Shown: positions 1-64,000, numbered from the stretch's first letter. The stretch is 64,000 bases of DNA from Spirochaetia bacterium (GCA_963662795.1 OY759746.1:2503817-2567816), one strand, 5' to 3'. Program-made: numbers and translations. Notes: generated by a model not told the origin, from the letters alone.

Positions 1-963
1 CTGAAGAATTCTCAGAAGTTTTACCTGTGTTGTAGGGGAGAGGTCTCCGATTTCATCCAGGAATATTGTTCCCCCGTCAGCAAGCTCAAAGCGTCCCTTT
101 CTTGTAGAAAGGGCTCCTGTAAAAGCACCTTTTTCGTGGCCGAACAGCTCGCTTTCTATAATTGTTTCCGGCAGAGCCGCGCAGTTTACCTTTATCAGAG
201 GCATATCAGAGCGTTTACTGTTGTAATGGATCGCGTTTGCTATAAGTTCTTTCCCTGTACCGCTTTCTCCCCTTATAAGAACAGTAGCCTCGCTCCCCGA
301 AACCTGTGCAATAAGGTCAAAGACTTCCTGCATTGCGGTAGAACTTCCTATTATGTTCTTGGGCTTGAATTTATTCTTAAGCGCGTTCTGGAGTCTTTCG
401 TTTTCATGTTTGAGCTTTTCCTGTTCTTCCTGGTATGTTCTCCTGAGTTCGGCGGCGAGGGCTATCATTGAACCGATTATGGAAAGAAGTTTTGCGTCCT
501 CTTCAATGCTGAACCCTTCTGAGGTTTGTCTCTGGCAGCTTATCGTTCCTATGGTTTCTGTCCCTATTTTCACGGGAATACAGATAAAAGACTGATTTTT
601 CCATTTTTTCCTTGATTCTGTTTTGTCCAGAAAAAGAGGATTGCCCGAGACATTTTCGATTGTAATCGGCTCTCCCGTCTCAATAACTTTACCTGTTATT
701 CCTTCTCCTACCTTGTATTTTATTTTTTCCGCAAAAACTTCACTGATTCCGTATGATGCTTCGATTGATATTTCCCTTGAATGCCTGTTAAGCAGTGTTA
801 TGGCTCCCTGAAGCATCTCCATCGACTGGACAGTGTGCTTTATTATGGGAGAAAGGGCCGTCTGCATGTTTTCGCTTTTCTGCAGGATCTGGCTTATATC
901 AAAAAGCAGGGAAAGTTCCTGAATTTTACGTCTGTAATGTTTCGAAGGAATTGAATCTGGCAT
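1..963 (-). CDS. sigma-54-dependent transcriptional activator (N-terminal GAF-like sensor + AAA+ domain); 3' end cut by the window edge
   Basis: Absent from the ORF track because it has no stop inside the window. My minus-strand translation from ATG (rc of 961-963) stays open to base 1. It contains Walker A GESGTGKE, the sigma-54 contact loop GAFTGA (rc of 112-129) and [12 protein letters not shown] (Walker B). Confidence 0.85.
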
Positions 964-1049
964 GGAATATATGCTACAAATTTGTAGGTGAAATTTCAAG
1001 CTGATTTTAGTGCGGATTAGCATTAAATAAATTAACTTACAGGATTATT

Positions 1050-1700
1050 ATGATAAAAAACAAACTTGTTATTTTTGATTACGACGGGGTGATTGCCGAT
1101 TCTCTTTCTTTATGGATAAATGCATTTGCGGATGCCGGTGTTATCAACAATATTCCCTACAGGCTTACAAAAAAAGAGATAAGCCGGCTTGAGCATATTA
1201 CATTCGGATCTATTTTAAGCCAGGCAGGCCTGGATAAGCATGAATCTGTTTCAAAGTATGTCCAGGATATAATAGCCATATTTGATAAAAAAACTGACGA
1301 TGTAAAATTTTTTCCCGGAATTGGAATGCTGATGGAAAATCTTCACAATGCCGGAAATATAATCTGCATAAACACTGCGAATAATTCTGCGGTAGTCAGA
1401 AAAAGACTTGAGTCAGAAGGACTGATCTCTTTTGTCTCGGATATTGCGGGAGGAGACCACGAAGGGAGCAAGTCGGATAAGATACTTCTTTTTCTGGCTA
1501 ATTACGGGTTTGATAAAAAGAATGCTTTCATGATCGGGGATTCGCTCGGAGACATTACAGAGGGGAAGAAAGCCGGTGTCAAAACAGTTGCGGCAGGCTA
1601 CGGCTGGCAGGAATCTGAAAAACTTATGTCGGGGCAACCTGATTTTTTCTGCAGTACGCCGGAAGATCTTGGATCATTGTTTTTATCAGATGTCTGCTGA
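1050..1700 (+). CDS. HAD-superfamily hydrolase (phosphoglycolate phosphatase-like)
   Basis: N-terminal DxDG motif (IFDYDGVIADS) and C-terminal GDSLGDI motif typical of HAD phosphatases. Confidence 0.75.
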   Translation: MIKNKLVIFDYDGVIADSLSLWINAFADAGVINNIPYRLTKKEISRLEHITFGSILSQAGLDKHESVSKYVQDIIAIFDKKTDDVKFFPGIGMLMENLHNAGNIICINTANNSAVVRKRLESEGLISFVSDIAGGDHEGSKSDKILLFLANYGFDKKNAFMIGDSLGDITEGKKAGVKTVAAGYGWQESEKLMSGQPDFFCSTPEDLGSLFLSDVC

Positions 1701-3176
1701 AATCTTCCGGCCTGACTGATTTTCTGCGGATGCAGGGATTATTATACTGAAACGGACAATCCTGTTCCTCCCTTTTTTAGTGTTTTCCGCTGTAATAACT
1801 CCTCCGTGTTTTTCTACCGCGGCCTTTGCTATTGTCAGCCCGAGTCCTGATCCCCTGGTCGACCTGCTGAACTCACCCCTGTAAAGGCGGTCGAAGATTC
1901 TCTTTATTTCCTTTTCAGGTATTTCTCCCGGATTTTCCACAGATATAACGGCGCTGCTGCCGGACCGGGATATTGAAATCCTGATTTTTGCCCCTTCCGG
2001 ACTGTACTGGATGCTGTTCTGAGCAAGATTGCTTAAAGCCCGCGTTAATAGATTGACATCACATCTGATTATAAAATCATCATTTTCAATCTGCAGGGTA
2101 ACCCCTTTTTCCTTTGCCTGGACCGCGAACCTTTCCCTTAATACATCTGCGAGTTCTCCTGATGAAATATCTGAAAGGACAAGTGCAGCTTCCGGAGATT
2201 CAATATTTGTGAGCCGGTTCATGTCCTCGACAAGATGTTCAAGTCTGCCTACTTCTGCGAGCAGCATCTCAAGCCTCTTGCTGTCCGGTTTGAGTACGCC
2301 GTCGGCCATGGCTTCCAGCTGCGCCTTTATTGCAGTTGTCGGAGTCCTTAAGTCATGGGCAATATCCTGTGTCCATTGTTTTCGAGCCCTCTCTTCTCCT
2401 GAAAGCCTCTCCTGCAATATAAGCGCACTTTTACTTATTGTTGCAATCTCATTGGAACTGCCATCGGGGAATTCAACATCCCGGCTTCCGGCTGCGAGTT
2501 TTTCAAGCCCGCCTGAAACAGCGGATGCCTCTTTTGTGATCCTTCCTGAAATAAGCGATGTTGAAAGTATCGCTGCCACGACAGATAATGTGATTCCGAT
2601 AAAAAGCGTAAGGAATACAGCCTGAAGAAGCCTGCGGTTAAGGCCGTCCTCTGTCTCAAACCTCGAGGATTTTACCCAAATATACGCGGCCGTACGTCCT
2701 TCCAGTATAACCGGGGTAAGCGCCTTGAAAAAATCAGGCATCATTTCCATATGCGCATCAGGCATCATCATCCCCGGTCCATCCCTCCTGTTCATTCCCG
2801 GCCCGCCTGGCAGGTAGGTATTTCCGCCGGGCCACCGCTGGGCAGGGGGCATCATCATGCCGGGAGGAATCCGGTTTCTCTTTATATTATGCGACAGGAT
2901 GATATTCCCGTCAGGTGAAAAAACAATAAGCGAGAACCTCTCTCCGAGATGCTGCTCAAGTGCTTTTTTTATCCCTGCAACTGAAAAATTATCAGATCTG
3001 CTGTAGAATTTTTCAAGTGTTCTTGCAATTGAGGATGCATACCTTGCCTCTGAAGCCCTGTACCACCCTTTAAAGGCAATATTCAGGCCGGAAAAGATAA
3101 TTACAGATACAAAAATGAGAAATATGGCAAGACTTGCTGAAAAGGAAAGTATTATTTTCTTTTTTAATGATGCCAT
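1686..3176 (-). CDS. sensor histidine kinase (2 TM, HAMP, HisKA, HATPase_c) with a Met/Pro/Gly-rich extracytoplasmic loop
   Basis: H-box HDLRTPTT, N-box LAQNSIQYSP and G-box GSGLGLTIAK. There are two hydrophobic segments. The stop of the upstream response regulator is 4 nt before this start. Confidence 0.9.
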   Translation of the reverse strand: MASLKKKIILSFSASLAIFLIFVSVIIFSGLNIAFKGWYRASEARYASSIARTLEKFYSRSDNFSVAGIKKALEQHLGERFSLIVFSPDGNIILSHNIKRNRIPPGMMMPPAQRWPGGNTYLPGGPGMNRRDGPGMMMPDAHMEMMPDFFKALTPVILEGRTAAYIWVKSSRFETEDGLNRRLLQAVFLTLFIGITLSVVAAILSTSLISGRITKEASAVSGGLEKLAAGSRDVEFPDGSSNEIATISKSALILQERLSGEERARKQWTQDIAHDLRTPTTAIKAQLEAMADGVLKPDSKRLEMLLAEVGRLEHLVEDMNRLTNIESPEAALVLSDISSGELADVLRERFAVQAKEKGVTLQIENDDFIIRCDVNLLTRALSNLAQNSIQYSPEGAKIRISISRSGSSAVISVENPGEIPEKEIKRIFDRLYRGEFSRSTRGSGLGLTIAKAAVEKHGGVITAENTKKGRNRIVRFSIIIPASAENQSGRKISADI

Positions 3177-3179
3177 GTC

Positions 3180-3884
3180 CTATCCTGATATCTTTCCGTC
3201 AAACCTGTAGCCGAACCCCCTGACTGTTTTTATCCAGTTTTGGTTTTTCATTTTTGACCTTATATTTTTTATGTGTGTATCAACAGTCCTTTCCGATCCT
3301 TCATAAAAATAATCAAGGCATTCTCCAAGGATCTTTTCCCTTGAAAGAAGTATCCCTGCATTGCCGGCAAGGTAATCTGTTATTTTCCATTCCGCTGCAG
3401 TAAGATCCACTGTTTCCCCGTTTTCCATTACGGTGTGACTCTCCTCATCAATTTTAAGTGTCATTCCGTCAAGGGTCCAGACTGATTTTCCGTTTCTCCC
3501 TTCCGCCTCAGATCCGGCCGGCTTATGAGTCCGTTTCAGAACTGCCTCAACCCTTAGTACCAGTTCCCGCGGTGAAAAAGGTTTTACAACATAGTCATCA
3601 GCTCCGATCTCAAACCCTGTTATCCTGTCTGATTCCTGGTCCCTTGCAGTAAGAAAAATAAACGGGATATCATTTTTTTTCCTGATCTGTTTCGCGAGAT
3701 TAAACCCGCTGCCGTCAGGCAGCATTATGTCGATAATAATTAAATCAGGCTGTTTTTTACTGACAGAGTCAATTACCCCGTCAAGTTTTGCGAACCTGAC
3801 GACTTCATGCTCGTTAAGCTCAAGATAACCTTTTACCGCTTCGCTTATTGCATCGTTATCCTCAACAATATATATTCTTGCCAT
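3180..3884 (-). CDS. OmpR-family response regulator (receiver + winged-helix)
   Basis: MARIYIVEDND...DLIIIDIMLPDGSG receiver and C-terminal RGFGYRF winged helix. I moved the start to ATG at 3884 (M35 of the track ORF), because the upstream extension is hydrophobic, AT-rich junk. Confidence 0.9.
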   Translation of the reverse strand: MARIYIVEDNDAISEAVKGYLELNEHEVVRFAKLDGVIDSVSKKQPDLIIIDIMLPDGSGFNLAKQIRKKNDIPFIFLTARDQESDRITGFEIGADDYVVKPFSPRELVLRVEAVLKRTHKPAGSEAEGRNGKSVWTLDGMTLKIDEESHTVMENGETVDLTAAEWKITDYLAGNAGILLSREKILGECLDYFYEGSERTVDTHIKNIRSKMKNQNWIKTVRGFGYRFDGKISG

Positions 3885-3978
3885 ATATACAATATATGTG
3901 CAGTATTGAAAATAATAAATGATTATTTTGTGAAGATTCGGTGGAGAGAAGCGGGCGCATGTGAAGTGAATAATACCA

Positions 3979-5031
3979 ATGCTCATACCCGGAGAATGCG
4001 TAACTCAGGGTTTAAAGGCGGTTAATGGAAAGGTGAACAGCGGAATTGAAAAGAAAAGACTTTCAATATTAAAAATTCTTCAAGATTCGTCAGAGCCTTT
4101 GTCAAGCGCTGTAATAACAGAAGAGCTTAACAGGATGGGCAGCTCCATAAGCGAAAGGACTGTAAGGTTTCACCTCCTTGATATGGACCGCTGCGGGCTT
4201 ACAGAGCGGGCGGGAAAACTGGGACGGCTGATTACACCGCTGGGCTCTGATGAACTTTCAATTGCAAGAATACATGAGAAGGTGGGTTTTCTTACCGCAA
4301 GAATTGATGAGATGACCTGGCGGATGGATTACAATATCTGGAACGGCACAGGACGAATTGTCATAAATGTGACTCTTGTAAAAAACAGTGATTTACCCCC
4401 AGCTGTTCCCCTGCTCGCAAAAAGTTTTGAATCAGGTTTTACCATGGGTGAACTTGTGACAGTAATCAGGCCGGGTGAGACCGCCGGAACTGTAAAGATA
4501 CCATGGGACTGTACAGGTATCGGCACTGTAAGCTCAATCAACGTCAACGCGGTCCTTCTTAAAAACAGCATACCTGCTGTTTCTTTATTCGGCGGCATTC
4601 TTGAGATATCAGACATGAAGCCCCAGAGATTCCTTGAGGTGATAAAATATGACGGGACAACTATCGATCCCCTTGAGATATTCATTAAAGGGAGAATGAC
4701 AGATATCCGGGGTATTACTGAAACCGGAAACGGCAGGGCAGGCGCAAGTTTTATAGAAATGCCGGGCGTGAGCAGGAAAGAGTTTATTGATATCAACAAT
4801 GCTGTACGTGCGGCCGGACTCGGCGGCGCCCTTGCCGCCGGATGGCCTGGAAAGGAACTGCTTGGGATACCGGTAAACGAAGGAAGAGCGGGAGGAATTG
4901 TCCCCGGGGGGCTTAATGCTGTTGCTTTTCTTGAGGAAAACGGCATTGAAGTAAAATCCCAGGCCCTTTCCTGTCTGATGGATATAGGAAATATGTTCAG
5001 CTACAGGGAGCTGAAGAACAGGCTTAAATAA
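3979..5031 (+). CDS. nrpR: NrpR-like nitrogen regulatory repressor (winged HTH + one DUF128/NrpR domain)
   Basis: N-terminal KKRLSILKILQDS..ISERTVRFHLLDMDRCGLTER..GRLITPLG matches my recollection of methanogen NrpR wHTH proteins, followed by about 250 aa of NrpR-type domain. The gene lies directly upstream of gltBD. The exact start is uncertain (GTG at 4033 is also possible). Confidence 0.65.
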   Translation: MLIPGECVTQGLKAVNGKVNSGIEKKRLSILKILQDSSEPLSSAVITEELNRMGSSISERTVRFHLLDMDRCGLTERAGKLGRLITPLGSDELSIARIHEKVGFLTARIDEMTWRMDYNIWNGTGRIVINVTLVKNSDLPPAVPLLAKSFESGFTMGELVTVIRPGETAGTVKIPWDCTGIGTVSSINVNAVLLKNSIPAVSLFGGILEISDMKPQRFLEVIKYDGTTIDPLEIFIKGRMTDIRGITETGNGRAGASFIEMPGVSRKEFIDINNAVRAAGLGGALAAGWPGKELLGIPVNEGRAGGIVPGGLNAVAFLEENGIEVKSQALSCLMDIGNMFSYRELKNRLK

Positions 5032-5184
5032 ATTTTTACTCACTTTTAAGGCAGGTTATTGCCTGTAGTCCGGCAATATTGCCGTAACAGTAGATGAAGA
5101 TTCCTTTGCAAATATTAAATAAATAAAAAATATCCAATAACTCTATAATAGAGAATATCCTTTAGCCCTTTCTGTTATACTTAA

Positions 5185-5213
5185 TTGACAAAAAATACTG
5201 GTGATGTTAGATT
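5185..5213 (+). promoter_or_regulatory. candidate sigma-70 promoter for gltBD: TTGACA-N17-TAGATT
   Basis: TTGACA at 5185-5190, a 17-nt spacer, and TAGATT at 5208-5213. This sits 43 nt upstream of the gltB ATG. Confidence 0.45.
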
Positions 5214-5255
5214 CCTGAAAATCAAACGGCAAGTCATTGCCGTGAGGAAGGGAAT

Positions 5256-8200
5256 ATGTCTGAAAAAACACTTTATGACCCCTCTTTTGAGCACGATAAC
5301 TGCGGAGTCGGCTTTATTGCGGATATAAGCGGAAAAATCTCCCACGATATTATTGAAAAAGGGCTTCTGATTCTGAAAAACCTTGAACACCGCGGAGCGT
5401 CCGGAAGTGATTCAAATTCCGGTGACGGGGCAGGGATCCTTTCCGGGATACCTCATGATTTTTTTAAAGCTGTCGCTGCCAGGTCAGGAATAACCCTCCC
5501 GAAGCAGAACTCATACGGTGTCGGGATGCTGTTTATGCCCCGAAACCCCTCACAGGCAGAAGAAATTGAAAAAGATATTACAGAAATAATTAAAAGCCGC
5601 GGAGGTGAAATTCTTTTATGGCGCAGTGTTCCTGTTGCGCCTGAATGCCTTGGAGAGACTGCTTTACTCTCAAGACCTTATGTCAGACAGCTTGTCATGA
5701 AAATCGGATCGCTCTCGGGAGATGATCTTGAAAAAGAGCTTTATATTATAAGGCGGAGCATAGAGAAAAAGGAAGAATCAAATTATTCAATAGAAGATTT
5801 TTATATCCCTTCTTTTTCCGCATATACAATTGTCTATAAGGGGCTTTTTATTGCGCCCCAGCTGGAACAGTTCTATCCTGACCTCACGGACAGCCTTTTC
5901 ACGAGCTGCTTTGCGGTAGTTCACCAGAGATACAGCACAAATACATTTCCATCATGGCAGCTTGCCCAGCCTTTCAGGTATATTGCCCATAACGGGGAAA
6001 TCAATACGATCCGGGGCAATGTAAGCAGGATGAAAGCCCGGGAGCAGACAATTATCGCGGAAAGCAGTGACCCTTACTATGAAAAAGTAATGCCTGTCAT
6101 TAATGACGCTTTAAGCGATTCAGGCTGTTTTGATAATGTTTTTGAACTTCTTTTAAGGAGCGGCAGAAGCGCCGCCCACACGGTAATGATGATGATCCCC
6201 GAGCCGTTCAGCAGCGAGTATCATATAAGCCAGGACAGGCGGGCTTTTTACCAGTATCACGCGGCCCTTATGGAGCCGTGGGATGGGCCGGCCGCCCTTG
6301 TTTTTACAGACGGAAAGATGGCAGCCGCTTCGCTGGACAGGAACGGACTCCGGCCTGCCAGATGGACAATTACAGGAGACAACAGGTTTATACTTGCCTC
6401 TGAAGCCGGCGTTATTCCTCTTGAAGATGAAAATATCAGAAGTACGGGACGGCTTTCCCCGGGAAGGATGGTTATAGTTGATTTTACCAAAAAGAGGGTT
6501 CTTTATGATAATGAAATCAAGGCATCTGTTACCAGGCAGAAGCCTTACCGGAAGTGGCTGGGAGAAAATCAGATTGATCTAAAGAACATGCTTCAGCTTC
6601 CAGGGGAAAATATTATAGAAAAACCGGATGTGAATCTTCTCTCTTCCGTTTTCGGCTATACAGGGGAGGATTTTGCCATAACACTTAAAACAATGGCGGA
6701 AACGGGGCATGAGCCTGTAATTTCAATGGGGAATGATACTCCCCTTGCAGTCCTTTCAAAAAAGCCCCAGATGCTGTATCCGTTTTTCAGGCAGTTTTTT
6801 GCACAGGTTACAAATCCCCCCATCGATCCGCTCAGGGAAAAGATTGTAATGTCGCTTATGAGTTTTATAGGGAGGGAGAGAAACCTGCTTGAGGAGACTC
6901 CTCTGCACTGCAGGCAGATCAAGCTGAACCATCCTGTTCTTACAAACGATGATATTGCAAAACTTATCGAAATTGATCTTGAAGGGCAGCGGACGGAAGT
7001 CCTTAAAATGTTTTATTACTGTACGGATAAATGCGCGGAGCAGCTTGATGAGGCGCTTACAAGTCTGTGCCTGAGGACAGAAGAAAAAATTGACATGGGA
7101 GCGACATTTGTTGTCCTTAGCGACAAAAATCTTGAAAACCGGCAGATACCCATTCCCGCGCTGCTTGCTGTTTCGGCAGTGCATAATTACCTTGCCTCAA
7201 GAAAGAAAAGACAGCTTGCGGGGCTGATAGTGGAAACCGGCGAGGCCAGGGAGGTAATGCACTTTGCCGCGCTTATCAATGCCGGCGCAAGCGCGGTAAA
7301 TCCCTATCTTGCATTTGAGCTTATCAGTTATATGAAGGAAAACGGAAAGATTGAGGATGATATCAAGCTGGACACGGCATTTGAAAACTATATTGAAGCA
7401 ATAAAGCAGGGTCTGTTAAAGATTATGTCAAAAATGGGGATATCGACCATAAGAAGCTACCGGGGAGCAAAGACTCTTGAGGCGGTAGGGCTTTCATCTG
7501 ATTTTATCAGCCGGTTCTTCCCGGGGATTGTTTCAAGGATCGGCGGTATAGGTCTTGACGAGATCGCATCCTCTGCCGCTGAAAGATACACACAGGCGGT
7601 CCGGACCGCAATCAGCAGCAAGGCGGTGGATTTTCCTGAAAGTGCCGGGACGCTTCACTACAGAAGGGGAGGGGAACAGCATCTGATGTCGCCTGAGGCT
7701 GTTGTTTATCTTCAGCGTTCTGTCCGGAGAAGCGATTATGAACTTTATAAAAAATATACAGAGGAAATAGATAATAAGACCAGCAGAAACACAACGCTGA
7801 GATCTCTTTTCAGATTTAAAAAAGGGGATCCTGTCCCGGTTGACGAGGTTGAGAGGGAAGATTCAATTGTAAAGAGATTTGTTTCCTCTGCCATGTCACT
7901 GGGCTCCTTAAGCGTTGAGGCGCATCATACTCTGGCTGCGGCCATGAACGCTCTGGGCTCTTCCAGCAACTCGGGCGAAGGGGGAGAGGAAGAGTCAAGG
8001 GTATCAGGAAAAGAGAGCAGCGATGCTTCAGTACCTGTGTCCGATGCGGGGAAAATAAGACAGATAGCTTCGGCGAGGTTCGGAGTTACAAGTCATTATA
8101 TAGCAAACGCCAGAGAACTTCAGATAAAGATTGCACAGGGGGCAAAACCAGGAGAAGGGGGACATCTGCCGGGCTACAAGGTGAATGAACTTATTGCTTC

Positions 8201-9803
8201 GGTCAGGTATTCAACTCCCGGTGTTACACTTATTTCCCCTCCTCCTCACCACGATATCTATTCAATAGAAGATCTTTCCCAGCTCATATATGATCTTAAA
8301 AACGCCAATCCCGAGGCGCGTATTTCCGTAAAGCTTGTTTCAGAAGCCGGAGTGGGAACAATCGCTTCAGGCGTTGCCAAGGCAGGTGCTGACATGGTTC
8401 TCATCAGCGGACATGACGGCGGAACAGGCGCGGCACCTGTCTCATCTGTTAAGTATGCCGGGCTCCCGTGGGAACTGGGGCTTGCTGAAACACAGCAGAC
8501 ACTTGTAAAAAACAATCTCAGGAGCAAGATAAGAATTCAGACAGACGGGCAGCTTAGAACAGGAAGGGATATAGCAATTGCTTCACTGCTTGGCTCCGAA
8601 GAGTTCGGGTTTGGAACTGTCTCACTTGTCTGTCTGGGATGTATTATGATGAGAAAATGCCATAAAAACAGCTGTCCCGTCGGCATTGCGACCCAGGATG
8701 AAGAACTCAGGAAGAGGTTTGCAGGAAAGCCTGAACATTTAATGAATTTCATGATTTTTACGGCAAGGCATTTAAGAGAGATAATGGCATCGCTCGGCTT
8801 CAGGAGCCTTGATGAGATGACAGGCAGGTCAGATATGCTTGAAATCGATGATGAGAACCCTGTTATTGCAGAGAGAAAAATCAACCTTTCACGTCTGATC
8901 TCTTTTGAACCGGTTCCTGATGAAATGAGAAAATCTTCATTATCAGGAAACTTTAAAAGGGAAAAAATTGATTTTCACGACCCTGTCGAAGATGCACTTA
9001 TTGAATCTGTCCTTGAAAAAATCTATGCGGGAGAAAAAGCGGTTTTCAGTTCTGATATTTCAAACACAAACAGATCAATCGGAGCAAGGCTTTCATGGCA
9101 CGTGTCAGGTAAATTCGGCCCCCGCGGCATGGAAGACGGTATGGTAAAAGCCCGTTTCAGGGGAAACGCAGGGCAGAGTTTCGGGGCATTCCTTTCCGGG
9201 GGGATTACCTTTATCATAAAAGGTTCGCTTAACGATTATCCGGGAAAAGGACTTTCCGGCGGAATTATAGCGGCTTTCCCTCCCGATACCCTGAAATTCC
9301 GCGCGGGGAAAAACGTCATTGCCGGCAACGCAGCCCTTTACGGGGCTACCTCCGGAAGCGCATTCTTCTCCGGTATGGCGGGAGAGAGGTTCTGTGTGAG
9401 AAACAGCGGAGCTTTAGCTGTAGCTGAAGGGACTGGGGACCACGGCTGTGAATACATGACAGGGGGAATAGTTGTTATTCTCGGGAGAACAGGGATAAAT
9501 TTCGCTGCGGGAATGAGCGGCGGGACAGCCTATGTGCTTGATGAGGACCAGCTTTTTGATACGAGGTGCAACCTGGAGATGGTTGATATTGAACCTGTAT
9601 CCCTTGAACGGGATAAAAAAGAACTGAAAGCAATTATTTCAAAGCATGCTGACTATACAGGCAGCGAATTCGGGAGAAACATACTGTTTCACTGGGAGGA
9701 AATGTGGCCTCTCTTTGTAAAAGTAATACCATTTGAATACGGCAGCATAATGAGACCGTTATGGGAACGGGAAGAAAAGGAGCTTTGCAATGGGAAAGAA
9801 TAA
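5256..9803 (+). CDS. gltB: glutamate synthase large subunit
   Basis: 1515 aa. It has an N-terminal Ntn amidotransferase Cys (HDNCGVGFIA), an FMN/3Fe-4S central domain and a C-terminal GXGXG beta-helix region. Confidence 0.95.
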   Translation: MSEKTLYDPSFEHDNCGVGFIADISGKISHDIIEKGLLILKNLEHRGASGSDSNSGDGAGILSGIPHDFFKAVAARSGITLPKQNSYGVGMLFMPRNPSQAEEIEKDITEIIKSRGGEILLWRSVPVAPECLGETALLSRPYVRQLVMKIGSLSGDDLEKELYIIRRSIEKKEESNYSIEDFYIPSFSAYTIVYKGLFIAPQLEQFYPDLTDSLFTSCFAVVHQRYSTNTFPSWQLAQPFRYIAHNGEINTIRGNVSRMKAREQTIIAESSDPYYEKVMPVINDALSDSGCFDNVFELLLRSGRSAAHTVMMMIPEPFSSEYHISQDRRAFYQYHAALMEPWDGPAALVFTDGKMAAASLDRNGLRPARWTITGDNRFILASEAGVIPLEDENIRSTGRLSPGRMVIVDFTKKRVLYDNEIKASVTRQKPYRKWLGENQIDLKNMLQLPGENIIEKPDVNLLSSVFGYTGEDFAITLKTMAETGHEPVISMGNDTPLAVLSKKPQMLYPFFRQFFAQVTNPPIDPLREKIVMSLMSFIGRERNLLEETPLHCRQIKLNHPVLTNDDIAKLIEIDLEGQRTEVLKMFYYCTDKCAEQLDEALTSLCLRTEEKIDMGATFVVLSDKNLENRQIPIPALLAVSAVHNYLASRKKRQLAGLIVETGEAREVMHFAALINAGASAVNPYLAFELISYMKENGKIEDDIKLDTAFENYIEAIKQGLLKIMSKMGISTIRSYRGAKTLEAVGLSSDFISRFFPGIVSRIGGIGLDEIASSAAERYTQAVRTAISSKAVDFPESAGTLHYRRGGEQHLMSPEAVVYLQRSVRRSDYELYKKYTEEIDNKTSRNTTLRSLFRFKKGDPVPVDEVEREDSIVKRFVSSAMSLGSLSVEAHHTLAAAMNALGSSSNSGEGGEEESRVSGKESSDASVPVSDAGKIRQIASARFGVTSHYIANARELQIKIAQGAKPGEGGHLPGYKVNELIASVRYSTPGVTLISPPPHHDIYSIEDLSQLIYDLKNANPEARISVKLVSEAGVGTIASGVAKAGADMVLISGHDGGTGAAPVSSVKYAGLPWELGLAETQQTLVKNNLRSKIRIQTDGQLRTGRDIAIASLLGSEEFGFGTVSLVCLGCIMMRKCHKNSCPVGIATQDEELRKRFAGKPEHLMNFMIFTARHLREIMASLGFRSLDEMTGRSDMLEIDDENPVIAERKINLSRLISFEPVPDEMRKSSLSGNFKREKIDFHDPVEDALIESVLEKIYAGEKAVFSSDISNTNRSIGARLSWHVSGKFGPRGMEDGMVKARFRGNAGQSFGAFLSGGITFIIKGSLNDYPGKGLSGGIIAAFPPDTLKFRAGKNVIAGNAALYGATSGSAFFSGMAGERFCVRNSGALAVAEGTGDHGCEYMTGGIVVILGRTGINFAAGMSGGTAYVLDEDQLFDTRCNLEMVDIEPVSLERDKKELKAIISKHADYTGSEFGRNILFHWEEMWPLFVKVIPFEYGSIMRPLWEREEKELCNGKE

Positions 9804-11271
9804 GGGATTTCTTGAATTCAGTAAAACATATCCGACTTATCAGCCTGTACGGGACAGGGTATCCCATTACAGGGAATTTACAAATAATCCTGACCTTAAA
9901 AAAATACAGACAGAATGCGGCAGGTGCATGGATTGCGGAATTCCGTACTGTCATGCCCTGGGATGCCCTCTGGGTACACTGATCCCGGAAATAAATGAAA
10001 ATATATGGAACGGGGATTATCATGAAGCGTACCTGCGCCTTGAATCAACAGGAAATTTTCCCGAAATTACAGGGAGACTATGCCCCGCACTTTGTGAAGC
10101 ATCATGTTCCCTTTCTGTCAATGACTATCCTGTTTCCATAAAATGCATTGAATACAGGCTTGCTGAAACAGCTTTTAAAAACGGCTGGGTAATTCCTTTG
10201 CCCCCTGTCTCTGAAAACGGAATCAAGGTCGCTGTAATAGGCTCCGGGCCGGCAGGACTTGCCGCGGCCCAGCAGTTAAGGAGGGCCGGCTTCAGCGTGA
10301 CAGTTTTTGAAAAAGATAAAAAACCGGGCGGACTTCTACGCTACGGCATTCCTTCATTCAAACTCGAAAAGTGGGTTCTTGACAGGCGTCTTGAGCAGCT
10401 TAAGGAGGAGGGTGTTGTCTTCCGTAATGAAGTTGTTATCGGTGATGACATTTCCGCTGAATACCTGCGCCGTTTTTATAATATTATTGTACTTGCGACA
10501 GGAGCGGGCAAACCGAGAGAAATCAAGGCAATCGGCTCAGGTTTTGAAAATATTGTATATGCGCTTGATTATCTTTCATCATCGGAGAGATGTCTTTCAG
10601 GAGAGTCTGCCGGAGACGGAACAGGCTGGCAAAAGCGTATAAATGCAGAAGGTAAAAGTGTTCTCGTTATAGGCGGCGGAGATACAGGTGCCGATTGTGT
10701 CGGGACTGCCGTGAGACAGGGGGCAAAAAAGATCTGTCAGTTTGAAATAATGATGCCGCCCGAATCCCATAGCGGTGCAGGCAATCCTGCGTGGCCCGAT
10801 TATCCGGGGATAATGAGAAATTCATCCTCTCATGAAGAGGGCGGACAGCGGTATTGGGCTACGGAGGTCTATCAGTTTACTGGCAAGGATGTATATGTCG
10901 AAAAAGCGCTCTGCCGCAGGGTAAGCTGGAATTATGACCCGGCATCGGGGCGGCACAGCTTCAGTCCTGTAGGAGGCAGTGAATTTGAAGCTGATGCAGA
11001 CCTTGTTATAATAGCAGCCGGATTTATCCACACGGAACACAGCCGCCTTCTTTCCAAACTGGGAGTGACATTTGACAGGGCTGGTAATATAAAAAAAGAT
11101 GAAAATAATATGACAGATGCTGAAGGAATATACGCTGCCGGGGACTGCTCTGCCGGAGCTTCGCTTATTGTAAAGGCAATTAAGAGCGGAAGGGATGCGG
11201 CGTCTTCCATCATAGCGAAATACAGAGATCTGCCTGGATACGAAGTTTCCGATAACACTCATTATCTTTGA
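9790..11271 (+). CDS. gltD: glutamate synthase small subunit (NAD(P)H-dependent)
   Basis: Two Cys clusters (CMDCGIPYC, CPALCEASC), the dinucleotide folds VAVIGSGPAGLAAA and VLVIGGGDTGADC, and a 14-nt overlap with gltB. Confidence 0.93.
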   Translation: MGKNKGFLEFSKTYPTYQPVRDRVSHYREFTNNPDLKKIQTECGRCMDCGIPYCHALGCPLGTLIPEINENIWNGDYHEAYLRLESTGNFPEITGRLCPALCEASCSLSVNDYPVSIKCIEYRLAETAFKNGWVIPLPPVSENGIKVAVIGSGPAGLAAAQQLRRAGFSVTVFEKDKKPGGLLRYGIPSFKLEKWVLDRRLEQLKEEGVVFRNEVVIGDDISAEYLRRFYNIIVLATGAGKPREIKAIGSGFENIVYALDYLSSSERCLSGESAGDGTGWQKRINAEGKSVLVIGGGDTGADCVGTAVRQGAKKICQFEIMMPPESHSGAGNPAWPDYPGIMRNSSSHEEGGQRYWATEVYQFTGKDVYVEKALCRRVSWNYDPASGRHSFSPVGGSEFEADADLVIIAAGFIHTEHSRLLSKLGVTFDRAGNIKKDENNMTDAEGIYAAGDCSAGASLIVKAIKSGRDAASSIIAKYRDLPGYEVSDNTHYL

Positions 11272-11274
11272 CTA

Positions 11275-11289
11275 ACCCCGCTGCGGGGT
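11275..11289 (+). terminator. weak GC-rich hairpin after gltD (ACCCCG-ctg-CGGGGT)
   Basis: 6-bp stem with a 3-nt loop, followed by ATATATTATT, which is not a clean U-tract. Confidence 0.3.
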
Positions 11290-11302
11290 ATATATTATTG
11301 AA

Positions 11303-12556
11303 ATGCAGGATATATACGGAATAAAAAACGAAGAAGAAAAACTTCTTGAAAGATTTTTAAGATATGTGAAGATAGAAACTACATCTTCATCAGAATCTTC
11401 CTCAACCCCCTCAACAGCGTGCCAGTGGGATATTCTTAAGCTTCTTGAAAAGGAGCTCATCGAAACAGGACTTTCAGAAGTTGAGCTTGACGGAAACGGA
11501 TATATAAGAGCGCTTATCCCACCATCTCCGGGATACGGGAATGTTCCTGTTATAGGATTTCTTGCCCATGCTGACACAGCTTCAGATGTATCAGGTAAAA
11601 ATGTAAAGCCTCTTGTACACCGTAATTACAGCGGTGAACCCATAGAGCTTAAGGGCGCAAGGCTTGATCCTGAGGATTTCCCCTCTCTTTTAAAGTACAG
11701 GGGAGAGACGATAATTACTTCGGATGGAACTACTCTTCTCGGAGCGGACGACAAGGCAGGTGTTGCGGAGATAATGACAGCCGCAGATTTTCTTGTCAGC
11801 CATAAAGAGATAAAACATGGCCCTGTTGAAATATTTTTTACCCCGGATGAGGAAATAGGGCGTGGTATGTCTAAATTTCCCCTTGAAAAGGTAAAGTCGG
11901 TTTTCTGCTATACTCTTGACGGTGACGGTGAGGGGAATATTGAAACTGAATGTTTTAACGCCTGGGCTGTAAATATAAAAATAAAAGGGCGGGTCATACA
12001 TCTCGGGTCGGCAAGGGGAAAGCTCGTAAACGCGGTTAAAATTGCATCAGAATTTGTTTCAATGCTGCCATCATCAGAAAGTCCTGAATCTACGGACGGG
12101 AGATTTGGATATTACTGCCCCCACAGCATAACCGGAACACTTGAAAAAGCTTCAGTTGAGCTCCTTTTGAGGGATTTTGACGGAATGGGCATGAAAAAAC
12201 GGATTAAAGCTGTAGAAGACACGGCAAAAGCGCTGGAAAACCTCTATCCCGGAAGCAAAGTGGAAACTGTATTTACCAAACAGTACAGCAATATGATTGA
12301 TTTCATTGGAAAAGAGAGCAGGGGATTAAAGCTCCTGTTTGACGCAGTCGGAAAATCGGGAGCACAGCCGGTTGAAAAGATAATAAGGGGAGGCACGGAC
12401 GGTGCGAGGTTAAGTGAAATGGGGATACCATGCCCGAATATTTTTACAGGCGGGCATAATTACCACAGCAGGGAAGAATGGGCTGTCCTTTCCTCAATGG
12501 TTAAGGCCTGTTCAACCATAGTTGCCCTTGCAGACCTGTGGACGTCTGAAAGATAA
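11303..12556 (+). CDS. pepT: peptidase T (tripeptide aminopeptidase, M20B)
   Basis: LERFLRYVKIET, HADT and GADDKAG motifs. At 417 aa the length is typical of PepT. Confidence 0.9.
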   Translation: MQDIYGIKNEEEKLLERFLRYVKIETTSSSESSSTPSTACQWDILKLLEKELIETGLSEVELDGNGYIRALIPPSPGYGNVPVIGFLAHADTASDVSGKNVKPLVHRNYSGEPIELKGARLDPEDFPSLLKYRGETIITSDGTTLLGADDKAGVAEIMTAADFLVSHKEIKHGPVEIFFTPDEEIGRGMSKFPLEKVKSVFCYTLDGDGEGNIETECFNAWAVNIKIKGRVIHLGSARGKLVNAVKIASEFVSMLPSSESPESTDGRFGYYCPHSITGTLEKASVELLLRDFDGMGMKKRIKAVEDTAKALENLYPGSKVETVFTKQYSNMIDFIGKESRGLKLLFDAVGKSGAQPVEKIIRGGTDGARLSEMGIPCPNIFTGGHNYHSREEWAVLSSMVKACSTIVALADLWTSER

Positions 12557-12633
12557 AATGTTTGAAAAAAGAGCCGTAATATATTAAACTATATATTGAG
12601 GTACTCTATCTGAAACAATTTATTCTGGTAGTA

Positions 12634-14391
12634 TTGTCAATTTTCCTCATTGCCTGTACAAATCCGATTGGATCAAATGATTCGGAAGAGGCTGTAACTG
12701 TATATACCATTAAAAACGGTTCAATCCTTGAAACAGGCTCAGCTCTCCCTGTTACTCTTGTCTATGATGAATCTGTAAGTGATTTTGACTACCTTATGAT
12801 CTCTCTTTATGATGACGCGGGGACAGAACTTGCTGCAAATAAAATAAGTAAGAATACGATAGGAAACAACAGGAAAAAAGAGATAGATTTGCCTGGAAAT
12901 CTGGAAAAAGGGCTTTATCATATAAAATTTGAACTTCTGAAAGGCGATACTGCTGTTTTCAGCAGTGTGACAGATTTTTTCAGTGAAACCGGTAATTACG
13001 CTGTAAAAACAATGCTTTCCTATCCGCCTGATCCGGCTCCCGGAGAAAATGTCCTGCTGATTGCTGATTCCGTATACCCGGCAGGCCGTGACCCGTACTA
13101 CAGATGGGAAATAAACGGAAAGATTGTACATGAAGGGCTGTTCTCCGCGGGGGGAAATAAATACAGCTGGAAAACAACCGCCAATGAAGGTGCATTCCCT
13201 GTCAGAGTGGAAATGTTTCCGTTTGCCCCCTCCAAAGCTGTTTTTGATAATTTTATCTCACCGTTTTATAATGAATCCATTATTTTTGTTTCTGAATCAA
13301 ACAGAAAAAGATTCAATGAATTCACTCCGGAAAGTTCATACAGCACACTTTTCCATTTCAGGGGAGAAATAACTGATTCCGGTTATAATTCGATAAAAGG
13401 GGCGGCCGGCATTATTACAGGATCTCCGGCACTGGATTTCCGAAGCGGCATATATGGCTACTATTTTAAAAATGACGATTCCATATCCAGCCCTTCTTTG
13501 TCTGTTCCATTTTCCAAACAGGGAGAAATGCAGCCTTTCTCAATAAAATTCAGATTTTTGCCGGATTATTCCGCCGCTTTTTCAGAAAAACAGGGAACAA
13601 TCCCTCTCTTTACAGCGATTTCTGACGACGGCATATTCAGACTTGTCTCAGGGTTCTCCGGAAGGGGTGAGTATTATCTCGAGCTTGTTTCGGGAGGCCG
13701 GAGGTTTATAAGCAGGACCTATGATTCAATATCCGCAACCGGCAGTATCATAAATCTTAATATATCGGTTTATCCTGACAGCGGCTCAAGCCTGATTGTC
13801 TGGATGATAAACGGAAAGACTGTACAAAAGGATAAAGCCCCGTTCCGGCCTGAAATTGAAAATACAAAGGGAAGAACTGTTATAGGCAGCAGTTTATACC
13901 CGCTTCTCATTGATGAGGCAGGAGTATTTACAAAAACATCAGACGGAAAATCTTCAGTTGATCCTGAGGCCTTTAAAAACTATAATCTGGAAAAATTCGG
14001 CAACGACCTTATTTTTGCTGAAGGATTTGATAATAACCTAAATTTAAGGAATATCACTGTGTCGGGAACTCCCGAGATTAAGGGAGGCAGTGTGATACTT
14101 GATCCCGGGGAGATGATCCGAATCGGCGATCAGCTGCAGTTATCGGAAAATGTGGAAATAGCTGTATCGGGAAACTGTACGCTCATTGTAAAAGACAGCG
14201 AAGGTAAAGTGACTGCATCAGGGGATTTTGACAATGCAGGTGAAAGTCTGATATTGGAGGCAAATCCTGAAGAGAGATATAATCTCTTCCTTGAAAACCG
14301 GGACCTAATCAGCTCCGGTTTTGCTGATGATATACTTGCAACAAGAATACCTGCTGATTCCGGAAACGGATTAAAACTTGAGAAAAACTGA
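12634..14391 (+). CDS. putative lipoprotein with a LamG/concanavalin-like domain
   Basis: Lipobox L-I-A-C at the very N-terminus of the track ORF. The frame is open back to 12580 and would add LKQFILVVL to the signal peptide, so the start is probably upstream and non-ATG. The central region has a LamG-like pattern (ALDFRSG..GYYF..). Confidence 0.55.
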   Translation: MSIFLIACTNPIGSNDSEEAVTVYTIKNGSILETGSALPVTLVYDESVSDFDYLMISLYDDAGTELAANKISKNTIGNNRKKEIDLPGNLEKGLYHIKFELLKGDTAVFSSVTDFFSETGNYAVKTMLSYPPDPAPGENVLLIADSVYPAGRDPYYRWEINGKIVHEGLFSAGGNKYSWKTTANEGAFPVRVEMFPFAPSKAVFDNFISPFYNESIIFVSESNRKRFNEFTPESSYSTLFHFRGEITDSGYNSIKGAAGIITGSPALDFRSGIYGYYFKNDDSISSPSLSVPFSKQGEMQPFSIKFRFLPDYSAAFSEKQGTIPLFTAISDDGIFRLVSGFSGRGEYYLELVSGGRRFISRTYDSISATGSIINLNISVYPDSGSSLIVWMINGKTVQKDKAPFRPEIENTKGRTVIGSSLYPLLIDEAGVFTKTSDGKSSVDPEAFKNYNLEKFGNDLIFAEGFDNNLNLRNITVSGTPEIKGGSVILDPGEMIRIGDQLQLSENVEIAVSGNCTLIVKDSEGKVTASGDFDNAGESLILEANPEERYNLFLENRDLISSGFADDILATRIPADSGNGLKLEKN

Positions 14392-14409
14392 TAAAATCCG
14401 GATATAACC

Positions 14410-15675
14410 ATGATAAAAAAAATATCTGTCTCCGCAATTCTGTTTTTTGCAGTGATTGCAACTGCTTCTGCATCAGAAACTTCTGAATTCAATATCGGGT
14501 ACAGGGGATTAACCTGGGATGAATCACTTTCAGATGCCTTGACTGCTGATAAAAAAAATGAGGTCACATCATATCTCAATAATCAGTTTATACAAATACT
14601 GACCTCTTCCGGTCTTTTTGTTGTTTCAGAATCTCCTCAGGAAGAGGGAAAGCGTGAAGAGTATGCATCCGGGAATTATTCGCTTTTTCCTGTTATAACT
14701 GTTTTTAAGGAGGTTGAATCTGAAATAAGCGGGTATTTTTTCGATTGCCAGATAACCCTTACAGTCCGGAATGATTCAGATACAGAAGTGGAGACTGAAG
14801 TAAACCCGGAAGTTGAAGTACCCCCGGAGGTAAATGCTGACTTGAATACTGGATCTGACGGGAGCGCCTCTGAGGTTTTCTATCTCAAGCATATTGGCTC
14901 AGGAAAAAATTCCGCCATTGCCATGCAGAAGAGTCTTGAAGGAATAGTCGACCAGTTTGAATTTCTCCTTATCGGGTTTGAACAGTGGTCAGACAGTTTC
15001 AGGGTAATTGATATATACCAGGGTGCGGTTATAATAAATTCAGGTAAAAAGCGCGGCCTCCGTAAAGGGGATTTCCTCCATTCGTTTGATTACAAAAGCG
15101 GAAAAATAACGGGCGATTTCGTTGTAGAAAAAACTGATGGAGATATTTCATATGCCCGTATACTCAAGGTGAAAAAATATCCGAAAGCAGGCGATCCTCT
15201 CCGTCTGGATGATTTTATCGGTTTTTCAGTAAACGGATATACGGATTATTTCTCAGGTGGAGAATTTTCAGGTTACACATCAGGTGTCAGCCTGCTATGG
15301 AGTGGCGGCCTTTATGTTTTTCATCCTCTTGCCGGATTTGAATATTTCAGCATAAAAGATATAAATGATGCCTTTATTGATATTCTTATCCCCTATGGCG
15401 GGTTTAAAATTGTAAGGCATATAGGGGCAATGACATTATCTTCCCTGATAACCGCAGGTGCTGGGTATGTCTCTGATTCAGATCTTCTTGGCACTGAATA
15501 CCGGGGGTGGCAGTATAAGGGGGGAACAGTAAAGGCCTCGGTAGAAAGAAGATTCGGGAATCGTTTCTCTGTTTTTGCGGAAGCCGGATATTCATACTGG
15601 TATTCAGATGATGTTAGAGAGCTCACTGATATTGCCGGGTTTCTGGCGGGCGGGGGAGTGAGCGTAAAGTTTTAG
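14410..15675 (+). CDS. putative outer-membrane protein (signal peptide, acidic linker, C-terminal beta-barrel-like region ending in Phe)
   Basis: MIKKISVSAILFFAVIATASA signal peptide, alternating hydrophobic C-terminal strands, and an OMP-type terminus GGGVSVKF. Confidence 0.5.
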   Translation: MIKKISVSAILFFAVIATASASETSEFNIGYRGLTWDESLSDALTADKKNEVTSYLNNQFIQILTSSGLFVVSESPQEEGKREEYASGNYSLFPVITVFKEVESEISGYFFDCQITLTVRNDSDTEVETEVNPEVEVPPEVNADLNTGSDGSASEVFYLKHIGSGKNSAIAMQKSLEGIVDQFEFLLIGFEQWSDSFRVIDIYQGAVIINSGKKRGLRKGDFLHSFDYKSGKITGDFVVEKTDGDISYARILKVKKYPKAGDPLRLDDFIGFSVNGYTDYFSGGEFSGYTSGVSLLWSGGLYVFHPLAGFEYFSIKDINDAFIDILIPYGGFKIVRHIGAMTLSSLITAGAGYVSDSDLLGTEYRGWQYKGGTVKASVERRFGNRFSVFAEAGYSYWYSDDVRELTDIAGFLAGGGVSVKF

Positions 15676-15717
15676 TATATTGAAACCCTTCTTTCTTTAA
15701 GCTATTCTGCTAAGGAT

Positions 15718-17082
15718 ATGAAATATTATGAATATGATACCGATGACATGATTGCAGCGCTCGCAACGCCATGGGGAGAGAGTGCGCTTGCTGTTATCAG
15801 GACCTCAGGTGATGGATGTATAGATACCTTGTCTTCCTGTTTCAGGGGAAAGGACAACCTTTCAGACTCAGACGGCTATTCACTGCATTATGGCAGGATA
15901 ATTGATCCTGATACAGGAAATACGGTGGATCAGGTTGTTGCGGGAGTCTACAGAAAACCAAGGAGCTATACAGGACAGGATATGGTTGAGATTTTCTGCC
16001 ACGGCAGTATGCCGGGAATTACAGGCATTCTTGATGCCCTCCGTATTAAGGGTTTCAGGGATGCAGCTCCGGGAGAGTTTACTCTAAGGGCATTTCTTAA
16101 CGGAAAAATGGACCTGACCGGTGCCGAGGCTGTCAACGAGATTATCAGGGCAAAATCGCCGCAGGCAATGGGGCTTGCCCTTGAAAGACTTTCAGGTTCT
16201 GTCTTTAACAGCATAAACAGTATTAAAACACTTGTTTCTGAGATACTTGCCGAGATTGAGCTCCAGCTCGATTATGCGGAAGATGAGGCAGACCCCGAAG
16301 CAGTTTTAAGTACCGGTAAAATTGAAACTGCACTCTCCGGCCTGAAGGAGCTTGCCTCTACCTACAGGATCGGAAAAGTTCTTCAGGAAGGGGTCCGGAC
16401 CGTTCTTACAGGACGGACAAACGCGGGGAAATCATCGCTCTTTAACCTTTTAAACCGGGCGGAGAGGGCCATTGTTTCCGAGTATCATGGAACTACAAGG
16501 GACTATATTGAATCTTTGCTTGTTATAAGCGGCATTCCTGTCAAACTCTATGACACGGCAGGGATACGGGTTTCCGATCATCCGGTAGAAGCGGAAGGCA
16601 TTAAAAAAAGCGGAGAAATCATAGAAGCATCTGATATCATAGTATACCTTGTTGACGGAATCGACGGCCTTACTGATGAGGACAGAAAAAGAATAGACCT
16701 TCTTGACAGGAAAAAACTCATCAAAGTCTGGAATAAATCAGATATAAGCACAAAGGAAATTCCTGAAGATTATATTGCTGTCAGTTCGCTTACAGGTTCA
16801 GGACTTGATGAACTTGAGAGGGAAATAGTTTCCAGGGCAGGGGCTGGAAATATTATGCTTGATGACAGGGCTGTAATTGATTCGCAGCGGCAGAAGACCC
16901 TGATTGACAGTGCCCTTTTATCACTTGAAAATTCACGCTCTGCGATAAGGGGCAGCATGCCTCTTGATGTTGTAGCTGTGGATATAAAGGAAGCGCTTGA
17001 CAGTCTCGGGGAAATTACAGGGGAAATAACAACAGCAGATATTCTTGATCTCATGTTTTCACGATTTTGTGTAGGAAAATAG
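15718..17082 (+). CDS. mnmE: tRNA modification GTPase MnmE
   Basis: G1 motif GRTNAGKSSL, DTAGIR, and the C-terminal FCVGK signature. Confidence 0.95.
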   Translation: MKYYEYDTDDMIAALATPWGESALAVIRTSGDGCIDTLSSCFRGKDNLSDSDGYSLHYGRIIDPDTGNTVDQVVAGVYRKPRSYTGQDMVEIFCHGSMPGITGILDALRIKGFRDAAPGEFTLRAFLNGKMDLTGAEAVNEIIRAKSPQAMGLALERLSGSVFNSINSIKTLVSEILAEIELQLDYAEDEADPEAVLSTGKIETALSGLKELASTYRIGKVLQEGVRTVLTGRTNAGKSSLFNLLNRAERAIVSEYHGTTRDYIESLLVISGIPVKLYDTAGIRVSDHPVEAEGIKKSGEIIEASDIIVYLVDGIDGLTDEDRKRIDLLDRKKLIKVWNKSDISTKEIPEDYIAVSSLTGSGLDELEREIVSRAGAGNIMLDDRAVIDSQRQKTLIDSALLSLENSRSAIRGSMPLDVVAVDIKEALDSLGEITGEITTADILDLMFSRFCVGK

Positions 17083-17095
17083 CAGGTAAATAAAT

Positions 17096-18955
17096 ATGGA
17101 TTTTGATGCAATTGTAATCGGCGGCGGACATGCCGGAATAGAAGCCGGCCTTGCCCTTGCAAGGCTTTCATACAGGACTCTCTTTATAACCCAGAATGTA
17201 GATACAATAGGAAAGTTGTCGTGCAACCCTGCAGTGGGGGGCCTTTCAAAAGGCAATATTGTCCGTGAAGTGGATGCCCTCGGTGGTGAAATGGCAAACC
17301 TGATTGACAGTACAATGATCCAGTTCAGGATGCTGAATAAAAGCAGGGGGCCGGCTGTCCAGGCGCCGAGAGCTCAGGCTGATAAATTCGCCTATAACCA
17401 GCTTGCGAAATGGACACTGGAAAGGCAGGACAATCTGCAGCTCTTTCAGGATACAGTGACGGATTTTATCTTAAACAGCAGCGGGAATAAAATCAAAGGG
17501 GTCGTAACAGAAAGGGGCCGGAGATTTACAGCAAATGCTGTCGTTCTTACAACAGGCACTTTCCTTGAAGGAATGATATTTATCGGCGATTATACTTCTG
17601 TCTCGGGCAGGATAGGCGAACCTGCCGCTTTGGGTCTTGGAGTAAATTTACGGAAAATGGGGTTTTCTGTAGGGAGGCTCAAGACAGGAACCCCAGCGAG
17701 GGTCAGAAGGGGTTCCCTGGATTTCAGTAAAATGGAGAGGCAGGAGGGAGACGGTGAAATTATCCCTTTTTCATTCAGCAGGGAGAATGTTGAAAGGCCG
17801 CAGCTGCCGTGCCATATAACTTACACCAATGAAAAGACACACCAGATAATCAGGGATAATATAGGAAGATCGCCCCTGTTCGGGGGGAAAATATCAGGAA
17901 AAGGACCCCGCTACTGCCCCTCAATTGAGGACAAGGTTGTAAGATTTCCAGACAAGCTGCGCCATCAGGTATTTGTCGAGCCGGAAGGGCTTGAGTCGGA
18001 AGAGATGTATCTTAACGGAATTTCATCCTCCCTCCCGGAAGATGTACAGGAAGCATTTCTTAAAACCCTTCCCGGGCTTGAAAAAGTTGAAGTTATAAGG
18101 CCCGGATATGCGGTAGAATATGATTTTATCGATCCGAGACAGCTGAGACCTTGCCTGATGACTAAAAAAATCGAAGGACTTTTTGTTGCCGGACAAACAA
18201 ACGGCACTTCCGGATATGAGGAAGCTGCCTGCCAGGGGCTTATGGCAGGAATAAACGCATCGCTTTATCTTGCGGGGCGTGAGCCTTTTATCCTTGGCAG
18301 GACGGAGGCGTATACCGGCGTACTGATTGATGATCTTGTTACTCTCGGGACAGAAGAACCTTACAGAATGTTTACTTCAAGGGCTGAGCACCGGCTTTCT
18401 CTCCGCCACGATACAGCAGACCGGAGGCTGATGCCTAAATCGAAGGAGATAGGACTGCTTGGGAATGAAGCCTGGGAAAAATTTCAGGAAAAGCTGTCCA
18501 GGACTGATGAGGTCCGGGAACTTTTGCGTCAGAGAAGGGTAACCGAAAGCGCAATTAAAACGGTTGAAGGGGATTTATACGCTGTTTTAAAGAAGCATAT
18601 AGGAAAAACCTATGAACAGACAATAAAAGATCCGGATGTGACAATAGAGACTTTCAGAAATTTTGATGATGTAATAGACGGAACAAGGAAGGAATGGCTT
18701 TCACTGATTGAGCTTGATATCAAATACGAAGGATATATAGACAGACAGGAGCGGCAGGTAAAACGGTTTGAAAAAATGGAAAAAATGAAAATCCCCGATA
18801 ATTTCAACTACGATACTGTAGACGGGATATCGACAGAATCAAGGCAGAAATTCAAGGCGATAATGCCTGCGACAATCGGGCAGGCAACGAGAATATCAGG
18901 TGTAAGGAATTCCGATATTGCCGTACTTATGATCTATCTCGGGAGAAAAAAGTGA
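17096..18955 (+). CDS. mnmG: tRNA uridine 5-carboxymethylaminomethyl modification enzyme MnmG
   Basis: N-terminal FAD fold VIGGGHAGIEA and a GidA-typical length and sequence. It follows mnmE. Confidence 0.95.
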   Translation: MDFDAIVIGGGHAGIEAGLALARLSYRTLFITQNVDTIGKLSCNPAVGGLSKGNIVREVDALGGEMANLIDSTMIQFRMLNKSRGPAVQAPRAQADKFAYNQLAKWTLERQDNLQLFQDTVTDFILNSSGNKIKGVVTERGRRFTANAVVLTTGTFLEGMIFIGDYTSVSGRIGEPAALGLGVNLRKMGFSVGRLKTGTPARVRRGSLDFSKMERQEGDGEIIPFSFSRENVERPQLPCHITYTNEKTHQIIRDNIGRSPLFGGKISGKGPRYCPSIEDKVVRFPDKLRHQVFVEPEGLESEEMYLNGISSSLPEDVQEAFLKTLPGLEKVEVIRPGYAVEYDFIDPRQLRPCLMTKKIEGLFVAGQTNGTSGYEEAACQGLMAGINASLYLAGREPFILGRTEAYTGVLIDDLVTLGTEEPYRMFTSRAEHRLSLRHDTADRRLMPKSKEIGLLGNEAWEKFQEKLSRTDEVRELLRQRRVTESAIKTVEGDLYAVLKKHIGKTYEQTIKDPDVTIETFRNFDDVIDGTRKEWLSLIELDIKYEGYIDRQERQVKRFEKMEKMKIPDNFNYDTVDGISTESRQKFKAIMPATIGQATRISGVRNSDIAVLMIYLGRKK

Positions 18956-19584
18956 AAGAGCTTTTTGCTTCAGGTCTTGATAAGCTCGGGATTCCCTTTA
19001 CCGCCAAACAGTTTGACACTCTTGTGAAATTTTACAGTGAACTTTCTGTCTGGAACAGAAAGAGCGGTTTTGTAAAGGCTGAGGGAAAAGACCTGGTTAT
19101 CCGTCATTTTTTTGATTCACTTGCCGGCGTCAGGCTGTTGTCAGGAATGGATTTTAAAACTGCTGCCGATATAGGAACAGGGGCCGGGTTTCCCGGAATT
19201 CCTCTCTCTATCTTTTTTCCTGATAAAAAGTTTACACTGGTTGAAAGGTCCGCCAAAAAGAGTGATTTTCTGAATAATTGCAGGGTGCTTTTTTCACTGG
19301 ATAATGTGGATATAGCAGAATCGGAACTTGAGAATATCAGCGATAAGTTTGATCTTGTTGCTTTCAGGGCATTCAGGAATTTTAACGATTATTATAAAAA
19401 GCTTTTTTCAATACTTGCAGAGGACGGCTCAATTTTTGCCTACAAGGGAATAAAGGATAACGTAGAAGCGGAACTTGATGAGGCAGGAATAGAGGTTTAT
19501 AAAATACACAAGGTACAGGTTCCATTCATGACAGAAGAAAGGCACATCGTTATTATAAGAAAAGAAGATTTAATCCCTTCCTGA
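18952..19584 (+). CDS. rsmG: 16S rRNA (guanine527-N7)-methyltransferase RsmG
   Basis: SAM motif DIGTGAGFPGIPL. The GTG start overlaps the mnmG stop by 4 nt. Confidence 0.9.
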   Translation: MKELFASGLDKLGIPFTAKQFDTLVKFYSELSVWNRKSGFVKAEGKDLVIRHFFDSLAGVRLLSGMDFKTAADIGTGAGFPGIPLSIFFPDKKFTLVERSAKKSDFLNNCRVLFSLDNVDIAESELENISDKFDLVAFRAFRNFNDYYKKLFSILAEDGSIFAYKGIKDNVEAELDEAGIEVYKIHKVQVPFMTEERHIVIIRKEDLIPS

Positions 19585-20934
19585 AACCCTGTTCAGAATG
19601 GAAAGAAGTTCTTTGTTCCCGATTAGATCGATAGTCCTTGCTTCAACAAATTTTACAGCGGTTTCCGTGTATGACCCTGCGGAAATACAGTAGGATTTAC
19701 CTGCCCTTACATCTTTGCTTTTGAAATAAAGATCTCTCAGCATAAGGTCTCCGACAGATGCCGTTGTCCGTATAAACCGGAAAAGTACTATATCCTCCAC
19801 CTGTGCGGAGTTTACCTCAGTTACTATATCCACATAGTCATTTTTGGCGGCTGTAATATCAGTTATCTTTAAATGCGTTTTGGGGTAGAATAACGGAGCT
19901 ATATTCCTGCAAAGATTTACAAACTCGGATGTCGGCGATATAAGATATGTTTTAAGGTTTTTGTTTTCTGCGAGTTCACTGTACTTTAATTTAAGACCGT
20001 TTATATCTTTATACTCGGGGTTTATCCCGATCAGGATATCAATTATTTTAAGGGCGGCATTAAGCTTGTTTTCTTTAATATATGTTGATACAAGCACATA
20101 TAAAAGTTCAAGCCTTACATCCGGCGGTATCTCTTTGTGTTTGAGACCGATTTGAAGGTCTTCAACAGCTTTTTCATAATTCCTTTTCTTCATATTGATT
20201 CTGCCGGTTTCAAGGCATGACTGGGGACCGTACTGAGGGTCAGGGCGGAGATGGAAAAAAATTCTGTAGGCATTCTCAATCTGTCCGGTTTCATTATAGG
20301 CTTGTCCAAGAAAAAAAAGGATTTCCTTATCCCCCGGAGTAATTTCGTAACTTTTCTTTAAATAGGATATCGCGTCCTTGTACCTGCCCATGAAAAAGAG
20401 TATTTTCCCCATGTACTGGACAGTCGTGGTGTGGTCCGGAAGAAGATGTCTCGCCGCAGTAAAAAGCAGTAACGCCTTTTCATAATTTTTTCTGTCAAAT
20501 TCAATTACCCCGAGATTATAATTGATTTCAAAAATGTCCTTATTAATGGATCGGGCATATGCAAAGTACTTGTATGCTTCATCAGTTCTGCCGGTCTTCA
20601 GGGCGGAAACAGCATATTTGTAAACAATATCGAATTCATCAAGCGATGAATTCGTGCCTGTCTGATCAAGAAGTATTTTTAATAAATGAAGTGATTTGTC
20701 ATACATTTCTTCTGAATAATAAAGGTCGGCAAGGTCGGAAATAGCCTGCGCATCTTTAGGGTTCTGTTCCAGTCTTCTGTTTGCAGATTTTATAATCGCG
20801 TTTCTGTCTTTATTTTTTGAAGTTGAACTGATTATTCCGCCGGATGATAAATTTTTTATAAAAGATATTATCAATATTGCCACAGCTGCCACAGCTGCCG
20901 CAATTATAATTACAATAAAAAGTAAAAAGTTCAT
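19570..20934 (-). CDS. membrane-anchored TPR-repeat protein with a C-terminal Mrr_cat-like (restriction-endonuclease fold) domain
   Basis: N-terminal TM helix and multiple 34-aa TPR-like units. The C-terminal roughly 120 aa is discussed in findings. Confidence 0.6.
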   Translation of the reverse strand: MNFLLFIVIIIAAAVAAVAILIISFIKNLSSGGIISSTSKNKDRNAIIKSANRRLEQNPKDAQAISDLADLYYSEEMYDKSLHLLKILLDQTGTNSSLDEFDIVYKYAVSALKTGRTDEAYKYFAYARSINKDIFEINYNLGVIEFDRKNYEKALLLFTAARHLLPDHTTTVQYMGKILFFMGRYKDAISYLKKSYEITPGDKEILFFLGQAYNETGQIENAYRIFFHLRPDPQYGPQSCLETGRINMKKRNYEKAVEDLQIGLKHKEIPPDVRLELLYVLVSTYIKENKLNAALKIIDILIGINPEYKDINGLKLKYSELAENKNLKTYLISPTSEFVNLCRNIAPLFYPKTHLKITDITAAKNDYVDIVTEVNSAQVEDIVLFRFIRTTASVGDLMLRDLYFKSKDVRAGKSYCISAGSYTETAVKFVEARTIDLIGNKELLSILNRVSGRD

Positions 20935-20962
20935 ATGTCATTATGGTATAATCACTAAATCA

Positions 20963-20988
20963 TTGTCAATAAAATAAATTATTGACAA
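20963..20988. promoter_or_regulatory. perfect inverted repeat TTGTCAATAA-N6-TTATTGACAA in a divergent intergenic region (back-to-back TTGACA -35 boxes or an operator)
   Basis: Read directly: arms at 20963-20972 and 20979-20988. Confidence 0.5.
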
Positions 20989-21088
20989 AATATGTACGCA
21001 GCTATAGGCTTTATATATAAGGGAACCAACCGAAGGAATTGTGGTTCCCTGAATATTTCAGTTATGCTGATATTTTGGAGGCAGTAAC

Positions 21089-22150
21089 TTGGATAAACCT
21101 ACAATCGGAATAAGAATTGCAAATGGAACGTTCTTTCCGATACTCCGGGAAAATGATGCAAGAAGAAAAAAAATAATCCTATCTCCGGTCCGGGAAAATC
21201 AGAAAGATGTAAAAATTGATATATTCCGGGGAGAAGGCGATGGTATGCTTGACCCGGTTTATGTTGCCAGTCTGATTCTGAATGGCATCAGCCAGGATTC
21301 TGAACAACCGGTTGAAATCCAGATGCTTGTTAATATAAGCAGTGACGGGGTTCTTGACGCGGAAGCGTTTGAGCCGTTATCAGGTGTTAAACAGTTCCTC
21401 TCAATAAGCCTTGATTCCATTGAGGAGAATGCGGGTTTCTATGACATGAGTGATTCAGACTCTGAAAATGCGGCAGACATATCTGCCCAGATGGATGAGG
21501 AAGACTATTTCAGCAGCGAAGAGGATAACTCCGGAGATTCTGCTTTTGACGAATTTGAAACCGGCGATGAGAGCTTCGGGAATATCGGGCAGAGTGATGA
21601 AAATGAGGAAATAACTGAAGAAGCTACCATTGATGAATCAGAAGAAGATGATAATGAGGAAGAGAATAATTCGCCCTGGCTCTATGAAGCTGAAAATAAG
21701 GGCAGCAAAAAAAACAGACTCCTGAAATTAGCTGTTCTGGTTCTTGGAATAATATTCATAGCTTTACTGGCATTACTTATATATACGCTTTTTATGAAAC
21801 CAACTCTTGCCAAAAACCGGACAACGGCGCCTGTCACAGCTGTCGCGCCTAGCGCGGCTGTAGAAGTGCCTAAAACCCCCGAACCGGTACCTGCTCCTGT
21901 ACCAGTGGTCAAGGAAGAACCTGCCGTTCCGGCAGCCGCGCCTGTTCCCCCGGTTGCAGCAGCTGTTGAGCCTGTAAAAAAAGCACCTGAAAGTGTAAAA
22001 TACAGGATTAAATGGGGCGATACTCTTTGGGATATCTCTAAAACCTACTACAGAACTCCATGGCTTTATAAAAAAATTGCAAAGGATAACAAAATCAAGA
22101 ATCCTGATCTTATTTTTGCCGAGACATATATTAATATCAAATCTGAATAG
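21089..22150 (+). CDS. single-pass membrane protein: Hsp70-SBD-like N-domain, acidic linker, TM, Pro/Ala-rich spacer, C-terminal LysM
   Basis: LysM pattern YRIKWGDTLWDISKTYY...IKNPDLIFAETYINI. The TM is LLKLAVLVLGIIFIALLALLIYTLF. TTG start. Confidence 0.75.
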   Translation: MDKPTIGIRIANGTFFPILRENDARRKKIILSPVRENQKDVKIDIFRGEGDGMLDPVYVASLILNGISQDSEQPVEIQMLVNISSDGVLDAEAFEPLSGVKQFLSISLDSIEENAGFYDMSDSDSENAADISAQMDEEDYFSSEEDNSGDSAFDEFETGDESFGNIGQSDENEEITEEATIDESEEDDNEEENNSPWLYEAENKGSKKNRLLKLAVLVLGIIFIALLALLIYTLFMKPTLAKNRTTAPVTAVAPSAAVEVPKTPEPVPAPVPVVKEEPAVPAAAPVPPVAAAVEPVKKAPESVKYRIKWGDTLWDISKTYYRTPWLYKKIAKDNKIKNPDLIFAETYINIKSE

Positions 22151-22261
22151 TTTTACCTGATCCCTTCCGAAATATAATAATAAACTATATAATTGCATCA
22201 ATTGCAGCAGCTGCTTTGAAAAGTCCTGCTGCTATTAATAAGTCATAGTGGAGTATTTTCA

Positions 22262-24658
22262 GTGTATACAGGCAAAAAAGGGACAGCGGCGGCATTATTG
22301 ATTGCTTCTTTGGCTCTATATCTTTCAATAGCTGTTTTTGCGGCTAAAACAGGTGTTCAAACAAACCCTTTGCTGTTTCCCGGTCAGTTTCTTTACAGCT
22401 ACTATCTGGATTCCGCGTTTTATGTTCCGCTTTATCTTCTGGCATGCTCGTTTTTTCTTGTAAGGAAAAAATTCCACAGGGACAATGTCATTCTACTGAT
22501 TCTGACAATATTACCGTTTTTAACAACCGGACTTGCTTTGAGGCTTCACTTTCTTCCCCTGGAAGCAGGCTGGTTTGAAAAAGCCCTGCTGAAATCTTTC
22601 GGACAATTTGCGCCTGTTGTTGTTTTTCTGATAGCTCTGATTGAGGTAATGCTGATTATAAAAGCAGGCTTTTATCTGTCAGGCAGAAGAGGGGCAGATG
22701 CCCGATCGGAGGAGGAGAAATCTTTAACAGATGAAATACCTTCAGATGAATCCGTAAATAAATCAGGTGTTGAGGAGACCACAGATTCAGGGACGGAAGA
22801 TGTATCAGGGAAGAGAGGATTTGCCTCCTTAAGTCTTTCAGGTATAAGTTCCATTAGAGAGGAGATACCCCCGGTGGATGAGCTGCTTGATGAACCGGCC
22901 TATTTCCGGGTGAACAGGGAAACGGAAGGGACAGCATCTGACGGTACAGAACAGGAGGATGTTTTTACGGAAGCAGAAACCGGAGAAGAAAATTCAAATG
23001 AAAATGAATACTTTGAAATTTCCCCTGTAGATGAACCGTATAACGGAGAAACAGAAATGTATCCTGAAGATATACCTTCCGAAACAATATATGCTTCCGC
23101 AAATCCTTTACAGGATGAAATAACAGAAGAAATGGTAAATGAAGAAATTATTGAGGCTGAAACAGATGCTTCGATAGAAGAGAACCCGTCTATTGTAAAG
23201 GAGTATTTCGCGGCCCAGAAAAAAATCATTATAAAGAAAAAGGAATACAAAATACCGTTTGATATTCTCGATGAGTACCGTGAAGTCGGATATACAAGCA
23301 TTGATGCCCGTACCAGGGATGAGGCTGAAATACTGAGGCAGACTCTGGCCGAGTTCAGAATTGAGGCAGAGGTTACAGGAATAAGAAAAGGGCCTGTAAT
23401 TACAATGTTCGAAATATTACCTGCGCCGGGAGTAAAACTTTCCAGGATTACAAATCTTGCCGATAACATCGCACTTCGTCTTGCCGCATCAAGGGTCAGG
23501 ATTGTAGCGCCCATCCCGGGAAAACACGCGGTCGGTATTGAGGTTCCCAACAGGAACAGGGCAATTGTATCTTTCAGGGAGCTTATTGCTGTTGATTATC
23601 CCCAGTACACAAAATATCATCTGCCGATAATCCTCGGAAAGGATATAACCGGAGAGGAGCAGATTATTGATCTTACCCAGACCCCGCATCTTCTGATCGC
23701 GGGAGCAACAGGTTCCGGAAAATCAGTATGCGTCAATTCCATAATTGCGTCTCTCCTTTACACTAAGAAACCGCAGGATGTGAAGCTGATCCTGATAGAT
23801 CCCAAGATAGTAGAATTAAAACTTTATAACGACATACCCCATCTGCTTACACCTGTTATAACTGATCCTAAAAAGGCCTTTCAGGCACTTCAGTACTGCA
23901 TATTTGAAATGGAAAAACGGTATGCGCTGCTTGATGCTCTGGGAGTGAGGGATATACATTCCTTTAACAGAAAAATTAAAAGCAAAAATATCGCCACTCT
24001 TCCGCTTCCCTACATTGTCGTAGTTGTTGATGAGTTCGCAGACCTTATGGCCACCACAGGGAAAGAGCTTGAATCCACACTTGCCCGTCTTGCTGCCATG
24101 TCAAGGGCGGTCGGTATTCATCTTGTCCTTGCAACCCAGAGGCCTTCGATTGATGTTATTACAGGTTTGATAAAAGCCAATATACCCTCCAGGATTGCAT
24201 TCATGGTTGCCAGCAAGACTGACTCAAGGATTATTATTGATTCTGTCGGTGCCGAAATGCTGCTGGGGAAAGGAGACATGCTTTTTACATCAGCCTGGAA
24301 CCCGTATCTGACAAGGATCCAGGGTGCATATCTGTCTGAAAGTGAAGCGGAAAAGGTTGTGGAAAAGGTGAGGGAATACGGCGCGCCTGAATACATTGAT
24401 GACGAGATATTTATCGATGATGATGAGGATGATCTGTCGGATTACGAAAATGATTACGGAGATGATCCGTTAATGGATAGAGCTCTCGAAATAGTAGCGA
24501 CCGCCGGTAAGGCTTCTGCTTCATATCTTCAGAGGAGACTGAAAATAGGGTATAACAGGGCAGCGCGGCTGGTCGAAGAGATGGAGAGACGAGGCATTGT
24601 AGGCCCCCAGAACGGAAGCAAGCCGAGGGATATTCTTAATATTCCGGATAAGCTTTAA
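22262..24658 (+). CDS. ftsK: DNA translocase FtsK/SpoIIIE
   Basis: N-terminal TM helices, an acidic linker, Walker A GATGSGKS, Walker B VVVVDEFADL and a C-terminal gamma wHTH (SASYLQRRLKIGYNRAARLVE). Confidence 0.95.
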   Translation: MYTGKKGTAAALLIASLALYLSIAVFAAKTGVQTNPLLFPGQFLYSYYLDSAFYVPLYLLACSFFLVRKKFHRDNVILLILTILPFLTTGLALRLHFLPLEAGWFEKALLKSFGQFAPVVVFLIALIEVMLIIKAGFYLSGRRGADARSEEEKSLTDEIPSDESVNKSGVEETTDSGTEDVSGKRGFASLSLSGISSIREEIPPVDELLDEPAYFRVNRETEGTASDGTEQEDVFTEAETGEENSNENEYFEISPVDEPYNGETEMYPEDIPSETIYASANPLQDEITEEMVNEEIIEAETDASIEENPSIVKEYFAAQKKIIIKKKEYKIPFDILDEYREVGYTSIDARTRDEAEILRQTLAEFRIEAEVTGIRKGPVITMFEILPAPGVKLSRITNLADNIALRLAASRVRIVAPIPGKHAVGIEVPNRNRAIVSFRELIAVDYPQYTKYHLPIILGKDITGEEQIIDLTQTPHLLIAGATGSGKSVCVNSIIASLLYTKKPQDVKLILIDPKIVELKLYNDIPHLLTPVITDPKKAFQALQYCIFEMEKRYALLDALGVRDIHSFNRKIKSKNIATLPLPYIVVVVDEFADLMATTGKELESTLARLAAMSRAVGIHLVLATQRPSIDVITGLIKANIPSRIAFMVASKTDSRIIIDSVGAEMLLGKGDMLFTSAWNPYLTRIQGAYLSESEAEKVVEKVREYGAPEYIDDEIFIDDDEDDLSDYENDYGDDPLMDRALEIVATAGKASASYLQRRLKIGYNRAARLVEEMERRGIVGPQNGSKPRDILNIPDKL

Positions 24659-24674
24659 GGATCAGGTTCGGGTT

Positions 24675-25892
24675 TTGAATAAAAATTTCAGTTTCAGGCT
24701 CAGGGCAATAACTTTTTTTCAGTATGTAGTAATATGCGGCGTTATACCGGTCATGAGTCTCTATCTCAAGGAAATCCCCGGCATCAGCGGCGTAAAAGTC
24801 GGAATCATACTTTCAATGTCAACCGCGGCAGGCATTCTCTCTCCGCTTATCTCTGTCTATATTGCAGACAGGTATATCAGCGCTGAAAAACTTTTTTCTG
24901 TCTGCAATATTGCTGCTTCTATGCTTATGACGATGCTAAGGCAGCAGAGCGGTTTTCTGCCGATATTATTTATCTATCTTTTTCTCATGATGTGTATTAC
25001 CCCATCGACAGCGCTCATAAATATCATGGTTTTTAACTTTCTTAAAACAGAAGGGTTTAGGTTCGGCTCGATAAGGGTCTGGGGAACACTCGGCTGGATA
25101 TTTATGTCTCTTTTTTTCAGCTATGTGTGGCTGGGGGATATTTTTTTCATGGATTTGGAAAAATCAATCGGTGATATACTGTATTTTTCTTCCGCCACCG
25201 CTCTTTTCCTCGGATTATTCAGTCTCACCATTCATTCAGAAAAAAAAGAATCAAAAAAGAGCAATGCGGGCCTTTCCCTGTTTGGAAAAGATCTTTCATC
25301 TCCCGACAGGAGGAGGCTTTACGTTTTTTTTATGATAAGTTTCTTTATGTCGATCGTTGATAAATACTATTATATGGGTCTTTCTCCATACCTGAGATAT
25401 GCCGGAATCAGTGATAAATGGATTATGCCTGTCATCTCTTCAGGCAATATTTCGGAAATATTTTTAATGTTTTTTTTATTCAGGATCCTTGTCAGGTTCG
25501 GATTTAAAAAAACACTGGCGGCAGGCGCTGCCGCTCATTGCCTGAGATTTTTTTTCTTTGCATTTTCAGACGGGATAATTCCTGTTTTGTCTGCAATCCT
25601 TATTCACGGCGTAACATTTGCCCTTTTCTCTGCTGCCGCATATATTTACCTGGACATGTACTGCAGCAGTAAAACCAGGACTTCGAACCATCTTGTTTAC
25701 AGTTTTGTAATATCAGGCGCCGGAAACCTTGTCGGGAACCTTGCCGCCGGCAATGTCTTTGATATTTCTCTGTCAAATTTCGGAAGTTATTCATTTTTCT
25801 GGTTTATTCCCGCGATTGTCTCACTAATTTCGCTTTTTATGATTATAATATTTATAGATAACTCTAAACCGGTATTTCAGGAAAAAGGATAA
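24675..25892 (+). CDS. MFS-type transporter (about 12 TM)
   Basis: Hydrophobic throughout, with a YIADRY loop motif after TM2. TTG start. Confidence 0.7.
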   Translation: MNKNFSFRLRAITFFQYVVICGVIPVMSLYLKEIPGISGVKVGIILSMSTAAGILSPLISVYIADRYISAEKLFSVCNIAASMLMTMLRQQSGFLPILFIYLFLMMCITPSTALINIMVFNFLKTEGFRFGSIRVWGTLGWIFMSLFFSYVWLGDIFFMDLEKSIGDILYFSSATALFLGLFSLTIHSEKKESKKSNAGLSLFGKDLSSPDRRRLYVFFMISFFMSIVDKYYYMGLSPYLRYAGISDKWIMPVISSGNISEIFLMFFLFRILVRFGFKKTLAAGAAAHCLRFFFFAFSDGIIPVLSAILIHGVTFALFSAAAYIYLDMYCSSKTRTSNHLVYSFVISGAGNLVGNLAAGNVFDISLSNFGSYSFFWFIPAIVSLISLFMIIIFIDNSKPVFQEKG

Positions 25893-28800
25893 ATGGCAGG
25901 TTATACTGCATACTACGGCAATTCCCTTAAAAAACTCTCTGCCCTTTATTCAGGCACTATCTTTAAAGTAAAACTTTTTGATAATAATTCCATTGTAATT
26001 GTTCAGAACAGGAATATGGAAGAGTGGCTGAAATTCGGGATTGCTTCGGACAGAGGGCTGTGCAACGGGATTTCCTTTATGTTTCAGGAGCAGGCTGTCC
26101 GTTATGTTTTAAGCTTCTTTCCTGATCTTACCGTAGAACTTGAAAAAAAAAGCATCGTATATCTTGATGACCTCAAGATCATAATATACAGAAAACTTGA
26201 GTCAATACTTTCCTCTATTGAAAAATATCCTGATTTCATCGGGCTGAAAAAATATATTGATGATTCAGCTGTTTCTTCAGACAGCGATAATGGTAAAGAG
26301 GATGTGTCAGACGATCCGGCTTTTATCAGGGGGGAAAGGCTCTTTTTCCTTTCAGACAGTATTGCGGGGCTGTTTTATCATTATGGGCTTAACTGCGCAG
26401 AAATGACCGCCTCCTGGGGAAAGGGAAAGAGTTTCCTTGATAATTCTGAATACAGTTATCTTCTGGGACATGAAAAATGGCAGATGGTTCTGTGGAACAT
26501 GATATTTTCTGAAGGATCGCGGTATATTCATCCGGGACAGATTATAACCGGCATTCTTGAAAATAAATATGCAGTTCCTGAAATAAACATGAATATCGCG
26601 ATCTTCGGTTCTTCCTTTTTAAGCGAACAGTCAGTTTCTTTTTTCCAGTATCTCTCATCAGTCTGTAATGTTACTGTGGACCATTTTATACTTTCTCCTT
26701 CTCCGTCATTCAGTACAAATGGAAAACCGGCTGATGCAGATGATTCGCCGGCTTCTCAAAGATGGAGCAGTCTTGTCACAGGATTATCGCGGTTATTGTC
26801 AGATAAAAAAATTACTGTAAAAGAGTATTTTGATTGTCCTTCTTCATCTACCCTGCTTGGCAGTCTTAAAACAATGATTTTCAACAATAAAATACATCCT
26901 GTTCCTGAATTTACGGCTGCCGACAACTCGCTTCAGATTATTTCGGCTCCCGGGAAAAAAAGGGAAATTGAAATATTGAAAAACAGTATTTTAGGACTTG
27001 TTTCTTCAGAAAAAATCAAATTCCACGAAATAGGTGTTGCGGCGCCGGATATAAATGCTTATCTCCCGTATATTGAATCAATCTTTCCTTCATCGGATGA
27101 CCTGCTAGATGTTCCGTATAACATTATGGATATCAGTTTTGCAATGCAGTCCCAGTATGTTAAAGGGTTCCTGTCCCTGACTGAATTATGCGGAGCGAGG
27201 TTTACGAGGAAAGAACTTTTTACCCTTTTTTCCAATCCATGTTTTATGGAAAAATTTGAACTGGATGAAAAGGATATAGCAAAGTGGCTTGATATCTGCG
27301 GAGAACTTTCAATCAAATGGGGCCTTGATTCGGGCCACCGCAGGGATGCCCTTTCATACATTGATAAATCAGGAACATGGACGGCAGGGTTTGAAAGGGT
27401 CGCATCAGGTCTTGTCTTTGACGAGTCAGAGGGGGAAGTAGTTTTCTCCGATAAAGGGGCAGTCCTTCCTTACAGTCTGACTGACAGTAATGAAGAAAAA
27501 AAAATCTCCCTGATGTTTGCAGTCTCCGAGTCGCTTTACCGTGATTTGTACCATATCAAAAAAAAGGAAATGGAACTTACCGGCTGGACATCTTTTTTTG
27601 AAACAATTATGGACAGATATCTGGAGCCTGTTCCCGGTTTTCAGCATGAAAAGGATAAAAGCTTTCTTAAAAATATTTTCCGGCAGATAAACAACCTGGC
27701 CGGCGGCAGGGAGAAGGAGGAAACAGAAAACCTCTTTCCTTTCCCGGTGTTTAAAGCTCTTCTTGACGGGTACTCGGATGCGGGAGGTTATTATAAGGGC
27801 CAGTATCTTTCTTCCGGAGTCTGTTTTTCCTCGATTAAACCCTTGAGGGCCATTCCATTCAGGGCAATATTTCTGATAGGCATGGATATCAATACTTTCC
27901 CCGGAAAAGACAATCCGCCGGGGTATGATCTGCGGAACCTGACAGAAAAAAGCATAGACCTTACAAAGCAGAATACTGATTCTTTTGCCTTTCTTGAAAC
28001 AATAATTTCGGCAGAGGAAAAACTTGTAATATCTTATAACGGTACAGACCCGGTCACGGGAACTTCCGAGGACCCTTCCGTTCTGGTTACCGAAATAGAA
28101 GATATGACAGGTAAATATGCCGCTGAGCAGATAACTTCTGTGCATCCCCTTAAGTCTTACGACCCTGCCTGTTTTGACGGTTCCAACGGTAAAATATTAT
28201 CATACGACAGCAGGAACTATCTTCCGGCTCTGTGTGTTTCCTCCGTAACATCAGGAGGTAAAAGAAATAATGTTTTCTATCCTGTATTTGTCAAAAAACA
28301 GATGGAAGGAGCGGTGCCGGACTGCAGCCCTGTTAAAGCAGGCACAGATATATTCAGTCTCCTGCAGTTTCTGAAAACGCCGCTGAGTCATTACAGCAGG
28401 ACAATAATGGGCCTTTCTTCCAATCCATTAAGCCTCCCTGAAAACGATATAACTGAAACAATTGGAATTCCATGGCATGAACAGTTTAATATTACGGATG
28501 AGATATCAAAAATTTCAAAACAACAGTCTTTTGATGATTTTATCGAATCAGCATTGAAAGCGAGAATCCTTGACAGCAGGGCCGGCAATATTCCTGCAAC
28601 CAGGGTTGAATATGATCTGTTAAAAAAAGACACTTTGAACTTTTATAAAAATCTTGAAAAATCAGGTTATTTCAGTCTTGGAAAAGTTAAGGTAACTATC
28701 GGCCGGGGCAGTTATGTTGAAAAGAATGATGAAATAGTTTCTCTCTCTTTTCCGGCAGTTGTTTTTGAAGGGGAAAAAGGTGTTCTTGAAATATCAGGAA

Positions 28801-29270
28801 ATCTTCCTGAGCTCAGATGCAGCGGAAGTGATTATTTTTCAGTAGTAAACGGTAAATTCAAATTAAAAAACATTGCAGGCCATTTATTGAATTACCTGCT
28901 GCTTTCAAAGATAAACGGGAAAAACTCAGCAGTTACTTATTCTGTTTTTGATCTGAACGGGAACAGGAAAGGGGTATTTTCCTCCGGAAATGTGGCCGCC
29001 GGCATTGCGGAAAGTGCAGTTGCGGACGCATTTATTTCTGCATCTGTTAATCCCTGGGTTGTTGATCCAGATTGTATCGAAAACGGGATAAAATGCTATA
29101 AAAACGGCGGTAATACTGATGATGTTATAATCTCCATGAAGCAGTATTATGAGAATAACAGTTTCAGCGACATGAAATACCTTAAAGGTTTTGATAATGT
29201 CTCTCCATGGTTTGATGATGTGTATTTCAGAAAGCTGCTTGAGAATTTCTATTCTCATCTGGTGTTTTAA
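25893..29270 (+). CDS. recC: exodeoxyribonuclease V gamma subunit RecC
   Basis: 1125 aa. The N-terminus aligns by eye with E. coli RecC (IVIVQNRNMEEWL vs ILVQSTGMAQWL). It lies immediately upstream of recB-recD. Confidence 0.8.
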   Translation: MAGYTAYYGNSLKKLSALYSGTIFKVKLFDNNSIVIVQNRNMEEWLKFGIASDRGLCNGISFMFQEQAVRYVLSFFPDLTVELEKKSIVYLDDLKIIIYRKLESILSSIEKYPDFIGLKKYIDDSAVSSDSDNGKEDVSDDPAFIRGERLFFLSDSIAGLFYHYGLNCAEMTASWGKGKSFLDNSEYSYLLGHEKWQMVLWNMIFSEGSRYIHPGQIITGILENKYAVPEINMNIAIFGSSFLSEQSVSFFQYLSSVCNVTVDHFILSPSPSFSTNGKPADADDSPASQRWSSLVTGLSRLLSDKKITVKEYFDCPSSSTLLGSLKTMIFNNKIHPVPEFTAADNSLQIISAPGKKREIEILKNSILGLVSSEKIKFHEIGVAAPDINAYLPYIESIFPSSDDLLDVPYNIMDISFAMQSQYVKGFLSLTELCGARFTRKELFTLFSNPCFMEKFELDEKDIAKWLDICGELSIKWGLDSGHRRDALSYIDKSGTWTAGFERVASGLVFDESEGEVVFSDKGAVLPYSLTDSNEEKKISLMFAVSESLYRDLYHIKKKEMELTGWTSFFETIMDRYLEPVPGFQHEKDKSFLKNIFRQINNLAGGREKEETENLFPFPVFKALLDGYSDAGGYYKGQYLSSGVCFSSIKPLRAIPFRAIFLIGMDINTFPGKDNPPGYDLRNLTEKSIDLTKQNTDSFAFLETIISAEEKLVISYNGTDPVTGTSEDPSVLVTEIEDMTGKYAAEQITSVHPLKSYDPACFDGSNGKILSYDSRNYLPALCVSSVTSGGKRNNVFYPVFVKKQMEGAVPDCSPVKAGTDIFSLLQFLKTPLSHYSRTIMGLSSNPLSLPENDITETIGIPWHEQFNITDEISKISKQQSFDDFIESALKARILDSRAGNIPATRVEYDLLKKDTLNFYKNLEKSGYFSLGKVKVTIGRGSYVEKNDEIVSLSFPAVVFEGEKGVLEISGNLPELRCSGSDYFSVVNGKFKLKNIAGHLLNYLLLSKINGKNSAVTYSVFDLNGNRKGVFSSGNVAAGIAESAVADAFISASVNPWVVDPDCIENGIKCYKNGGNTDDVIISMKQYYENNSFSDMKYLKGFDNVSPWFDDVYFRKLLENFYSHLVF

Positions 29271-29318
29271 ATAAATGCGGTATCTGTAAGTATCAGGATG
29301 CGGCATTAAAAGGAAAGT

Positions 29319-32300
29319 ATGGAAGAACTCGAAATATCAAAAGTCAACCTGGACCGGAACATGGTTATTGAAGCATCTGCCGGCACGGGAAAAACCTACA
29401 GCCTGGAACATCTAGTTATCCGCTATATAGCTGAAAAAGGGTATGACATATCTGAAATACTTGCCGTAACATTTACTGAAAAAGCCGCACTTGAACTTAA
29501 AAGCAGGATCAGGGCTCTTCTTCGTGAAACAATCAATGAGAGCAGTAATTTGTACAGTAAAAGAGAAACGGAAAGGCTCAGGAAAGCCTTTACAGGATTC
29601 AGCGATGCCCAGATATTTACAATACATGCTTTCTGCCAGTCCTGCATAAAGAATTATCCTTTTGAGAGCAAGGCGGCTTTCAGAACTGCAATAATGGATT
29701 CAAAAGATCTCTACAGGGAAACTGTTCTTGATTATTTCAGGACTGCGGAAGACGACCTTGACAGCTGTTACCAGAGTTTCAGAAAAAACAATAAAGAATT
29801 TGAAGATGCGGCAGATTTTTTTATTTCACTTCTGGAAAACCCGTCTGTGCTGGAAGCGGAAGAAAATACTGTTATTCCCGGAAAGGAAGATGTTGAAAGA
29901 CTTGAAGAAAATATTTTTATGTTCAATAACTCATCCGGTCCGGTTTATCAGGCTGTCAGGGCTCTTTATGAGTGCAGTTTCGACTCCGGGACTGTTGAAA
30001 ATATTTCAAAAACCGTAAAACTCGGGTTCAGGGACAGTACTTTTGAAAAACTTTCAGCACTGCTGCGTCTTGTAGCCTCATCGCAAAGTCTTTATGAAAT
30101 ATTTTCAGATGATTTTACTGCAGACGCAGGAAAACTCAGGAAACTGACAATCGAATTTATCAGGGGCAGGGGATTTGATCCGGAAAGTCTTGATAATAAA
30201 AGTTTTCAGCTGGTAAAGGCTGTTTCTGATTTTTTTAACGCTGTTGACATGTTTGCGGACCGGGATGAAAGCGGTTCTGTTATTAATTATCTATATCATA
30301 ATATTGCTGGTTTCACTTTCATTAAAAAGGCATCGGAAAAAATCAGCTCTATCGCGGAAAGGAAAAAAAAGAGCGCATCCCTTCTTGATTTCAATGATCT
30401 TATCAGGATAACACGGGACTCTGTCAGTAATCCTGATTCATCACTGAATGCTGAGCTGATGCGGAAATACAAAGTAGTTCTAGTTGATGAATTTCAGGAT
30501 ACGGACCTTGCGCAGTGGGAGATATTCAGCAGAATTTTTAATCAAAAATCCCATGTAATGATTCTGATAGGAGATCCCAAGCAGTCTATTTACCGCTTCA
30601 GGGGCGCAGATCTTGAAATTTATTTCAGGGCAGTTGAATCGCTTTCGCCTGTCTCCAGGTGCCGGCTTGCGACATGCTACAGATCTCCTGAGAGCGTGGT
30701 CAGCGGGATTAACGATATATTCAGCAGGGTTTTTTCATATACTTCCGGCGGGGGTCACAGGATTAATTATGCTGATGTGAAAAGCGCGCCTGCCAGTCAG
30801 GCGGAAACTGATAAGATAACTGGCAATGAGGAATCAGCCCCGGTTATTGAAACCGGAATAGAAATACTTGGGCTGGAAAACAACAGCGATAACAGTTCAA
30901 AGGGAAAAATATCAGTAATAATTGAGAATATTTATGCTGATGAAATTGCATCCCTTCTTTTAAATGGTGTTTCCCCATCTGATATATGTGTTCTCATGGA
31001 AGCCAACAGCGACTGCATATCAATGCTTGATGCATTGAAAGAGAGGAACATTCCTTCAGTCTACGAGGGTGATATAAATCTTTTTGATTCTGCGGAATCC
31101 GCCCAGTTTGCAGATTTTTTATACGCGCTTTCACAGCCTGCCTCTATTCCTGTACTTAAAAAAGCCCTTTTTTCCGATTTTTTCCGGTTTTCAGCAGAAG
31201 ACATCCTCAGAATTGAAAAAGACAACAGCATTGAAAGGGTTATAACAATCTTTTCACTCTGGAGCGCCAAAACTGCATCAGGGCATCTTTATGAAGTATT
31301 CGACACTGTCTTTTACAGTGAAAATCCGTTTGCCGGAATTGCAGAGTTAAATCAAACCGACAGGGTTCCATATATTGCAAGAAAGCTGGCTGAACCCGGA
31401 GGCGAAAGAAAGGTTTCAAATATTCTTCAGATAGCGGAACTATTGACTGTAAAAAACATTCAGGAGAAAGAAAACGCCGCTGCGATATTGCGTTATCTGA
31501 TTTCTGTTATTGAAGGTTCGCAGCAGAGCGATCAGAAGAATATAAGGCTTGCCCATGACAGGAGCTGTGTAAATGTGATGACAATACACAAAAGCAAAGG
31601 GCTTGAGTTCCCTGTCGTTTTTTTTGCCGGGGGTCTAAGTACTTCAAAGCCCGCGCCGCACAGGGAATCCTGGTATGAATATATTGAAAACGGCCGAAGA
31701 TATGCTGATTTTACCAGAAAAAACGAAAACAGGTTAAAACAATTCAGGGAAATGTGGGAAGAGAAAAAAAGACTCTATTATGTTGCAATGACACGTGCTT
31801 CAAAAAAACTGTATCTCCCATTAATCAAAAACGGAGCTCCTGGAAACCTGAGCAGTTTTTACGCATCACTTGTTTATGAAAATTTGTGCAGCGGACTTGA
31901 AGAAGGAGGTATTGCAATTTCACTGCCTCTCGATATCAGACCGGAACATATTCCAAAAAAGATGAAAATGGAAGAAGCGAAAACCATTGTCTCTGAAAAA
32001 ATATATACACTGATAAAAAATTTCTCCGAACAAAGGAAATATATTAAATTCAGATCCTTTGATGTCGAATCTTCTGAATTTGAAAAAACTCCTCCAGTCT
32101 GTTTTTTGCCTGTTAAACAAAAAAATGCGGGCAGGCTGCACCTTGCTAAACCTGATTATGATAAAAAAACAGCAGGGAGAGGAATACCGCTTTACAGTTA
32201 CTCCAGTCTGTCAAGAACCGGGACAGCGGGTTCTGCATCTGAGTCTGAGCAGCAGCATAACCGGATTAAGCATCTGGAGATGAAAGAGGAAAAAACAGAT

Positions 32301-33071
32301 GATGAAAAAGAGACTATTGAAATTGAAGGAATCAAGGGGATAAAGGGAGCAGACTTCGGCAATATCATGCATAAAATTCTTGAAACTTCCGATTACGCAA
32401 AAACCCTTTCTTTAGGAAGTGAGGATGCTGCTGCCGGGGATCAGGAACTGATTGACCTTGCTGTTTCATCCGCGAGAAATTATGTCTCATCATCTCTTGC
32501 TGAAGTTTGCAGTAAGTCAGTTGTCCGGCTTTTGTACAGGACATTAAACTGCACTATTTATCCAAACGGTGTTCCTGTAAAGATCGGCGAAATCAGTGAA
32601 GCCGACAGGAGGCATGAGGTTGAATTTTTAATAAAGGTAAAAGAAGGTCATATTGCTGACATACCTGATATGCCGGATATTTTGCTTGAGGACGGCTATC
32701 TTAAAGGATTTATTGATCTTATTTTCCGTTTTAATAATGCATATTATATTATTGACTGGAAAACAAACTATCTTGGCGCATCTCTTGCCGATTATGAAAA
32801 AGCAAGCCTTGAAAGTGCCATGAGGCAAAACAATTATATGCTACAGATGAATCTTTATATGGCTGCACTTGAGATGATAATTGAATCGGAAAACTCAGCC
32901 TCCTCTCCTGCCGCAGGAGGATGTTATTATCTTTTTTTAAGGGGCCTTTCTGCAGCACCAGATGAAGATTCAGCAAAAAATATCCATCCCGGCATCTACT
33001 TTTCTCCTTTTGAAAGAGAAAAAACGCTCAGACTTAAAAGAATACTGACCGGGAAAGGAGTTTCGGCTTGA
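29319..33071 (+). CDS. recB: exodeoxyribonuclease V beta subunit RecB (UvrD-type helicase + PD-(D/E)XK nuclease)
   Basis: Walker A ASAGTGKT, VLVDEFQDT, TIHKSKGLEF, and the C-terminal nuclease motif GFIDLIF...YYIIDWKTN. Confidence 0.92.
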   Translation: MEELEISKVNLDRNMVIEASAGTGKTYSLEHLVIRYIAEKGYDISEILAVTFTEKAALELKSRIRALLRETINESSNLYSKRETERLRKAFTGFSDAQIFTIHAFCQSCIKNYPFESKAAFRTAIMDSKDLYRETVLDYFRTAEDDLDSCYQSFRKNNKEFEDAADFFISLLENPSVLEAEENTVIPGKEDVERLEENIFMFNNSSGPVYQAVRALYECSFDSGTVENISKTVKLGFRDSTFEKLSALLRLVASSQSLYEIFSDDFTADAGKLRKLTIEFIRGRGFDPESLDNKSFQLVKAVSDFFNAVDMFADRDESGSVINYLYHNIAGFTFIKKASEKISSIAERKKKSASLLDFNDLIRITRDSVSNPDSSLNAELMRKYKVVLVDEFQDTDLAQWEIFSRIFNQKSHVMILIGDPKQSIYRFRGADLEIYFRAVESLSPVSRCRLATCYRSPESVVSGINDIFSRVFSYTSGGGHRINYADVKSAPASQAETDKITGNEESAPVIETGIEILGLENNSDNSSKGKISVIIENIYADEIASLLLNGVSPSDICVLMEANSDCISMLDALKERNIPSVYEGDINLFDSAESAQFADFLYALSQPASIPVLKKALFSDFFRFSAEDILRIEKDNSIERVITIFSLWSAKTASGHLYEVFDTVFYSENPFAGIAELNQTDRVPYIARKLAEPGGERKVSNILQIAELLTVKNIQEKENAAAILRYLISVIEGSQQSDQKNIRLAHDRSCVNVMTIHKSKGLEFPVVFFAGGLSTSKPAPHRESWYEYIENGRRYADFTRKNENRLKQFREMWEEKKRLYYVAMTRASKKLYLPLIKNGAPGNLSSFYASLVYENLCSGLEEGGIAISLPLDIRPEHIPKKMKMEEAKTIVSEKIYTLIKNFSEQRKYIKFRSFDVESSEFEKTPPVCFLPVKQKNAGRLHLAKPDYDKKTAGRGIPLYSYSSLSRTGTAGSASESEQQHNRIKHLEMKEEKTDDEKETIEIEGIKGIKGADFGNIMHKILETSDYAKTLSLGSEDAAAGDQELIDLAVSSARNYVSSSLAEVCSKSVVRLLYRTLNCTIYPNGVPVKIGEISEADRRHEVEFLIKVKEGHIADIPDMPDILLEDGYLKGFIDLIFRFNNAYYIIDWKTNYLGASLADYEKASLESAMRQNNYMLQMNLYMAALEMIIESENSASSPAAGGCYYLFLRGLSAAPDEDSAKNIHPGIYFSPFEREKTLRLKRILTGKGVSA

Positions 33072-34885
33072 AAGCAGATCCCTTTTATAATAAATATCTC
33101 GACAGCGGAATAGATTCAAGATATCCGATTCTTGCGAGGTTTTTATGCGGCAAATACGGTTTACAGGATAACAGCTCCCTTTTTTATTTTTTAAGTGCAG
33201 TATTCTTATTACTTGAAAGAGGACATTTGAGATTAAATATTGATACTGTAAAGGAAGAGCTTGAAAAACTTAAATTTACAGCATCGGATAAGGAAAGGGA
33301 GGCGCTTGAATTATTGATTAATTCAATTGATGATCCTCGCCGGATAATCAGGGAAAACATTTCTCTTTTTATTTCAGATAAAGAGTCAGACCGTGGAGTA
33401 AGATCTCCGTTTGTCCTGCTTGAAAATGGCAGCTTTCTTTCAACAGAGAAGCTGTACCGTGAAGAAAAAAGATTTATTACTGCTTTTAAAAAGCATCTGA
33501 TGCCGGAAAAAGCATCTGAAATAAAAAGCGGTTCCAAAAAAGAAAAGGGAATTTATTCTGTAATAGCATCAATAGAGAACAGAACTCAGATAATTTTTGA
33601 GGAAAAACAGAAACAGGCAATTTTAAAAACATTTGAATGGCCCCTCTCTGTTATTGCAGGGGGTCCGGGAACAGGCAAGACCACTGTAATAACAGCTGTG
33701 ATTGAAGCCCATCTTTCCATAGATCCTTCTATCTCCGGACTTATTGCTCTTGCCGCACCCACCGGAAGGGCCGCTCAGAGACTTGAGGTCGCTCTCGGCA
33801 GTAATCCGGCATACAGTGTAATGGAAAAACCAAAAACCATGCACAGACTTTTAGGGATAGGATATAAAAAGAAATCTGCTGTCCGCCAGGCAATCCTCCC
33901 GTACCATCTTATTGTTATTGATGAATCTTCCATGCTTGATCTTGGAATAATGAATATCCTTTTATCCTCGCTCAGGGAGAACTGCAGGCTTGTTCTTGTC
34001 GGAGATCCTCAGCAACTGCCGTCAGTCGGCGCAGGAACTGTTTTTTCAGATATTATGGAAAGTGTGGATGATGAAAGGCATATTCTTCATGAAAGGTATA
34101 TCAGGCTTGATACGGTAAAAAGATCCAAAGGAGAGATACCGGTTTTCGCGGAAAATATAAGACAGGGTAAGTTAATCCTGCCTGAGGAAAAGAGCAGCTT
34201 AAAAGATGACGCCTTCGGGAATGCCGAAGGCAAAGAGGCAGGCAGCGCTGTTTTTTTGATGCGGCCGGAACTCGACACTGTCCTTAACCTGGCCGCTCTT
34301 AAATACAAAAAGTTAAGAGAATATGCAGAACAGGATGACATTGCCTTATTGCCTGATTTTCTATCGCAGTTTGTTCTCCTCTCACCGCATAACTACGGGC
34401 AGTGGGGCACTGATAATCTTAACAAAAAAATATCGGAAAGACTTTCTGCAGGGGAGAGGGGATTTTATCCGGGAATGCCGGTGATGATTTTGCGCAACGA
34501 TTACCAGAATGATCTCTATAACGGTGACAGGGGTATTATAATATTTGAAAATTCAATATTTCATGCAATTTTCCGGGATAACCACGGCCGGATCCGAAAG
34601 GTTCCCGCAGCCATGCTTAAAGATTGGGAAGTCTCCTATGCCCAGACAATACATAAAAGCCAGGGGAATGAATATGATACTGCAGCTGTAATTCTGGATA
34701 AATCAGCAGAAAAAATGCTTACAAATGAAATTCTCTATACAGCTGTTACAAGGGCGAAAAAAGAAGTTTTGATATTCGGGGAAAAAGAAATTATTGAAGC
34801 TGCATTAAAGAAAAAAGTAGTGCGATGCTCAGGAATAGACAGGTCGATGATCAAAAGCACCACCGGCCTGCCTGAAGGAAAATAA
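33068..34885 (+). CDS. recD: exodeoxyribonuclease V alpha subunit RecD
   Basis: GGPGTGKTT, VIDESSMLD, LVGDPQQLPSVGAG and TIHKSQGNEY. The TTG start overlaps the recB stop, so the start is not certain. Confidence 0.9.
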   Translation: MKADPFYNKYLDSGIDSRYPILARFLCGKYGLQDNSSLFYFLSAVFLLLERGHLRLNIDTVKEELEKLKFTASDKEREALELLINSIDDPRRIIRENISLFISDKESDRGVRSPFVLLENGSFLSTEKLYREEKRFITAFKKHLMPEKASEIKSGSKKEKGIYSVIASIENRTQIIFEEKQKQAILKTFEWPLSVIAGGPGTGKTTVITAVIEAHLSIDPSISGLIALAAPTGRAAQRLEVALGSNPAYSVMEKPKTMHRLLGIGYKKKSAVRQAILPYHLIVIDESSMLDLGIMNILLSSLRENCRLVLVGDPQQLPSVGAGTVFSDIMESVDDERHILHERYIRLDTVKRSKGEIPVFAENIRQGKLILPEEKSSLKDDAFGNAEGKEAGSAVFLMRPELDTVLNLAALKYKKLREYAEQDDIALLPDFLSQFVLLSPHNYGQWGTDNLNKKISERLSAGERGFYPGMPVMILRNDYQNDLYNGDRGIIIFENSIFHAIFRDNHGRIRKVPAAMLKDWEVSYAQTIHKSQGNEYDTAAVILDKSAEKMLTNEILYTAVTRAKKEVLIFGEKEIIEAALKKKVVRCSGIDRSMIKSTTGLPEGK

Positions 34886-34893
34886 CCGGAAAA

Positions 34894-35397
34894 TTATGAT
34901 GTGCTTTCGTCGCCTCTTGCAATCAGTGTCTTTCCGGTTCTTACTACTTCAAGAATCCCGTAAGGTTCAAAAGTTTTTTTAACGGCATCAATTTTTTCAG
35001 ATGATCCCGTAACCTCAAAAGCTACTGTTTTGTCGGCAATATCAACTGTAGCGCCCTTGAATGCAGTGATCAGCTGAAAAACATCTGCCCTTTTTTCAGA
35101 ATCACAGAATACTTTAAGCAGGGCAAGTTCCCTCTCAATTGTATTTTTACCGGTATTATCAGTTGCGTGCACAACGTCGACAAGCTTATTTAACTGTTTG
35201 ATTATCTGATCAAGAGTTTTGTTGTCTCCTGTCGCTGCTATTGTCATCCTTGAGAATTCGGGGACATTGCCTTCAGATACAACAAGGCTGTCTATATTGA
35301 AACCTCTCCGCGCAAACACAAGAGCAATTCTGATAAGTACGCCGGGTTTGTTGTTTACAAGAAGGCTTATGGAATGTTTTCTAATTTCTTCGGTCAT
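34894..35397 (-). CDS. ilvN: acetolactate synthase small (regulatory) subunit
   Basis: ACT domain HSISLLVNNKPGVLIRIALVFARRGFNIDSL. It lies 2 nt downstream of ilvB. Confidence 0.92.
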   Translation of the reverse strand: MTEEIRKHSISLLVNNKPGVLIRIALVFARRGFNIDSLVVSEGNVPEFSRMTIAATGDNKTLDQIIKQLNKLVDVVHATDNTGKNTIERELALLKVFCDSEKRADVFQLITAFKGATVDIADKTVAFEVTGSSEKIDAVKKTFEPYGILEVVRTGKTLIARGDESTS

Positions 35398-35399
35398 GA

Positions 35400-37118
35400 T
35401 CAGGTACCTCCAACCGGTTTATCAAGTTTTATTTTCGGAGCTTCAAGTATCATCGCGCTTAATGGGGCCCCGGCTGGAACCATGGGATAGACGTTATCTT
35501 CTTTTTCAACTTCGATATCTATCAGGCATGGTCCGTCATTATATTCAAGCGCTTCTTTAAGTATTTTTCTGACATCAGCGCTTCTCTTTATGCAGTACCC
35601 CTTAATCCCGTAGCTTTTGGCAAGCATTACAAAACTGGGGTTGCCCTGAAGGTCTACACCGGAGAGTCTGTTTTCATAAAAAATATTCTGCCATTGTCTT
35701 ACCATTCCGAGAAATTTGTTGTTTATTACAATAATTTTTACCGGCAGCTTGTTTACAGCTGCAGTTGAGAGTTCGCTCATTGTCATCTGAAACCCGCCGT
35801 CGCCTACTATTGCTACAACCTGTTTTTCCGGCATTCCTATCTGTGCGCCTATTGCCGCGGGAAAACCGTATCCCATAGTTCCGGCTCCTCCGGATGAAAT
35901 CCATTGGTTGGGGAAAGAAGTTTTATAAAATTGCGCAGTCCACATCTGATGCTGACCTACATCTGTTGTGACAATTGCTTTCCCTTTAGTCAGTGTATAA
36001 AGTTCGTCAAGAACATGCTGAACCTTAAGCTTTCCCTGTTTTTTATATTTAAGCGGATACTGTTTTTTCAGCTTATTGACATATTTTATCCACTCTTCAG
36101 TTTCACCCCTTGTGGCAATAGCGTTAATTGCCTCAACAATTTTTTTTGCATCGCCGACAATTCCCAGATCAACCTGGATAACCTTGTTTATTTCAGCGGG
36201 ATCAATATCTATATGAATTTTTACGGCCCGTGTGCAGAATTCATCAACTTTTCCAATGATCCTGTCATCCCATCTTGAGCCTATTGACATGATAAGGTCA
36301 CATTCAACAATCGCCTTGTTTGCATATGCAGTCCCGTGCATACCCGGCATCCCAAGATTCAGTTCATTGGTTTCGGGAAAACACCCTTTCCCGAGCAGGG
36401 TATTGACAACCGGTATTCTCATTTTTTCCGCAAGATAAGCAACTGCTTTCGATGCTTTTGAAATAATGGCTCCATGTCCGACAAGGAGAATAGGTTTTCT
36501 TGCCTCATTCAGATATTTTGCTGCCTGTTTTATTGATTCGGAATCAAGGGAATCAGGTATTTTATAACCCGGCAATGTAAAATCTGATAATATTTTTGAG
36601 GGATCAAGCAGTTTGCTTGTTACATCCTTTGGCAGGTCAATGAGGACAGGACCAGGCCTTCCTGTCTGAGCTATATAAAAAGCTTCCTTTACAATTCTGG
36701 GTATATCTTCCGCGTTTTTTACAAGATAGGAGTGTTTGACAACCGGTGAGGAAATACCTGAAACATCAGCTTCCTGAAATGAGTCAAGCCCGAGTGTAAA
36801 AGTAGGCATCTGCCCGCAAATGACTACTATAGGTATTGAATCCATCTGCGCTGTAAAAATACCGGTAATTGTATTTGTCGCTCCCGGTCCTGACGTTACC
36901 AGAACTACGCCTGGCCTGCCTGTTGCTCTGGCATATCCGTCTGCCATGTGTGTGGCTCCCTGTTCATGCCTTGTTAAAATCAAATTAATCGGAGAATCAA
37001 GCAATGCATCAAAAATAGGAATGGCTGAACCACCGGGATATCCGAAGATATATTCAGTTCCTTCTTTTTGAATGGCATCTACAAGAATTTCTGCCCCTGT
37101 TTTCATAATATTACTCAT
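35400..37118 (-). CDS. ilvB: acetolactate synthase large (catalytic) subunit
   Basis: ThDP enzyme motifs ([22 protein letters not shown]...NN). 572 aa. Confidence 0.95.
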
Positions 37119-37404
37119 TACGACCTCTGGTGAATAGGAATAAATAAAGAATATTTAATATAATTAAGCTATATATTGAAAACTGTCAATAAAAAAACAT
37201 AAATAACATGAAAAACCTGCTTTAAGAATATTAAAATACAAAAAAATGACCGTAAAAATTGTAAAAACGGTTTAGTAGAATAAACAATGACATAAATATA
37301 GCACAAATATTTGATATATCATTGAAGCTGTGTACTGCCCAATGGTGTGCAGGTAATTATTTTCCCTGTTTACCAAGACTGCATTGTTCTGTATTATTTC
37401 AGGG

Positions 37405-38124
37405 ATGAAAAAAGAAGTTATTGATGGGAAAATTAACCAAAACAGACCGGGATTTATCGGCAGCTTAAAACTATATATAAAAAATCAGAAGGAAAGACCT
37501 CAGACCGTCCGGGAGGAGGTTTTTAATTCCGTTACACACGGCATCGGGACTCTTGCTGCAGTTGCAGGAACAATTATTCTTGTTGTTTTTTCAATAAGCC
37601 GGGGACGCCCTGCCATAATAACTTGCGGTGTCGCGATATATGGAAGTGCGATGATTCTCCTTTATCTTGCCTCAACCCTGTATCATTGTCTTTCATTTAC
37701 AAAGGCAAAGGAAGTTTTTAAGGTTTTTGATCACTGCGCTATCTTCATACTTATTGCAGGAACCTATACGCCGATAGCGTTCCAAATCGGCGGTACCTGG
37801 GGGTGGATTATTTTCGGGATAGTGTGGGGACTGACTGTGCTCGGCATTGTCCTTGAATCTGTATTCAAGTCAGGCGTTAAAAAAATATCAATGTTTATAT
37901 ACCTTGCTATGGGCTGGCTTGTTGTTATCGCCTGGAACCCGCTGCTTGATCATATTAATTACGGTATGATTTTCTGGCTTATAGCCGGAGGACTTTCCTA
38001 CACGGGCGGCGTAATTTTTTATATACTGCCCGGACAGTATTTTTTCCATGTTTTATGGCATTTTGCAGTACTTGCCGGTACTGTATTCCATTTTTTCGGA
38101 ATATTGTTTTATATAGTATTGTAG
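37405..38124 (+). CDS. hemolysin III / PAQR-family membrane protein
   Basis: Seven TM segments, the EEVFNSVTHGIG motif and C-terminal HxxxH (HVLWH). Start moved to ATG at 37405 (the track used an upstream TTG). Confidence 0.85.
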   Translation: MKKEVIDGKINQNRPGFIGSLKLYIKNQKERPQTVREEVFNSVTHGIGTLAAVAGTIILVVFSISRGRPAIITCGVAIYGSAMILLYLASTLYHCLSFTKAKEVFKVFDHCAIFILIAGTYTPIAFQIGGTWGWIIFGIVWGLTVLGIVLESVFKSGVKKISMFIYLAMGWLVVIAWNPLLDHINYGMIFWLIAGGLSYTGGVIFYILPGQYFFHVLWHFAVLAGTVFHFFGILFYIVL

Positions 38125-38205
38125 AAAATGCATTCAGCTGCTCTAATCCTGAATAAAAATTCATAAAATATACAGATTATATTGCCGGCACAGAAAATAA
38201 TGCTT

Positions 38206-38883
38206 CTATTTCGGGTTATTATTCACTAAGTCAGCCATCATTTCCTCTTTTTTGTTCACATGATAAAAAAGATTTTCTATTTCAACAGCGAGATTTATGT
38301 TGTTGATCACATAACAGCTTTTGCTGTCCAGCGGGATCTGGGAGTCCTTGGTGCACTTGAGCTCAACCGGTGAAAAATTAAGATAGCCGAGAATACCGGC
38401 TTTTATCATTTTTTCAAAAACTTCGGTTGCAGCTGACTCCGGAACAGCAATAACCCCGACTTTAATCTGTCTGTCGTGAACAAAATTATCAAGCTCAGAC
38501 ATCGGAAGGATAAGGATATCCCCCTTGTATGAGACCTTGTCCGGCAGAATGTCAAATCCGGCGGCAACTGTTATGCCGTCCCTTGCAAGACCGTTGTACT
38601 GCATTATTGCTGTCCCTATCTTGCCGCATCCGACAACAATAATTTCAAGGGGATTGTTTTTTCCGAGGATTGTATCGATCTCAGCAATAAGCTCGTCAAT
38701 TACATATCCCCCTCTCTTGTTGCCTTTAATTTTAAGGCAGGAGAAATCCTTTCTGACAAGTGCGGAGGTAACCCCGAGCGCATCACCAAGGTTGTTTGAA
38801 AAAACTTTTTCAAGACCAAGCGCCTTTAATTTCTGGAGAAGCCTTTTATATTTGGATAATCTAAGGATAATTTCTTTGTTCAT
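38206..38883 (-). CDS. rex: redox-sensing transcriptional repressor Rex
   Basis: wHTH RLSKYKRLL...SNNLGDALGVTSALVRKDFS plus the Rossmann fold VVGCGKIGTAI. Confidence 0.92.
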   Translation of the reverse strand: MNKEIILRLSKYKRLLQKLKALGLEKVFSNNLGDALGVTSALVRKDFSCLKIKGNKRGGYVIDELIAEIDTILGKNNPLEIIVVGCGKIGTAIMQYNGLARDGITVAAGFDILPDKVSYKGDILILPMSELDNFVHDRQIKVGVIAVPESAATEVFEKMIKAGILGYLNFSPVELKCTKDSQIPLDSKSCYVINNINLAVEIENLFYHVNKKEEMMADLVNNNPK

Positions 38884-38996
38884 AGCTTAAAGATGTTATT
38901 ATATTCACATTAAATTGTCAATAATGTTTTTATCATGCTTAAAAAACATCATGCAGACAAAATTATCACAAAAACCGCAGTTTGAGGTATTTAATA

Positions 38997-39025
38997 TTGA
39001 ATAATACTCAATAATAACATATAAT
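38997..39025 (+). promoter_or_regulatory. candidate sigma-70 promoter of the hydrogenase operon: TTGAAT-N17-TATAAT
   Basis: TTGAAT at 38997-39002, an exact 17-nt spacer, and TATAAT at 39020-39025. This sits 48 nt upstream of the ATG at 39073. Confidence 0.55.
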
Positions 39026-39072
39026 GCTGTCGGAAAATACTGTTCAAGAACAGATAAAATAATGGAGGTTTC

Positions 39073-39561
39073 ATGTCTGTACAAACTGCTGTAGAGATAA
39101 AATTCTCAAAAGAGCTTCTTGCTTTTATTGAGGATTGGAAAGAGAAGCCGGGCAACCTGATAATGGTTCTTCACAAGGTTCAGGAAGAATTCGGTTACGT
39201 ACCGAGACAGGCTGCAATAAAGGTTTCTGATCTTCTTGAGGTACCCCTTGCCAAGGTATACGGGGTAATGACATTTTACCATTTTTTTAAATCTACCAAA
39301 CCGGGAAAGTATAATATTCAGGTCTGTCTGGGCACTGCCTGTTATTTAAAAGGTGGAGAGGATCTTCTTCAGGAGCTGGAAACAGTACTTGGAATAGGGA
39401 TTAATCAAGTAACTGAAGATGGAATGTTCTCCTATGAATCAGTCCGGTGTGTCGGCTGCTGCGGTCTTGCCCCGGTTATGGTTGCTGGGGGAGAGGTTTT
39501 CGGCAAGCTGACAAAGGATTCCATCCCTGAAATTATTGCTAATTTAAAAAACCAGGGGTGA
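39073..39561 (+). CDS. hydC: NuoE-like [2Fe-2S] subunit of NAD(P)H-dependent [FeFe]-hydrogenase (HydC type)
   Basis: Thioredoxin-like 2Fe-2S motif CLGTAC...CVGCCGLAP. Confidence 0.88.
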   Translation: MSVQTAVEIKFSKELLAFIEDWKEKPGNLIMVLHKVQEEFGYVPRQAAIKVSDLLEVPLAKVYGVMTFYHFFKSTKPGKYNIQVCLGTACYLKGGEDLLQELETVLGIGINQVTEDGMFSYESVRCVGCCGLAPVMVAGGEVFGKLTKDSIPEIIANLKNQG

Positions 39562-39565
39562 GACT

Positions 39566-40144
39566 GTGCATGCTGCCATCTGTGATTTTATTGCAGATTG
39601 TCTTCAAAACTCGATCGAAGCTGAAAGCAGCCGAATTAGTCTTTTATATGAGAAATCCGGCAGCCTGATTAAAACAGTAATTGAAGACAACGGGAAAGGG
39701 ATGACAAAAGAGCAGCTTGAGAAAGCGAGAGACCCTTTCTACACAGACGGCACAAAACATGCAAAGAGAAAAATCGGCCTCGGAATACCTTTTTTACTGC
39801 AGGCAGTTAATATTTCCGGAGGGGCCTTCTCTCTTGAATCAGAAAAAGGGAAGGGGACAAGGCTTGAATTCAGTTTTGATTCTGCAAATATTGATACACC
39901 TCCCGAGGGAGACATAACATCAACCGTACTGCAGGCCATGATGTTTGACGGGGATTATGAACTTGAGTTCAAAAGGACGCTTAAACGCGGCGGAGAGGCT
40001 GATAACGGAGATTGTTATAATATAAAAAGATCCGAATTGCTAGAAATCCTGGGAGATCTTTCAACTGCCGATACAATAAACCTTGCAAGGCAGTACTTGC
40101 AGTCCCAGGAAGAAAATTTGAATAAGGAGACAGGTAATGGCTAA
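39566..40144 (+). CDS. stand-alone GHKL/HATPase_c-domain protein (no HisKA, no sensor domain)
   Basis: N-box DCLQNSIEA, G1 EDNGKGM, G2 GLGIPFL. GTG start. It overlaps the next gene by 8 nt. Confidence 0.75.
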   Translation: MHAAICDFIADCLQNSIEAESSRISLLYEKSGSLIKTVIEDNGKGMTKEQLEKARDPFYTDGTKHAKRKIGLGIPFLLQAVNISGGAFSLESEKGKGTRLEFSFDSANIDTPPEGDITSTVLQAMMFDGDYELEFKRTLKRGGEADNGDCYNIKRSELLEILGDLSTADTINLARQYLQSQEENLNKETGNG

Positions 40145-40529
40145 AATGACGCTTGAAGACCTGAGAAAGCTGAGGGAAGACAAAAAGAAGACCCTTGACA
40201 GGCGCGATGTTTCGGAAAATGACATTGCAATAATTATTGGAATGGGGACCTGCGGAATCGCGGCAGGCGCAAAAAAATCATTGGATGCTTTTCTTGATGA
40301 AATCGATAAAAAAGGGCTTAAGCAGATCACTGTCAAGCAGACAGGGTGCATGGGCCTTTGTTATGTAGAACCGACCGTTGAAATTAAAGTACCTGGCATG
40401 CCTGATACAATTTACGGGAAGGTTGATGAAGCAGTCGCAAGAATAATTGTCGATGAACATATCATGCAGAGAAAACTTGTCAGTAATCATATTTTTGACA
40501 AGCCTTCTGTGGATATTGTTAAAGGTTAA
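40137..40529 (+). CDS. thioredoxin-like [2Fe-2S] ferredoxin (HydD-type small subunit)
   Basis: GMGTCGIAAGA...GCMGLCYVEP pattern. 130 aa. Confidence 0.75.
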   Translation: MAKMTLEDLRKLREDKKKTLDRRDVSENDIAIIIGMGTCGIAAGAKKSLDAFLDEIDKKGLKQITVKQTGCMGLCYVEPTVEIKVPGMPDTIYGKVDEAVARIIVDEHIMQRKLVSNHIFDKPSVDIVKG

Positions 40530-40541
40530 CGGAGGAAGTTG

Positions 40542-42335
40542 ATGGCACTTAAAAACTATATACTGGTTTGCGGCGGTACAGCCTGTGAATCATCTAAAGC
40601 AGATAGCATATACCAGGCCCTGGTTAAAGAAATCGAGGTCAACGGATTAAAAAAAGATGTCCAGATTGTGAAGACAGGCTGTTTCGGATTCTGCGAAAAA
40701 GGGCCGATTGTCAAGGTCCTTCCGGAAGAAGCTTTCTATGTGGAAGTAAAACCTGAAGACGCGAAAGAAATTGTGGCAGAAAACATTATAAAGGGACGTC
40801 TTGTTAAACGCCTGCTATATAAAGGCGAAGAGGTAAAGGGAAAAGACGCATTTGAAGCTGACGATATAAAATTCTATCAGAAACAGTACAGGATAGTACT
40901 TAGAAACTGCGGTTTTATTGACCCGGAAAATATCGAAGAATATGTGGCAAGAGACGGATACTGCGCTCTTGAAAAATGTCTTTTTGATATTACTCCCGAT
41001 CAGGTTATTGAAGAATTGAAAACTTCAGGACTCAGGGGCAGGGGCGGAGCTGGTTTCCCAACCTGGATGAAGTGGAATTTCAGCAAAATGGTAAGCGCGG
41101 ACCAGAAATATATTGTCTGCAACGCGGATGAGGGCGACCCCGGCGCTTATATGGACAGAAGTACTCTGGAAGGAGATCCCCATTCAGTACTGGAAGCAAT
41201 GGCTATTGCCGGATATGCGATCGGCTCAAACAAAGGAATCATCTACATTCGGGCTGAATATCCGCTTGCCATTAAACGGCTTGAAATCGCGATGAAACAG
41301 GCAAGGGAATATGGTCTTCTCGGTAAAAATATACTTGGCAGCAAATTTGATTTTGATATCGAAATCAGACTGGGCGCGGGCGCATTTGTCTGCGGTGAGG
41401 AAACAGCGCTCTTAAGATCTATTGAAGGGAAAAGAGGTATGCCGACTCCCAAGCCGCCGTTTCCTGCAGTTGAAGGACTCTGGGGCAAACCGACTGTTAT
41501 AAACAATGTTGAGACACTTGCCAATATCCCTGTAATTATACTTAAAGGCGGCGAATGGTTCTCTTCAATAGGAACACAGAAATCACCGGGAACAAAAGTT
41601 TTCGCACTTACCGGGAGGATAAACAATTCCGGGCTTGTTGAGGTCCCGATGGGAACAACACTCAGGGAGATTATTTATGATATCGGCGGCGGAATCAAGG
41701 ATAACAGGGCTTTTAAAGCTGTTCAGACAGGAGGCCCTTCGGGCGGAGTTATTACCGAAGAAAACCTTGATACACCTATTGATTTTGATACCTTGACAGC
41801 AATTGGCACAATGATGGGCTCCGGTGGCATGATTGTCATGAGCGAGGATGATTGTATCATCGATGTCGCTAAGTTCTACATGGAGTTCTGTGTAGATGAA
41901 TCATGCGGAAAATGTTCGCCTTGCCGCATCGGGACAAAGAAACTTTTCCAGTATCTGGACAAGATATCAAAGGGAAATGCTACACGCGATGATATGAAAA
42001 AAATGGAAGAGATAGGTATTGCAATGAAGAAAGCCGCGCTTTGCGGGCTCGGCCAGACTGCAGCCAATCCTGTCCTTTCCACAATGAAATATTTCCGGAA
42101 TGAATATCTTGAGCATATTGATGGCCAGAAATGTATAGCCGGTAAGTGTAAGGACCTTGTAAGGTTTGAAATAAGCCCTGAAAAATGTATCGGCTGTACC
42201 ATCTGCGCAAGAAAATGTCCTGTCAACTGCATCAGCGGCGAAAGAAAACAGCCGCATGTTATTGATCAGAGCAAGTGTATCAAGTGCGGTGAATGTTACA
42301 GTAACTGTAAATTCGGCGCAATAACGAAATATTAA
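40542..42335 (+). CDS. hydB: NuoF-like flavoprotein subunit of [FeFe]-hydrogenase (FMN/NAD(P)H binding, multiple Fe-S clusters; HydB type)
   Basis: GRGGAGFPT, ESCGKCSPCR, and C-terminal 2x[4Fe-4S] CIGCTICARKCP/CIKCGECYSNC. ATG at 40542 is the second codon of the track ORF. Confidence 0.92.
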   Translation: MALKNYILVCGGTACESSKADSIYQALVKEIEVNGLKKDVQIVKTGCFGFCEKGPIVKVLPEEAFYVEVKPEDAKEIVAENIIKGRLVKRLLYKGEEVKGKDAFEADDIKFYQKQYRIVLRNCGFIDPENIEEYVARDGYCALEKCLFDITPDQVIEELKTSGLRGRGGAGFPTWMKWNFSKMVSADQKYIVCNADEGDPGAYMDRSTLEGDPHSVLEAMAIAGYAIGSNKGIIYIRAEYPLAIKRLEIAMKQAREYGLLGKNILGSKFDFDIEIRLGAGAFVCGEETALLRSIEGKRGMPTPKPPFPAVEGLWGKPTVINNVETLANIPVIILKGGEWFSSIGTQKSPGTKVFALTGRINNSGLVEVPMGTTLREIIYDIGGGIKDNRAFKAVQTGGPSGGVITEENLDTPIDFDTLTAIGTMMGSGGMIVMSEDDCIIDVAKFYMEFCVDESCGKCSPCRIGTKKLFQYLDKISKGNATRDDMKKMEEIGIAMKKAALCGLGQTAANPVLSTMKYFRNEYLEHIDGQKCIAGKCKDLVRFEISPEKCIGCTICARKCPVNCISGERKQPHVIDQSKCIKCGECYSNCKFGAITKY

Positions 42336-42358
42336 ATTAAAGGCAAGGAGATAAAGCA

Positions 42359-44110
42359 GTGAAAACTGTAGAAATAAAAATTAATGGTAAACCTGTTATG
42401 GTAAATACCGGGACATCAGTTCTGGATGCCGCAAAACTTGCTGGCGTTAAAATACCCAGCCTTTGTGCTCATCCTGATCTTAACGCCTGGGGCGCATGCG
42501 GTATCTGTGTTGTCAAGATTGAAGGGCAGCCCCGTCTTGTAAGGGCGTGCTCGACAAAAATTGTTGAGGGGCAGAATTATATAACACATGATCCCGAGAT
42601 CCAGAGTGTCAGAAGAACTGTAATAGAGATGATTCTCTCTAACCATCCGCAGGAATGTCTTACCTGCGCAAGGAACCAGACCTGCGAGCTTCAGAGACTT
42701 GCGGCAGAATACAGTATAAGGGAAATCCCTTTTGATCAGAACGTAAGAAGACTTCCCAGGGATGTTTCAACTACATCAATTGTTCTTGATCCTACAAAAT
42801 GTATCCAGTGCGGAAGGTGTGCTCTTGTGTGCCAGAACCTTCAGAATGTCTGGGCGCTTGAGTTCCTCAACCGGGGAGAAAATACAAGGATTGCACCTGC
42901 CGCTGATGTTCAGCTGAACGACAGCCCGTGTATTAAATGCGGCCAGTGTTCAGCCCACTGCCCTGTAGGAGCGATTTATGAAAAGGATGAGACACAGAAA
43001 TTCCTCAATGCGGTACGTGAACCTGGTGTCCATGTTTCTGTACAGATTGCTCCGGCTGTAAGGGTTGCGCTCGGCGAGGCATTCGGAATGAAGCCGGGAG
43101 AGGTGGTAACGGGCAAGATATACGCGGCGCTCAGAAGGCTCGGCGTTGATTCAGTTTTTGACACAAACTTCTCCGCAGACCTTACGATAATGGAAGAAGG
43201 AAGCGAGTTTGTTGAAAGATTGGTAAATGGCAAAGGTGTGCTTCCCCAGCTTACTTCATGCTGCCCGGCATGGACAGATTACATGGAGAAATACTATCCG
43301 GACATGATCCCCCATTTTTCAACTGCAAAATCGCCGATGATGATGCAGGGGGCAATGACCAAAACATATTTCGCGCAGCTGAAAAAACTTGATCCTGCAA
43401 AAATATGTTCTGTCGCAATTATGCCCTGTACTGCCAAAAAGTTTGAGATATCAAGATGCGGCGATATGAAATCTTCAGGGTATTGTGATGTCGATCTTGT
43501 ACTTACAACGAGGGAGCTTGCCCGTCTGATCAAGATCGCCGGTATCAATTTTGCCGACCTTGAAGAGGAACAGTCAGACAGCCCGATAGGTATGTACACA
43601 GGAGCGGCAACCATCTTCGGAGTAACCGGAGGCGTTATGGAAGCTGCGGTCAGAACAGCATACAAACTTGTTACCGACGAAGAGCTTGGCAACGTAAATG
43701 TTGAAGTGGTAAGAGGTATGGAAGGGGTAAAACGCGGTGTAGTTGATATTAAAGGTACCAAGGTCAAGGTAGCTGTAGCGCATGGTATGGCAAATGTTCA
43801 GGACCTGGTTGAAGAAATCAGGACTGCAAAGAGAGAAGGAAAGGAAAGGCCTTATGATTTTATAGAAGTAATGGCATGCCGCGGAGGATGTATAGCAGGC
43901 GGAGGTCAGCCCTATGGAACAGAGGATGAAGTACGGGATGCGAGAACTGCCGGCATCTATTTCGATGATAAACATTCAGCTATAAGGTGTTCGCACAATA
44001 ATCCTGAAATTATTCATATATATGATAATTTCCTTGAAAAACCGCTGAGTCATAAATCCCACCAGTATCTTCATACCCACTATGAAGAAAAACCGGTATA
44101 TAAAAAATAG
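42359..44110 (+). CDS. hydA: [FeFe]-hydrogenase catalytic subunit (group A, multimeric/bifurcating type)
   Basis: N-terminal 2Fe-2S ferredoxin fold and the H-cluster motifs TSCCPAW, MPCTAKKFE and EVMACRGGCIAGGGQP. Confidence 0.95.
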   Translation: MKTVEIKINGKPVMVNTGTSVLDAAKLAGVKIPSLCAHPDLNAWGACGICVVKIEGQPRLVRACSTKIVEGQNYITHDPEIQSVRRTVIEMILSNHPQECLTCARNQTCELQRLAAEYSIREIPFDQNVRRLPRDVSTTSIVLDPTKCIQCGRCALVCQNLQNVWALEFLNRGENTRIAPAADVQLNDSPCIKCGQCSAHCPVGAIYEKDETQKFLNAVREPGVHVSVQIAPAVRVALGEAFGMKPGEVVTGKIYAALRRLGVDSVFDTNFSADLTIMEEGSEFVERLVNGKGVLPQLTSCCPAWTDYMEKYYPDMIPHFSTAKSPMMMQGAMTKTYFAQLKKLDPAKICSVAIMPCTAKKFEISRCGDMKSSGYCDVDLVLTTRELARLIKIAGINFADLEEEQSDSPIGMYTGAATIFGVTGGVMEAAVRTAYKLVTDEELGNVNVEVVRGMEGVKRGVVDIKGTKVKVAVAHGMANVQDLVEEIRTAKREGKERPYDFIEVMACRGGCIAGGGQPYGTEDEVRDARTAGIYFDDKHSAIRCSHNNPEIIHIYDNFLEKPLSHKSHQYLHTHYEEKPVYKK

Positions 44111-44139
44111 GATTCTTTTCAGTACAGTAAATGAAAGGA

Positions 44140-44167
44140 GGCTTTCCGGCAGCGGAAAGCCTTTTTT
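44140..44167 (+). terminator. rho-independent terminator after hydA
   Basis: GGCTTTCCG-gcag-CGGAAAGCC stem-loop followed by TTTTTT. Confidence 0.85.
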
Positions 44168-44207
44168 ATAATTGTTAAAAAAGGTGATAACATATTATAA
44201 TGTAAAA

Positions 44208-46898
44208 ATGAAAAAGTATCTGTTTATTGTTATTCCGGTTTTGGCTGTCATTTTTTGTTCCCTGTTTCTCTTAACTTCACTTGACAGAAAAGTTTACGAT
44301 CTTTTTTTAAGAACTCTGCCTTCCCTTAAAGAAGATGAATCAGTTCTTATTGTAAAAGTTGATGATCTGTCTATTGAAAACGTTGGAATATTTCCCTGGA
44401 CAAGGGATATTCTGGCAGACGCGATTGTTTTTCTCCGTGAAATGGGAGCTGATTCAGTCGTATTCGATTTAAGCTATCTCGACAAAAGTCCGGTCAAGGT
44501 AGATCCCAAATATGTGAATCAGGAGCTGCCTGAATACCTTAACTATGGATTTAATCAGATTGATGATACCATCAGCCAGGTTATGGATGCATTTGCCGGC
44601 CGGCAGATCGGCCCTTCCGATGCTGATGCCTACAAGAGACAGATGCTGAATTTTAACAGCACGGTGCGCGAATCGCTGAATACTTCAATTTCGTATGTTG
44701 CCAGGGACGTTGATGCGTACTTCGCAAAGACACTCCGCTTCTTCGGCAAATCATATTTAACCCTGACCATGGTTACTCCGGAAGATATAATAGGTGAAGA
44801 CAAAACCTTTGATATGTCGCCTTACGATGTTAAATGGCTTGAAGAGAATGTCGCGCTTAAAAATATAACAGCACTAAACGATACACTGACGCCGCAGCTG
44901 CCGGGTATAATTCCCGCCATCCCTGAGCTGCTTACAAATGCCAGCGGTGCCGGATTTGTGAACGCAGCGCCCGATCAGGACGGATACCGCCGGAGGGTAC
45001 ACCTTCTGCTGAAATATAATGATAAATACTACGGACAACTTGGATTTGTTCCACTCCTCGATAAACTGGGAAACCCTGCGGTTGAGGTGACAAATAATTA
45101 TATTTTTCTTAAAAATGCTGTTATTAACGGCACGGCAAGGGATGTCAGAATTCCCCGTACCGAAGACGGCTCAATTCTTGTTAAATGGCCAAAAAAGGAA
45201 TTCAGGGACTATAATCAGATTTCATCATGGGACCTGATTGCGAATAACAGGCAGGAAGCAGTATTTGTTAAAAATCTTAAAGCCATGGAAGATGCCGGAT
45301 TTTTTTCCTACTGGAATGAAGGTGAGACTCCTCTTGATAAGTACAATAATGCGGAATATGTAAAACAGATGCTTTTTGAAGGAGAAAATAATCAGGCAGG
45401 GATAACATTTGAAACATATGCTGCTTACAGAAAGGGTTTTATTGATACATCTGATCAGTTTTTAAACGGCAAATATGAAGATATTATCCTTTCAGATATT
45501 GATAAGGACAACACTGCGGTTGTTGAATATGTTAATGGCTTTTTTAAAGCTGCACGGCAGCAGTACGCAGACCTGCTTGTTATCCGGGAAAAAGCTGAGA
45601 AAAAAACAGCCGGCGCCTTCTGTATTATCGGCGTTGATGCCACTTCCATGACTGACGACGGCCTGACTACATTCCAGGAGAGATTTCCTAATGTCGGTAT
45701 TCATGCTGCAGTAACAAACATGATTATATCTGAAGAGTTTCTGGATGATTCACCGGCTTACGTTTCCATAATTATTGCTCTAATACTTTCGGTATCACTC
45801 GGCATCTTTATCCAACGGTTCAATACCAAAAACGCGATGATTGCGGGGTTTCTTACTCTGGCAGTATCTGTTTTTTCCCTGCTCATTCTGTTTGTCCTCT
45901 TCCGCAGATATATAGGCGTAGTAGTTCCATTTGCCTCAATATCCGCAACCTTTCTTACGCTTTCAGGTATTAATTTCTTCGATACAATCAGGGAAAAATC
46001 ATTCCTGCGCTCCGCTTTTTCCCGGTATCTTGCCCCTGCTGTTATAAATGAAATTATTGCAGATCCTTCAAAATTAAATCTTGGAGGGGAAAAACGGGAA
46101 ATGACTGCAATTTTTACAGATATCAGGGGATTTTCAACTATTTCAGAAAGTCTTGATCCTGCCGATCTGGTTAAACTGCTGAACCTCTATTTGACTGATA
46201 TGAGTAATACAATTCTTGCAAACAGGGGAACAATTGATAAATATGAAGGAGATGCGATCATTGCATTTTTTGGAGCTCCCATTCATATGGCTGAGCATGC
46301 TGCCCTTGCGTGCCGCACAGCGATACAGATGAAAATAGCGGAAAAAGAACTGAATAAACGAATTATTGCGGAAAATCTCTGTCCGTCACAGCTATTCACC
46401 AGAATTGGTATTAATACAGGAGATATGATTGTCGGAAATATGGGAACACCGGATAAAATGGACTATACAATTATGGGAAACGCGGTAAACCTTGCCGCGC
46501 GGCTTGAAGGGGTAAATAAACAGTATGGTACCCGCGGTATCCTGATAAGCGAGCATACAAGGGCCCAGGTCGGGGATGAATTCCTCCTCCGCCGTCTTGA
46601 CCGGATCCGGGTTGTCGGTGTCAACAGGCCGCTCAGGATATTTGAGCTGCTTTCGTTTGCCAAGGATGCTGATATGATTACGGAAAGCTCTGCCGCATCA
46701 ATAATACCGCAATGGGAAAAGGCGATAGACCTCTATGAAAAACAATTATTCACAGAAGCCCGTGATATTTTTAAGGAAATTGCTGTAAAGGATAATGAGG
46801 ATATGGTTGCTCCGCTCTTTGCAGGCCGATGTGAGGCGTTCCTTAAAAATCCGCCGGTTAAGGACTGGGACGGGGTATTTACACTTTCAGAGAAGTAA
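44208..46898 (+). CDS. CHASE2-sensor class III adenylate/guanylate cyclase
   Basis: Signal-anchor, about 480 aa of extracytoplasmic CHASE2-like region, three TM helices, and the cyclase core REMTAIFTDIRGFS...GDAIIAFFGAP...GINTGDMIVGNMG. Start moved to ATG at 44208. Confidence 0.88.
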   Translation: MKKYLFIVIPVLAVIFCSLFLLTSLDRKVYDLFLRTLPSLKEDESVLIVKVDDLSIENVGIFPWTRDILADAIVFLREMGADSVVFDLSYLDKSPVKVDPKYVNQELPEYLNYGFNQIDDTISQVMDAFAGRQIGPSDADAYKRQMLNFNSTVRESLNTSISYVARDVDAYFAKTLRFFGKSYLTLTMVTPEDIIGEDKTFDMSPYDVKWLEENVALKNITALNDTLTPQLPGIIPAIPELLTNASGAGFVNAAPDQDGYRRRVHLLLKYNDKYYGQLGFVPLLDKLGNPAVEVTNNYIFLKNAVINGTARDVRIPRTEDGSILVKWPKKEFRDYNQISSWDLIANNRQEAVFVKNLKAMEDAGFFSYWNEGETPLDKYNNAEYVKQMLFEGENNQAGITFETYAAYRKGFIDTSDQFLNGKYEDIILSDIDKDNTAVVEYVNGFFKAARQQYADLLVIREKAEKKTAGAFCIIGVDATSMTDDGLTTFQERFPNVGIHAAVTNMIISEEFLDDSPAYVSIIIALILSVSLGIFIQRFNTKNAMIAGFLTLAVSVFSLLILFVLFRRYIGVVVPFASISATFLTLSGINFFDTIREKSFLRSAFSRYLAPAVINEIIADPSKLNLGGEKREMTAIFTDIRGFSTISESLDPADLVKLLNLYLTDMSNTILANRGTIDKYEGDAIIAFFGAPIHMAEHAALACRTAIQMKIAEKELNKRIIAENLCPSQLFTRIGINTGDMIVGNMGTPDKMDYTIMGNAVNLAARLEGVNKQYGTRGILISEHTRAQVGDEFLLRRLDRIRVVGVNRPLRIFELLSFAKDADMITESSAASIIPQWEKAIDLYEKQLFTEARDIFKEIAVKDNEDMVAPLFAGRCEAFLKNPPVKDWDGVFTLSEK

Positions 46899-46932
46899 AA
46901 AAAAAGACTGTTTATTAAAAACAGTCTTTTTT
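46897..46932. terminator. bidirectional rho-independent terminator shared by convergent genes
   Basis: A-tract, then AGACTGTTT-attaa-AAACAGTCT, then T-tract. It reads as a terminator on both strands. Confidence 0.8.
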
Positions 46933-46959
46933 ATACATTGATTTAATTTTTTAAATATT

Positions 46960-47400
46960 TTATTCCTTTTTCTCTTCAACCCACTGCACATCTTCTACTG
47001 CGTCGCTTGCACGTGTTGAAGCGGTAGAAATGTTTGTCCGCCCCTGGACAGAATTGGCATTTACAGTACTGTCTGTTACAGCAGCGCCCAGTTTAATACC
47101 TGAAAGACCCTGAGCAGGGCTTGTCAGTTTTTCAACAGTGCCTTTCTGCATTGCCTTGACCGTGACCACCCTGTCTCCAATCTTAAGAATAAGAGAGGAA
47201 TTAAGACCGGTGTTTATCATTGTCGAGGGCGCAATTTTTTTGTCAGCGGATAAAGCTTCCCATTTGCCCGCAGAAACCTCATAACTCACAATTCCGTTTA
47301 CCGACTGGATAACAATATCCTGTCCTGAAACCTGAGCAAATAAAGCTGTGGAAATTGCAACAGTGCCCAGCACCATCGCCAATAAGAATATTTTCTTCAT
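46960..47400 (-). CDS. small secreted FecR-domain-like protein
   Basis: Signal peptide MKKIFLLAMVLGTVAISTALFA. FecR-like pattern G.VSYEV.AGKWEAL...INTGLNSSLILKIGDRVVTVKA. Start set at ATG 47400, which has GGAGG 5 nt upstream. Confidence 0.6.
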   Translation of the reverse strand: MKKIFLLAMVLGTVAISTALFAQVSGQDIVIQSVNGIVSYEVSAGKWEALSADKKIAPSTMINTGLNSSLILKIGDRVVTVKAMQKGTVEKLTSPAQGLSGIKLGAAVTDSTVNANSVQGRTNISTASTRASDAVEDVQWVEEKKE

Positions 47401-47494
47401 AGAATCCTCCACTTAATATATTATATAACACATCCGCCTGGAAATACAAGGTCGTCTCTGTTAAAGTGCTGTGTTACGGTAAAGAGCCAGTTTT

Positions 47495-50400
47495 TCATTT
47501 TTCATCCCTCTTTATCAGGTATTTACGCCTGAAATAAAGGTATGCGCAAATCATTATCCCGGTTGAAAACAGCAGAGCCATCAGCGCGATGTGGTTTTTA
47601 AAATATTCTGCAGCTGATATTTCAGGAGTTTCAGAAACAGTCATCTTTTTATTAAAAACTGTCTTTTCGGTTTCAGGTATTGATGCAGCATGCTCCGGAG
47701 AAGATACCTGAATTATTTCATTCACGGCTGATACATTTTCTCCCGTTCCCTGTGTTGTTTTGTTCATGCCGACAGAGGCTTCTGCATTTTCCGGTGCTGT
47801 ATTTACACTGCTTACAGTCTGAACTCCCTTAACTCCTGAATCAAATTGATAGCCGGCAACCTGAACAGTACTTTTCACAGCTTTTCTTGAAGTGGTAGAT
47901 TTAACCTGGTTCTGAGTAATACCTGAATAAGGTTCTGTAGTTTCAACCTGACTCACCCTGTGCTTTGAATATCTTGTTGTTGCGTTCCTGACAGAAGCAG
48001 ATGTATAGTCGGATATTGAAGTGGTTATGGAGTTTTCTGTATAACCTGCTGATCGGGAGGCGGCTCCTCCATATGTCCAGTCGTCGGTATCCCAAGTCAT
48101 TTGATATCCGTTGCTTGTTTCATTTCCCAGGTCGTCTGCAACACTGAACCGGAAAGTTTGCTCCTGAACTGAAACATCCAGAGCTGTTGTTGTTGTCAGC
48201 GACCCTGTTTTAACAGCTGTTGCGTGGGTATATGTTTTTACCGTGCCGTCGGTTATAGCCTGAGCCTTGGTACCTGTCCCCGGCCAGTAATAAATGATCC
48301 TGATTCCTGAAACTTCAGCAGAGGATAAAGTTATTGTTAATTTGTTGTTGGCGCTTGAAGCGCTTGGACTGGAAGCACCGGTATTTATCTCTGGAGCTGT
48401 CGTATCTACAGTGATTGTAGCCGAGTTTGATTTGGTAACATTACCGGCAGAATCCCTTACATAAAGATAGAAAGCCTTATCAGCCCCGTCAGTTGTAGCA
48501 GAAGCAAGGTTGACAGATGTAAGTGTCTGCGAGGTGCCTGTAAGAGTTTCCCATGTTTCAGCGCTGTACGCCGGTGCGGTAGTTTCGATCGTAACAATAT
48601 AGGCAGAAAGCGACGTGGTATCTGCAACAGTTAATGATGTTACAGGAACAGATGTAAGTGTTGCAGTCGATGGGTTGGTGAACACAAAGGTGCCGGTTAA
48701 TGTTGGTAGGATTCCTTCAATTATGATGTCTTTTGTGGTACCGCCGAGTGATTCGTCAGAGTCAAGTGCCGGCAATGCCAGATTAGCATTATTGCTGGCC
48801 GCGTCCTTTATTGTTCCTCCGTTCAGAACAAGTGCTGCTGTAGAAGCATAGTTAAGGTCTGAGGTTGTATCACCGGCTGCAACAGTGTAACTGAAAGTAA
48901 GGGCAGAAGTGTCCGATCCGCTTGTGTATGATATATTTTTGTTTCCAGAGGAAAGTGCAAGTGTGAGATAGGGTGTTCCTGTGACTGTCACAGCTTCCGG
49001 GAAATTAACCTTAATGGGTATTTCAGTTCCGGCAGGGTATGTACCAGTCTCTGTGGTTGTTGTAACGTTTGAGACTGTCGGTGCGGTTGTATCGATTTTT
49101 ATATTCTTTGTGGTACCACCGAGTGATTCGTCAGAGTCAAGTGCCGGCAATGTCAGATTAGCATTATTGCCGGCTGTGTCCTTTATTGTTCCTCCGTTCA
49201 GCACAAGGGCTGATGTACTTGCATAGTTTAGGTCTGCGCTTGTATCTCCGGCTGCAACAGTGTATGTGAATGAGAGCGCTGTTGTGCCTGAACCGGATGG
49301 GTCGTCTAATCCTATATTTTTGTTTCCAGAGGAAAGCGCAAGTGTGAGATAGGGCGTTCCTGTGACTGTCACAGCTTCCGGGAAATTGACCGTAATAGGT
49401 ATTTCAGTTCCGGCTGGATAGGAGCCGCTCTCCTTTGTTGTCGTAACGCTTGAGACTGTCGGTGCGGTTGTATCGATTTTTATATTCTTTGTGGTACCGC
49501 CGAGTGATTCGTCAGAGTCAAGTGCCGGCAATGTCAGATTAGCATTATTGCCAATTGAATCTTTTATAGTTCCTCCGTTCAGCACAAGGGCTGATGTACT
49601 TGCATAGTTTAGGTCTGCGCTTGTATCTCCGGCTGCAACAGTGTATGTGAATGAGAGCGCTGTTGTGCCTGAACCGGATGGGTCGTCTAATCCTATATTT
49701 TTGTTTCCAGAGGAAAGTGCAAGTGTGAGATAGGGCGTTCCTGTGACTGTCACAGCTTTGGAGAAATTGACCGTGATAGGTATTTCAGTTCCGGCTGGAT
49801 AGGAGCCGCTCTCCTTTGTTGTTGTAACGCTTGAAACTGTTGGCAGAACAGCGTCGATTACAATATTCTTTGTTGTACCGCCGAGCGACTCGGCAGAGGC
49901 AAGTGCCGGAAGAGTAAGTGTGGCATTATTGCCAATTGAATCTTTTATAGTTCCTCCGTTCAGCACAAGGGCTGATGTACTTGCATAGTTTAGGTCTGCG
50001 CTTGTATCTCCGGCTGCAACAGTGTATGTGAATGAGAGCGCTGTTGTGCCTGAACCGGATGGGTCGTCTAATCCTATATTTTTGTTTCCAGAGGAAAGTG
50101 CAAGTGTGAGATAGGGCGTTCCTGTGACTGTCACAGCTTTGGAGAAATTGACCGTGATAGGTATTTCAGTTCCGGCTGGATAGGAGCCGCTCTCCTTTGT
50201 TGTCGTAACGCTTGAAACTGTTGGCAGAACAGCGTCGATTACAATATTCTTTGTTGTACCGCCGAGCGACTCGGCAGAGGCAAGTGCCGGAAGAGTAAGC
50301 GTGGCATTGTTGCCGGCTGTGTCCTTTATTGTACCGCCGTTCAGCACAAGGGCTGATGTACTTGCATAGTTTAGGTCTGCGCTTGTATCTCCGGCTGCAA

Positions 50401-52540
50401 CAGTGTATGTGAATGAGAGCGCTGTTGTGCCTGAACCGGATGGGTCGTCTAATCCTATATTTTTGTTTCCAGGTGAAAGCGCAAGTGTGAGATAGGGCGT
50501 TCCTGTGACTGTCACAGCTTCTGAGAAATTAACCTTAATGGGTATTTCAGTTCCGGCAGGGTATGTACCAGTCTCTGTGGTTGTTGTAACGTTTGAGACT
50601 GTCGGTGGCATTGTATCTTTAAAAAAGTTCCGGGCAGCGATATCTGATACATTACCTGCCGTATCAGTTGCACGTATTCCAACCGTGAAAGGTCCGGATG
50701 AAAGCCCGTCGAAAGAGGTGATCGAATCAATCGAATTACCGCTCGCAAAAGGCTGCCAGCTGCCTGAATTAATTTGCACTTCAACTGTTCCTTCGCTTCC
50801 TGTAAAGCTGATGTCCTGAGTTCCATTCACATAAGCGCCGTTTGCGGGTGATGATATGGTGATTACCGGTTTTTCAGTATCTTTAGTGATTTCAAGCTGT
50901 GCGCTTAGTCCGCCTGGGTTGCCGGCTTTATCTGTAACTCGTGCTGTGATTTGTTTTGTCCCGTCTGTTCCAAAAGTCGCTGAGTTGAGAGTAAATATAT
51001 AATTGCCGGTAACCTCAGCAGCAGTCAATGTGTCTGACATCTTGACTGCTCCGTCGATCAGCAGGCTTATCGTGTCATCTTCTACCGCACCGCTTGATGC
51101 GAGAGGAGCTGTAATTGTCATGCTTGTCGTGTTTATATTTAAATATGATTCTGATTTGGTAAGGGTTTCCGGAGTTCCAGGCGGAATGGAATCATAAACT
51201 ACTTCAGCCGTTAAAGCTGTTAAGCTCACATTTCCTGCCTTGTCATAGGCTGCAATTGTTATTGTATTGTTGCCTTGTGCTGCAGGGGTGATATCTGTGA
51301 AAACCCCGTTAGTAGATGGATCCACAACACCTGATGCACCTGCTGTAACCTTATATTCTTTGATTCCCGAAAGTCCGTTGTCTGCACCTGAAACTGTGAA
51401 AGAAAGCGGTGAATTTGTTAATGCAGCTGGTGGCGACGGAGTAAAAGCCGGTGTATCCGGAGGCTGCCTGTCTAGTATAATGTTTGCTGTTTTTGTGAGT
51501 GATGGATTGTTTGATGGATCATATACAATAACAGAAATTGTTCTATTCCCGTCAATATCAGGCAGTGTAACAGGAATATTGTTTGTATGTGTATTGTTAT
51601 AAAGAGTGTTGTCAAATTCGTCTTTGATAAGAGCCTTCAGTTCGGTTGAACCGCTGTTATCTCCTACTTCGAAATTTAAAAGAATATTTCGTGAGTTTGT
51701 CGGATTATTGACTGGAAGAGCTGTACCGCTTTCATTCTTAACCGTAATGTCCAAAACTGTAGGAGGTTCTGTATCTTTTAGTTTACTGGTAACAAAGCGG
51801 ACTGTTTTACCTGCAGTCATTGTATTACCATTGAGATCCTCAATTTGTTGAAGAATTGTTACAAAAATCTCATAGTATGCATCGGTTGTTCCGAGAAAAT
51901 TATCTGATTTTAAATTTAGAGTTAATACAGAACCATCAAGGACCGGATCCTCAAAAAAAGAATTAATGGGATCAGGATCACTAGATGACCCGCTTAACCG
52001 GCGTTGTATAATGATGTTGCTCTGGGTTGCAGTATTTATATCAACCGGCCTGGAAAAAGTAATTTTTATCGGTCTAGTGATAATTACTTCCTGTTCGTTA
52101 TCATAAGGAGCTGTAGAAACAACGTACGGTCTTGTGTCAAACATTGCACGAATTTCAAGATTGGAAGTTTTTTTATTTACTGTGGCAGTTGTTTCTTTGC
52201 TTGCCGCGTTTGTGAATGTTATATCACCGGAATTTCCGCCGATCTGCATCCAGTTTAAAAAAGCGAATTCGCTGTTTGTAGTTGTTGTTATATTAAAAGG
52301 AACGCCGACTTTTACAATTGCTGCCCCGAGCGGGCTTGTTGTTCCCATACTGTCGCTTTCAGCGCGGACAGTTATTGTAACCTCTTCCGCATTGGCAATC
52401 AGAACTTCATCTTCTATTGCCGCCTTGAGGTCATCATCCCCTGACATGAAATTATTGCAGCTGCTGATGAAGCTGATTAAAAGGAATGCTGTTATTAAAA
52501 AAGCTATTAGAGCCTTTTGATTTCTAATGCGTTTTATCAT
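47495..52540 (-). CDS. giant (1681 aa) surface lipoprotein with Ig-like/SbsA-like domains, five near-identical tandem repeats and a C-terminal TM anchor
   Basis: Lipobox LISFISSC. Multiple beta-sandwich-like modules (D..PP.. boundaries). The C-terminal hydrophobic helix IALMALLFSTGIMICAYLYF is followed by RRKYLIKRDEK. Confidence 0.8.
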   Translation of the reverse strand: MIKRIRNQKALIAFLITAFLLISFISSCNNFMSGDDDLKAAIEDEVLIANAEEVTITVRAESDSMGTTSPLGAAIVKVGVPFNITTTTNSEFAFLNWMQIGGNSGDITFTNAASKETTATVNKKTSNLEIRAMFDTRPYVVSTAPYDNEQEVIITRPIKITFSRPVDINTATQSNIIIQRRLSGSSSDPDPINSFFEDPVLDGSVLTLNLKSDNFLGTTDAYYEIFVTILQQIEDLNGNTMTAGKTVRFVTSKLKDTEPPTVLDITVKNESGTALPVNNPTNSRNILLNFEVGDNSGSTELKALIKDEFDNTLYNNTHTNNIPVTLPDIDGNRTISVIVYDPSNNPSLTKTANIILDRQPPDTPAFTPSPPAALTNSPLSFTVSGADNGLSGIKEYKVTAGASGVVDPSTNGVFTDITPAAQGNNTITIAAYDKAGNVSLTALTAEVVYDSIPPGTPETLTKSESYLNINTTSMTITAPLASSGAVEDDTISLLIDGAVKMSDTLTAAEVTGNYIFTLNSATFGTDGTKQITARVTDKAGNPGGLSAQLEITKDTEKPVITISSPANGAYVNGTQDISFTGSEGTVEVQINSGSWQPFASGNSIDSITSFDGLSSGPFTVGIRATDTAGNVSDIAARNFFKDTMPPTVSNVTTTTETGTYPAGTEIPIKVNFSEAVTVTGTPYLTLALSPGNKNIGLDDPSGSGTTALSFTYTVAAGDTSADLNYASTSALVLNGGTIKDTAGNNATLTLPALASAESLGGTTKNIVIDAVLPTVSSVTTTKESGSYPAGTEIPITVNFSKAVTVTGTPYLTLALSSGNKNIGLDDPSGSGTTALSFTYTVAAGDTSADLNYASTSALVLNGGTIKDSIGNNATLTLPALASAESLGGTTKNIVIDAVLPTVSSVTTTKESGSYPAGTEIPITVNFSKAVTVTGTPYLTLALSSGNKNIGLDDPSGSGTTALSFTYTVAAGDTSADLNYASTSALVLNGGTIKDSIGNNANLTLPALDSDESLGGTTKNIKIDTTAPTVSSVTTTKESGSYPAGTEIPITVNFPEAVTVTGTPYLTLALSSGNKNIGLDDPSGSGTTALSFTYTVAAGDTSADLNYASTSALVLNGGTIKDTAGNNANLTLPALDSDESLGGTTKNIKIDTTAPTVSNVTTTTETGTYPAGTEIPIKVNFPEAVTVTGTPYLTLALSSGNKNISYTSGSDTSALTFSYTVAAGDTTSDLNYASTAALVLNGGTIKDAASNNANLALPALDSDESLGGTTKDIIIEGILPTLTGTFVFTNPSTATLTSVPVTSLTVADTTSLSAYIVTIETTAPAYSAETWETLTGTSQTLTSVNLASATTDGADKAFYLYVRDSAGNVTKSNSATITVDTTAPEINTGASSPSASSANNKLTITLSSAEVSGIRIIYYWPGTGTKAQAITDGTVKTYTHATAVKTGSLTTTTALDVSVQEQTFRFSVADDLGNETSNGYQMTWDTDDWTYGGAASRSAGYTENSITTSISDYTSASVRNATTRYSKHRVSQVETTEPYSGITQNQVKSTTSRKAVKSTVQVAGYQFDSGVKGVQTVSSVNTAPENAEASVGMNKTTQGTGENVSAVNEIIQVSSPEHAASIPETEKTVFNKKMTVSETPEISAAEYFKNHIALMALLFSTGIMICAYLYFRRKYLIKRDEK
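48704..50605 (-). repeat. five tandem coding repeats of about 381 bp (127 aa; the last copy is 375 bp)
   Basis: The string GTGTATGTGA recurs at 49260, 49641, 50022 and 50403, a period of exactly 381. A diverged copy lies near 48885. Adjacent copies are nearly identical over hundreds of bp. Confidence 0.95.
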
Positions 52541-55520
52541 AATCTGTTACTTCTCTTTTATTTATTATAGTCTTTTTTTTCTCAGCTTTCCTGTTTTTTG
52601 ATTTTAACTTCTTTCTCAGGATGCGAAGCCTGGCGCGCACAAAAACAGCAGTCCCAGCTGCTGCGGCCGCTATGAACGCCATCAGCGCAATGAAAGGAGC
52701 GGCTTTTGACGGAGATTCTGTTTTTACAGTCTCAGTTGATTCCGGTACCGGTACTGCAGGCACTGGCGCGGCAGGTAATTCTTCGATAACCGGGGCCTCA
52801 TCAACAGGATCTTCTTTTACAGAAGAGGGCTTTGGCAGAACAGGTTTAATAGCAGGGGCTGGCGGTTTTTTAATCTCTTCACTCTCTAAAATACCAGGGC
52901 TGATTTCTGAACCGCGCAATCCTGCTGATAGACCTTCTGTTTCCGGAATATCCGATAAAGCAAGTTCCATTGGGGCAGTCGGTGTCTCAACCGGTAAGAT
53001 TTCTTTTGGCTCGGTTTCCGGCCCTGCCTCAGCTGTTTCTATAACCCTGTCCGCCTTGTCATCGGTCGTTTTTTCATTAACTTCAGGGGCGATATTTTCT
53101 ATTACAGCAACGGAAACCTCAGCCTCCGGTACGGCAATAGCAGGTGCTGCTTCCGGTTTTTCTTCAGCGGCTAAAACAGGTTCAAGAGCCGGCTGTTCAG
53201 CTGCATCAGGTATCTTCGCAAGGTTATTGTTACCTTCTCCTGTAACAGACAGCATTGAAGAAAGTCCCGCGTTTCCGTTAAGAGGAAAATCTTCAGCAGG
53301 TGCTGTTTCCGGTTCATCAGCCGGACTCTCCGGCACCTTTTCCTGAGGATCGGGTTCTTCAGGCTGCACAGCAGGTTCCGATTTTTTTCCCGTGCTTATA
53401 GTTTCTGCAGGAGCTGCGGGAGGAAGGCTCCATTCTGTGGTGGAAAGCCGGTCTGCCAGCGACCAGGCCCTTCCCCTGGTATCAAAAAAGGACCCGAGAT
53501 AGGCATATTTCCTGGAAAGCGGTGCATCCTGTTTCTGGAGCGAAGCATACATTGCATCGGAGTTTCCGAAATCATCAAGTTCATAATTGCATCTTGCGGC
53601 TCCAAGCAGCGCAAGAGAATTGTTTTTGTCAATTGAAAGAACATAATTGTAGTATGTAAGAGCTTCATCGTATTTCTGCTCAATAAACAGTATGTTCCCG
53701 AGGTTTGTCCATGCGTTCATATCCTTGCCGCGGGCAGCTTTGGTGAATTCTGTTTTAGCCTGCAGTATCATTCCGTATTTCCCGTATAAAACGCCTAGCT
53801 TATTGCGGTTTTTAGGTGTATCGGAAACTGCGAGCAGTTCCTCGTAATGCCTTATCTGGGGACGGATCTCCCGCTCTGCATAATTGTTAAGTGTTTTATC
53901 AAAGGCAATCGCGGTTTTTGTCTCATCAGGCAGACTGAATCTGGAAACAGCTCCAGGAATACTTACAGGCTTATATATTTTCCAGGATTCCTTCATCGGC
54001 AGAATATTGGCAGTACCTCTTGAATCGGCATCATTCCATTCTTTGGCTCCGATTCTCCATGCTTTATTAAAGTCTTCTTTGATAAGTGTAATTTCAACCG
54101 GGACCCATGCTGTCCCGTCATGATAAATCAGAAGCTCCGGAGCATAAAAAGACTCCTTTGCTTCAGTTTCTGTCATTCCGGAGGAAAATGCCATAAAGAT
54201 ATGGCCGGGTATTGTTATAAATGCAGTATCAATACCGATTGCTTCAAGCAGTGAGCTGTACAATATCGATAGATCGTCACAGTCTCCCCCGCGGTACATC
54301 AGGGTCTGATAGGGATACTGCAGAAAGTCTATCGCAGTGCTGTTATCGGCGATTTCCGCGTATGAGCTTGAAGGGTCAATAACATAATTAGTTCCGTAGA
54401 TATCAAGAGCTTCAAAAATACCCATGGCATACTGCATATTTTTGTTTAAACCCATCCGGAAGCGGTCATTTACAATGCTTGAGACATACTTTGAGAACCA
54501 TAATGCGGCAGGATCTTTCGAAGATACAAATGCCGCAGCTCTCCTGTCATCTTCCCACGACATGGCATTTCGGTGAAAAACATTCATGGTTACCGGTATT
54601 TCAGCTTTCTGTTTTGCTCCAAGTCTTCTGTACTCAACAATAATCTTCGCCTGGGCATTAAGCGGTTCGCTTAACTCAAGCATTGTTTCCTTAAAAAAGG
54701 CGGAAACCGGAACATCAAAGGATTCCCCCGGCTTCAGGCTCTCAAAGCTTGAACATTCTTTCGGCTGTCCCATATACTGCTCAAGATAGAATGATGTTTT
54801 TACATCTGTAATTGTATTTTTTTCATTATTTGTAATTTTTATAATTGAGAACGGATTATCATCATACCATGAATACAATACAGGGAAAACAGGCTCCTGT
54901 TCCTCTTTTTCCGCGCTAATATTCCTTTCCCGGGAAAGAGCTTCCTTCAGGTTGATGGATATGCCTACTCCGATACTTAAGGAATTCATGAAGGGTTCCG
55001 GTGTATATGCATAATGCCTGTATGCTCCATATACTGATGTGCTTAATACAGGGGAGACATGATAGGTACCCTCAATTCTTGTCCCGGCTGATATTCCTGA
55101 TATTGAAGTTTCATTTCTACTGACTGAATAAATGCCGGTCATCAAATCAGTTCTCAGAGTCAGCCGGTCATTCATCTGCCAAAGCAGTCCGGCTCCGATG
55201 CTTCCGTCCGTTAAAGCAAGAGGTTCAATATTCTCAAGGCCTATGTTGACATATTCCCCCTGGGCAAAAATACTTAAAAACGGGAGCGGTGTAAAATCAA
55301 AGGCCGCAGACGCGCCCATACCGGGCTTAAATACAGGATCATTGACTGGGAAATAATAACCGGGATAAATCCTTACGCCTGTTGAAGATGAGTCTGCTGT
55401 AAGCAGGGGTGAAGAATATATGCAGATAAGCAGAAAAATAATAAGGCAATATTTTGATTTTTTCAGAGATTCTGTCATATCGGCAGGTAATAATTTATTT
55501 AACCGTTTCAGGGAAATCAT
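52524..55520 (-). CDS. envelope protein: beta-barrel-like N-domain, beta-sandwich, transglutaminase-like core (Cys-His intact), TPRs, Pro/Glu/Ala-rich spacer, C-terminal TM
   Basis: GGDCDDLSILYSSLLEAIGI...IPGHIFMAF...WVPVE core, TPR-like repeats, and a C-terminal helix FIALMAFIAAAAAGTAVFV followed by a basic tail. Start moved to ATG 55520 (AGGAG 13 nt upstream). ATG 55478 is also possible. Confidence 0.7.
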   Translation of the reverse strand: MISLKRLNKLLPADMTESLKKSKYCLIIFLLICIYSSPLLTADSSSTGVRIYPGYYFPVNDPVFKPGMGASAAFDFTPLPFLSIFAQGEYVNIGLENIEPLALTDGSIGAGLLWQMNDRLTLRTDLMTGIYSVSRNETSISGISAGTRIEGTYHVSPVLSTSVYGAYRHYAYTPEPFMNSLSIGVGISINLKEALSRERNISAEKEEQEPVFPVLYSWYDDNPFSIIKITNNEKNTITDVKTSFYLEQYMGQPKECSSFESLKPGESFDVPVSAFFKETMLELSEPLNAQAKIIVEYRRLGAKQKAEIPVTMNVFHRNAMSWEDDRRAAAFVSSKDPAALWFSKYVSSIVNDRFRMGLNKNMQYAMGIFEALDIYGTNYVIDPSSSYAEIADNSTAIDFLQYPYQTLMYRGGDCDDLSILYSSLLEAIGIDTAFITIPGHIFMAFSSGMTETEAKESFYAPELLIYHDGTAWVPVEITLIKEDFNKAWRIGAKEWNDADSRGTANILPMKESWKIYKPVSIPGAVSRFSLPDETKTAIAFDKTLNNYAEREIRPQIRHYEELLAVSDTPKNRNKLGVLYGKYGMILQAKTEFTKAARGKDMNAWTNLGNILFIEQKYDEALTYYNYVLSIDKNNSLALLGAARCNYELDDFGNSDAMYASLQKQDAPLSRKYAYLGSFFDTRGRAWSLADRLSTTEWSLPPAAPAETISTGKKSEPAVQPEEPDPQEKVPESPADEPETAPAEDFPLNGNAGLSSMLSVTGEGNNNLAKIPDAAEQPALEPVLAAEEKPEAAPAIAVPEAEVSVAVIENIAPEVNEKTTDDKADRVIETAEAGPETEPKEILPVETPTAPMELALSDIPETEGLSAGLRGSEISPGILESEEIKKPPAPAIKPVLPKPSSVKEDPVDEAPVIEELPAAPVPAVPVPESTETVKTESPSKAAPFIALMAFIAAAAAGTAVFVRARLRILRKKLKSKNRKAEKKKTIINKREVTDYDKTH

Positions 55521-55548
55521 ATGAAAAATACTTCTCCTGTTCCTCTCT

Positions 55549-57450
55549 CTATTCGGCAAGCTGGGATTGCATTCTGTTAAAACCGCTTTGAGCGGCCCTG
55601 TTGTCAGGTTCAATTTCAAGCGCTTTTTCAAACCAGCCGAGTGCTTCTTTATAATTACGCTGCAGTATTTCGATGTTTCCGAGATTTGTCATTGCCGCGG
55701 CTGAATCAAGTTCCGCAGATTTGATGAATTCCGCTTTTGCTTCATTATACAATCCTGCCCTTACATATAACAAGCCCAGTTTATTGTAAAGAACAACTGA
55801 TCCTCCGCTATTGCGAATTTCATTTTGCACATCTTTTATTCTTGGACCGAATTCTGCAGCAATGTATCTTAAGAAACTTGTTTCAACAGCTTTTTCTACA
55901 ACTGAGGCCGCCGGCTTCTGGAAAGCGGCTTCATTCCCTGTAATTCCGGACGGCGGATACGTTTTCCAGGCTTCCTGAAGCACTACAAAGTCAACCGGTC
56001 TGCCGCTGTTGATGGCTCTGGAAAGGTTATTTACAGCAGTATACCAGCTGTTGATAAAACCCTCACGCAGGACAGATAAAGACAGGGGCATCCATATTTC
56101 GTTCCCGATGGTAAGTAAATTATCAGTATTGTTAAAAAGTGCTACGGCCTGTTCCTGTGTGATATCGAGTGAAAAAGCTGTAATAAAATCATTATCAAGA
56201 GGAATCAGGGCTGTTTTTATTCCCACAGATTCAAGCGCGGCTGCGAAAAGTATTCCAAGATCATCATAATCCCCAAGCTTGTAGGAAAGTGTCTGGAATG
56301 GATATTGTATATAGTCAAGCAGTGCCGGGTCTTTGTGGAAAACTGTGTAGGGGGTTGTGTCATCTTTGGATGTGGTAATGCCGCCTGTATTAAGCCCCTC
56401 AAGCAGATACATGGCAAACTGCATGTTCCGGTTAAGGCCGCTTCGCAGATTGTTCCTCGCTATTCCCACAATATATTTTGAATAATCCATTACTTCAGGT
56501 GAATTGGGTGAAATGAATGAGGCAAGGACATCTGTACTGGTCCACCTGACCGAGTTTCGGTTATACACCGGGATAACCAGCGTTTGAAATGCAGTGCGTT
56601 CTGCTCCAAGAAGTTCGTATTTTATAACCAGTTCGCCCGGAATCATCCCGTTTTCCGTGAAGTTCTGTATGGTCTCCATAAAGTCGGCATAAAGCGGTAT
56701 TTTTGCTGTTTCCTTCTTTTTTAGTAACTCTTTTGTACCGCAGGCCATGAGGGAAGAGGTATAGTTTTCAGCCCTGAAACTTACAGATACATTGCGTATT
56801 TCGGCGGATTCATTATTGACGATTTCAATCGTACCTATTTTGTTGGTTTTATACATGCTGTAAAGGAGAGGGAATACCGGTTCCTGTTGTTCAAGTGTTA
56901 CTCCCACATTTCCGGCTGCTGTATCTGTGTCAAATGAAAGCCTGGCCGAGAGACCTAAAACTATTCCGGTATACATCGGCTCCTGTGAAGCAGTAAAATT
57001 TATATATCCTGCCCCGGCAGAGAAAACCAGGGTGGGGGACATCCTGAACCCTGCTTCCCCATATAATTTCCACCAGAGATCGCTGTATGAAAGTTCGTTG
57101 TATGTGAACTGGTACAAACCTCCGGACACGCCGAACAGCAGGGCAAGCCTCGAAAGCGGATAGGAAAACACGCTTGCATTAATCCCTGCTGAAGTGAAAT
57201 TGGGATATGTTCCGGTATTTAACAGAGGAGTCACATAATAGCTGAATTCAGGACCAAAAGCCAGAAGGTCGAATAACTGTACATCGGTGTTCAGGCATAC
57301 TCCGCCGCCGGGCGAAAAATATCGGGTTGTCTCATCGCCGACAGGAAAAATTGCGGTCGGGGTTGCTTTTATGTCAAAATCCAATGAATATATTTCGCCT
57401 GCTGACAGAAGCAGCAGAAAAAAACATAGAACACTGCCTGATAACTTCAC
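55549..57450 (-). CDS. envelope protein paralogous to 52524-55520, with a degenerate transglutaminase-like core, plus TPRs
   Basis: Signal peptide MKLSGSVLCFFLLLLSAGEIYS and the same domain order as its neighbour, but GDYDD / NDFITAF / WMPLS at the catalytic positions. GTG start with AAGAGG upstream. Confidence 0.7.
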   Translation of the reverse strand: MKLSGSVLCFFLLLLSAGEIYSLDFDIKATPTAIFPVGDETTRYFSPGGGVCLNTDVQLFDLLAFGPEFSYYVTPLLNTGTYPNFTSAGINASVFSYPLSRLALLFGVSGGLYQFTYNELSYSDLWWKLYGEAGFRMSPTLVFSAGAGYINFTASQEPMYTGIVLGLSARLSFDTDTAAGNVGVTLEQQEPVFPLLYSMYKTNKIGTIEIVNNESAEIRNVSVSFRAENYTSSLMACGTKELLKKKETAKIPLYADFMETIQNFTENGMIPGELVIKYELLGAERTAFQTLVIPVYNRNSVRWTSTDVLASFISPNSPEVMDYSKYIVGIARNNLRSGLNRNMQFAMYLLEGLNTGGITTSKDDTTPYTVFHKDPALLDYIQYPFQTLSYKLGDYDDLGILFAAALESVGIKTALIPLDNDFITAFSLDITQEQAVALFNNTDNLLTIGNEIWMPLSLSVLREGFINSWYTAVNNLSRAINSGRPVDFVVLQEAWKTYPPSGITGNEAAFQKPAASVVEKAVETSFLRYIAAEFGPRIKDVQNEIRNSGGSVVLYNKLGLLYVRAGLYNEAKAEFIKSAELDSAAAMTNLGNIEILQRNYKEALGWFEKALEIEPDNRAAQSGFNRMQSQLAE

Positions 57451-57469
57451 GGTTACCTCTTTAATTGTG

Positions 57470-57507
57470 ATTATAATTAATCAATGATTTTTCATCAATT
57501 GATTAAT
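57470..57507 (-). promoter_or_regulatory. candidate promoter (TTGATG-N17-TATAAT on the minus strand) overlapped by the perfect inverted repeat ATTAATCAAT-N12-ATTGATTAAT
   Basis: rc of 57470-57475 is TATAAT and rc of 57493-57498 is TTGATG. The repeat arms are 57476-57485 and 57498-57507. Confidence 0.4.
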
Positions 57508-57662
57508 AAAAAACCGGATTATGTAATTATATCATTAATTTGTGCGGCATAAAAATATTTTTTATTTTTGTATTAAGGTTTAATAGGATAAAATACAGTG
57601 CCGCATCAGATGATACTGATTTTTATTCTCTTCCGATGCGGTTGTTAAGAGGCGTATAACTT

Positions 57663-58856
57663 TCAGCTCAAAAGGTCAAAGGCGAATTTCCGCCCCATTT
57701 CATACCCTTTTTCTATATCTTTTTCAGACGCTCCGCCCTGGAACTCAAAAGTACCTGTGAATTCCCATTTAAGAGGTTCTGTAATTGCTTTTACTTTTTT
57801 AAGAGCGCCGCCGCTCCACCCGTAACTGCCGAAGTAAAGAGCTTTTTTATTTTCTATCTTTTTAAGCGCGAGAAGTTCAAGTGTGTTTATCATGGGAGGG
57901 AATAGACCGACCTCGTAAGTAGGCGCCCCGATTATGACCCCTGACCTTGTCCAGACAGAAGGCATGATATAGCTTGTATCAGTGCGGGCTACATCAAATA
58001 TCTCAACAGGCACACCCGCGGAGGATGCCCCGAGTGCTACTGAGTTCATCATTTTTTCCGTATTTCCGTACATGGAACCGTAAAGAAGGGTAACGCCCGG
58101 TTTACCGGGTTTTCCTGCCAGCTCTGCCCATTCTTTGTATAAGGAGACAATTTCTCCCGGTTTATCCCGCCATACAAGGCCGTGAGAAGGAGCAATTATT
58201 TTGATATCGATGCCTTTAAGCTTTTCAATGGCACTTAATACATTGCGTGAAAATTTCGCGATTATATTTACATAGTATCTCAGCGCTTCTTTTTTATAAA
58301 AATCAATATTTTTACAGTCATCATCAAATATATTTCCGGAAAAAGCCCCGTAGCTGCCGAAAGCATCGCACGGGAAAAGTATTTTTTCCTCAGGATTATA
58401 TGTTGCCATGGTTTCCGGCCAATGGACAAACGGAATGTGGTAAAAAACGAGTTTTCTTTCTCCAAGATCAAGTACTTCCCCGTCCTCTACAGCTAAAATA
58501 TTATCTGTGAGGCCGTAGTAGTCTTCAACCATTTTTTTTGCCTTTGCTGTGCAGAGAATTTTAACCCCGGGGGATAGTCTTCTTAGTGTTTTAAGTACGC
58601 CGGTATGGTCCGGCTCCATATGGTTGATAATTACATAATCAATCTTATCCAGATCAACAACACTCGCAACCTCATCAAAAAAACTGTCGGTTTTTATTGA
58701 TTTTGAAAGATCGATAATAGCTTTCTTTTTATCATTAATAAGATAAGAGTTATAAGTTACACCTTCTTTTGAGATCGGCCAAAGTCCTTCGAACAAATCA
58801 GTAGTTCTGTCATTGACTCCAATCCAGAAAATATTTTTTTTTATTTCGATTGCCAT
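57663..58856 (-). CDS. fprA: flavodiiron protein (metallo-beta-lactamase-like diiron domain + flavodoxin domain; O2/NO reductase)
   Basis: HMEPDHTG diiron motif, a C-terminal flavodoxin-like LLYGSMYGNTE, and a length of 397 aa. Confidence 0.9.
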   Translation of the reverse strand: MAIEIKKNIFWIGVNDRTTDLFEGLWPISKEGVTYNSYLINDKKKAIIDLSKSIKTDSFFDEVASVVDLDKIDYVIINHMEPDHTGVLKTLRRLSPGVKILCTAKAKKMVEDYYGLTDNILAVEDGEVLDLGERKLVFYHIPFVHWPETMATYNPEEKILFPCDAFGSYGAFSGNIFDDDCKNIDFYKKEALRYYVNIIAKFSRNVLSAIEKLKGIDIKIIAPSHGLVWRDKPGEIVSLYKEWAELAGKPGKPGVTLLYGSMYGNTEKMMNSVALGASSAGVPVEIFDVARTDTSYIMPSVWTRSGVIIGAPTYEVGLFPPMINTLELLALKKIENKKALYFGSYGWSGGALKKVKAITEPLKWEFTGTFEFQGGASEKDIEKGYEMGRKFAFDLLS

Positions 58857-58950
58857 TGAAAACTCCTTTTTTGTATCTTAAACTAAATATAAAACTAATA
58901 AATAATTAAAACAATATAGTACTTATTATTTACTTAATCAAAAACCGGAG

Positions 58951-59760
58951 TTGCATTTGCTTAACATCAACAGGACAGGATTGCTTCTTGAGGAGATTTA
59001 TTCAAGGTATCATAAACCTGAATACATAAATCCGGATCCTCTGGTTTTTGTAAGAAAATATGATAAAATGGAAGACAGGGAGACGGCAGGACTGATTGCG
59101 TCATCACTTGCCCTTGGCAGGGTAGAACTTATTATGTCTGCTGTCGACAAAGTTCTCTCAGCAATCCCATCGCCTTTTGAAGACGTCAGGAAGCTTGAAT
59201 ACAGGGATTTTGAAAAAATGTATGAAGGATTTTCCTACAGATTTTTCAAAACATCACATCTGGCAGGTTTTTTATCGGGTATAGGCAGCCTGATAAGAAA
59301 ACACGGCTCAGCAGGCCGCTGCTTTAAAAAATATTATGCTGATGAAGGTTCGCTTATTCCTGCGGTGCATTCTTTCAGCAGGGAACTTCTTGCAGGATGT
59401 GAAAAAAACCCTGGAATACTTGTTACGGAAAGCTGGAAGGGGAGCGCTTTTAAAAGGTTTAATCTTTTTTTAAGATGGATGGCAAGGTCTGATAATATTG
59501 ATCCGGGCGGATGGGATTTTATTGATAAAGAAGGACTTATTGTCCCTCTGGATACCCACATGATGAATATTGGAAAATATATAGGACTAACAGGCAGAGC
59601 TACCCCTTCTTTGAAAACTGCAATTGAAATTACTGAAAATTTGAAAAAGTATGATAAAATGGATCCTGTCAGGTTTGATTTCAGCCTAACAAGGCTTGGA
59701 ATACATCCTGATCTTACAATAGAAAAATTAAAATTGCTGGAGGGAAGAGAAAATGAATAG
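58951..59760 (+). CDS. DUF2400/TIGR02757-like conserved hypothetical protein
   Basis: Assigned from recollection of the family pattern (PDPLVFV..Y....[16 protein letters not shown]). TTG start (58951 or 58957). It overlaps the rubrerythrin gene by 8 nt. Confidence 0.45.
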
Positions 59761-60328
59761 TATCAAGGGCACACAGACAGAAAAAAATATTTTGACTGCA
59801 TTCTGCGGTGAATCACAGGCCAGAAACAAATACACTTATTTTGCAAGCGTGGCCAAAAAGGAAGGTTTTGTACAGATTTCAAAAATTTTTGAAGAAACTT
59901 CAGACCAGGAAAAAGAACATGCCAAAAGGCTGTTTAAACTGCTCGAAGGGGGCGAGGTTGAAATAAAGGCTTCTTTTCCTGCGGGAGTTATCGGCGATAC
60001 TGCAGCCAACCTGAAGGAAGCGGCAGGGGGAGAACACTACGAGTGGACAGAGATGTATCCAGGATTTGCTAAAAAAGCACGGGAAGAGGGCTTTCCTGCA
60101 ATAGCTGCGGTTTTTGAGGCGATTGCGGTTGCTGAAAAACAGCATGAAAAAAGATACCTTGATCTGAGAAAAAATGTTCTTGAGAATTCAGTTTTCAGGA
60201 AAAAATCAAAAACAGTCTGGAGATGCATAAATTGCGGTTATCTGTATGAAGGAGAATCAGCTCCTCTTTCCTGTCCTGCATGCGCGCATCCGCAATCGTA
60301 CTTTGAACTTTTTGGAGAGAACTGGTAG
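59753..60328 (+). CDS. rbr: rubrerythrin
   Basis: Ferritin-like diiron ExxH motifs (EKEHAKR, EKQHEKR) plus the C-terminal rubredoxin-like CINCG...CPAC. Confidence 0.95.
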
Positions 60329-60384
60329 AATATTGTTTTTTTGAACAATAAATTAAGTAAATTTATAAAACGGAGGGAATTAAA

Positions 60385-60759
60385 ATGGCTGAAAAATTTA
60401 AAGTCTACAAATGTGAACTATGCGGAAATATCGTTGAAGTATTACACGCTGGAGACGGAGATCTTGTATGCTGCGGGAAAGAAATGGTTTTAATGACAGA
60501 AAAAACCGCAGACTCATCAACAGAAAAACATGTTCCTGTCATTGAAAAAACCGCTGAGGGCTACAAGGTAACTGTAGGCAGCACACTGCATCCAATGCTG
60601 GACAATCATTATATTGAGTGGATTGAGCTTGTCGCGGATGGTCTTTCCTATAAGAAATACCTTAAACCAGGAGATACCCCGTCTGCTGAATTCTGTATAA
60701 AAGCCTCAAAAGTTTCCGCAAGGGAATACTGCAACGTGCATGGTCACTGGAAGGGTTAA
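60385..60759 (+). CDS. dfx: desulfoferrodoxin (2Fe superoxide reductase)
   Basis: N-terminal desulforedoxin CELCGN...CCG and a C-terminal SOR domain (EKHVPV...HPM...YCNVHGHW). Confidence 0.93.
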
Positions 60760-60768
60760 GGAGCGGAA

Positions 60769-61254
60769 ATGGAACAGAAACTGAAAGAACTGCTTATAAA
60801 GCAGATCAACGAGGAACTTTATTCCTCATATCTTTATCTTGCTATGGCATCTGATTTTGAAAGCAAAAACATGAAGGGTATGGCTGCGTGGATGAGCAAG
60901 CAGTCAATGGAAGAAACCGGTCACGGGATGAAAATTTACCGTTTTCTTCAGGAAAGAGGTGAAAAACCGGTCCTGGCTCAGATTGATAAACCGCAGGAAT
61001 CATGGAATTCTCCCAAAGATGCGTTTGAAGCTTCACTTAAACATGAAAAGCATATAACCGGGTGTATTGATAAACTTGTTAAAGCTGCCCGCTCAGCGGA
61101 AGATTTTGCAACTGAAATATTCCTTCAGTGGTTTGTGACTGAACAGGTTGAGGAAGAGGCAAATGTATCGGATGTTCTTGCCAAACTGGAAATGGTCGGC
61201 AGCAAATCAACAGGTCTTTATATGCTTGACAGGGAACTTGGTCAGCGGCAATAA
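60769..61254 (+). CDS. non-heme ferritin
   Basis: INEELYSSYLYLAMA...EETGHGMK...QEE pattern of Ftn-type ferritins. Confidence 0.88.
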   Translation: MEQKLKELLIKQINEELYSSYLYLAMASDFESKNMKGMAAWMSKQSMEETGHGMKIYRFLQERGEKPVLAQIDKPQESWNSPKDAFEASLKHEKHITGCIDKLVKAARSAEDFATEIFLQWFVTEQVEEEANVSDVLAKLEMVGSKSTGLYMLDRELGQRQ

Positions 61255-61285
61255 CGCACTATAGTGCATAAGCAAGGAGGATATT

Positions 61286-61447
61286 ATGAAAAAATATGTT
61301 TGTGATGTATGCGGGTATATCTATGACCCCAAAGAGGGTGATCCGGACAACGGCGTAAAAGCAGGAACTTCATGGGAAAATGTCCCTGAGGACTGGGTTT
61401 GCCCTGCCTGCGGAGCCCCAAAAGATCAGTTTTCTCCTATGGACTGA
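61286..61447 (+). CDS. rubredoxin (53 aa)
   Basis: Not in the ORF track (too short). My translation is [53 protein letters not shown], with CxxCG and CPxCG knuckles and AAGGAGG 7 nt upstream. Confidence 0.93.
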
Positions 61448-61548
61448 ACTTTTTAAAATGTGAAGAAAAGTTGCCTGCAGGACCTGTCATAACGGATTAT
61501 ATATCCTCACGGCTTGTTCTGCGGGCAGTTTTTTTACCCGCTGAATGG

Positions 61549-62433
61549 TCAGCTCCTGTAAATCAGGCTTCCCGGTGCTACGGAACTTGTTATCCATGTA
61601 TTTCCCCCGATTATAGAACCTTTTCCAATTATAGTTCTTCCGCCCAGAATTGTCGCATTGGCGTAGATAATTACATCATCTTCTATATCAGGATGCCTTT
61701 TTTCACCCGTTCTCGGGTTTCCTTCCTTGTCAAAAGGGGATAATGCGCCTAATGTTACCCCCTGATAAAGCTTTACCCTGTCCCCTATTGTAGTAGTCTC
61801 GCCAATAACAACACCTGTACCGTGGTCAATAAAAAAACTTCTGCCGATTTTTGCTCCCGGATGTATATCAATCCCTGTTCTTGAGTGTGCTCTTTCCGAC
61901 ATGATTCTCGGGATAATAGGAACACCGTGAGAATACAGTTTGTGCGCAATGCGGTGTGTGGAAATTGCTTCAATACATGGGTAACTGAGCACTACCTCAT
62001 CCAGAGATGTTGCTGCCGGATCACCGTCTTTTGCTGCCTGAACATCAGTAATAAGAATTTCCCTTATTTCAGGAAGAGACTCTATCAGATCCATGAGAAC
62101 TTTCCCGGCTTTTTCACCGCAGTCGCAATCTCCGCACTCCTTTTCTGTACACATATATCTGAAACTGTCTCTCAGATACTTGATAAATCTGTAGCTGATA
62201 TATCGTAATCTTTCATTGATGTAAAAATCAATTTCCTCAGCTGAAATTGTGTCCCTGCTGTAGCACCCCGGAAAAAGAATTGAAAGAAAGGCCTCAAGGA
62301 CATCATAAACCCCATCTCTTCCTGATCTTCCCAGTTCCTCCCCGGCTGTCACGTGATAATCATTTTTAATGCTGTTCCCTATTTTTTTTGAGATTCCCGG
62401 TATACTCTCATTCATGAAACGATCAATCTTCAT
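61549..62433 (-). CDS. cysE: serine O-acetyltransferase (long N-terminal form)
   Basis: Left-handed beta-helix hexapeptide repeats GAKIGRSFFIDHGTGVVIGETTTIGDRVKLYQGVTLG. The start is uncertain (TTG 62469, ATG 62433 or ATG 62415). Confidence 0.85.
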   Translation of the reverse strand: MKIDRFMNESIPGISKKIGNSIKNDYHVTAGEELGRSGRDGVYDVLEAFLSILFPGCYSRDTISAEEIDFYINERLRYISYRFIKYLRDSFRYMCTEKECGDCDCGEKAGKVLMDLIESLPEIREILITDVQAAKDGDPAATSLDEVVLSYPCIEAISTHRIAHKLYSHGVPIIPRIMSERAHSRTGIDIHPGAKIGRSFFIDHGTGVVIGETTTIGDRVKLYQGVTLGALSPFDKEGNPRTGEKRHPDIEDDVIIYANATILGGRTIIGKGSIIGGNTWITSSVAPGSLIYRS

Positions 62434-62521
62434 ATATTCAAAGATATAAAAATCGGAAACAAAATGCAATAATTATAAAAGCTAGAATATTCTTATAATT
62501 ACTATTATACTGAATATAACT

Positions 62522-63601
62522 ATGAAAAAATTAGAGGAATGTACTATTCTGGTTGTTGACGACAGTATTCACAACCTTGATATCATGGTAAGCATGCTTG
62601 ACACTATTTATGATGTGATTGTCGCTTCAGACGGAGAAAGCGCACTTGAGCTTGTAAATGAAATTATACCGGACCTTATCCTCCTTGATATCGTAATGGA
62701 AGGGATAGACGGATTTGAGGTCTGCAGAAGGCTCAAGAATAACAGTAGAACATCAGCAATACCTGTGATATTTTTGTCAGGCAACAAGGATGCTTCTGAC
62801 AAAAACAAAGGGTTTGAGTCCGGGGCTGTTGATTATATAACCAAACCATTTGAGGTTAACGAAGTCAAGGCAAGAATAAAAACACATCTCTCCTTAAAGA
62901 TTGCCCAGGAAGAGCTTAAAATCCAGAATGCCAAGCTTGAATCCGAGGTTGAAAAAAGAACATTTGAACTGCGGAAAACTGTTCTTGAACTAAGATATTC
63001 TTATCAGGAAACAATATTTCTCCTGTCAAAAGCGGCTGAATACAGGGATGATGATACAGGCAGCCACCTTTTAAAGGTAAGCAGCTACTGCAGAGCTATT
63101 GCAGAAGCGATGGGCATGGATGAAAGCATGGTAGAAAATCTGTATCATGCTTCATTGCTTCATGATATTGGTAAAATTGGAATTCCCGACAGCATTCTCC
63201 TTAAAAAAGGAGCTTATGATTCTGATGAATGGAATAAAATGAAAAAACATACCGAGATAGGTTCCTATATATTATCGAGTTCAAATGTTGAAGTAATAAA
63301 AATGGGCAAAATGATAGCGCTTACTCATCATGAAAAATGGGACGGTACAGGCTATCCCAATGGGCTAAGCTATGAGGAGATTCCTTTAATAAGCAGGATT
63401 GTGTCTGTCGCAGATGTATTTGACGCACTTGTATCAAAGAGAGTTTACAAGGATGAATTTACTGTTGAAGACGCGCTTAATGAAATAAAAAAAAGCAGCG
63501 GACGCCATTTTGACCCAAAAATTGTAGATACATTTCTTTCTATTGTTGATGATATACTTGAGATAATGAATAAATATAAAGAAAGTCACGCTGCAGTTTG
63601 A
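62522..63601 (+). CDS. response regulator with HD-GYP phosphodiesterase domain (RpfG-like)
   Basis: Receiver ILVVDD...DLILLDIVMEGIDG, then HDIGKIGIPD and HHEKWDGTGYP. Confidence 0.9.
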   Translation: MKKLEECTILVVDDSIHNLDIMVSMLDTIYDVIVASDGESALELVNEIIPDLILLDIVMEGIDGFEVCRRLKNNSRTSAIPVIFLSGNKDASDKNKGFESGAVDYITKPFEVNEVKARIKTHLSLKIAQEELKIQNAKLESEVEKRTFELRKTVLELRYSYQETIFLLSKAAEYRDDDTGSHLLKVSSYCRAIAEAMGMDESMVENLYHASLLHDIGKIGIPDSILLKKGAYDSDEWNKMKKHTEIGSYILSSSNVEVIKMGKMIALTHHEKWDGTGYPNGLSYEEIPLISRIVSVADVFDALVSKRVYKDEFTVEDALNEIKKSSGRHFDPKIVDTFLSIVDDILEIMNKYKESHAAV

Positions 63602-63684
63602 TTAAAAGCTCCCTGAAAAACATATTGCAGGTAAAATTTTTCATATAATCATCAGACAAATAATAGCAAAGTGCAGGAAGTAAT

Positions 63685-64000
63685 ATGATTAATAAAAAAA
63701 CTGACGGATTTTCCCATTCGGATAAAACCATAATGGTTGTGGATGATGAAAAAATTGTCAGAGAGCTTACAGCCGAGATGCTGAAAAGGCTTGGTTATAC
63801 TGTAATTTCATTTGGAGGTGCATTATCTGCGCTGGAATATTACAGAGATAATATACATACAGTGGATCTCGTAATACTTGATATGATCATGCCCGGGATG
63901 GGAGGAAGGGAAGCTCTTTATAAATTCAGGGAGATCAATCCGGCTGTGAAAGTTTTTATACTTTCAGGTTTCAGTCTGGACAGCGAAAACAGGGAGATGC
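63685..64000 (+). CDS. response-regulator receiver domain protein, 3' end cut by the window edge
   Basis: My translation from ATG 63685 is MINKKTDGFSHSDKTIMVVDDEKIVREL...DLVILDMIMPGMGG...KVFILSGF. AGGAAG lies upstream. Confidence 0.8.
   Translation, partial: MINKKTDGFSHSDKTIMVVDDEKIVRELTAEMLKRLGYTVISFGGALSALEYYRDNIHTVDLVILDMIMPGMGGREALYKFREINPAVKVFILSGFSLDSENREM

Follow-up and report, generated by a model that had tools for sequence, protein, structure and literature searches.

Four minus-strand genes (g1 to g4) in a Treponema-like genome, lying within a 64,000-nucleotide stretch of DNA here called the window, raise the question of whether their products act as one envelope-spanning system that reports to the nucleotidyl cyclase encoded next to them. 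A first-pass annotation had proposed such a system: a transglutaminase (TGase)-like enzyme and its pseudo-enzyme partner would process or cross-link a giant surface lipoprotein, a FecR-like protein would complete the set, and status would be relayed to the cyclase.

Gene layout and transcription signals

The ORF listing confirmed the four reading frames together with their proposed spacing, i.e. a gap of 28 nt between g1 and g2, an overlap of 17 nt between g2 and g3 and a gap of 94 nt between g3 and g4 (Table 1). The open frame of g2 reaches back to a TTG at 55631, and the ORF lister offers a GTG at 47412 as an alternative start of g4, giving a product of 150 aa. All products were expected to be targeted to the envelope, and this was borne out by Sec-type signal peptides on g1, g2 and g4 (sequence reading and hydropathy scan) and by a lipobox on g3. 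In both g2 and g3, the hydropathy scan also placed a TM helix at the C-terminus, with a basic tail behind it. The genes flanking the cluster are housekeeping redox genes; the flanking ORFs scanned against Pfam comprise hydrogenase, Rex and oxidative-stress genes and an HD-GYP response regulator.

One promoter and one terminator had been predicted for the four genes. Upstream of g1, a sigma-70-like site overlapped by palindromes was found (TTGATG-17-TATAAT at 57498-57470 on the minus strand, with TTGATG as -35 and TATAAT as -10), agreeing with the consensus at 10 of 12 positions. However, further promoter-like sites are located just 5' of g2 (55773-55744) and just 5' of g4 (47444-47415), and 34 such sites were observed in the AT-rich region against 19.9 expected, so that a single promoter is not established and consensus matching points only weakly to the site 5' of g1 as the operon promoter. 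The terminator part of the prediction stood: the hairpin behind g4 has 14-nt arms with 100% complementarity, a 5-nt loop and runs of A8 and T8 on its flanks. A further hairpin (57601-57641) lies behind the upstream flavodiiron gene, as would be expected if g1 belonged to another transcription unit than that gene.

Table 1. Coordinates of the genes and putative signals of the locus, counted from the first nucleotide of the window.
Feature	Coordinates	Strand	Product or remark
g1	55549-57450	-	633 aa
g2	52524-55520	-	998 aa
g3	47495-52540	-	1681 aa
g4	46960-47400	-	146 aa
Promoter-like site with overlapping AT-rich palindromes, 5' of g1	57462-57521	-	consensus matching only
Bidirectional intrinsic-terminator-like hairpin	46900-46932	.	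between the convergent g4 and cyclase genes
CHASE2 and class III nucleotidyl cyclase	44172-46898	+	convergent with g4

The transglutaminase-like pair and its lipoprotein

Alignment of g1 with g2 (30% identity across 640 aa, E 1e-88) identified the two as paralogues, in agreement with the first-pass annotation. In g1, the signal peptide is followed by an 8-strand β-barrel (residues 24-174), a β-sandwich (182-295), a TGase-like α/β core (306-500) and TPRs (515-632), and the same order of barrel, sandwich, core and TPRs is found in g2. The AF2 model of g1 has a pLDDT of 89.4, with about 90 over the barrel. Foldseek matched this barrel to OmpA-TM, NspA, Ail, OmpX and OmpW with E values from 5e-6 to 1e-3 and TM-scores relative to the target (TMt) of 0.55-0.77; the entries 1bxw, 1p4t, 1qjp, 3qra and 2f1t gave E 5e-6 to 4e-4 and TMt 0.56-0.77. 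With its eight strands placed after a signal peptide and its similarity to solved structures, it has the features of an 8-strand outer-membrane (OM) barrel. TPR structures were also returned for the model, and in the whole-protein search TG2 (8tr9) appeared at rank 40 (E 2.6e-3, probability 0.99, 242 columns, rmsd 16.9).

At the level of sequence families, TPR was the sole Pfam family matched by g1, with no match to Transglut_core (PF01841). The window g2 stayed below the threshold of this family (E 0.024, 15.4 bits, the cut-off being 23); 51 of 60 g2-family representatives matched it at E <= 0.01 (best 1.3e-5), and a g2-like protein from locus L027 did so at E 0.0022. OMP_b-brl and DUF553 were matched by 11 and 10 of the 60 g2-like relatives, respectively. 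Searching the PDB with a sequence profile gave marginal matches only (E 0.22-0.91), and no characterised protein was found that fuses a barrel, a β-sandwich, a TGase-like core and TPRs. The domain calls for g1 and g2 are supported by the alignment, by AF2 and Foldseek, and by Pfam on the 60 relatives.

A Cys-His-Glu triad in the canonical order is present in g2 (Cys414-His440-Glu476) and not in g1. All three residues are invariant in 60/60 g2-family representatives: the cysteine belongs to a G-D-C-D-D-L motif at the N-terminus of a helix, the histidine is on the next β-hairpin, and the acidic residue lies on a strand further along, past a conserved Trp. In the AF2 model of g1, the equivalent residues (Y395, D421 and S457) are placed where a helix begins, on a β-hairpin and on a subsequent strand, and in 35 orthologues these positions hold Y, L, V or others, D (33/35) and S (28/35). 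Because all three triad residues are lost, g1 is predicted to be a pseudoenzyme, i.e. a catalytically dead paralogue of g2, which would be the catalytically intact member of the pair. The pairing of an enzyme with a pseudo-enzyme, as first proposed, thus fits both families. The C-terminal part of g2 consists of a linker of about 270 aa rich in Ala, Glu and Pro (691-960), a TM helix (943-961) and a basic tail. Among the 46 long-class g2 representatives, such a C-terminal TM was counted in 13 by a hydropathy threshold and in about 17 on inspection of the C-terminal sequences.

The description of g3 as a giant Ig-repeat lipoprotein could be upheld. It carries the lipobox LISFISSC, matches Pfam Big_5 at 9.7e-11, with Big_13 and an OmpL47-type domain just under their cut-offs, and contains 4.9 tandem copies of a 127-aa repeat (381 bp unit at 48732-50607, 91% match). 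These features support a lipoprotein built from Ig-like repeats. Its C-terminal TM helix (residues 1651-1669) is not conserved in most orthologues. The N-terminal 300 aa or so are conserved in the giant lipoproteins encoded downstream of g2 in relatives. The mature N-terminus itself is conserved (C-N-N-F-M-S-G-D-D-D...), and a motif C-[DEKQS]-N-[FWP]-[ML] was found in about 40 distinct sequences.

A lipoprotein gene is located directly downstream of the g2-like gene in 55 of 62 assessable metagenome loci (45 recognised by pattern match and 10 by inspection). This coupling extends to a 700-aa, single-copy class of g2-like proteins with unrelated lipoprotein cargo. The partner lipoproteins are diverse, ranging from a 316-aa protein with an FGE-sulfatase domain and 500-aa proteins in which no domain was recognised to Ig-like giants, and have only the extreme N-terminus in common.

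These partners bear on what g2 might do. If g2 were a true transglutaminase, it could join g3 copies to one another or to envelope components by Gln-Lys isopeptide bonds, perhaps also taking in g4 through its near-invariant A-M-Q-K-G motif, which would yield a layer at the surface or in the periplasm that is stabilised by covalent bonds. The assignment of the g2 family to the transglutaminase-like superfamily, the presence of TG2 among the Foldseek matches, the long repetitive Ig-like g3, which suits polymer formation, and the adjacent Gln-Lys pair of g4 (positions 85-86) are in line with this scaffold. Yet the bacterial transglutaminase-like proteins studied are mostly hydrolases, for example LapG, and the partner lipoproteins are highly diverse and have nothing but the extreme N-terminus in common, a pattern that is better explained by g2 recognising an anchoring segment than by polymer cross-linking, which we consider unlikely.

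Alternatively, the g2-like protein could take its cognate lipoprotein by the conserved N-terminal tether and aid its insertion into the OM or its display at the surface, in loose analogy to the Neisseria protein Slam, which combines TPRs with an OM barrel. In that case g4 and the cyclase would be neighbours with a function of their own. The direct succession of the two genes and the conserved motif behind the lipidated Cys would be explained in this way, and TPR_Slam of Pfam is weakly matched by 5 of 60 family members. On the other hand, an 8-strand barrel is by our reasoning too narrow for a translocon, and an invariant Cys-His-Glu triad implies catalysis, not mere chaperoning. Pure handling or sorting of lipoproteins is a doubtful explanation; the frequent separation of the modules described below speaks for it, and their repeated re-juxtaposition in different orders speaks against it.

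The g4 protein, the CHASE2 cyclase and their gene neighbourhood

The g4 product consists of a signal peptide, a β-domain (29-88) and a disordered tail, in which S125-T-A-S-T-R-A131 is invariant and an acidic C-terminus contains W140; this STASTRA motif is confined to g4-family ORFs. It had been taken for a FecR-fold protein, an assignment that the searches did not support. Pfam FecR (PF04773) matched 0/30 family members at E <= 5 and gave nothing for the window g4 at E <= 10, hhalign against two genuine FecR proteins (from loci L003 and L005) yielded E 0.12 and a probability of 0.5, and the Foldseek list for g4 contained no FecR or PupR structure. The resemblance to FecR is at the motif level only (G..L....I.TG..S.L.L). 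In L003 and L005, a genuine FecR gene (PF04773) is situated a few genes past the cyclase.

The sole significant Foldseek match of the g4 model was 5ix9 (E 2.3e-3, probability 1.0, TMt 0.72, 76 columns), which represents RIN, the periplasmic N-terminal domain of the outer-membrane anchor of an RTX adhesin, MpIBP (PMC5550230). All 76 residues of the g4 domain align with it, giving a RIN-type fold that rests on a single match and on a model with a pLDDT of about 85 in the domain and below 55 in the tail. The profile retention_LapA (NF033682) was weakly matched by 24 of 30 g4-family members (best E 2.7e-5); the seven matches inspected scored 15-24 bits, where the curated cut-off is 50, and spanned profile positions 2 to 69..93 of 145. 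For the window g4, no retention_LapA match was listed at E <= 5. A PDB sequence-profile search for g4 found nothing. The structural and profile matches, together with the invariant tail motif, weakly suggest that the β-domain is similar to the retention (plug) modules of LapA and MpIBP.

Next to g4, the annotation of a CHASE2 cyclase proved correct, with Pfam values of 4.7e-32 for CHASE2 and 2.2e-18 for Guanylate_cyc. This class III enzyme has an N-terminal TM, a periplasmic CHASE2 domain (about 30-520), TM segments (about 523-600) and a cyclase domain (642-816). Its specificity pair reads Lys (DKYEGD) and Asp (MDYT), which we take to indicate an adenylate cyclase, and the enzyme would accordingly produce cAMP.

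Conservation of the four-gene order had been suggested as a check of the proposed system, and the result was divided. The order of the window recurs, whole or in part, in loci L001, L003, L005, L006, L008, L012, L013, L017 and L032, and g1-g2-g3 and g4-cyclase are joined in 11 of 12 assessable loci of the window's clade. The two parts are separable, however. The g4 gene adjoins a CHASE2 cyclase gene in 38 of 39 assessable species-level loci, the two genes being convergent in some and co-directional (operon-like) in others, and often with no g1-g3 nearby, as in the rumen and gut Treponema loci. Conversely, the g1-g3 module, or g2 with a lipoprotein gene, occurs widely where g4 or the cyclase is missing: neither was present beyond the lipoprotein gene in 6/6 metagenome loci where that gene ends inside the locus, and L081, which has no g4, carries a cyclase fragment about 1.9 kb upstream of g1. 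Loci with both modules showed at least four different gene orders. These include g4-g1-g2 in L019, a g4 convergent with the cyclase and followed further on by a g2-like gene and a lipoprotein gene in L027, a g3-like gene on the far side of the cyclase in L029, and the order g3-like, g4, cyclase in L033. This comparison shows that the window contains two conserved modules side by side, and not one ancestral operon.

Since the modules occur apart, their juxtaposition could be a matter of clade inheritance and not of function, with g1-g3 as an adhesin locus and g4-cyclase as an unrelated signalling pair. Each module is indeed common without the other, but their juxtaposition in nearly all assessable loci of the clade, and in several gene orders, stands against this reading; the repeated re-juxtaposition in different orders argues for a link between the modules. 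An anti-phage role was considered as well. The NCBIfam model antiphage_ProA matched the sandwich and TGase region of g2 (E 1.4e-8) and the cyclase matched the PycC models of PADLOC. At 32.6 bits, the ProA match falls short of its cut-off of 1500, and it is confined to the shared N-terminal domain. PADLOC gave no matches for g1-g4, and the cyclase matches PycC through a fold common to class III cyclases, with no cNMP-effector gene adjacent. The redox housekeeping genes on the flanks likewise count against this alternative. With thresholds missed and the partner effector gene absent next to the cyclase, the locus does not qualify as a defence system of the ProA or Pycsar type, and the lack of any joint function, with an anti-phage role as a further variant, appears quite improbable.

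Proposed mechanism and comparison with known systems

The reading that we prefer, at a probability of roughly 0.4, is an envelope module of a Lap-like, protease type with a coupling to cAMP signalling, in which g1-g3 would be linked to g4 and the cyclase. The domain architectures, the conservation and loss of the triad and the gene linkages are observed; what g2 catalyses, on which substrates, which way the signal runs and which products touch one another is inferred. The g2 protein would be a periplasm-facing Cys-His-Glu enzyme of the transglutaminase fold, held in the OM by its own 8-strand barrel and, in the window genome, tethered also to the inner membrane through its Ala/Glu/Pro-rich linker and C-terminal TM helix. 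The dead paralogue g1 is probably its scaffold partner, and the TPRs of both may bind peptide or protein. Their client would be the lipoprotein encoded directly downstream, here g3, with its unusually conserved mature N-terminus C-x-N-[FWP]-[ML]. The action of g2 is most likely hydrolytic and LapG-like, clipping or otherwise processing the anchoring segment, and could in this way control whether the giant Ig-repeat lipoprotein is displayed or released. The g4 protein may be a free periplasmic, dedicated partner of the CHASE2 domain, either as its ligand or as a co-sensor. In loci with both modules, g4 would probably couple the state of the g1/g2/g3 assembly to cAMP synthesis, for which g2 or the TPRs could bind or cleave the g4 tail.

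A more specific version, which we hold to be rather improbable, would make the locus a spirochaetal counterpart of the Lap system that works outside-in. Here g2 with g1 would clip the lipoprotein tether and bind or cleave the g4 tail, and intact or processed g4 would be the physiological CHASE2 ligand. If true, envelope or adhesin status would be converted into cAMP, g4 would be the first defined protein partner family for CHASE2, and a large family that lacks annotation, with about 2,750 representative clusters, would consist of lipoprotein-processing enzymes.

The first-pass annotation recognised no characterised family combination in these genes, but partial precedents exist in Lap adhesin release and in CHASE2-cyclase clusters with FecR-domain and TPR proteins. 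At the level of single domains, the active-site motif of g2 has the order and context of the transglutaminase-like superfamily (PF01841, clan Peptidase_CA), although the window proteins score under the Pfam thresholds, and the g1 barrel superposes on OmpA-TM and NspA among the 8-strand OM barrels.

In the Lap system, LapG, a transglutaminase-like protease, cuts just past the retention modules of adhesins, docking on them (PMC13090378). Like the Lap/Dvh systems (the giant adhesin LapA with its retention module at the N-terminus, the cysteine protease LapG and the c-di-GMP receptor LapD; Pseudomonas, Vibrio and Desulfovibrio), the locus encodes a putative periplasmic enzyme of the transglutaminase fold with a Cys-His-acid triad, and a giant protein of the cell surface that is built of repeats. 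In both, a β-domain of the retention-module type precedes an unstructured stretch bearing a conserved motif, and a signalling protein for cyclic nucleotides, part of which is periplasmic, is encoded nearby. The locus differs in g2, which HMMs do not assign to the BTLCPs, which carries an OM barrel and TPRs in the same chain, and whose triad ends in Glu, not Asp; the LapG-type family is absent among the listed Pfam and NCBIfam matches of g1, g2 and the 60 relatives. The retention-like domain is a free Sec-exported protein of 146 aa and not the N-terminus of an adhesin, and it has no conserved di-alanine or [T/A/P]AAG site for LapG (consensus G-I-K-L-G-A-K-V), its invariant motif being STASTRA. 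The giant g3 is a lipoprotein and not a T1SS RTX substrate, and no TolC-like, ABC/MFP or LapD genes were found in the immediate flanks examined (37384-63601). Moreover, the signalling protein is a cAMP-type cyclase (sensor, outside-in) instead of a c-di-GMP receptor (inside-out). Membership in the Lap-type adhesin systems was rejected, the locus having neither an N-terminal retention module on a T1SS adhesin nor LapD/LapEBC.

In Campylobacterota, CHASE2 cyclase genes lie in clusters with genes for FecR-domain and TPR proteins (PMC9239204), and in S. meliloti such cyclases use an OM β-barrel protein for signalling (PMC13001267). Compared with them, g4 is without a FecR HMM match (0/30), no phosphodiesterase gene is present in the window cluster, and a transglutaminase-like domain shares its polypeptide with the barrel and TPRs. 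Common to the Campylobacterota clusters (PMC9239204), the S. meliloti CyaD1/CyaD2/CyaK-NsrA pathway (PMC13001267, PMC5498481) and the locus described here are a CHASE2 class III cyclase accompanied by a small β-rich periplasmic or OM protein, TPR envelope proteins and an OM β-barrel component.

Organization and conservation of the gene cluster

All four minus-strand genes of the cluster (g1 to g4, in order of transcription) described in the first-pass annotation were found again, with the same spacings: a 28-nt gap between g1 and g2, a 17-nt overlap of g2 with g3 and a 94-nt gap between g3 and g4. The gene convergent with g4 does encode a CHASE2 domain and a class III cyclase, and the hairpin between the two, already called as a terminator, convincingly fits a terminator serving both genes. 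The proposal of a single promoter for the four genes could be upheld in part. A promoter-like site upstream of g1 is present, and a single promoter is plausible; its uniqueness is unproven, since AT-rich DNA is rich in chance matches (34 promoter-like sites found, 19.9 expected) and further sites precede g2 and g4. The -35 element of the g1 site is overlapped by a near-palindrome with the look of an operator. A CRP/FNR-type site was rejected because the TTGA-N7-TCA spacing, read from the sequence, does not fit the consensus. A plus-strand frame lying antisense to the Ala/Glu/Pro-rich linker of g2 was treated as spurious. The cluster is flanked by unrelated housekeeping functions: a [FeFe]-hydrogenase operon with Rex on one side, and genes for a flavodiiron protein, rubrerythrin, desulfoferrodoxin, ferritin and an HD-GYP response regulator on the other.

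Features of the envelope gene cluster (window positions)
Feature	Position	Strand	Description
g1	55549-57450	-	633 aa ORF
g2	52524-55520	-	998 aa ORF
g3	47495-52540	-	1681 aa ORF
g4	46960-47400	-	146 aa ORF
CHASE2 + class III cyclase gene	44172-46898	+	convergent with g4
Sigma-70-like site	57498-57470	-	10/12 consensus matches; overlapped by AT-rich palindromes
Near-palindrome	57462-57521		TTAATCAATTGATGAAAAATCATTGATTAA
Predicted terminator hairpin	46900-46932	both directions	perfect 14-bp stem, A- and T-runs either side
Tandem repeat in g3	48732-50607		4.9 copies of a 381-bp unit
Antisense ORF in g2	52621-53346	+	241 aa; most likely an artefact of compositional bias

A survey with the g4 alignment against one genome per GTDB species returned 40 loci, every one of them in Treponema or Spirochaetales. 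In 38 of the 39 that could be assessed, g4, often as two tandem copies, adjoins an orthologous CHASE2 cyclase gene. The pair is convergent in the relatives of the window; in Treponema of rumen and gut, T. bryantii and T. ruminis among them, g4 sits immediately upstream of the cyclase gene in the same direction, g1 and g2 are absent within 10 kb, and a g3-like gene is found upstream of g4 in a single locus (L033). A metagenome survey with the g2 core gave 80 loci, and a lipoprotein gene directly follows the g2-like gene in 55 of the 62 assessable ones (45 by pattern match, 10 by inspection). About 35 of these 55 lipoproteins carry the N-terminal domain of g3, and a g1 paralogue lies upstream in about 28 loci. 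Neither g4 nor the cyclase gene was found downstream of the lipoprotein gene in any of the six metagenome loci where that gene ends inside the locus.

As the two pairings are separable, the cluster consists of two modules, one formed by a g2-like enzyme (with or without g1) and its cognate lipoprotein, the other by g4 and the CHASE2 cyclase. They are joined in the window's clade, defined by a cyclase score above 1000: of 12 loci that could be assessed there, 11 have g2 and/or a g3-type lipoprotein gene alongside. Gene order is variable, being g4-g1-g2 in L019; L027 has g4 convergent with the cyclase, then a g2-like gene with a lipoprotein gene, and L029 a g3-like gene past the cyclase. Both pairings recur in relatives, and the modules occur apart as well. 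One rival explanation is that they are mere neighbours. A defence-system reading was unsupported by model comparisons and was rejected.

The g1/g2 pair and the giant lipoprotein

The predicted paralogy of g1 and g2 is borne out by 30% identity across 640 residues (E 1e-88). An AlphaFold2 model of g1, built from 35 homologues, is confident (pLDDT 89.4) and comprises a signal helix, eight β-strands (24-174), a β-sandwich (182-295), an α/β domain (306-500) and TPR helices (515-632). In Foldseek searches the first domain resembles OmpA-TM, NspA, Ail, OmpX and OmpW (E 5e-6 to 1e-3; TM-score up to 0.77 relative to the target), in agreement with the suggested β-barrel; the C-terminus resembles TPR proteins, and transglutaminase 2 appears further down the list (E 2.6e-3, probability 0.99).

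In Pfam searches with g1 and g2 of the window, TPRs were the only matches above threshold, and Transglut_core matched g2 below threshold (E 0.024) at G-G-D-C-D-D-L-S. Of 60 representatives taken from the g2-like clusters described below, Transglut_core is matched by 51 (best 1.3e-5), DUF553 by 10 and OMP_b-brl by 11. C414, H440 and E476 are invariant in the alignment of all 60. These results support, at family level, the transglutaminase-like core proposed earlier. At the equivalent positions the 35 g1 orthologues carry Tyr, Leu or Val among others, Asp (33/35) and Ser (28/35), within a retained G-D-x-D-D scaffold. The loss of the triad in a kept scaffold, together with its invariance in the g2 family, gives good support to a pair of enzyme and pseudoenzyme. 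We favour a hydrolase for the catalytic member; true cross-linking is a rival reading.

An exhaustive search with the sandwich-plus-core region of g2, clustered at 50% identity, gave 2,755 representative clusters at E <= 1e-3. The best 150 matches were without exception close relatives and gave no connection to any named family; the only names that members bear in the sources examined are "TPR repeat protein" and "hypothetical protein". When the PDB was searched by sequence with g2 or with profiles of g1 and of the g2 core, the matches were confined to TPRs or to marginal ones with transglutaminase-like ciliary proteins.

Both termini of an eight-stranded barrel are periplasmic, which would place the sandwich, core and TPR domains of g1 and g2 on the periplasmic side. 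The C-terminal part of g2 adds a linker of about 270 residues, a TM helix and a basic tail, and the window protein could bridge the outer and inner membranes. A C-terminal TM segment was detected in 13 of 46 long-class relatives by a hydropathy threshold and in about 17 when the C-termini themselves were inspected. Some 15 of the long g2-like proteins (e.g. P0250, P0252, P0253, P0258 and P0263) have no TM anchor and end in a conserved domain of the pattern …L-N-G-x-E-R-L…V-F-R-A-L-D-x-A-E-F-x-D-F…. The TM helix and basic tail at the ends of g2 and g3 were also considered as a sortase/exosortase-type signal and rejected, as no conserved motif precedes them and the feature is not conserved in orthologues.

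The annotation of g3 as an Ig-repeat lipoprotein agrees with its lipobox (LISFISSC), a Big_5 match (9.7e-11) and tandem Ig-like repeats; Big_13 and an OmpL47-type domain fell slightly under their cut-offs. The repeat units (127 aa) are 91% identical without indels. Since orthologous giant lipoproteins measure anywhere from about 1,300 to 3,100 aa, the number of repeats is evidently labile, a possible source of length variation in the protein. In relatives, the gene after g2 encodes a giant lipoprotein (up to 3,100 aa) in which the N-terminal 300 residues or so of g3 are conserved, and across about 40 distinct partners the mature N-terminus reads C-[DEKQS]-N-[FWP]-[ML]-x-x-D-D, then (D/E)-V-x-V-A-N-A. 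Partners of the 700-aa single-copy g2-like class are Ig-like/FG-GAP or FGE-sulfatase lipoproteins, or carry no recognised domain. The C-terminal ends vary: they include a TM helix, present in some orthologues only (g3 of the window and of L077), P-[IF]-C-[ML]-P-[GV]-[RG] followed by a charged tail (L006, L013, L032) and I-W-E-K-L-L-[AS]-F-F-G (L003, L008, L012). These ends may act as sorting or anchoring signals.

The small protein g4 and the CHASE2 cyclase

The assignment of g4 as a FecR-fold protein did not hold at the sequence level. No Pfam model, FecR included, matches g4 or any of 30 relatives, and hhalign of the g4 alignment against two genuine FecR proteins of related loci was not significant (E 0.12); what g4 and FecR have in common is a loose sequence pattern. 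DUF5666, the UniRef label of a T. zuelzerae homologue, was likewise dropped, with Pfam support in 0 of 30 members. The AlphaFold2 model shows a small β-domain (29-88, pLDDT ~85) and a disordered tail. One PDB entry alone matches it significantly, 5IX9 (E 2.3e-3, probability 1.0, TM 0.72, all 76 residues). This structure is RIN, the periplasmic N-terminal domain of the outer-membrane anchor of the RTX adhesin MpIBP, which plugs a TolC-like pore (PMC5550230). NCBIfam NF033682, "retention module-containing protein", is independently matched by 24 of the 30 members in the same register (profile positions 2-69), below its curated threshold (15-24 bits in seven inspected matches, cut-off 50). With the FecR tests failing, g4 is called a remote, stand-alone retention-module-like protein, a kinship for which the fold match and the consistent weak matches are the sole grounds. 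A PDB sequence-profile search with g4 returned nothing, and the matches listed from a profile search of a large protein collection were close small orthologues only.

The g4 tail carries an invariant S-T-A-S-T-R-A, a motif confined to g4-family ORFs across the window and the related loci collected, and a conserved acidic C-terminus bearing Trp. Tandem g4 copies beside the cyclase are frequent (L006, L007, L011, L013, L028, L030, L031, L035, L037). Orphan copies exist too: a second paralogue in L046 (10001-10453, 58% identical) adjoins a small ORF without recognised domain and no cyclase gene.

The Lys/Asp specificity pair suggests that the cyclase is an adenylate cyclase. Its last 90 aa or so, after the catalytic domain, form a conserved helical TPR-like segment in all orthologues, ending in W-D-G-V-F-N-L-T-Q-K in the window's clade (W-D-G-V-F-T-L-S-E-K in the window itself). 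Past the cyclase, L003 (14869-17721) and L005 (14702-17778) each have three genes, one for DUF8295, one with a genuine FecR domain (PF04773) and one unannotated, surrounded by cell-wall genes (Mur ligase, Ddl); the hydrogenase operon holds the equivalent position in the window. Two cNMP-binding-domain proteins (cNMP_binding-GGDEF-DHH and BrkB-cNMP_binding) are encoded in L001, at 1-4022, some 6 kb upstream of its g1 orthologue. They are possible cAMP effectors, and no counterpart was found among the Pfam-scanned ORFs of the window.

Proposed function and comparison with known systems

Going beyond the observed domain architectures, the conservation and loss of the triad and the two tight gene pairings, we propose that g2 would be a periplasmic hydrolase of transglutaminase fold, anchored in the outer membrane. 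Its target would be the conserved tether at the N-terminus of the downstream-encoded lipoprotein, and g1 would be its non-catalytic partner. In the periplasm, g4 would partner the CHASE2 domain. In loci where the modules stand together, g2 or the TPRs might bind or cut the invariant g4 tail and so feed envelope status into cAMP synthesis. We give this whole picture a probability of about 40%. A rival explanation assigns the enzyme pair a role in lipoprotein sorting or handling, with the cyclase pair unrelated.

CHASE2 is a widespread extracytoplasmic sensor domain, and to our knowledge few of its ligands have been established; g4, as a 146-aa secreted protein encoded beside the cyclase in 38 of 39 loci, offers a concrete and testable candidate partner. 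The g2-like family gains an architecture (outer-membrane barrel, sandwich, transglutaminase-like Cys-His-Glu core, TPRs) and a recurrent client, the lipoprotein encoded directly downstream and starting with C-x-N-[FWP]-[ML], which makes it a large set of candidate lipoprotein-processing enzymes. We know of no settled mechanism by which spirochaetes sort, display or release surface lipoproteins, a question on which an enzyme/pseudoenzyme pair dedicated to particular lipoproteins bears.

CHASE2 cyclases working with envelope proteins have precedents: those of Campylobacterota are found in gene clusters with FecR-domain and TPR proteins (PMC9239204), and in S. meliloti they signal via the outer-membrane barrel protein NsrA (PMC13001267; PMC5498481). 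In the literature searched, no paper linking CHASE2 with retention modules and no description of a spirochaetal barrel-transglutaminase-TPR family was found; the parts are singly recognisable, and their wiring is rated new and uncharacterised. The analogy used for the g2-lipoprotein-g4 mechanism is the Lap/Dvh system, in which a transglutaminase-like protease cuts the adhesin just past its retention module, docking on that module (PMC13090378). The cluster cannot be counted as a Lap system: by HMM g2 is not a BTLCP, neither a T1SS nor LapD is encoded in the flanks examined (37384-63601), the [T/A/P]AAG site is absent, the retention-like domain is a free protein and the giant protein is a lipoprotein. 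Finding a stand-alone retention-module-like protein next to a transglutaminase-like enzyme points to a reuse of the Lap logic, a protease with a docking domain, in a different wiring.
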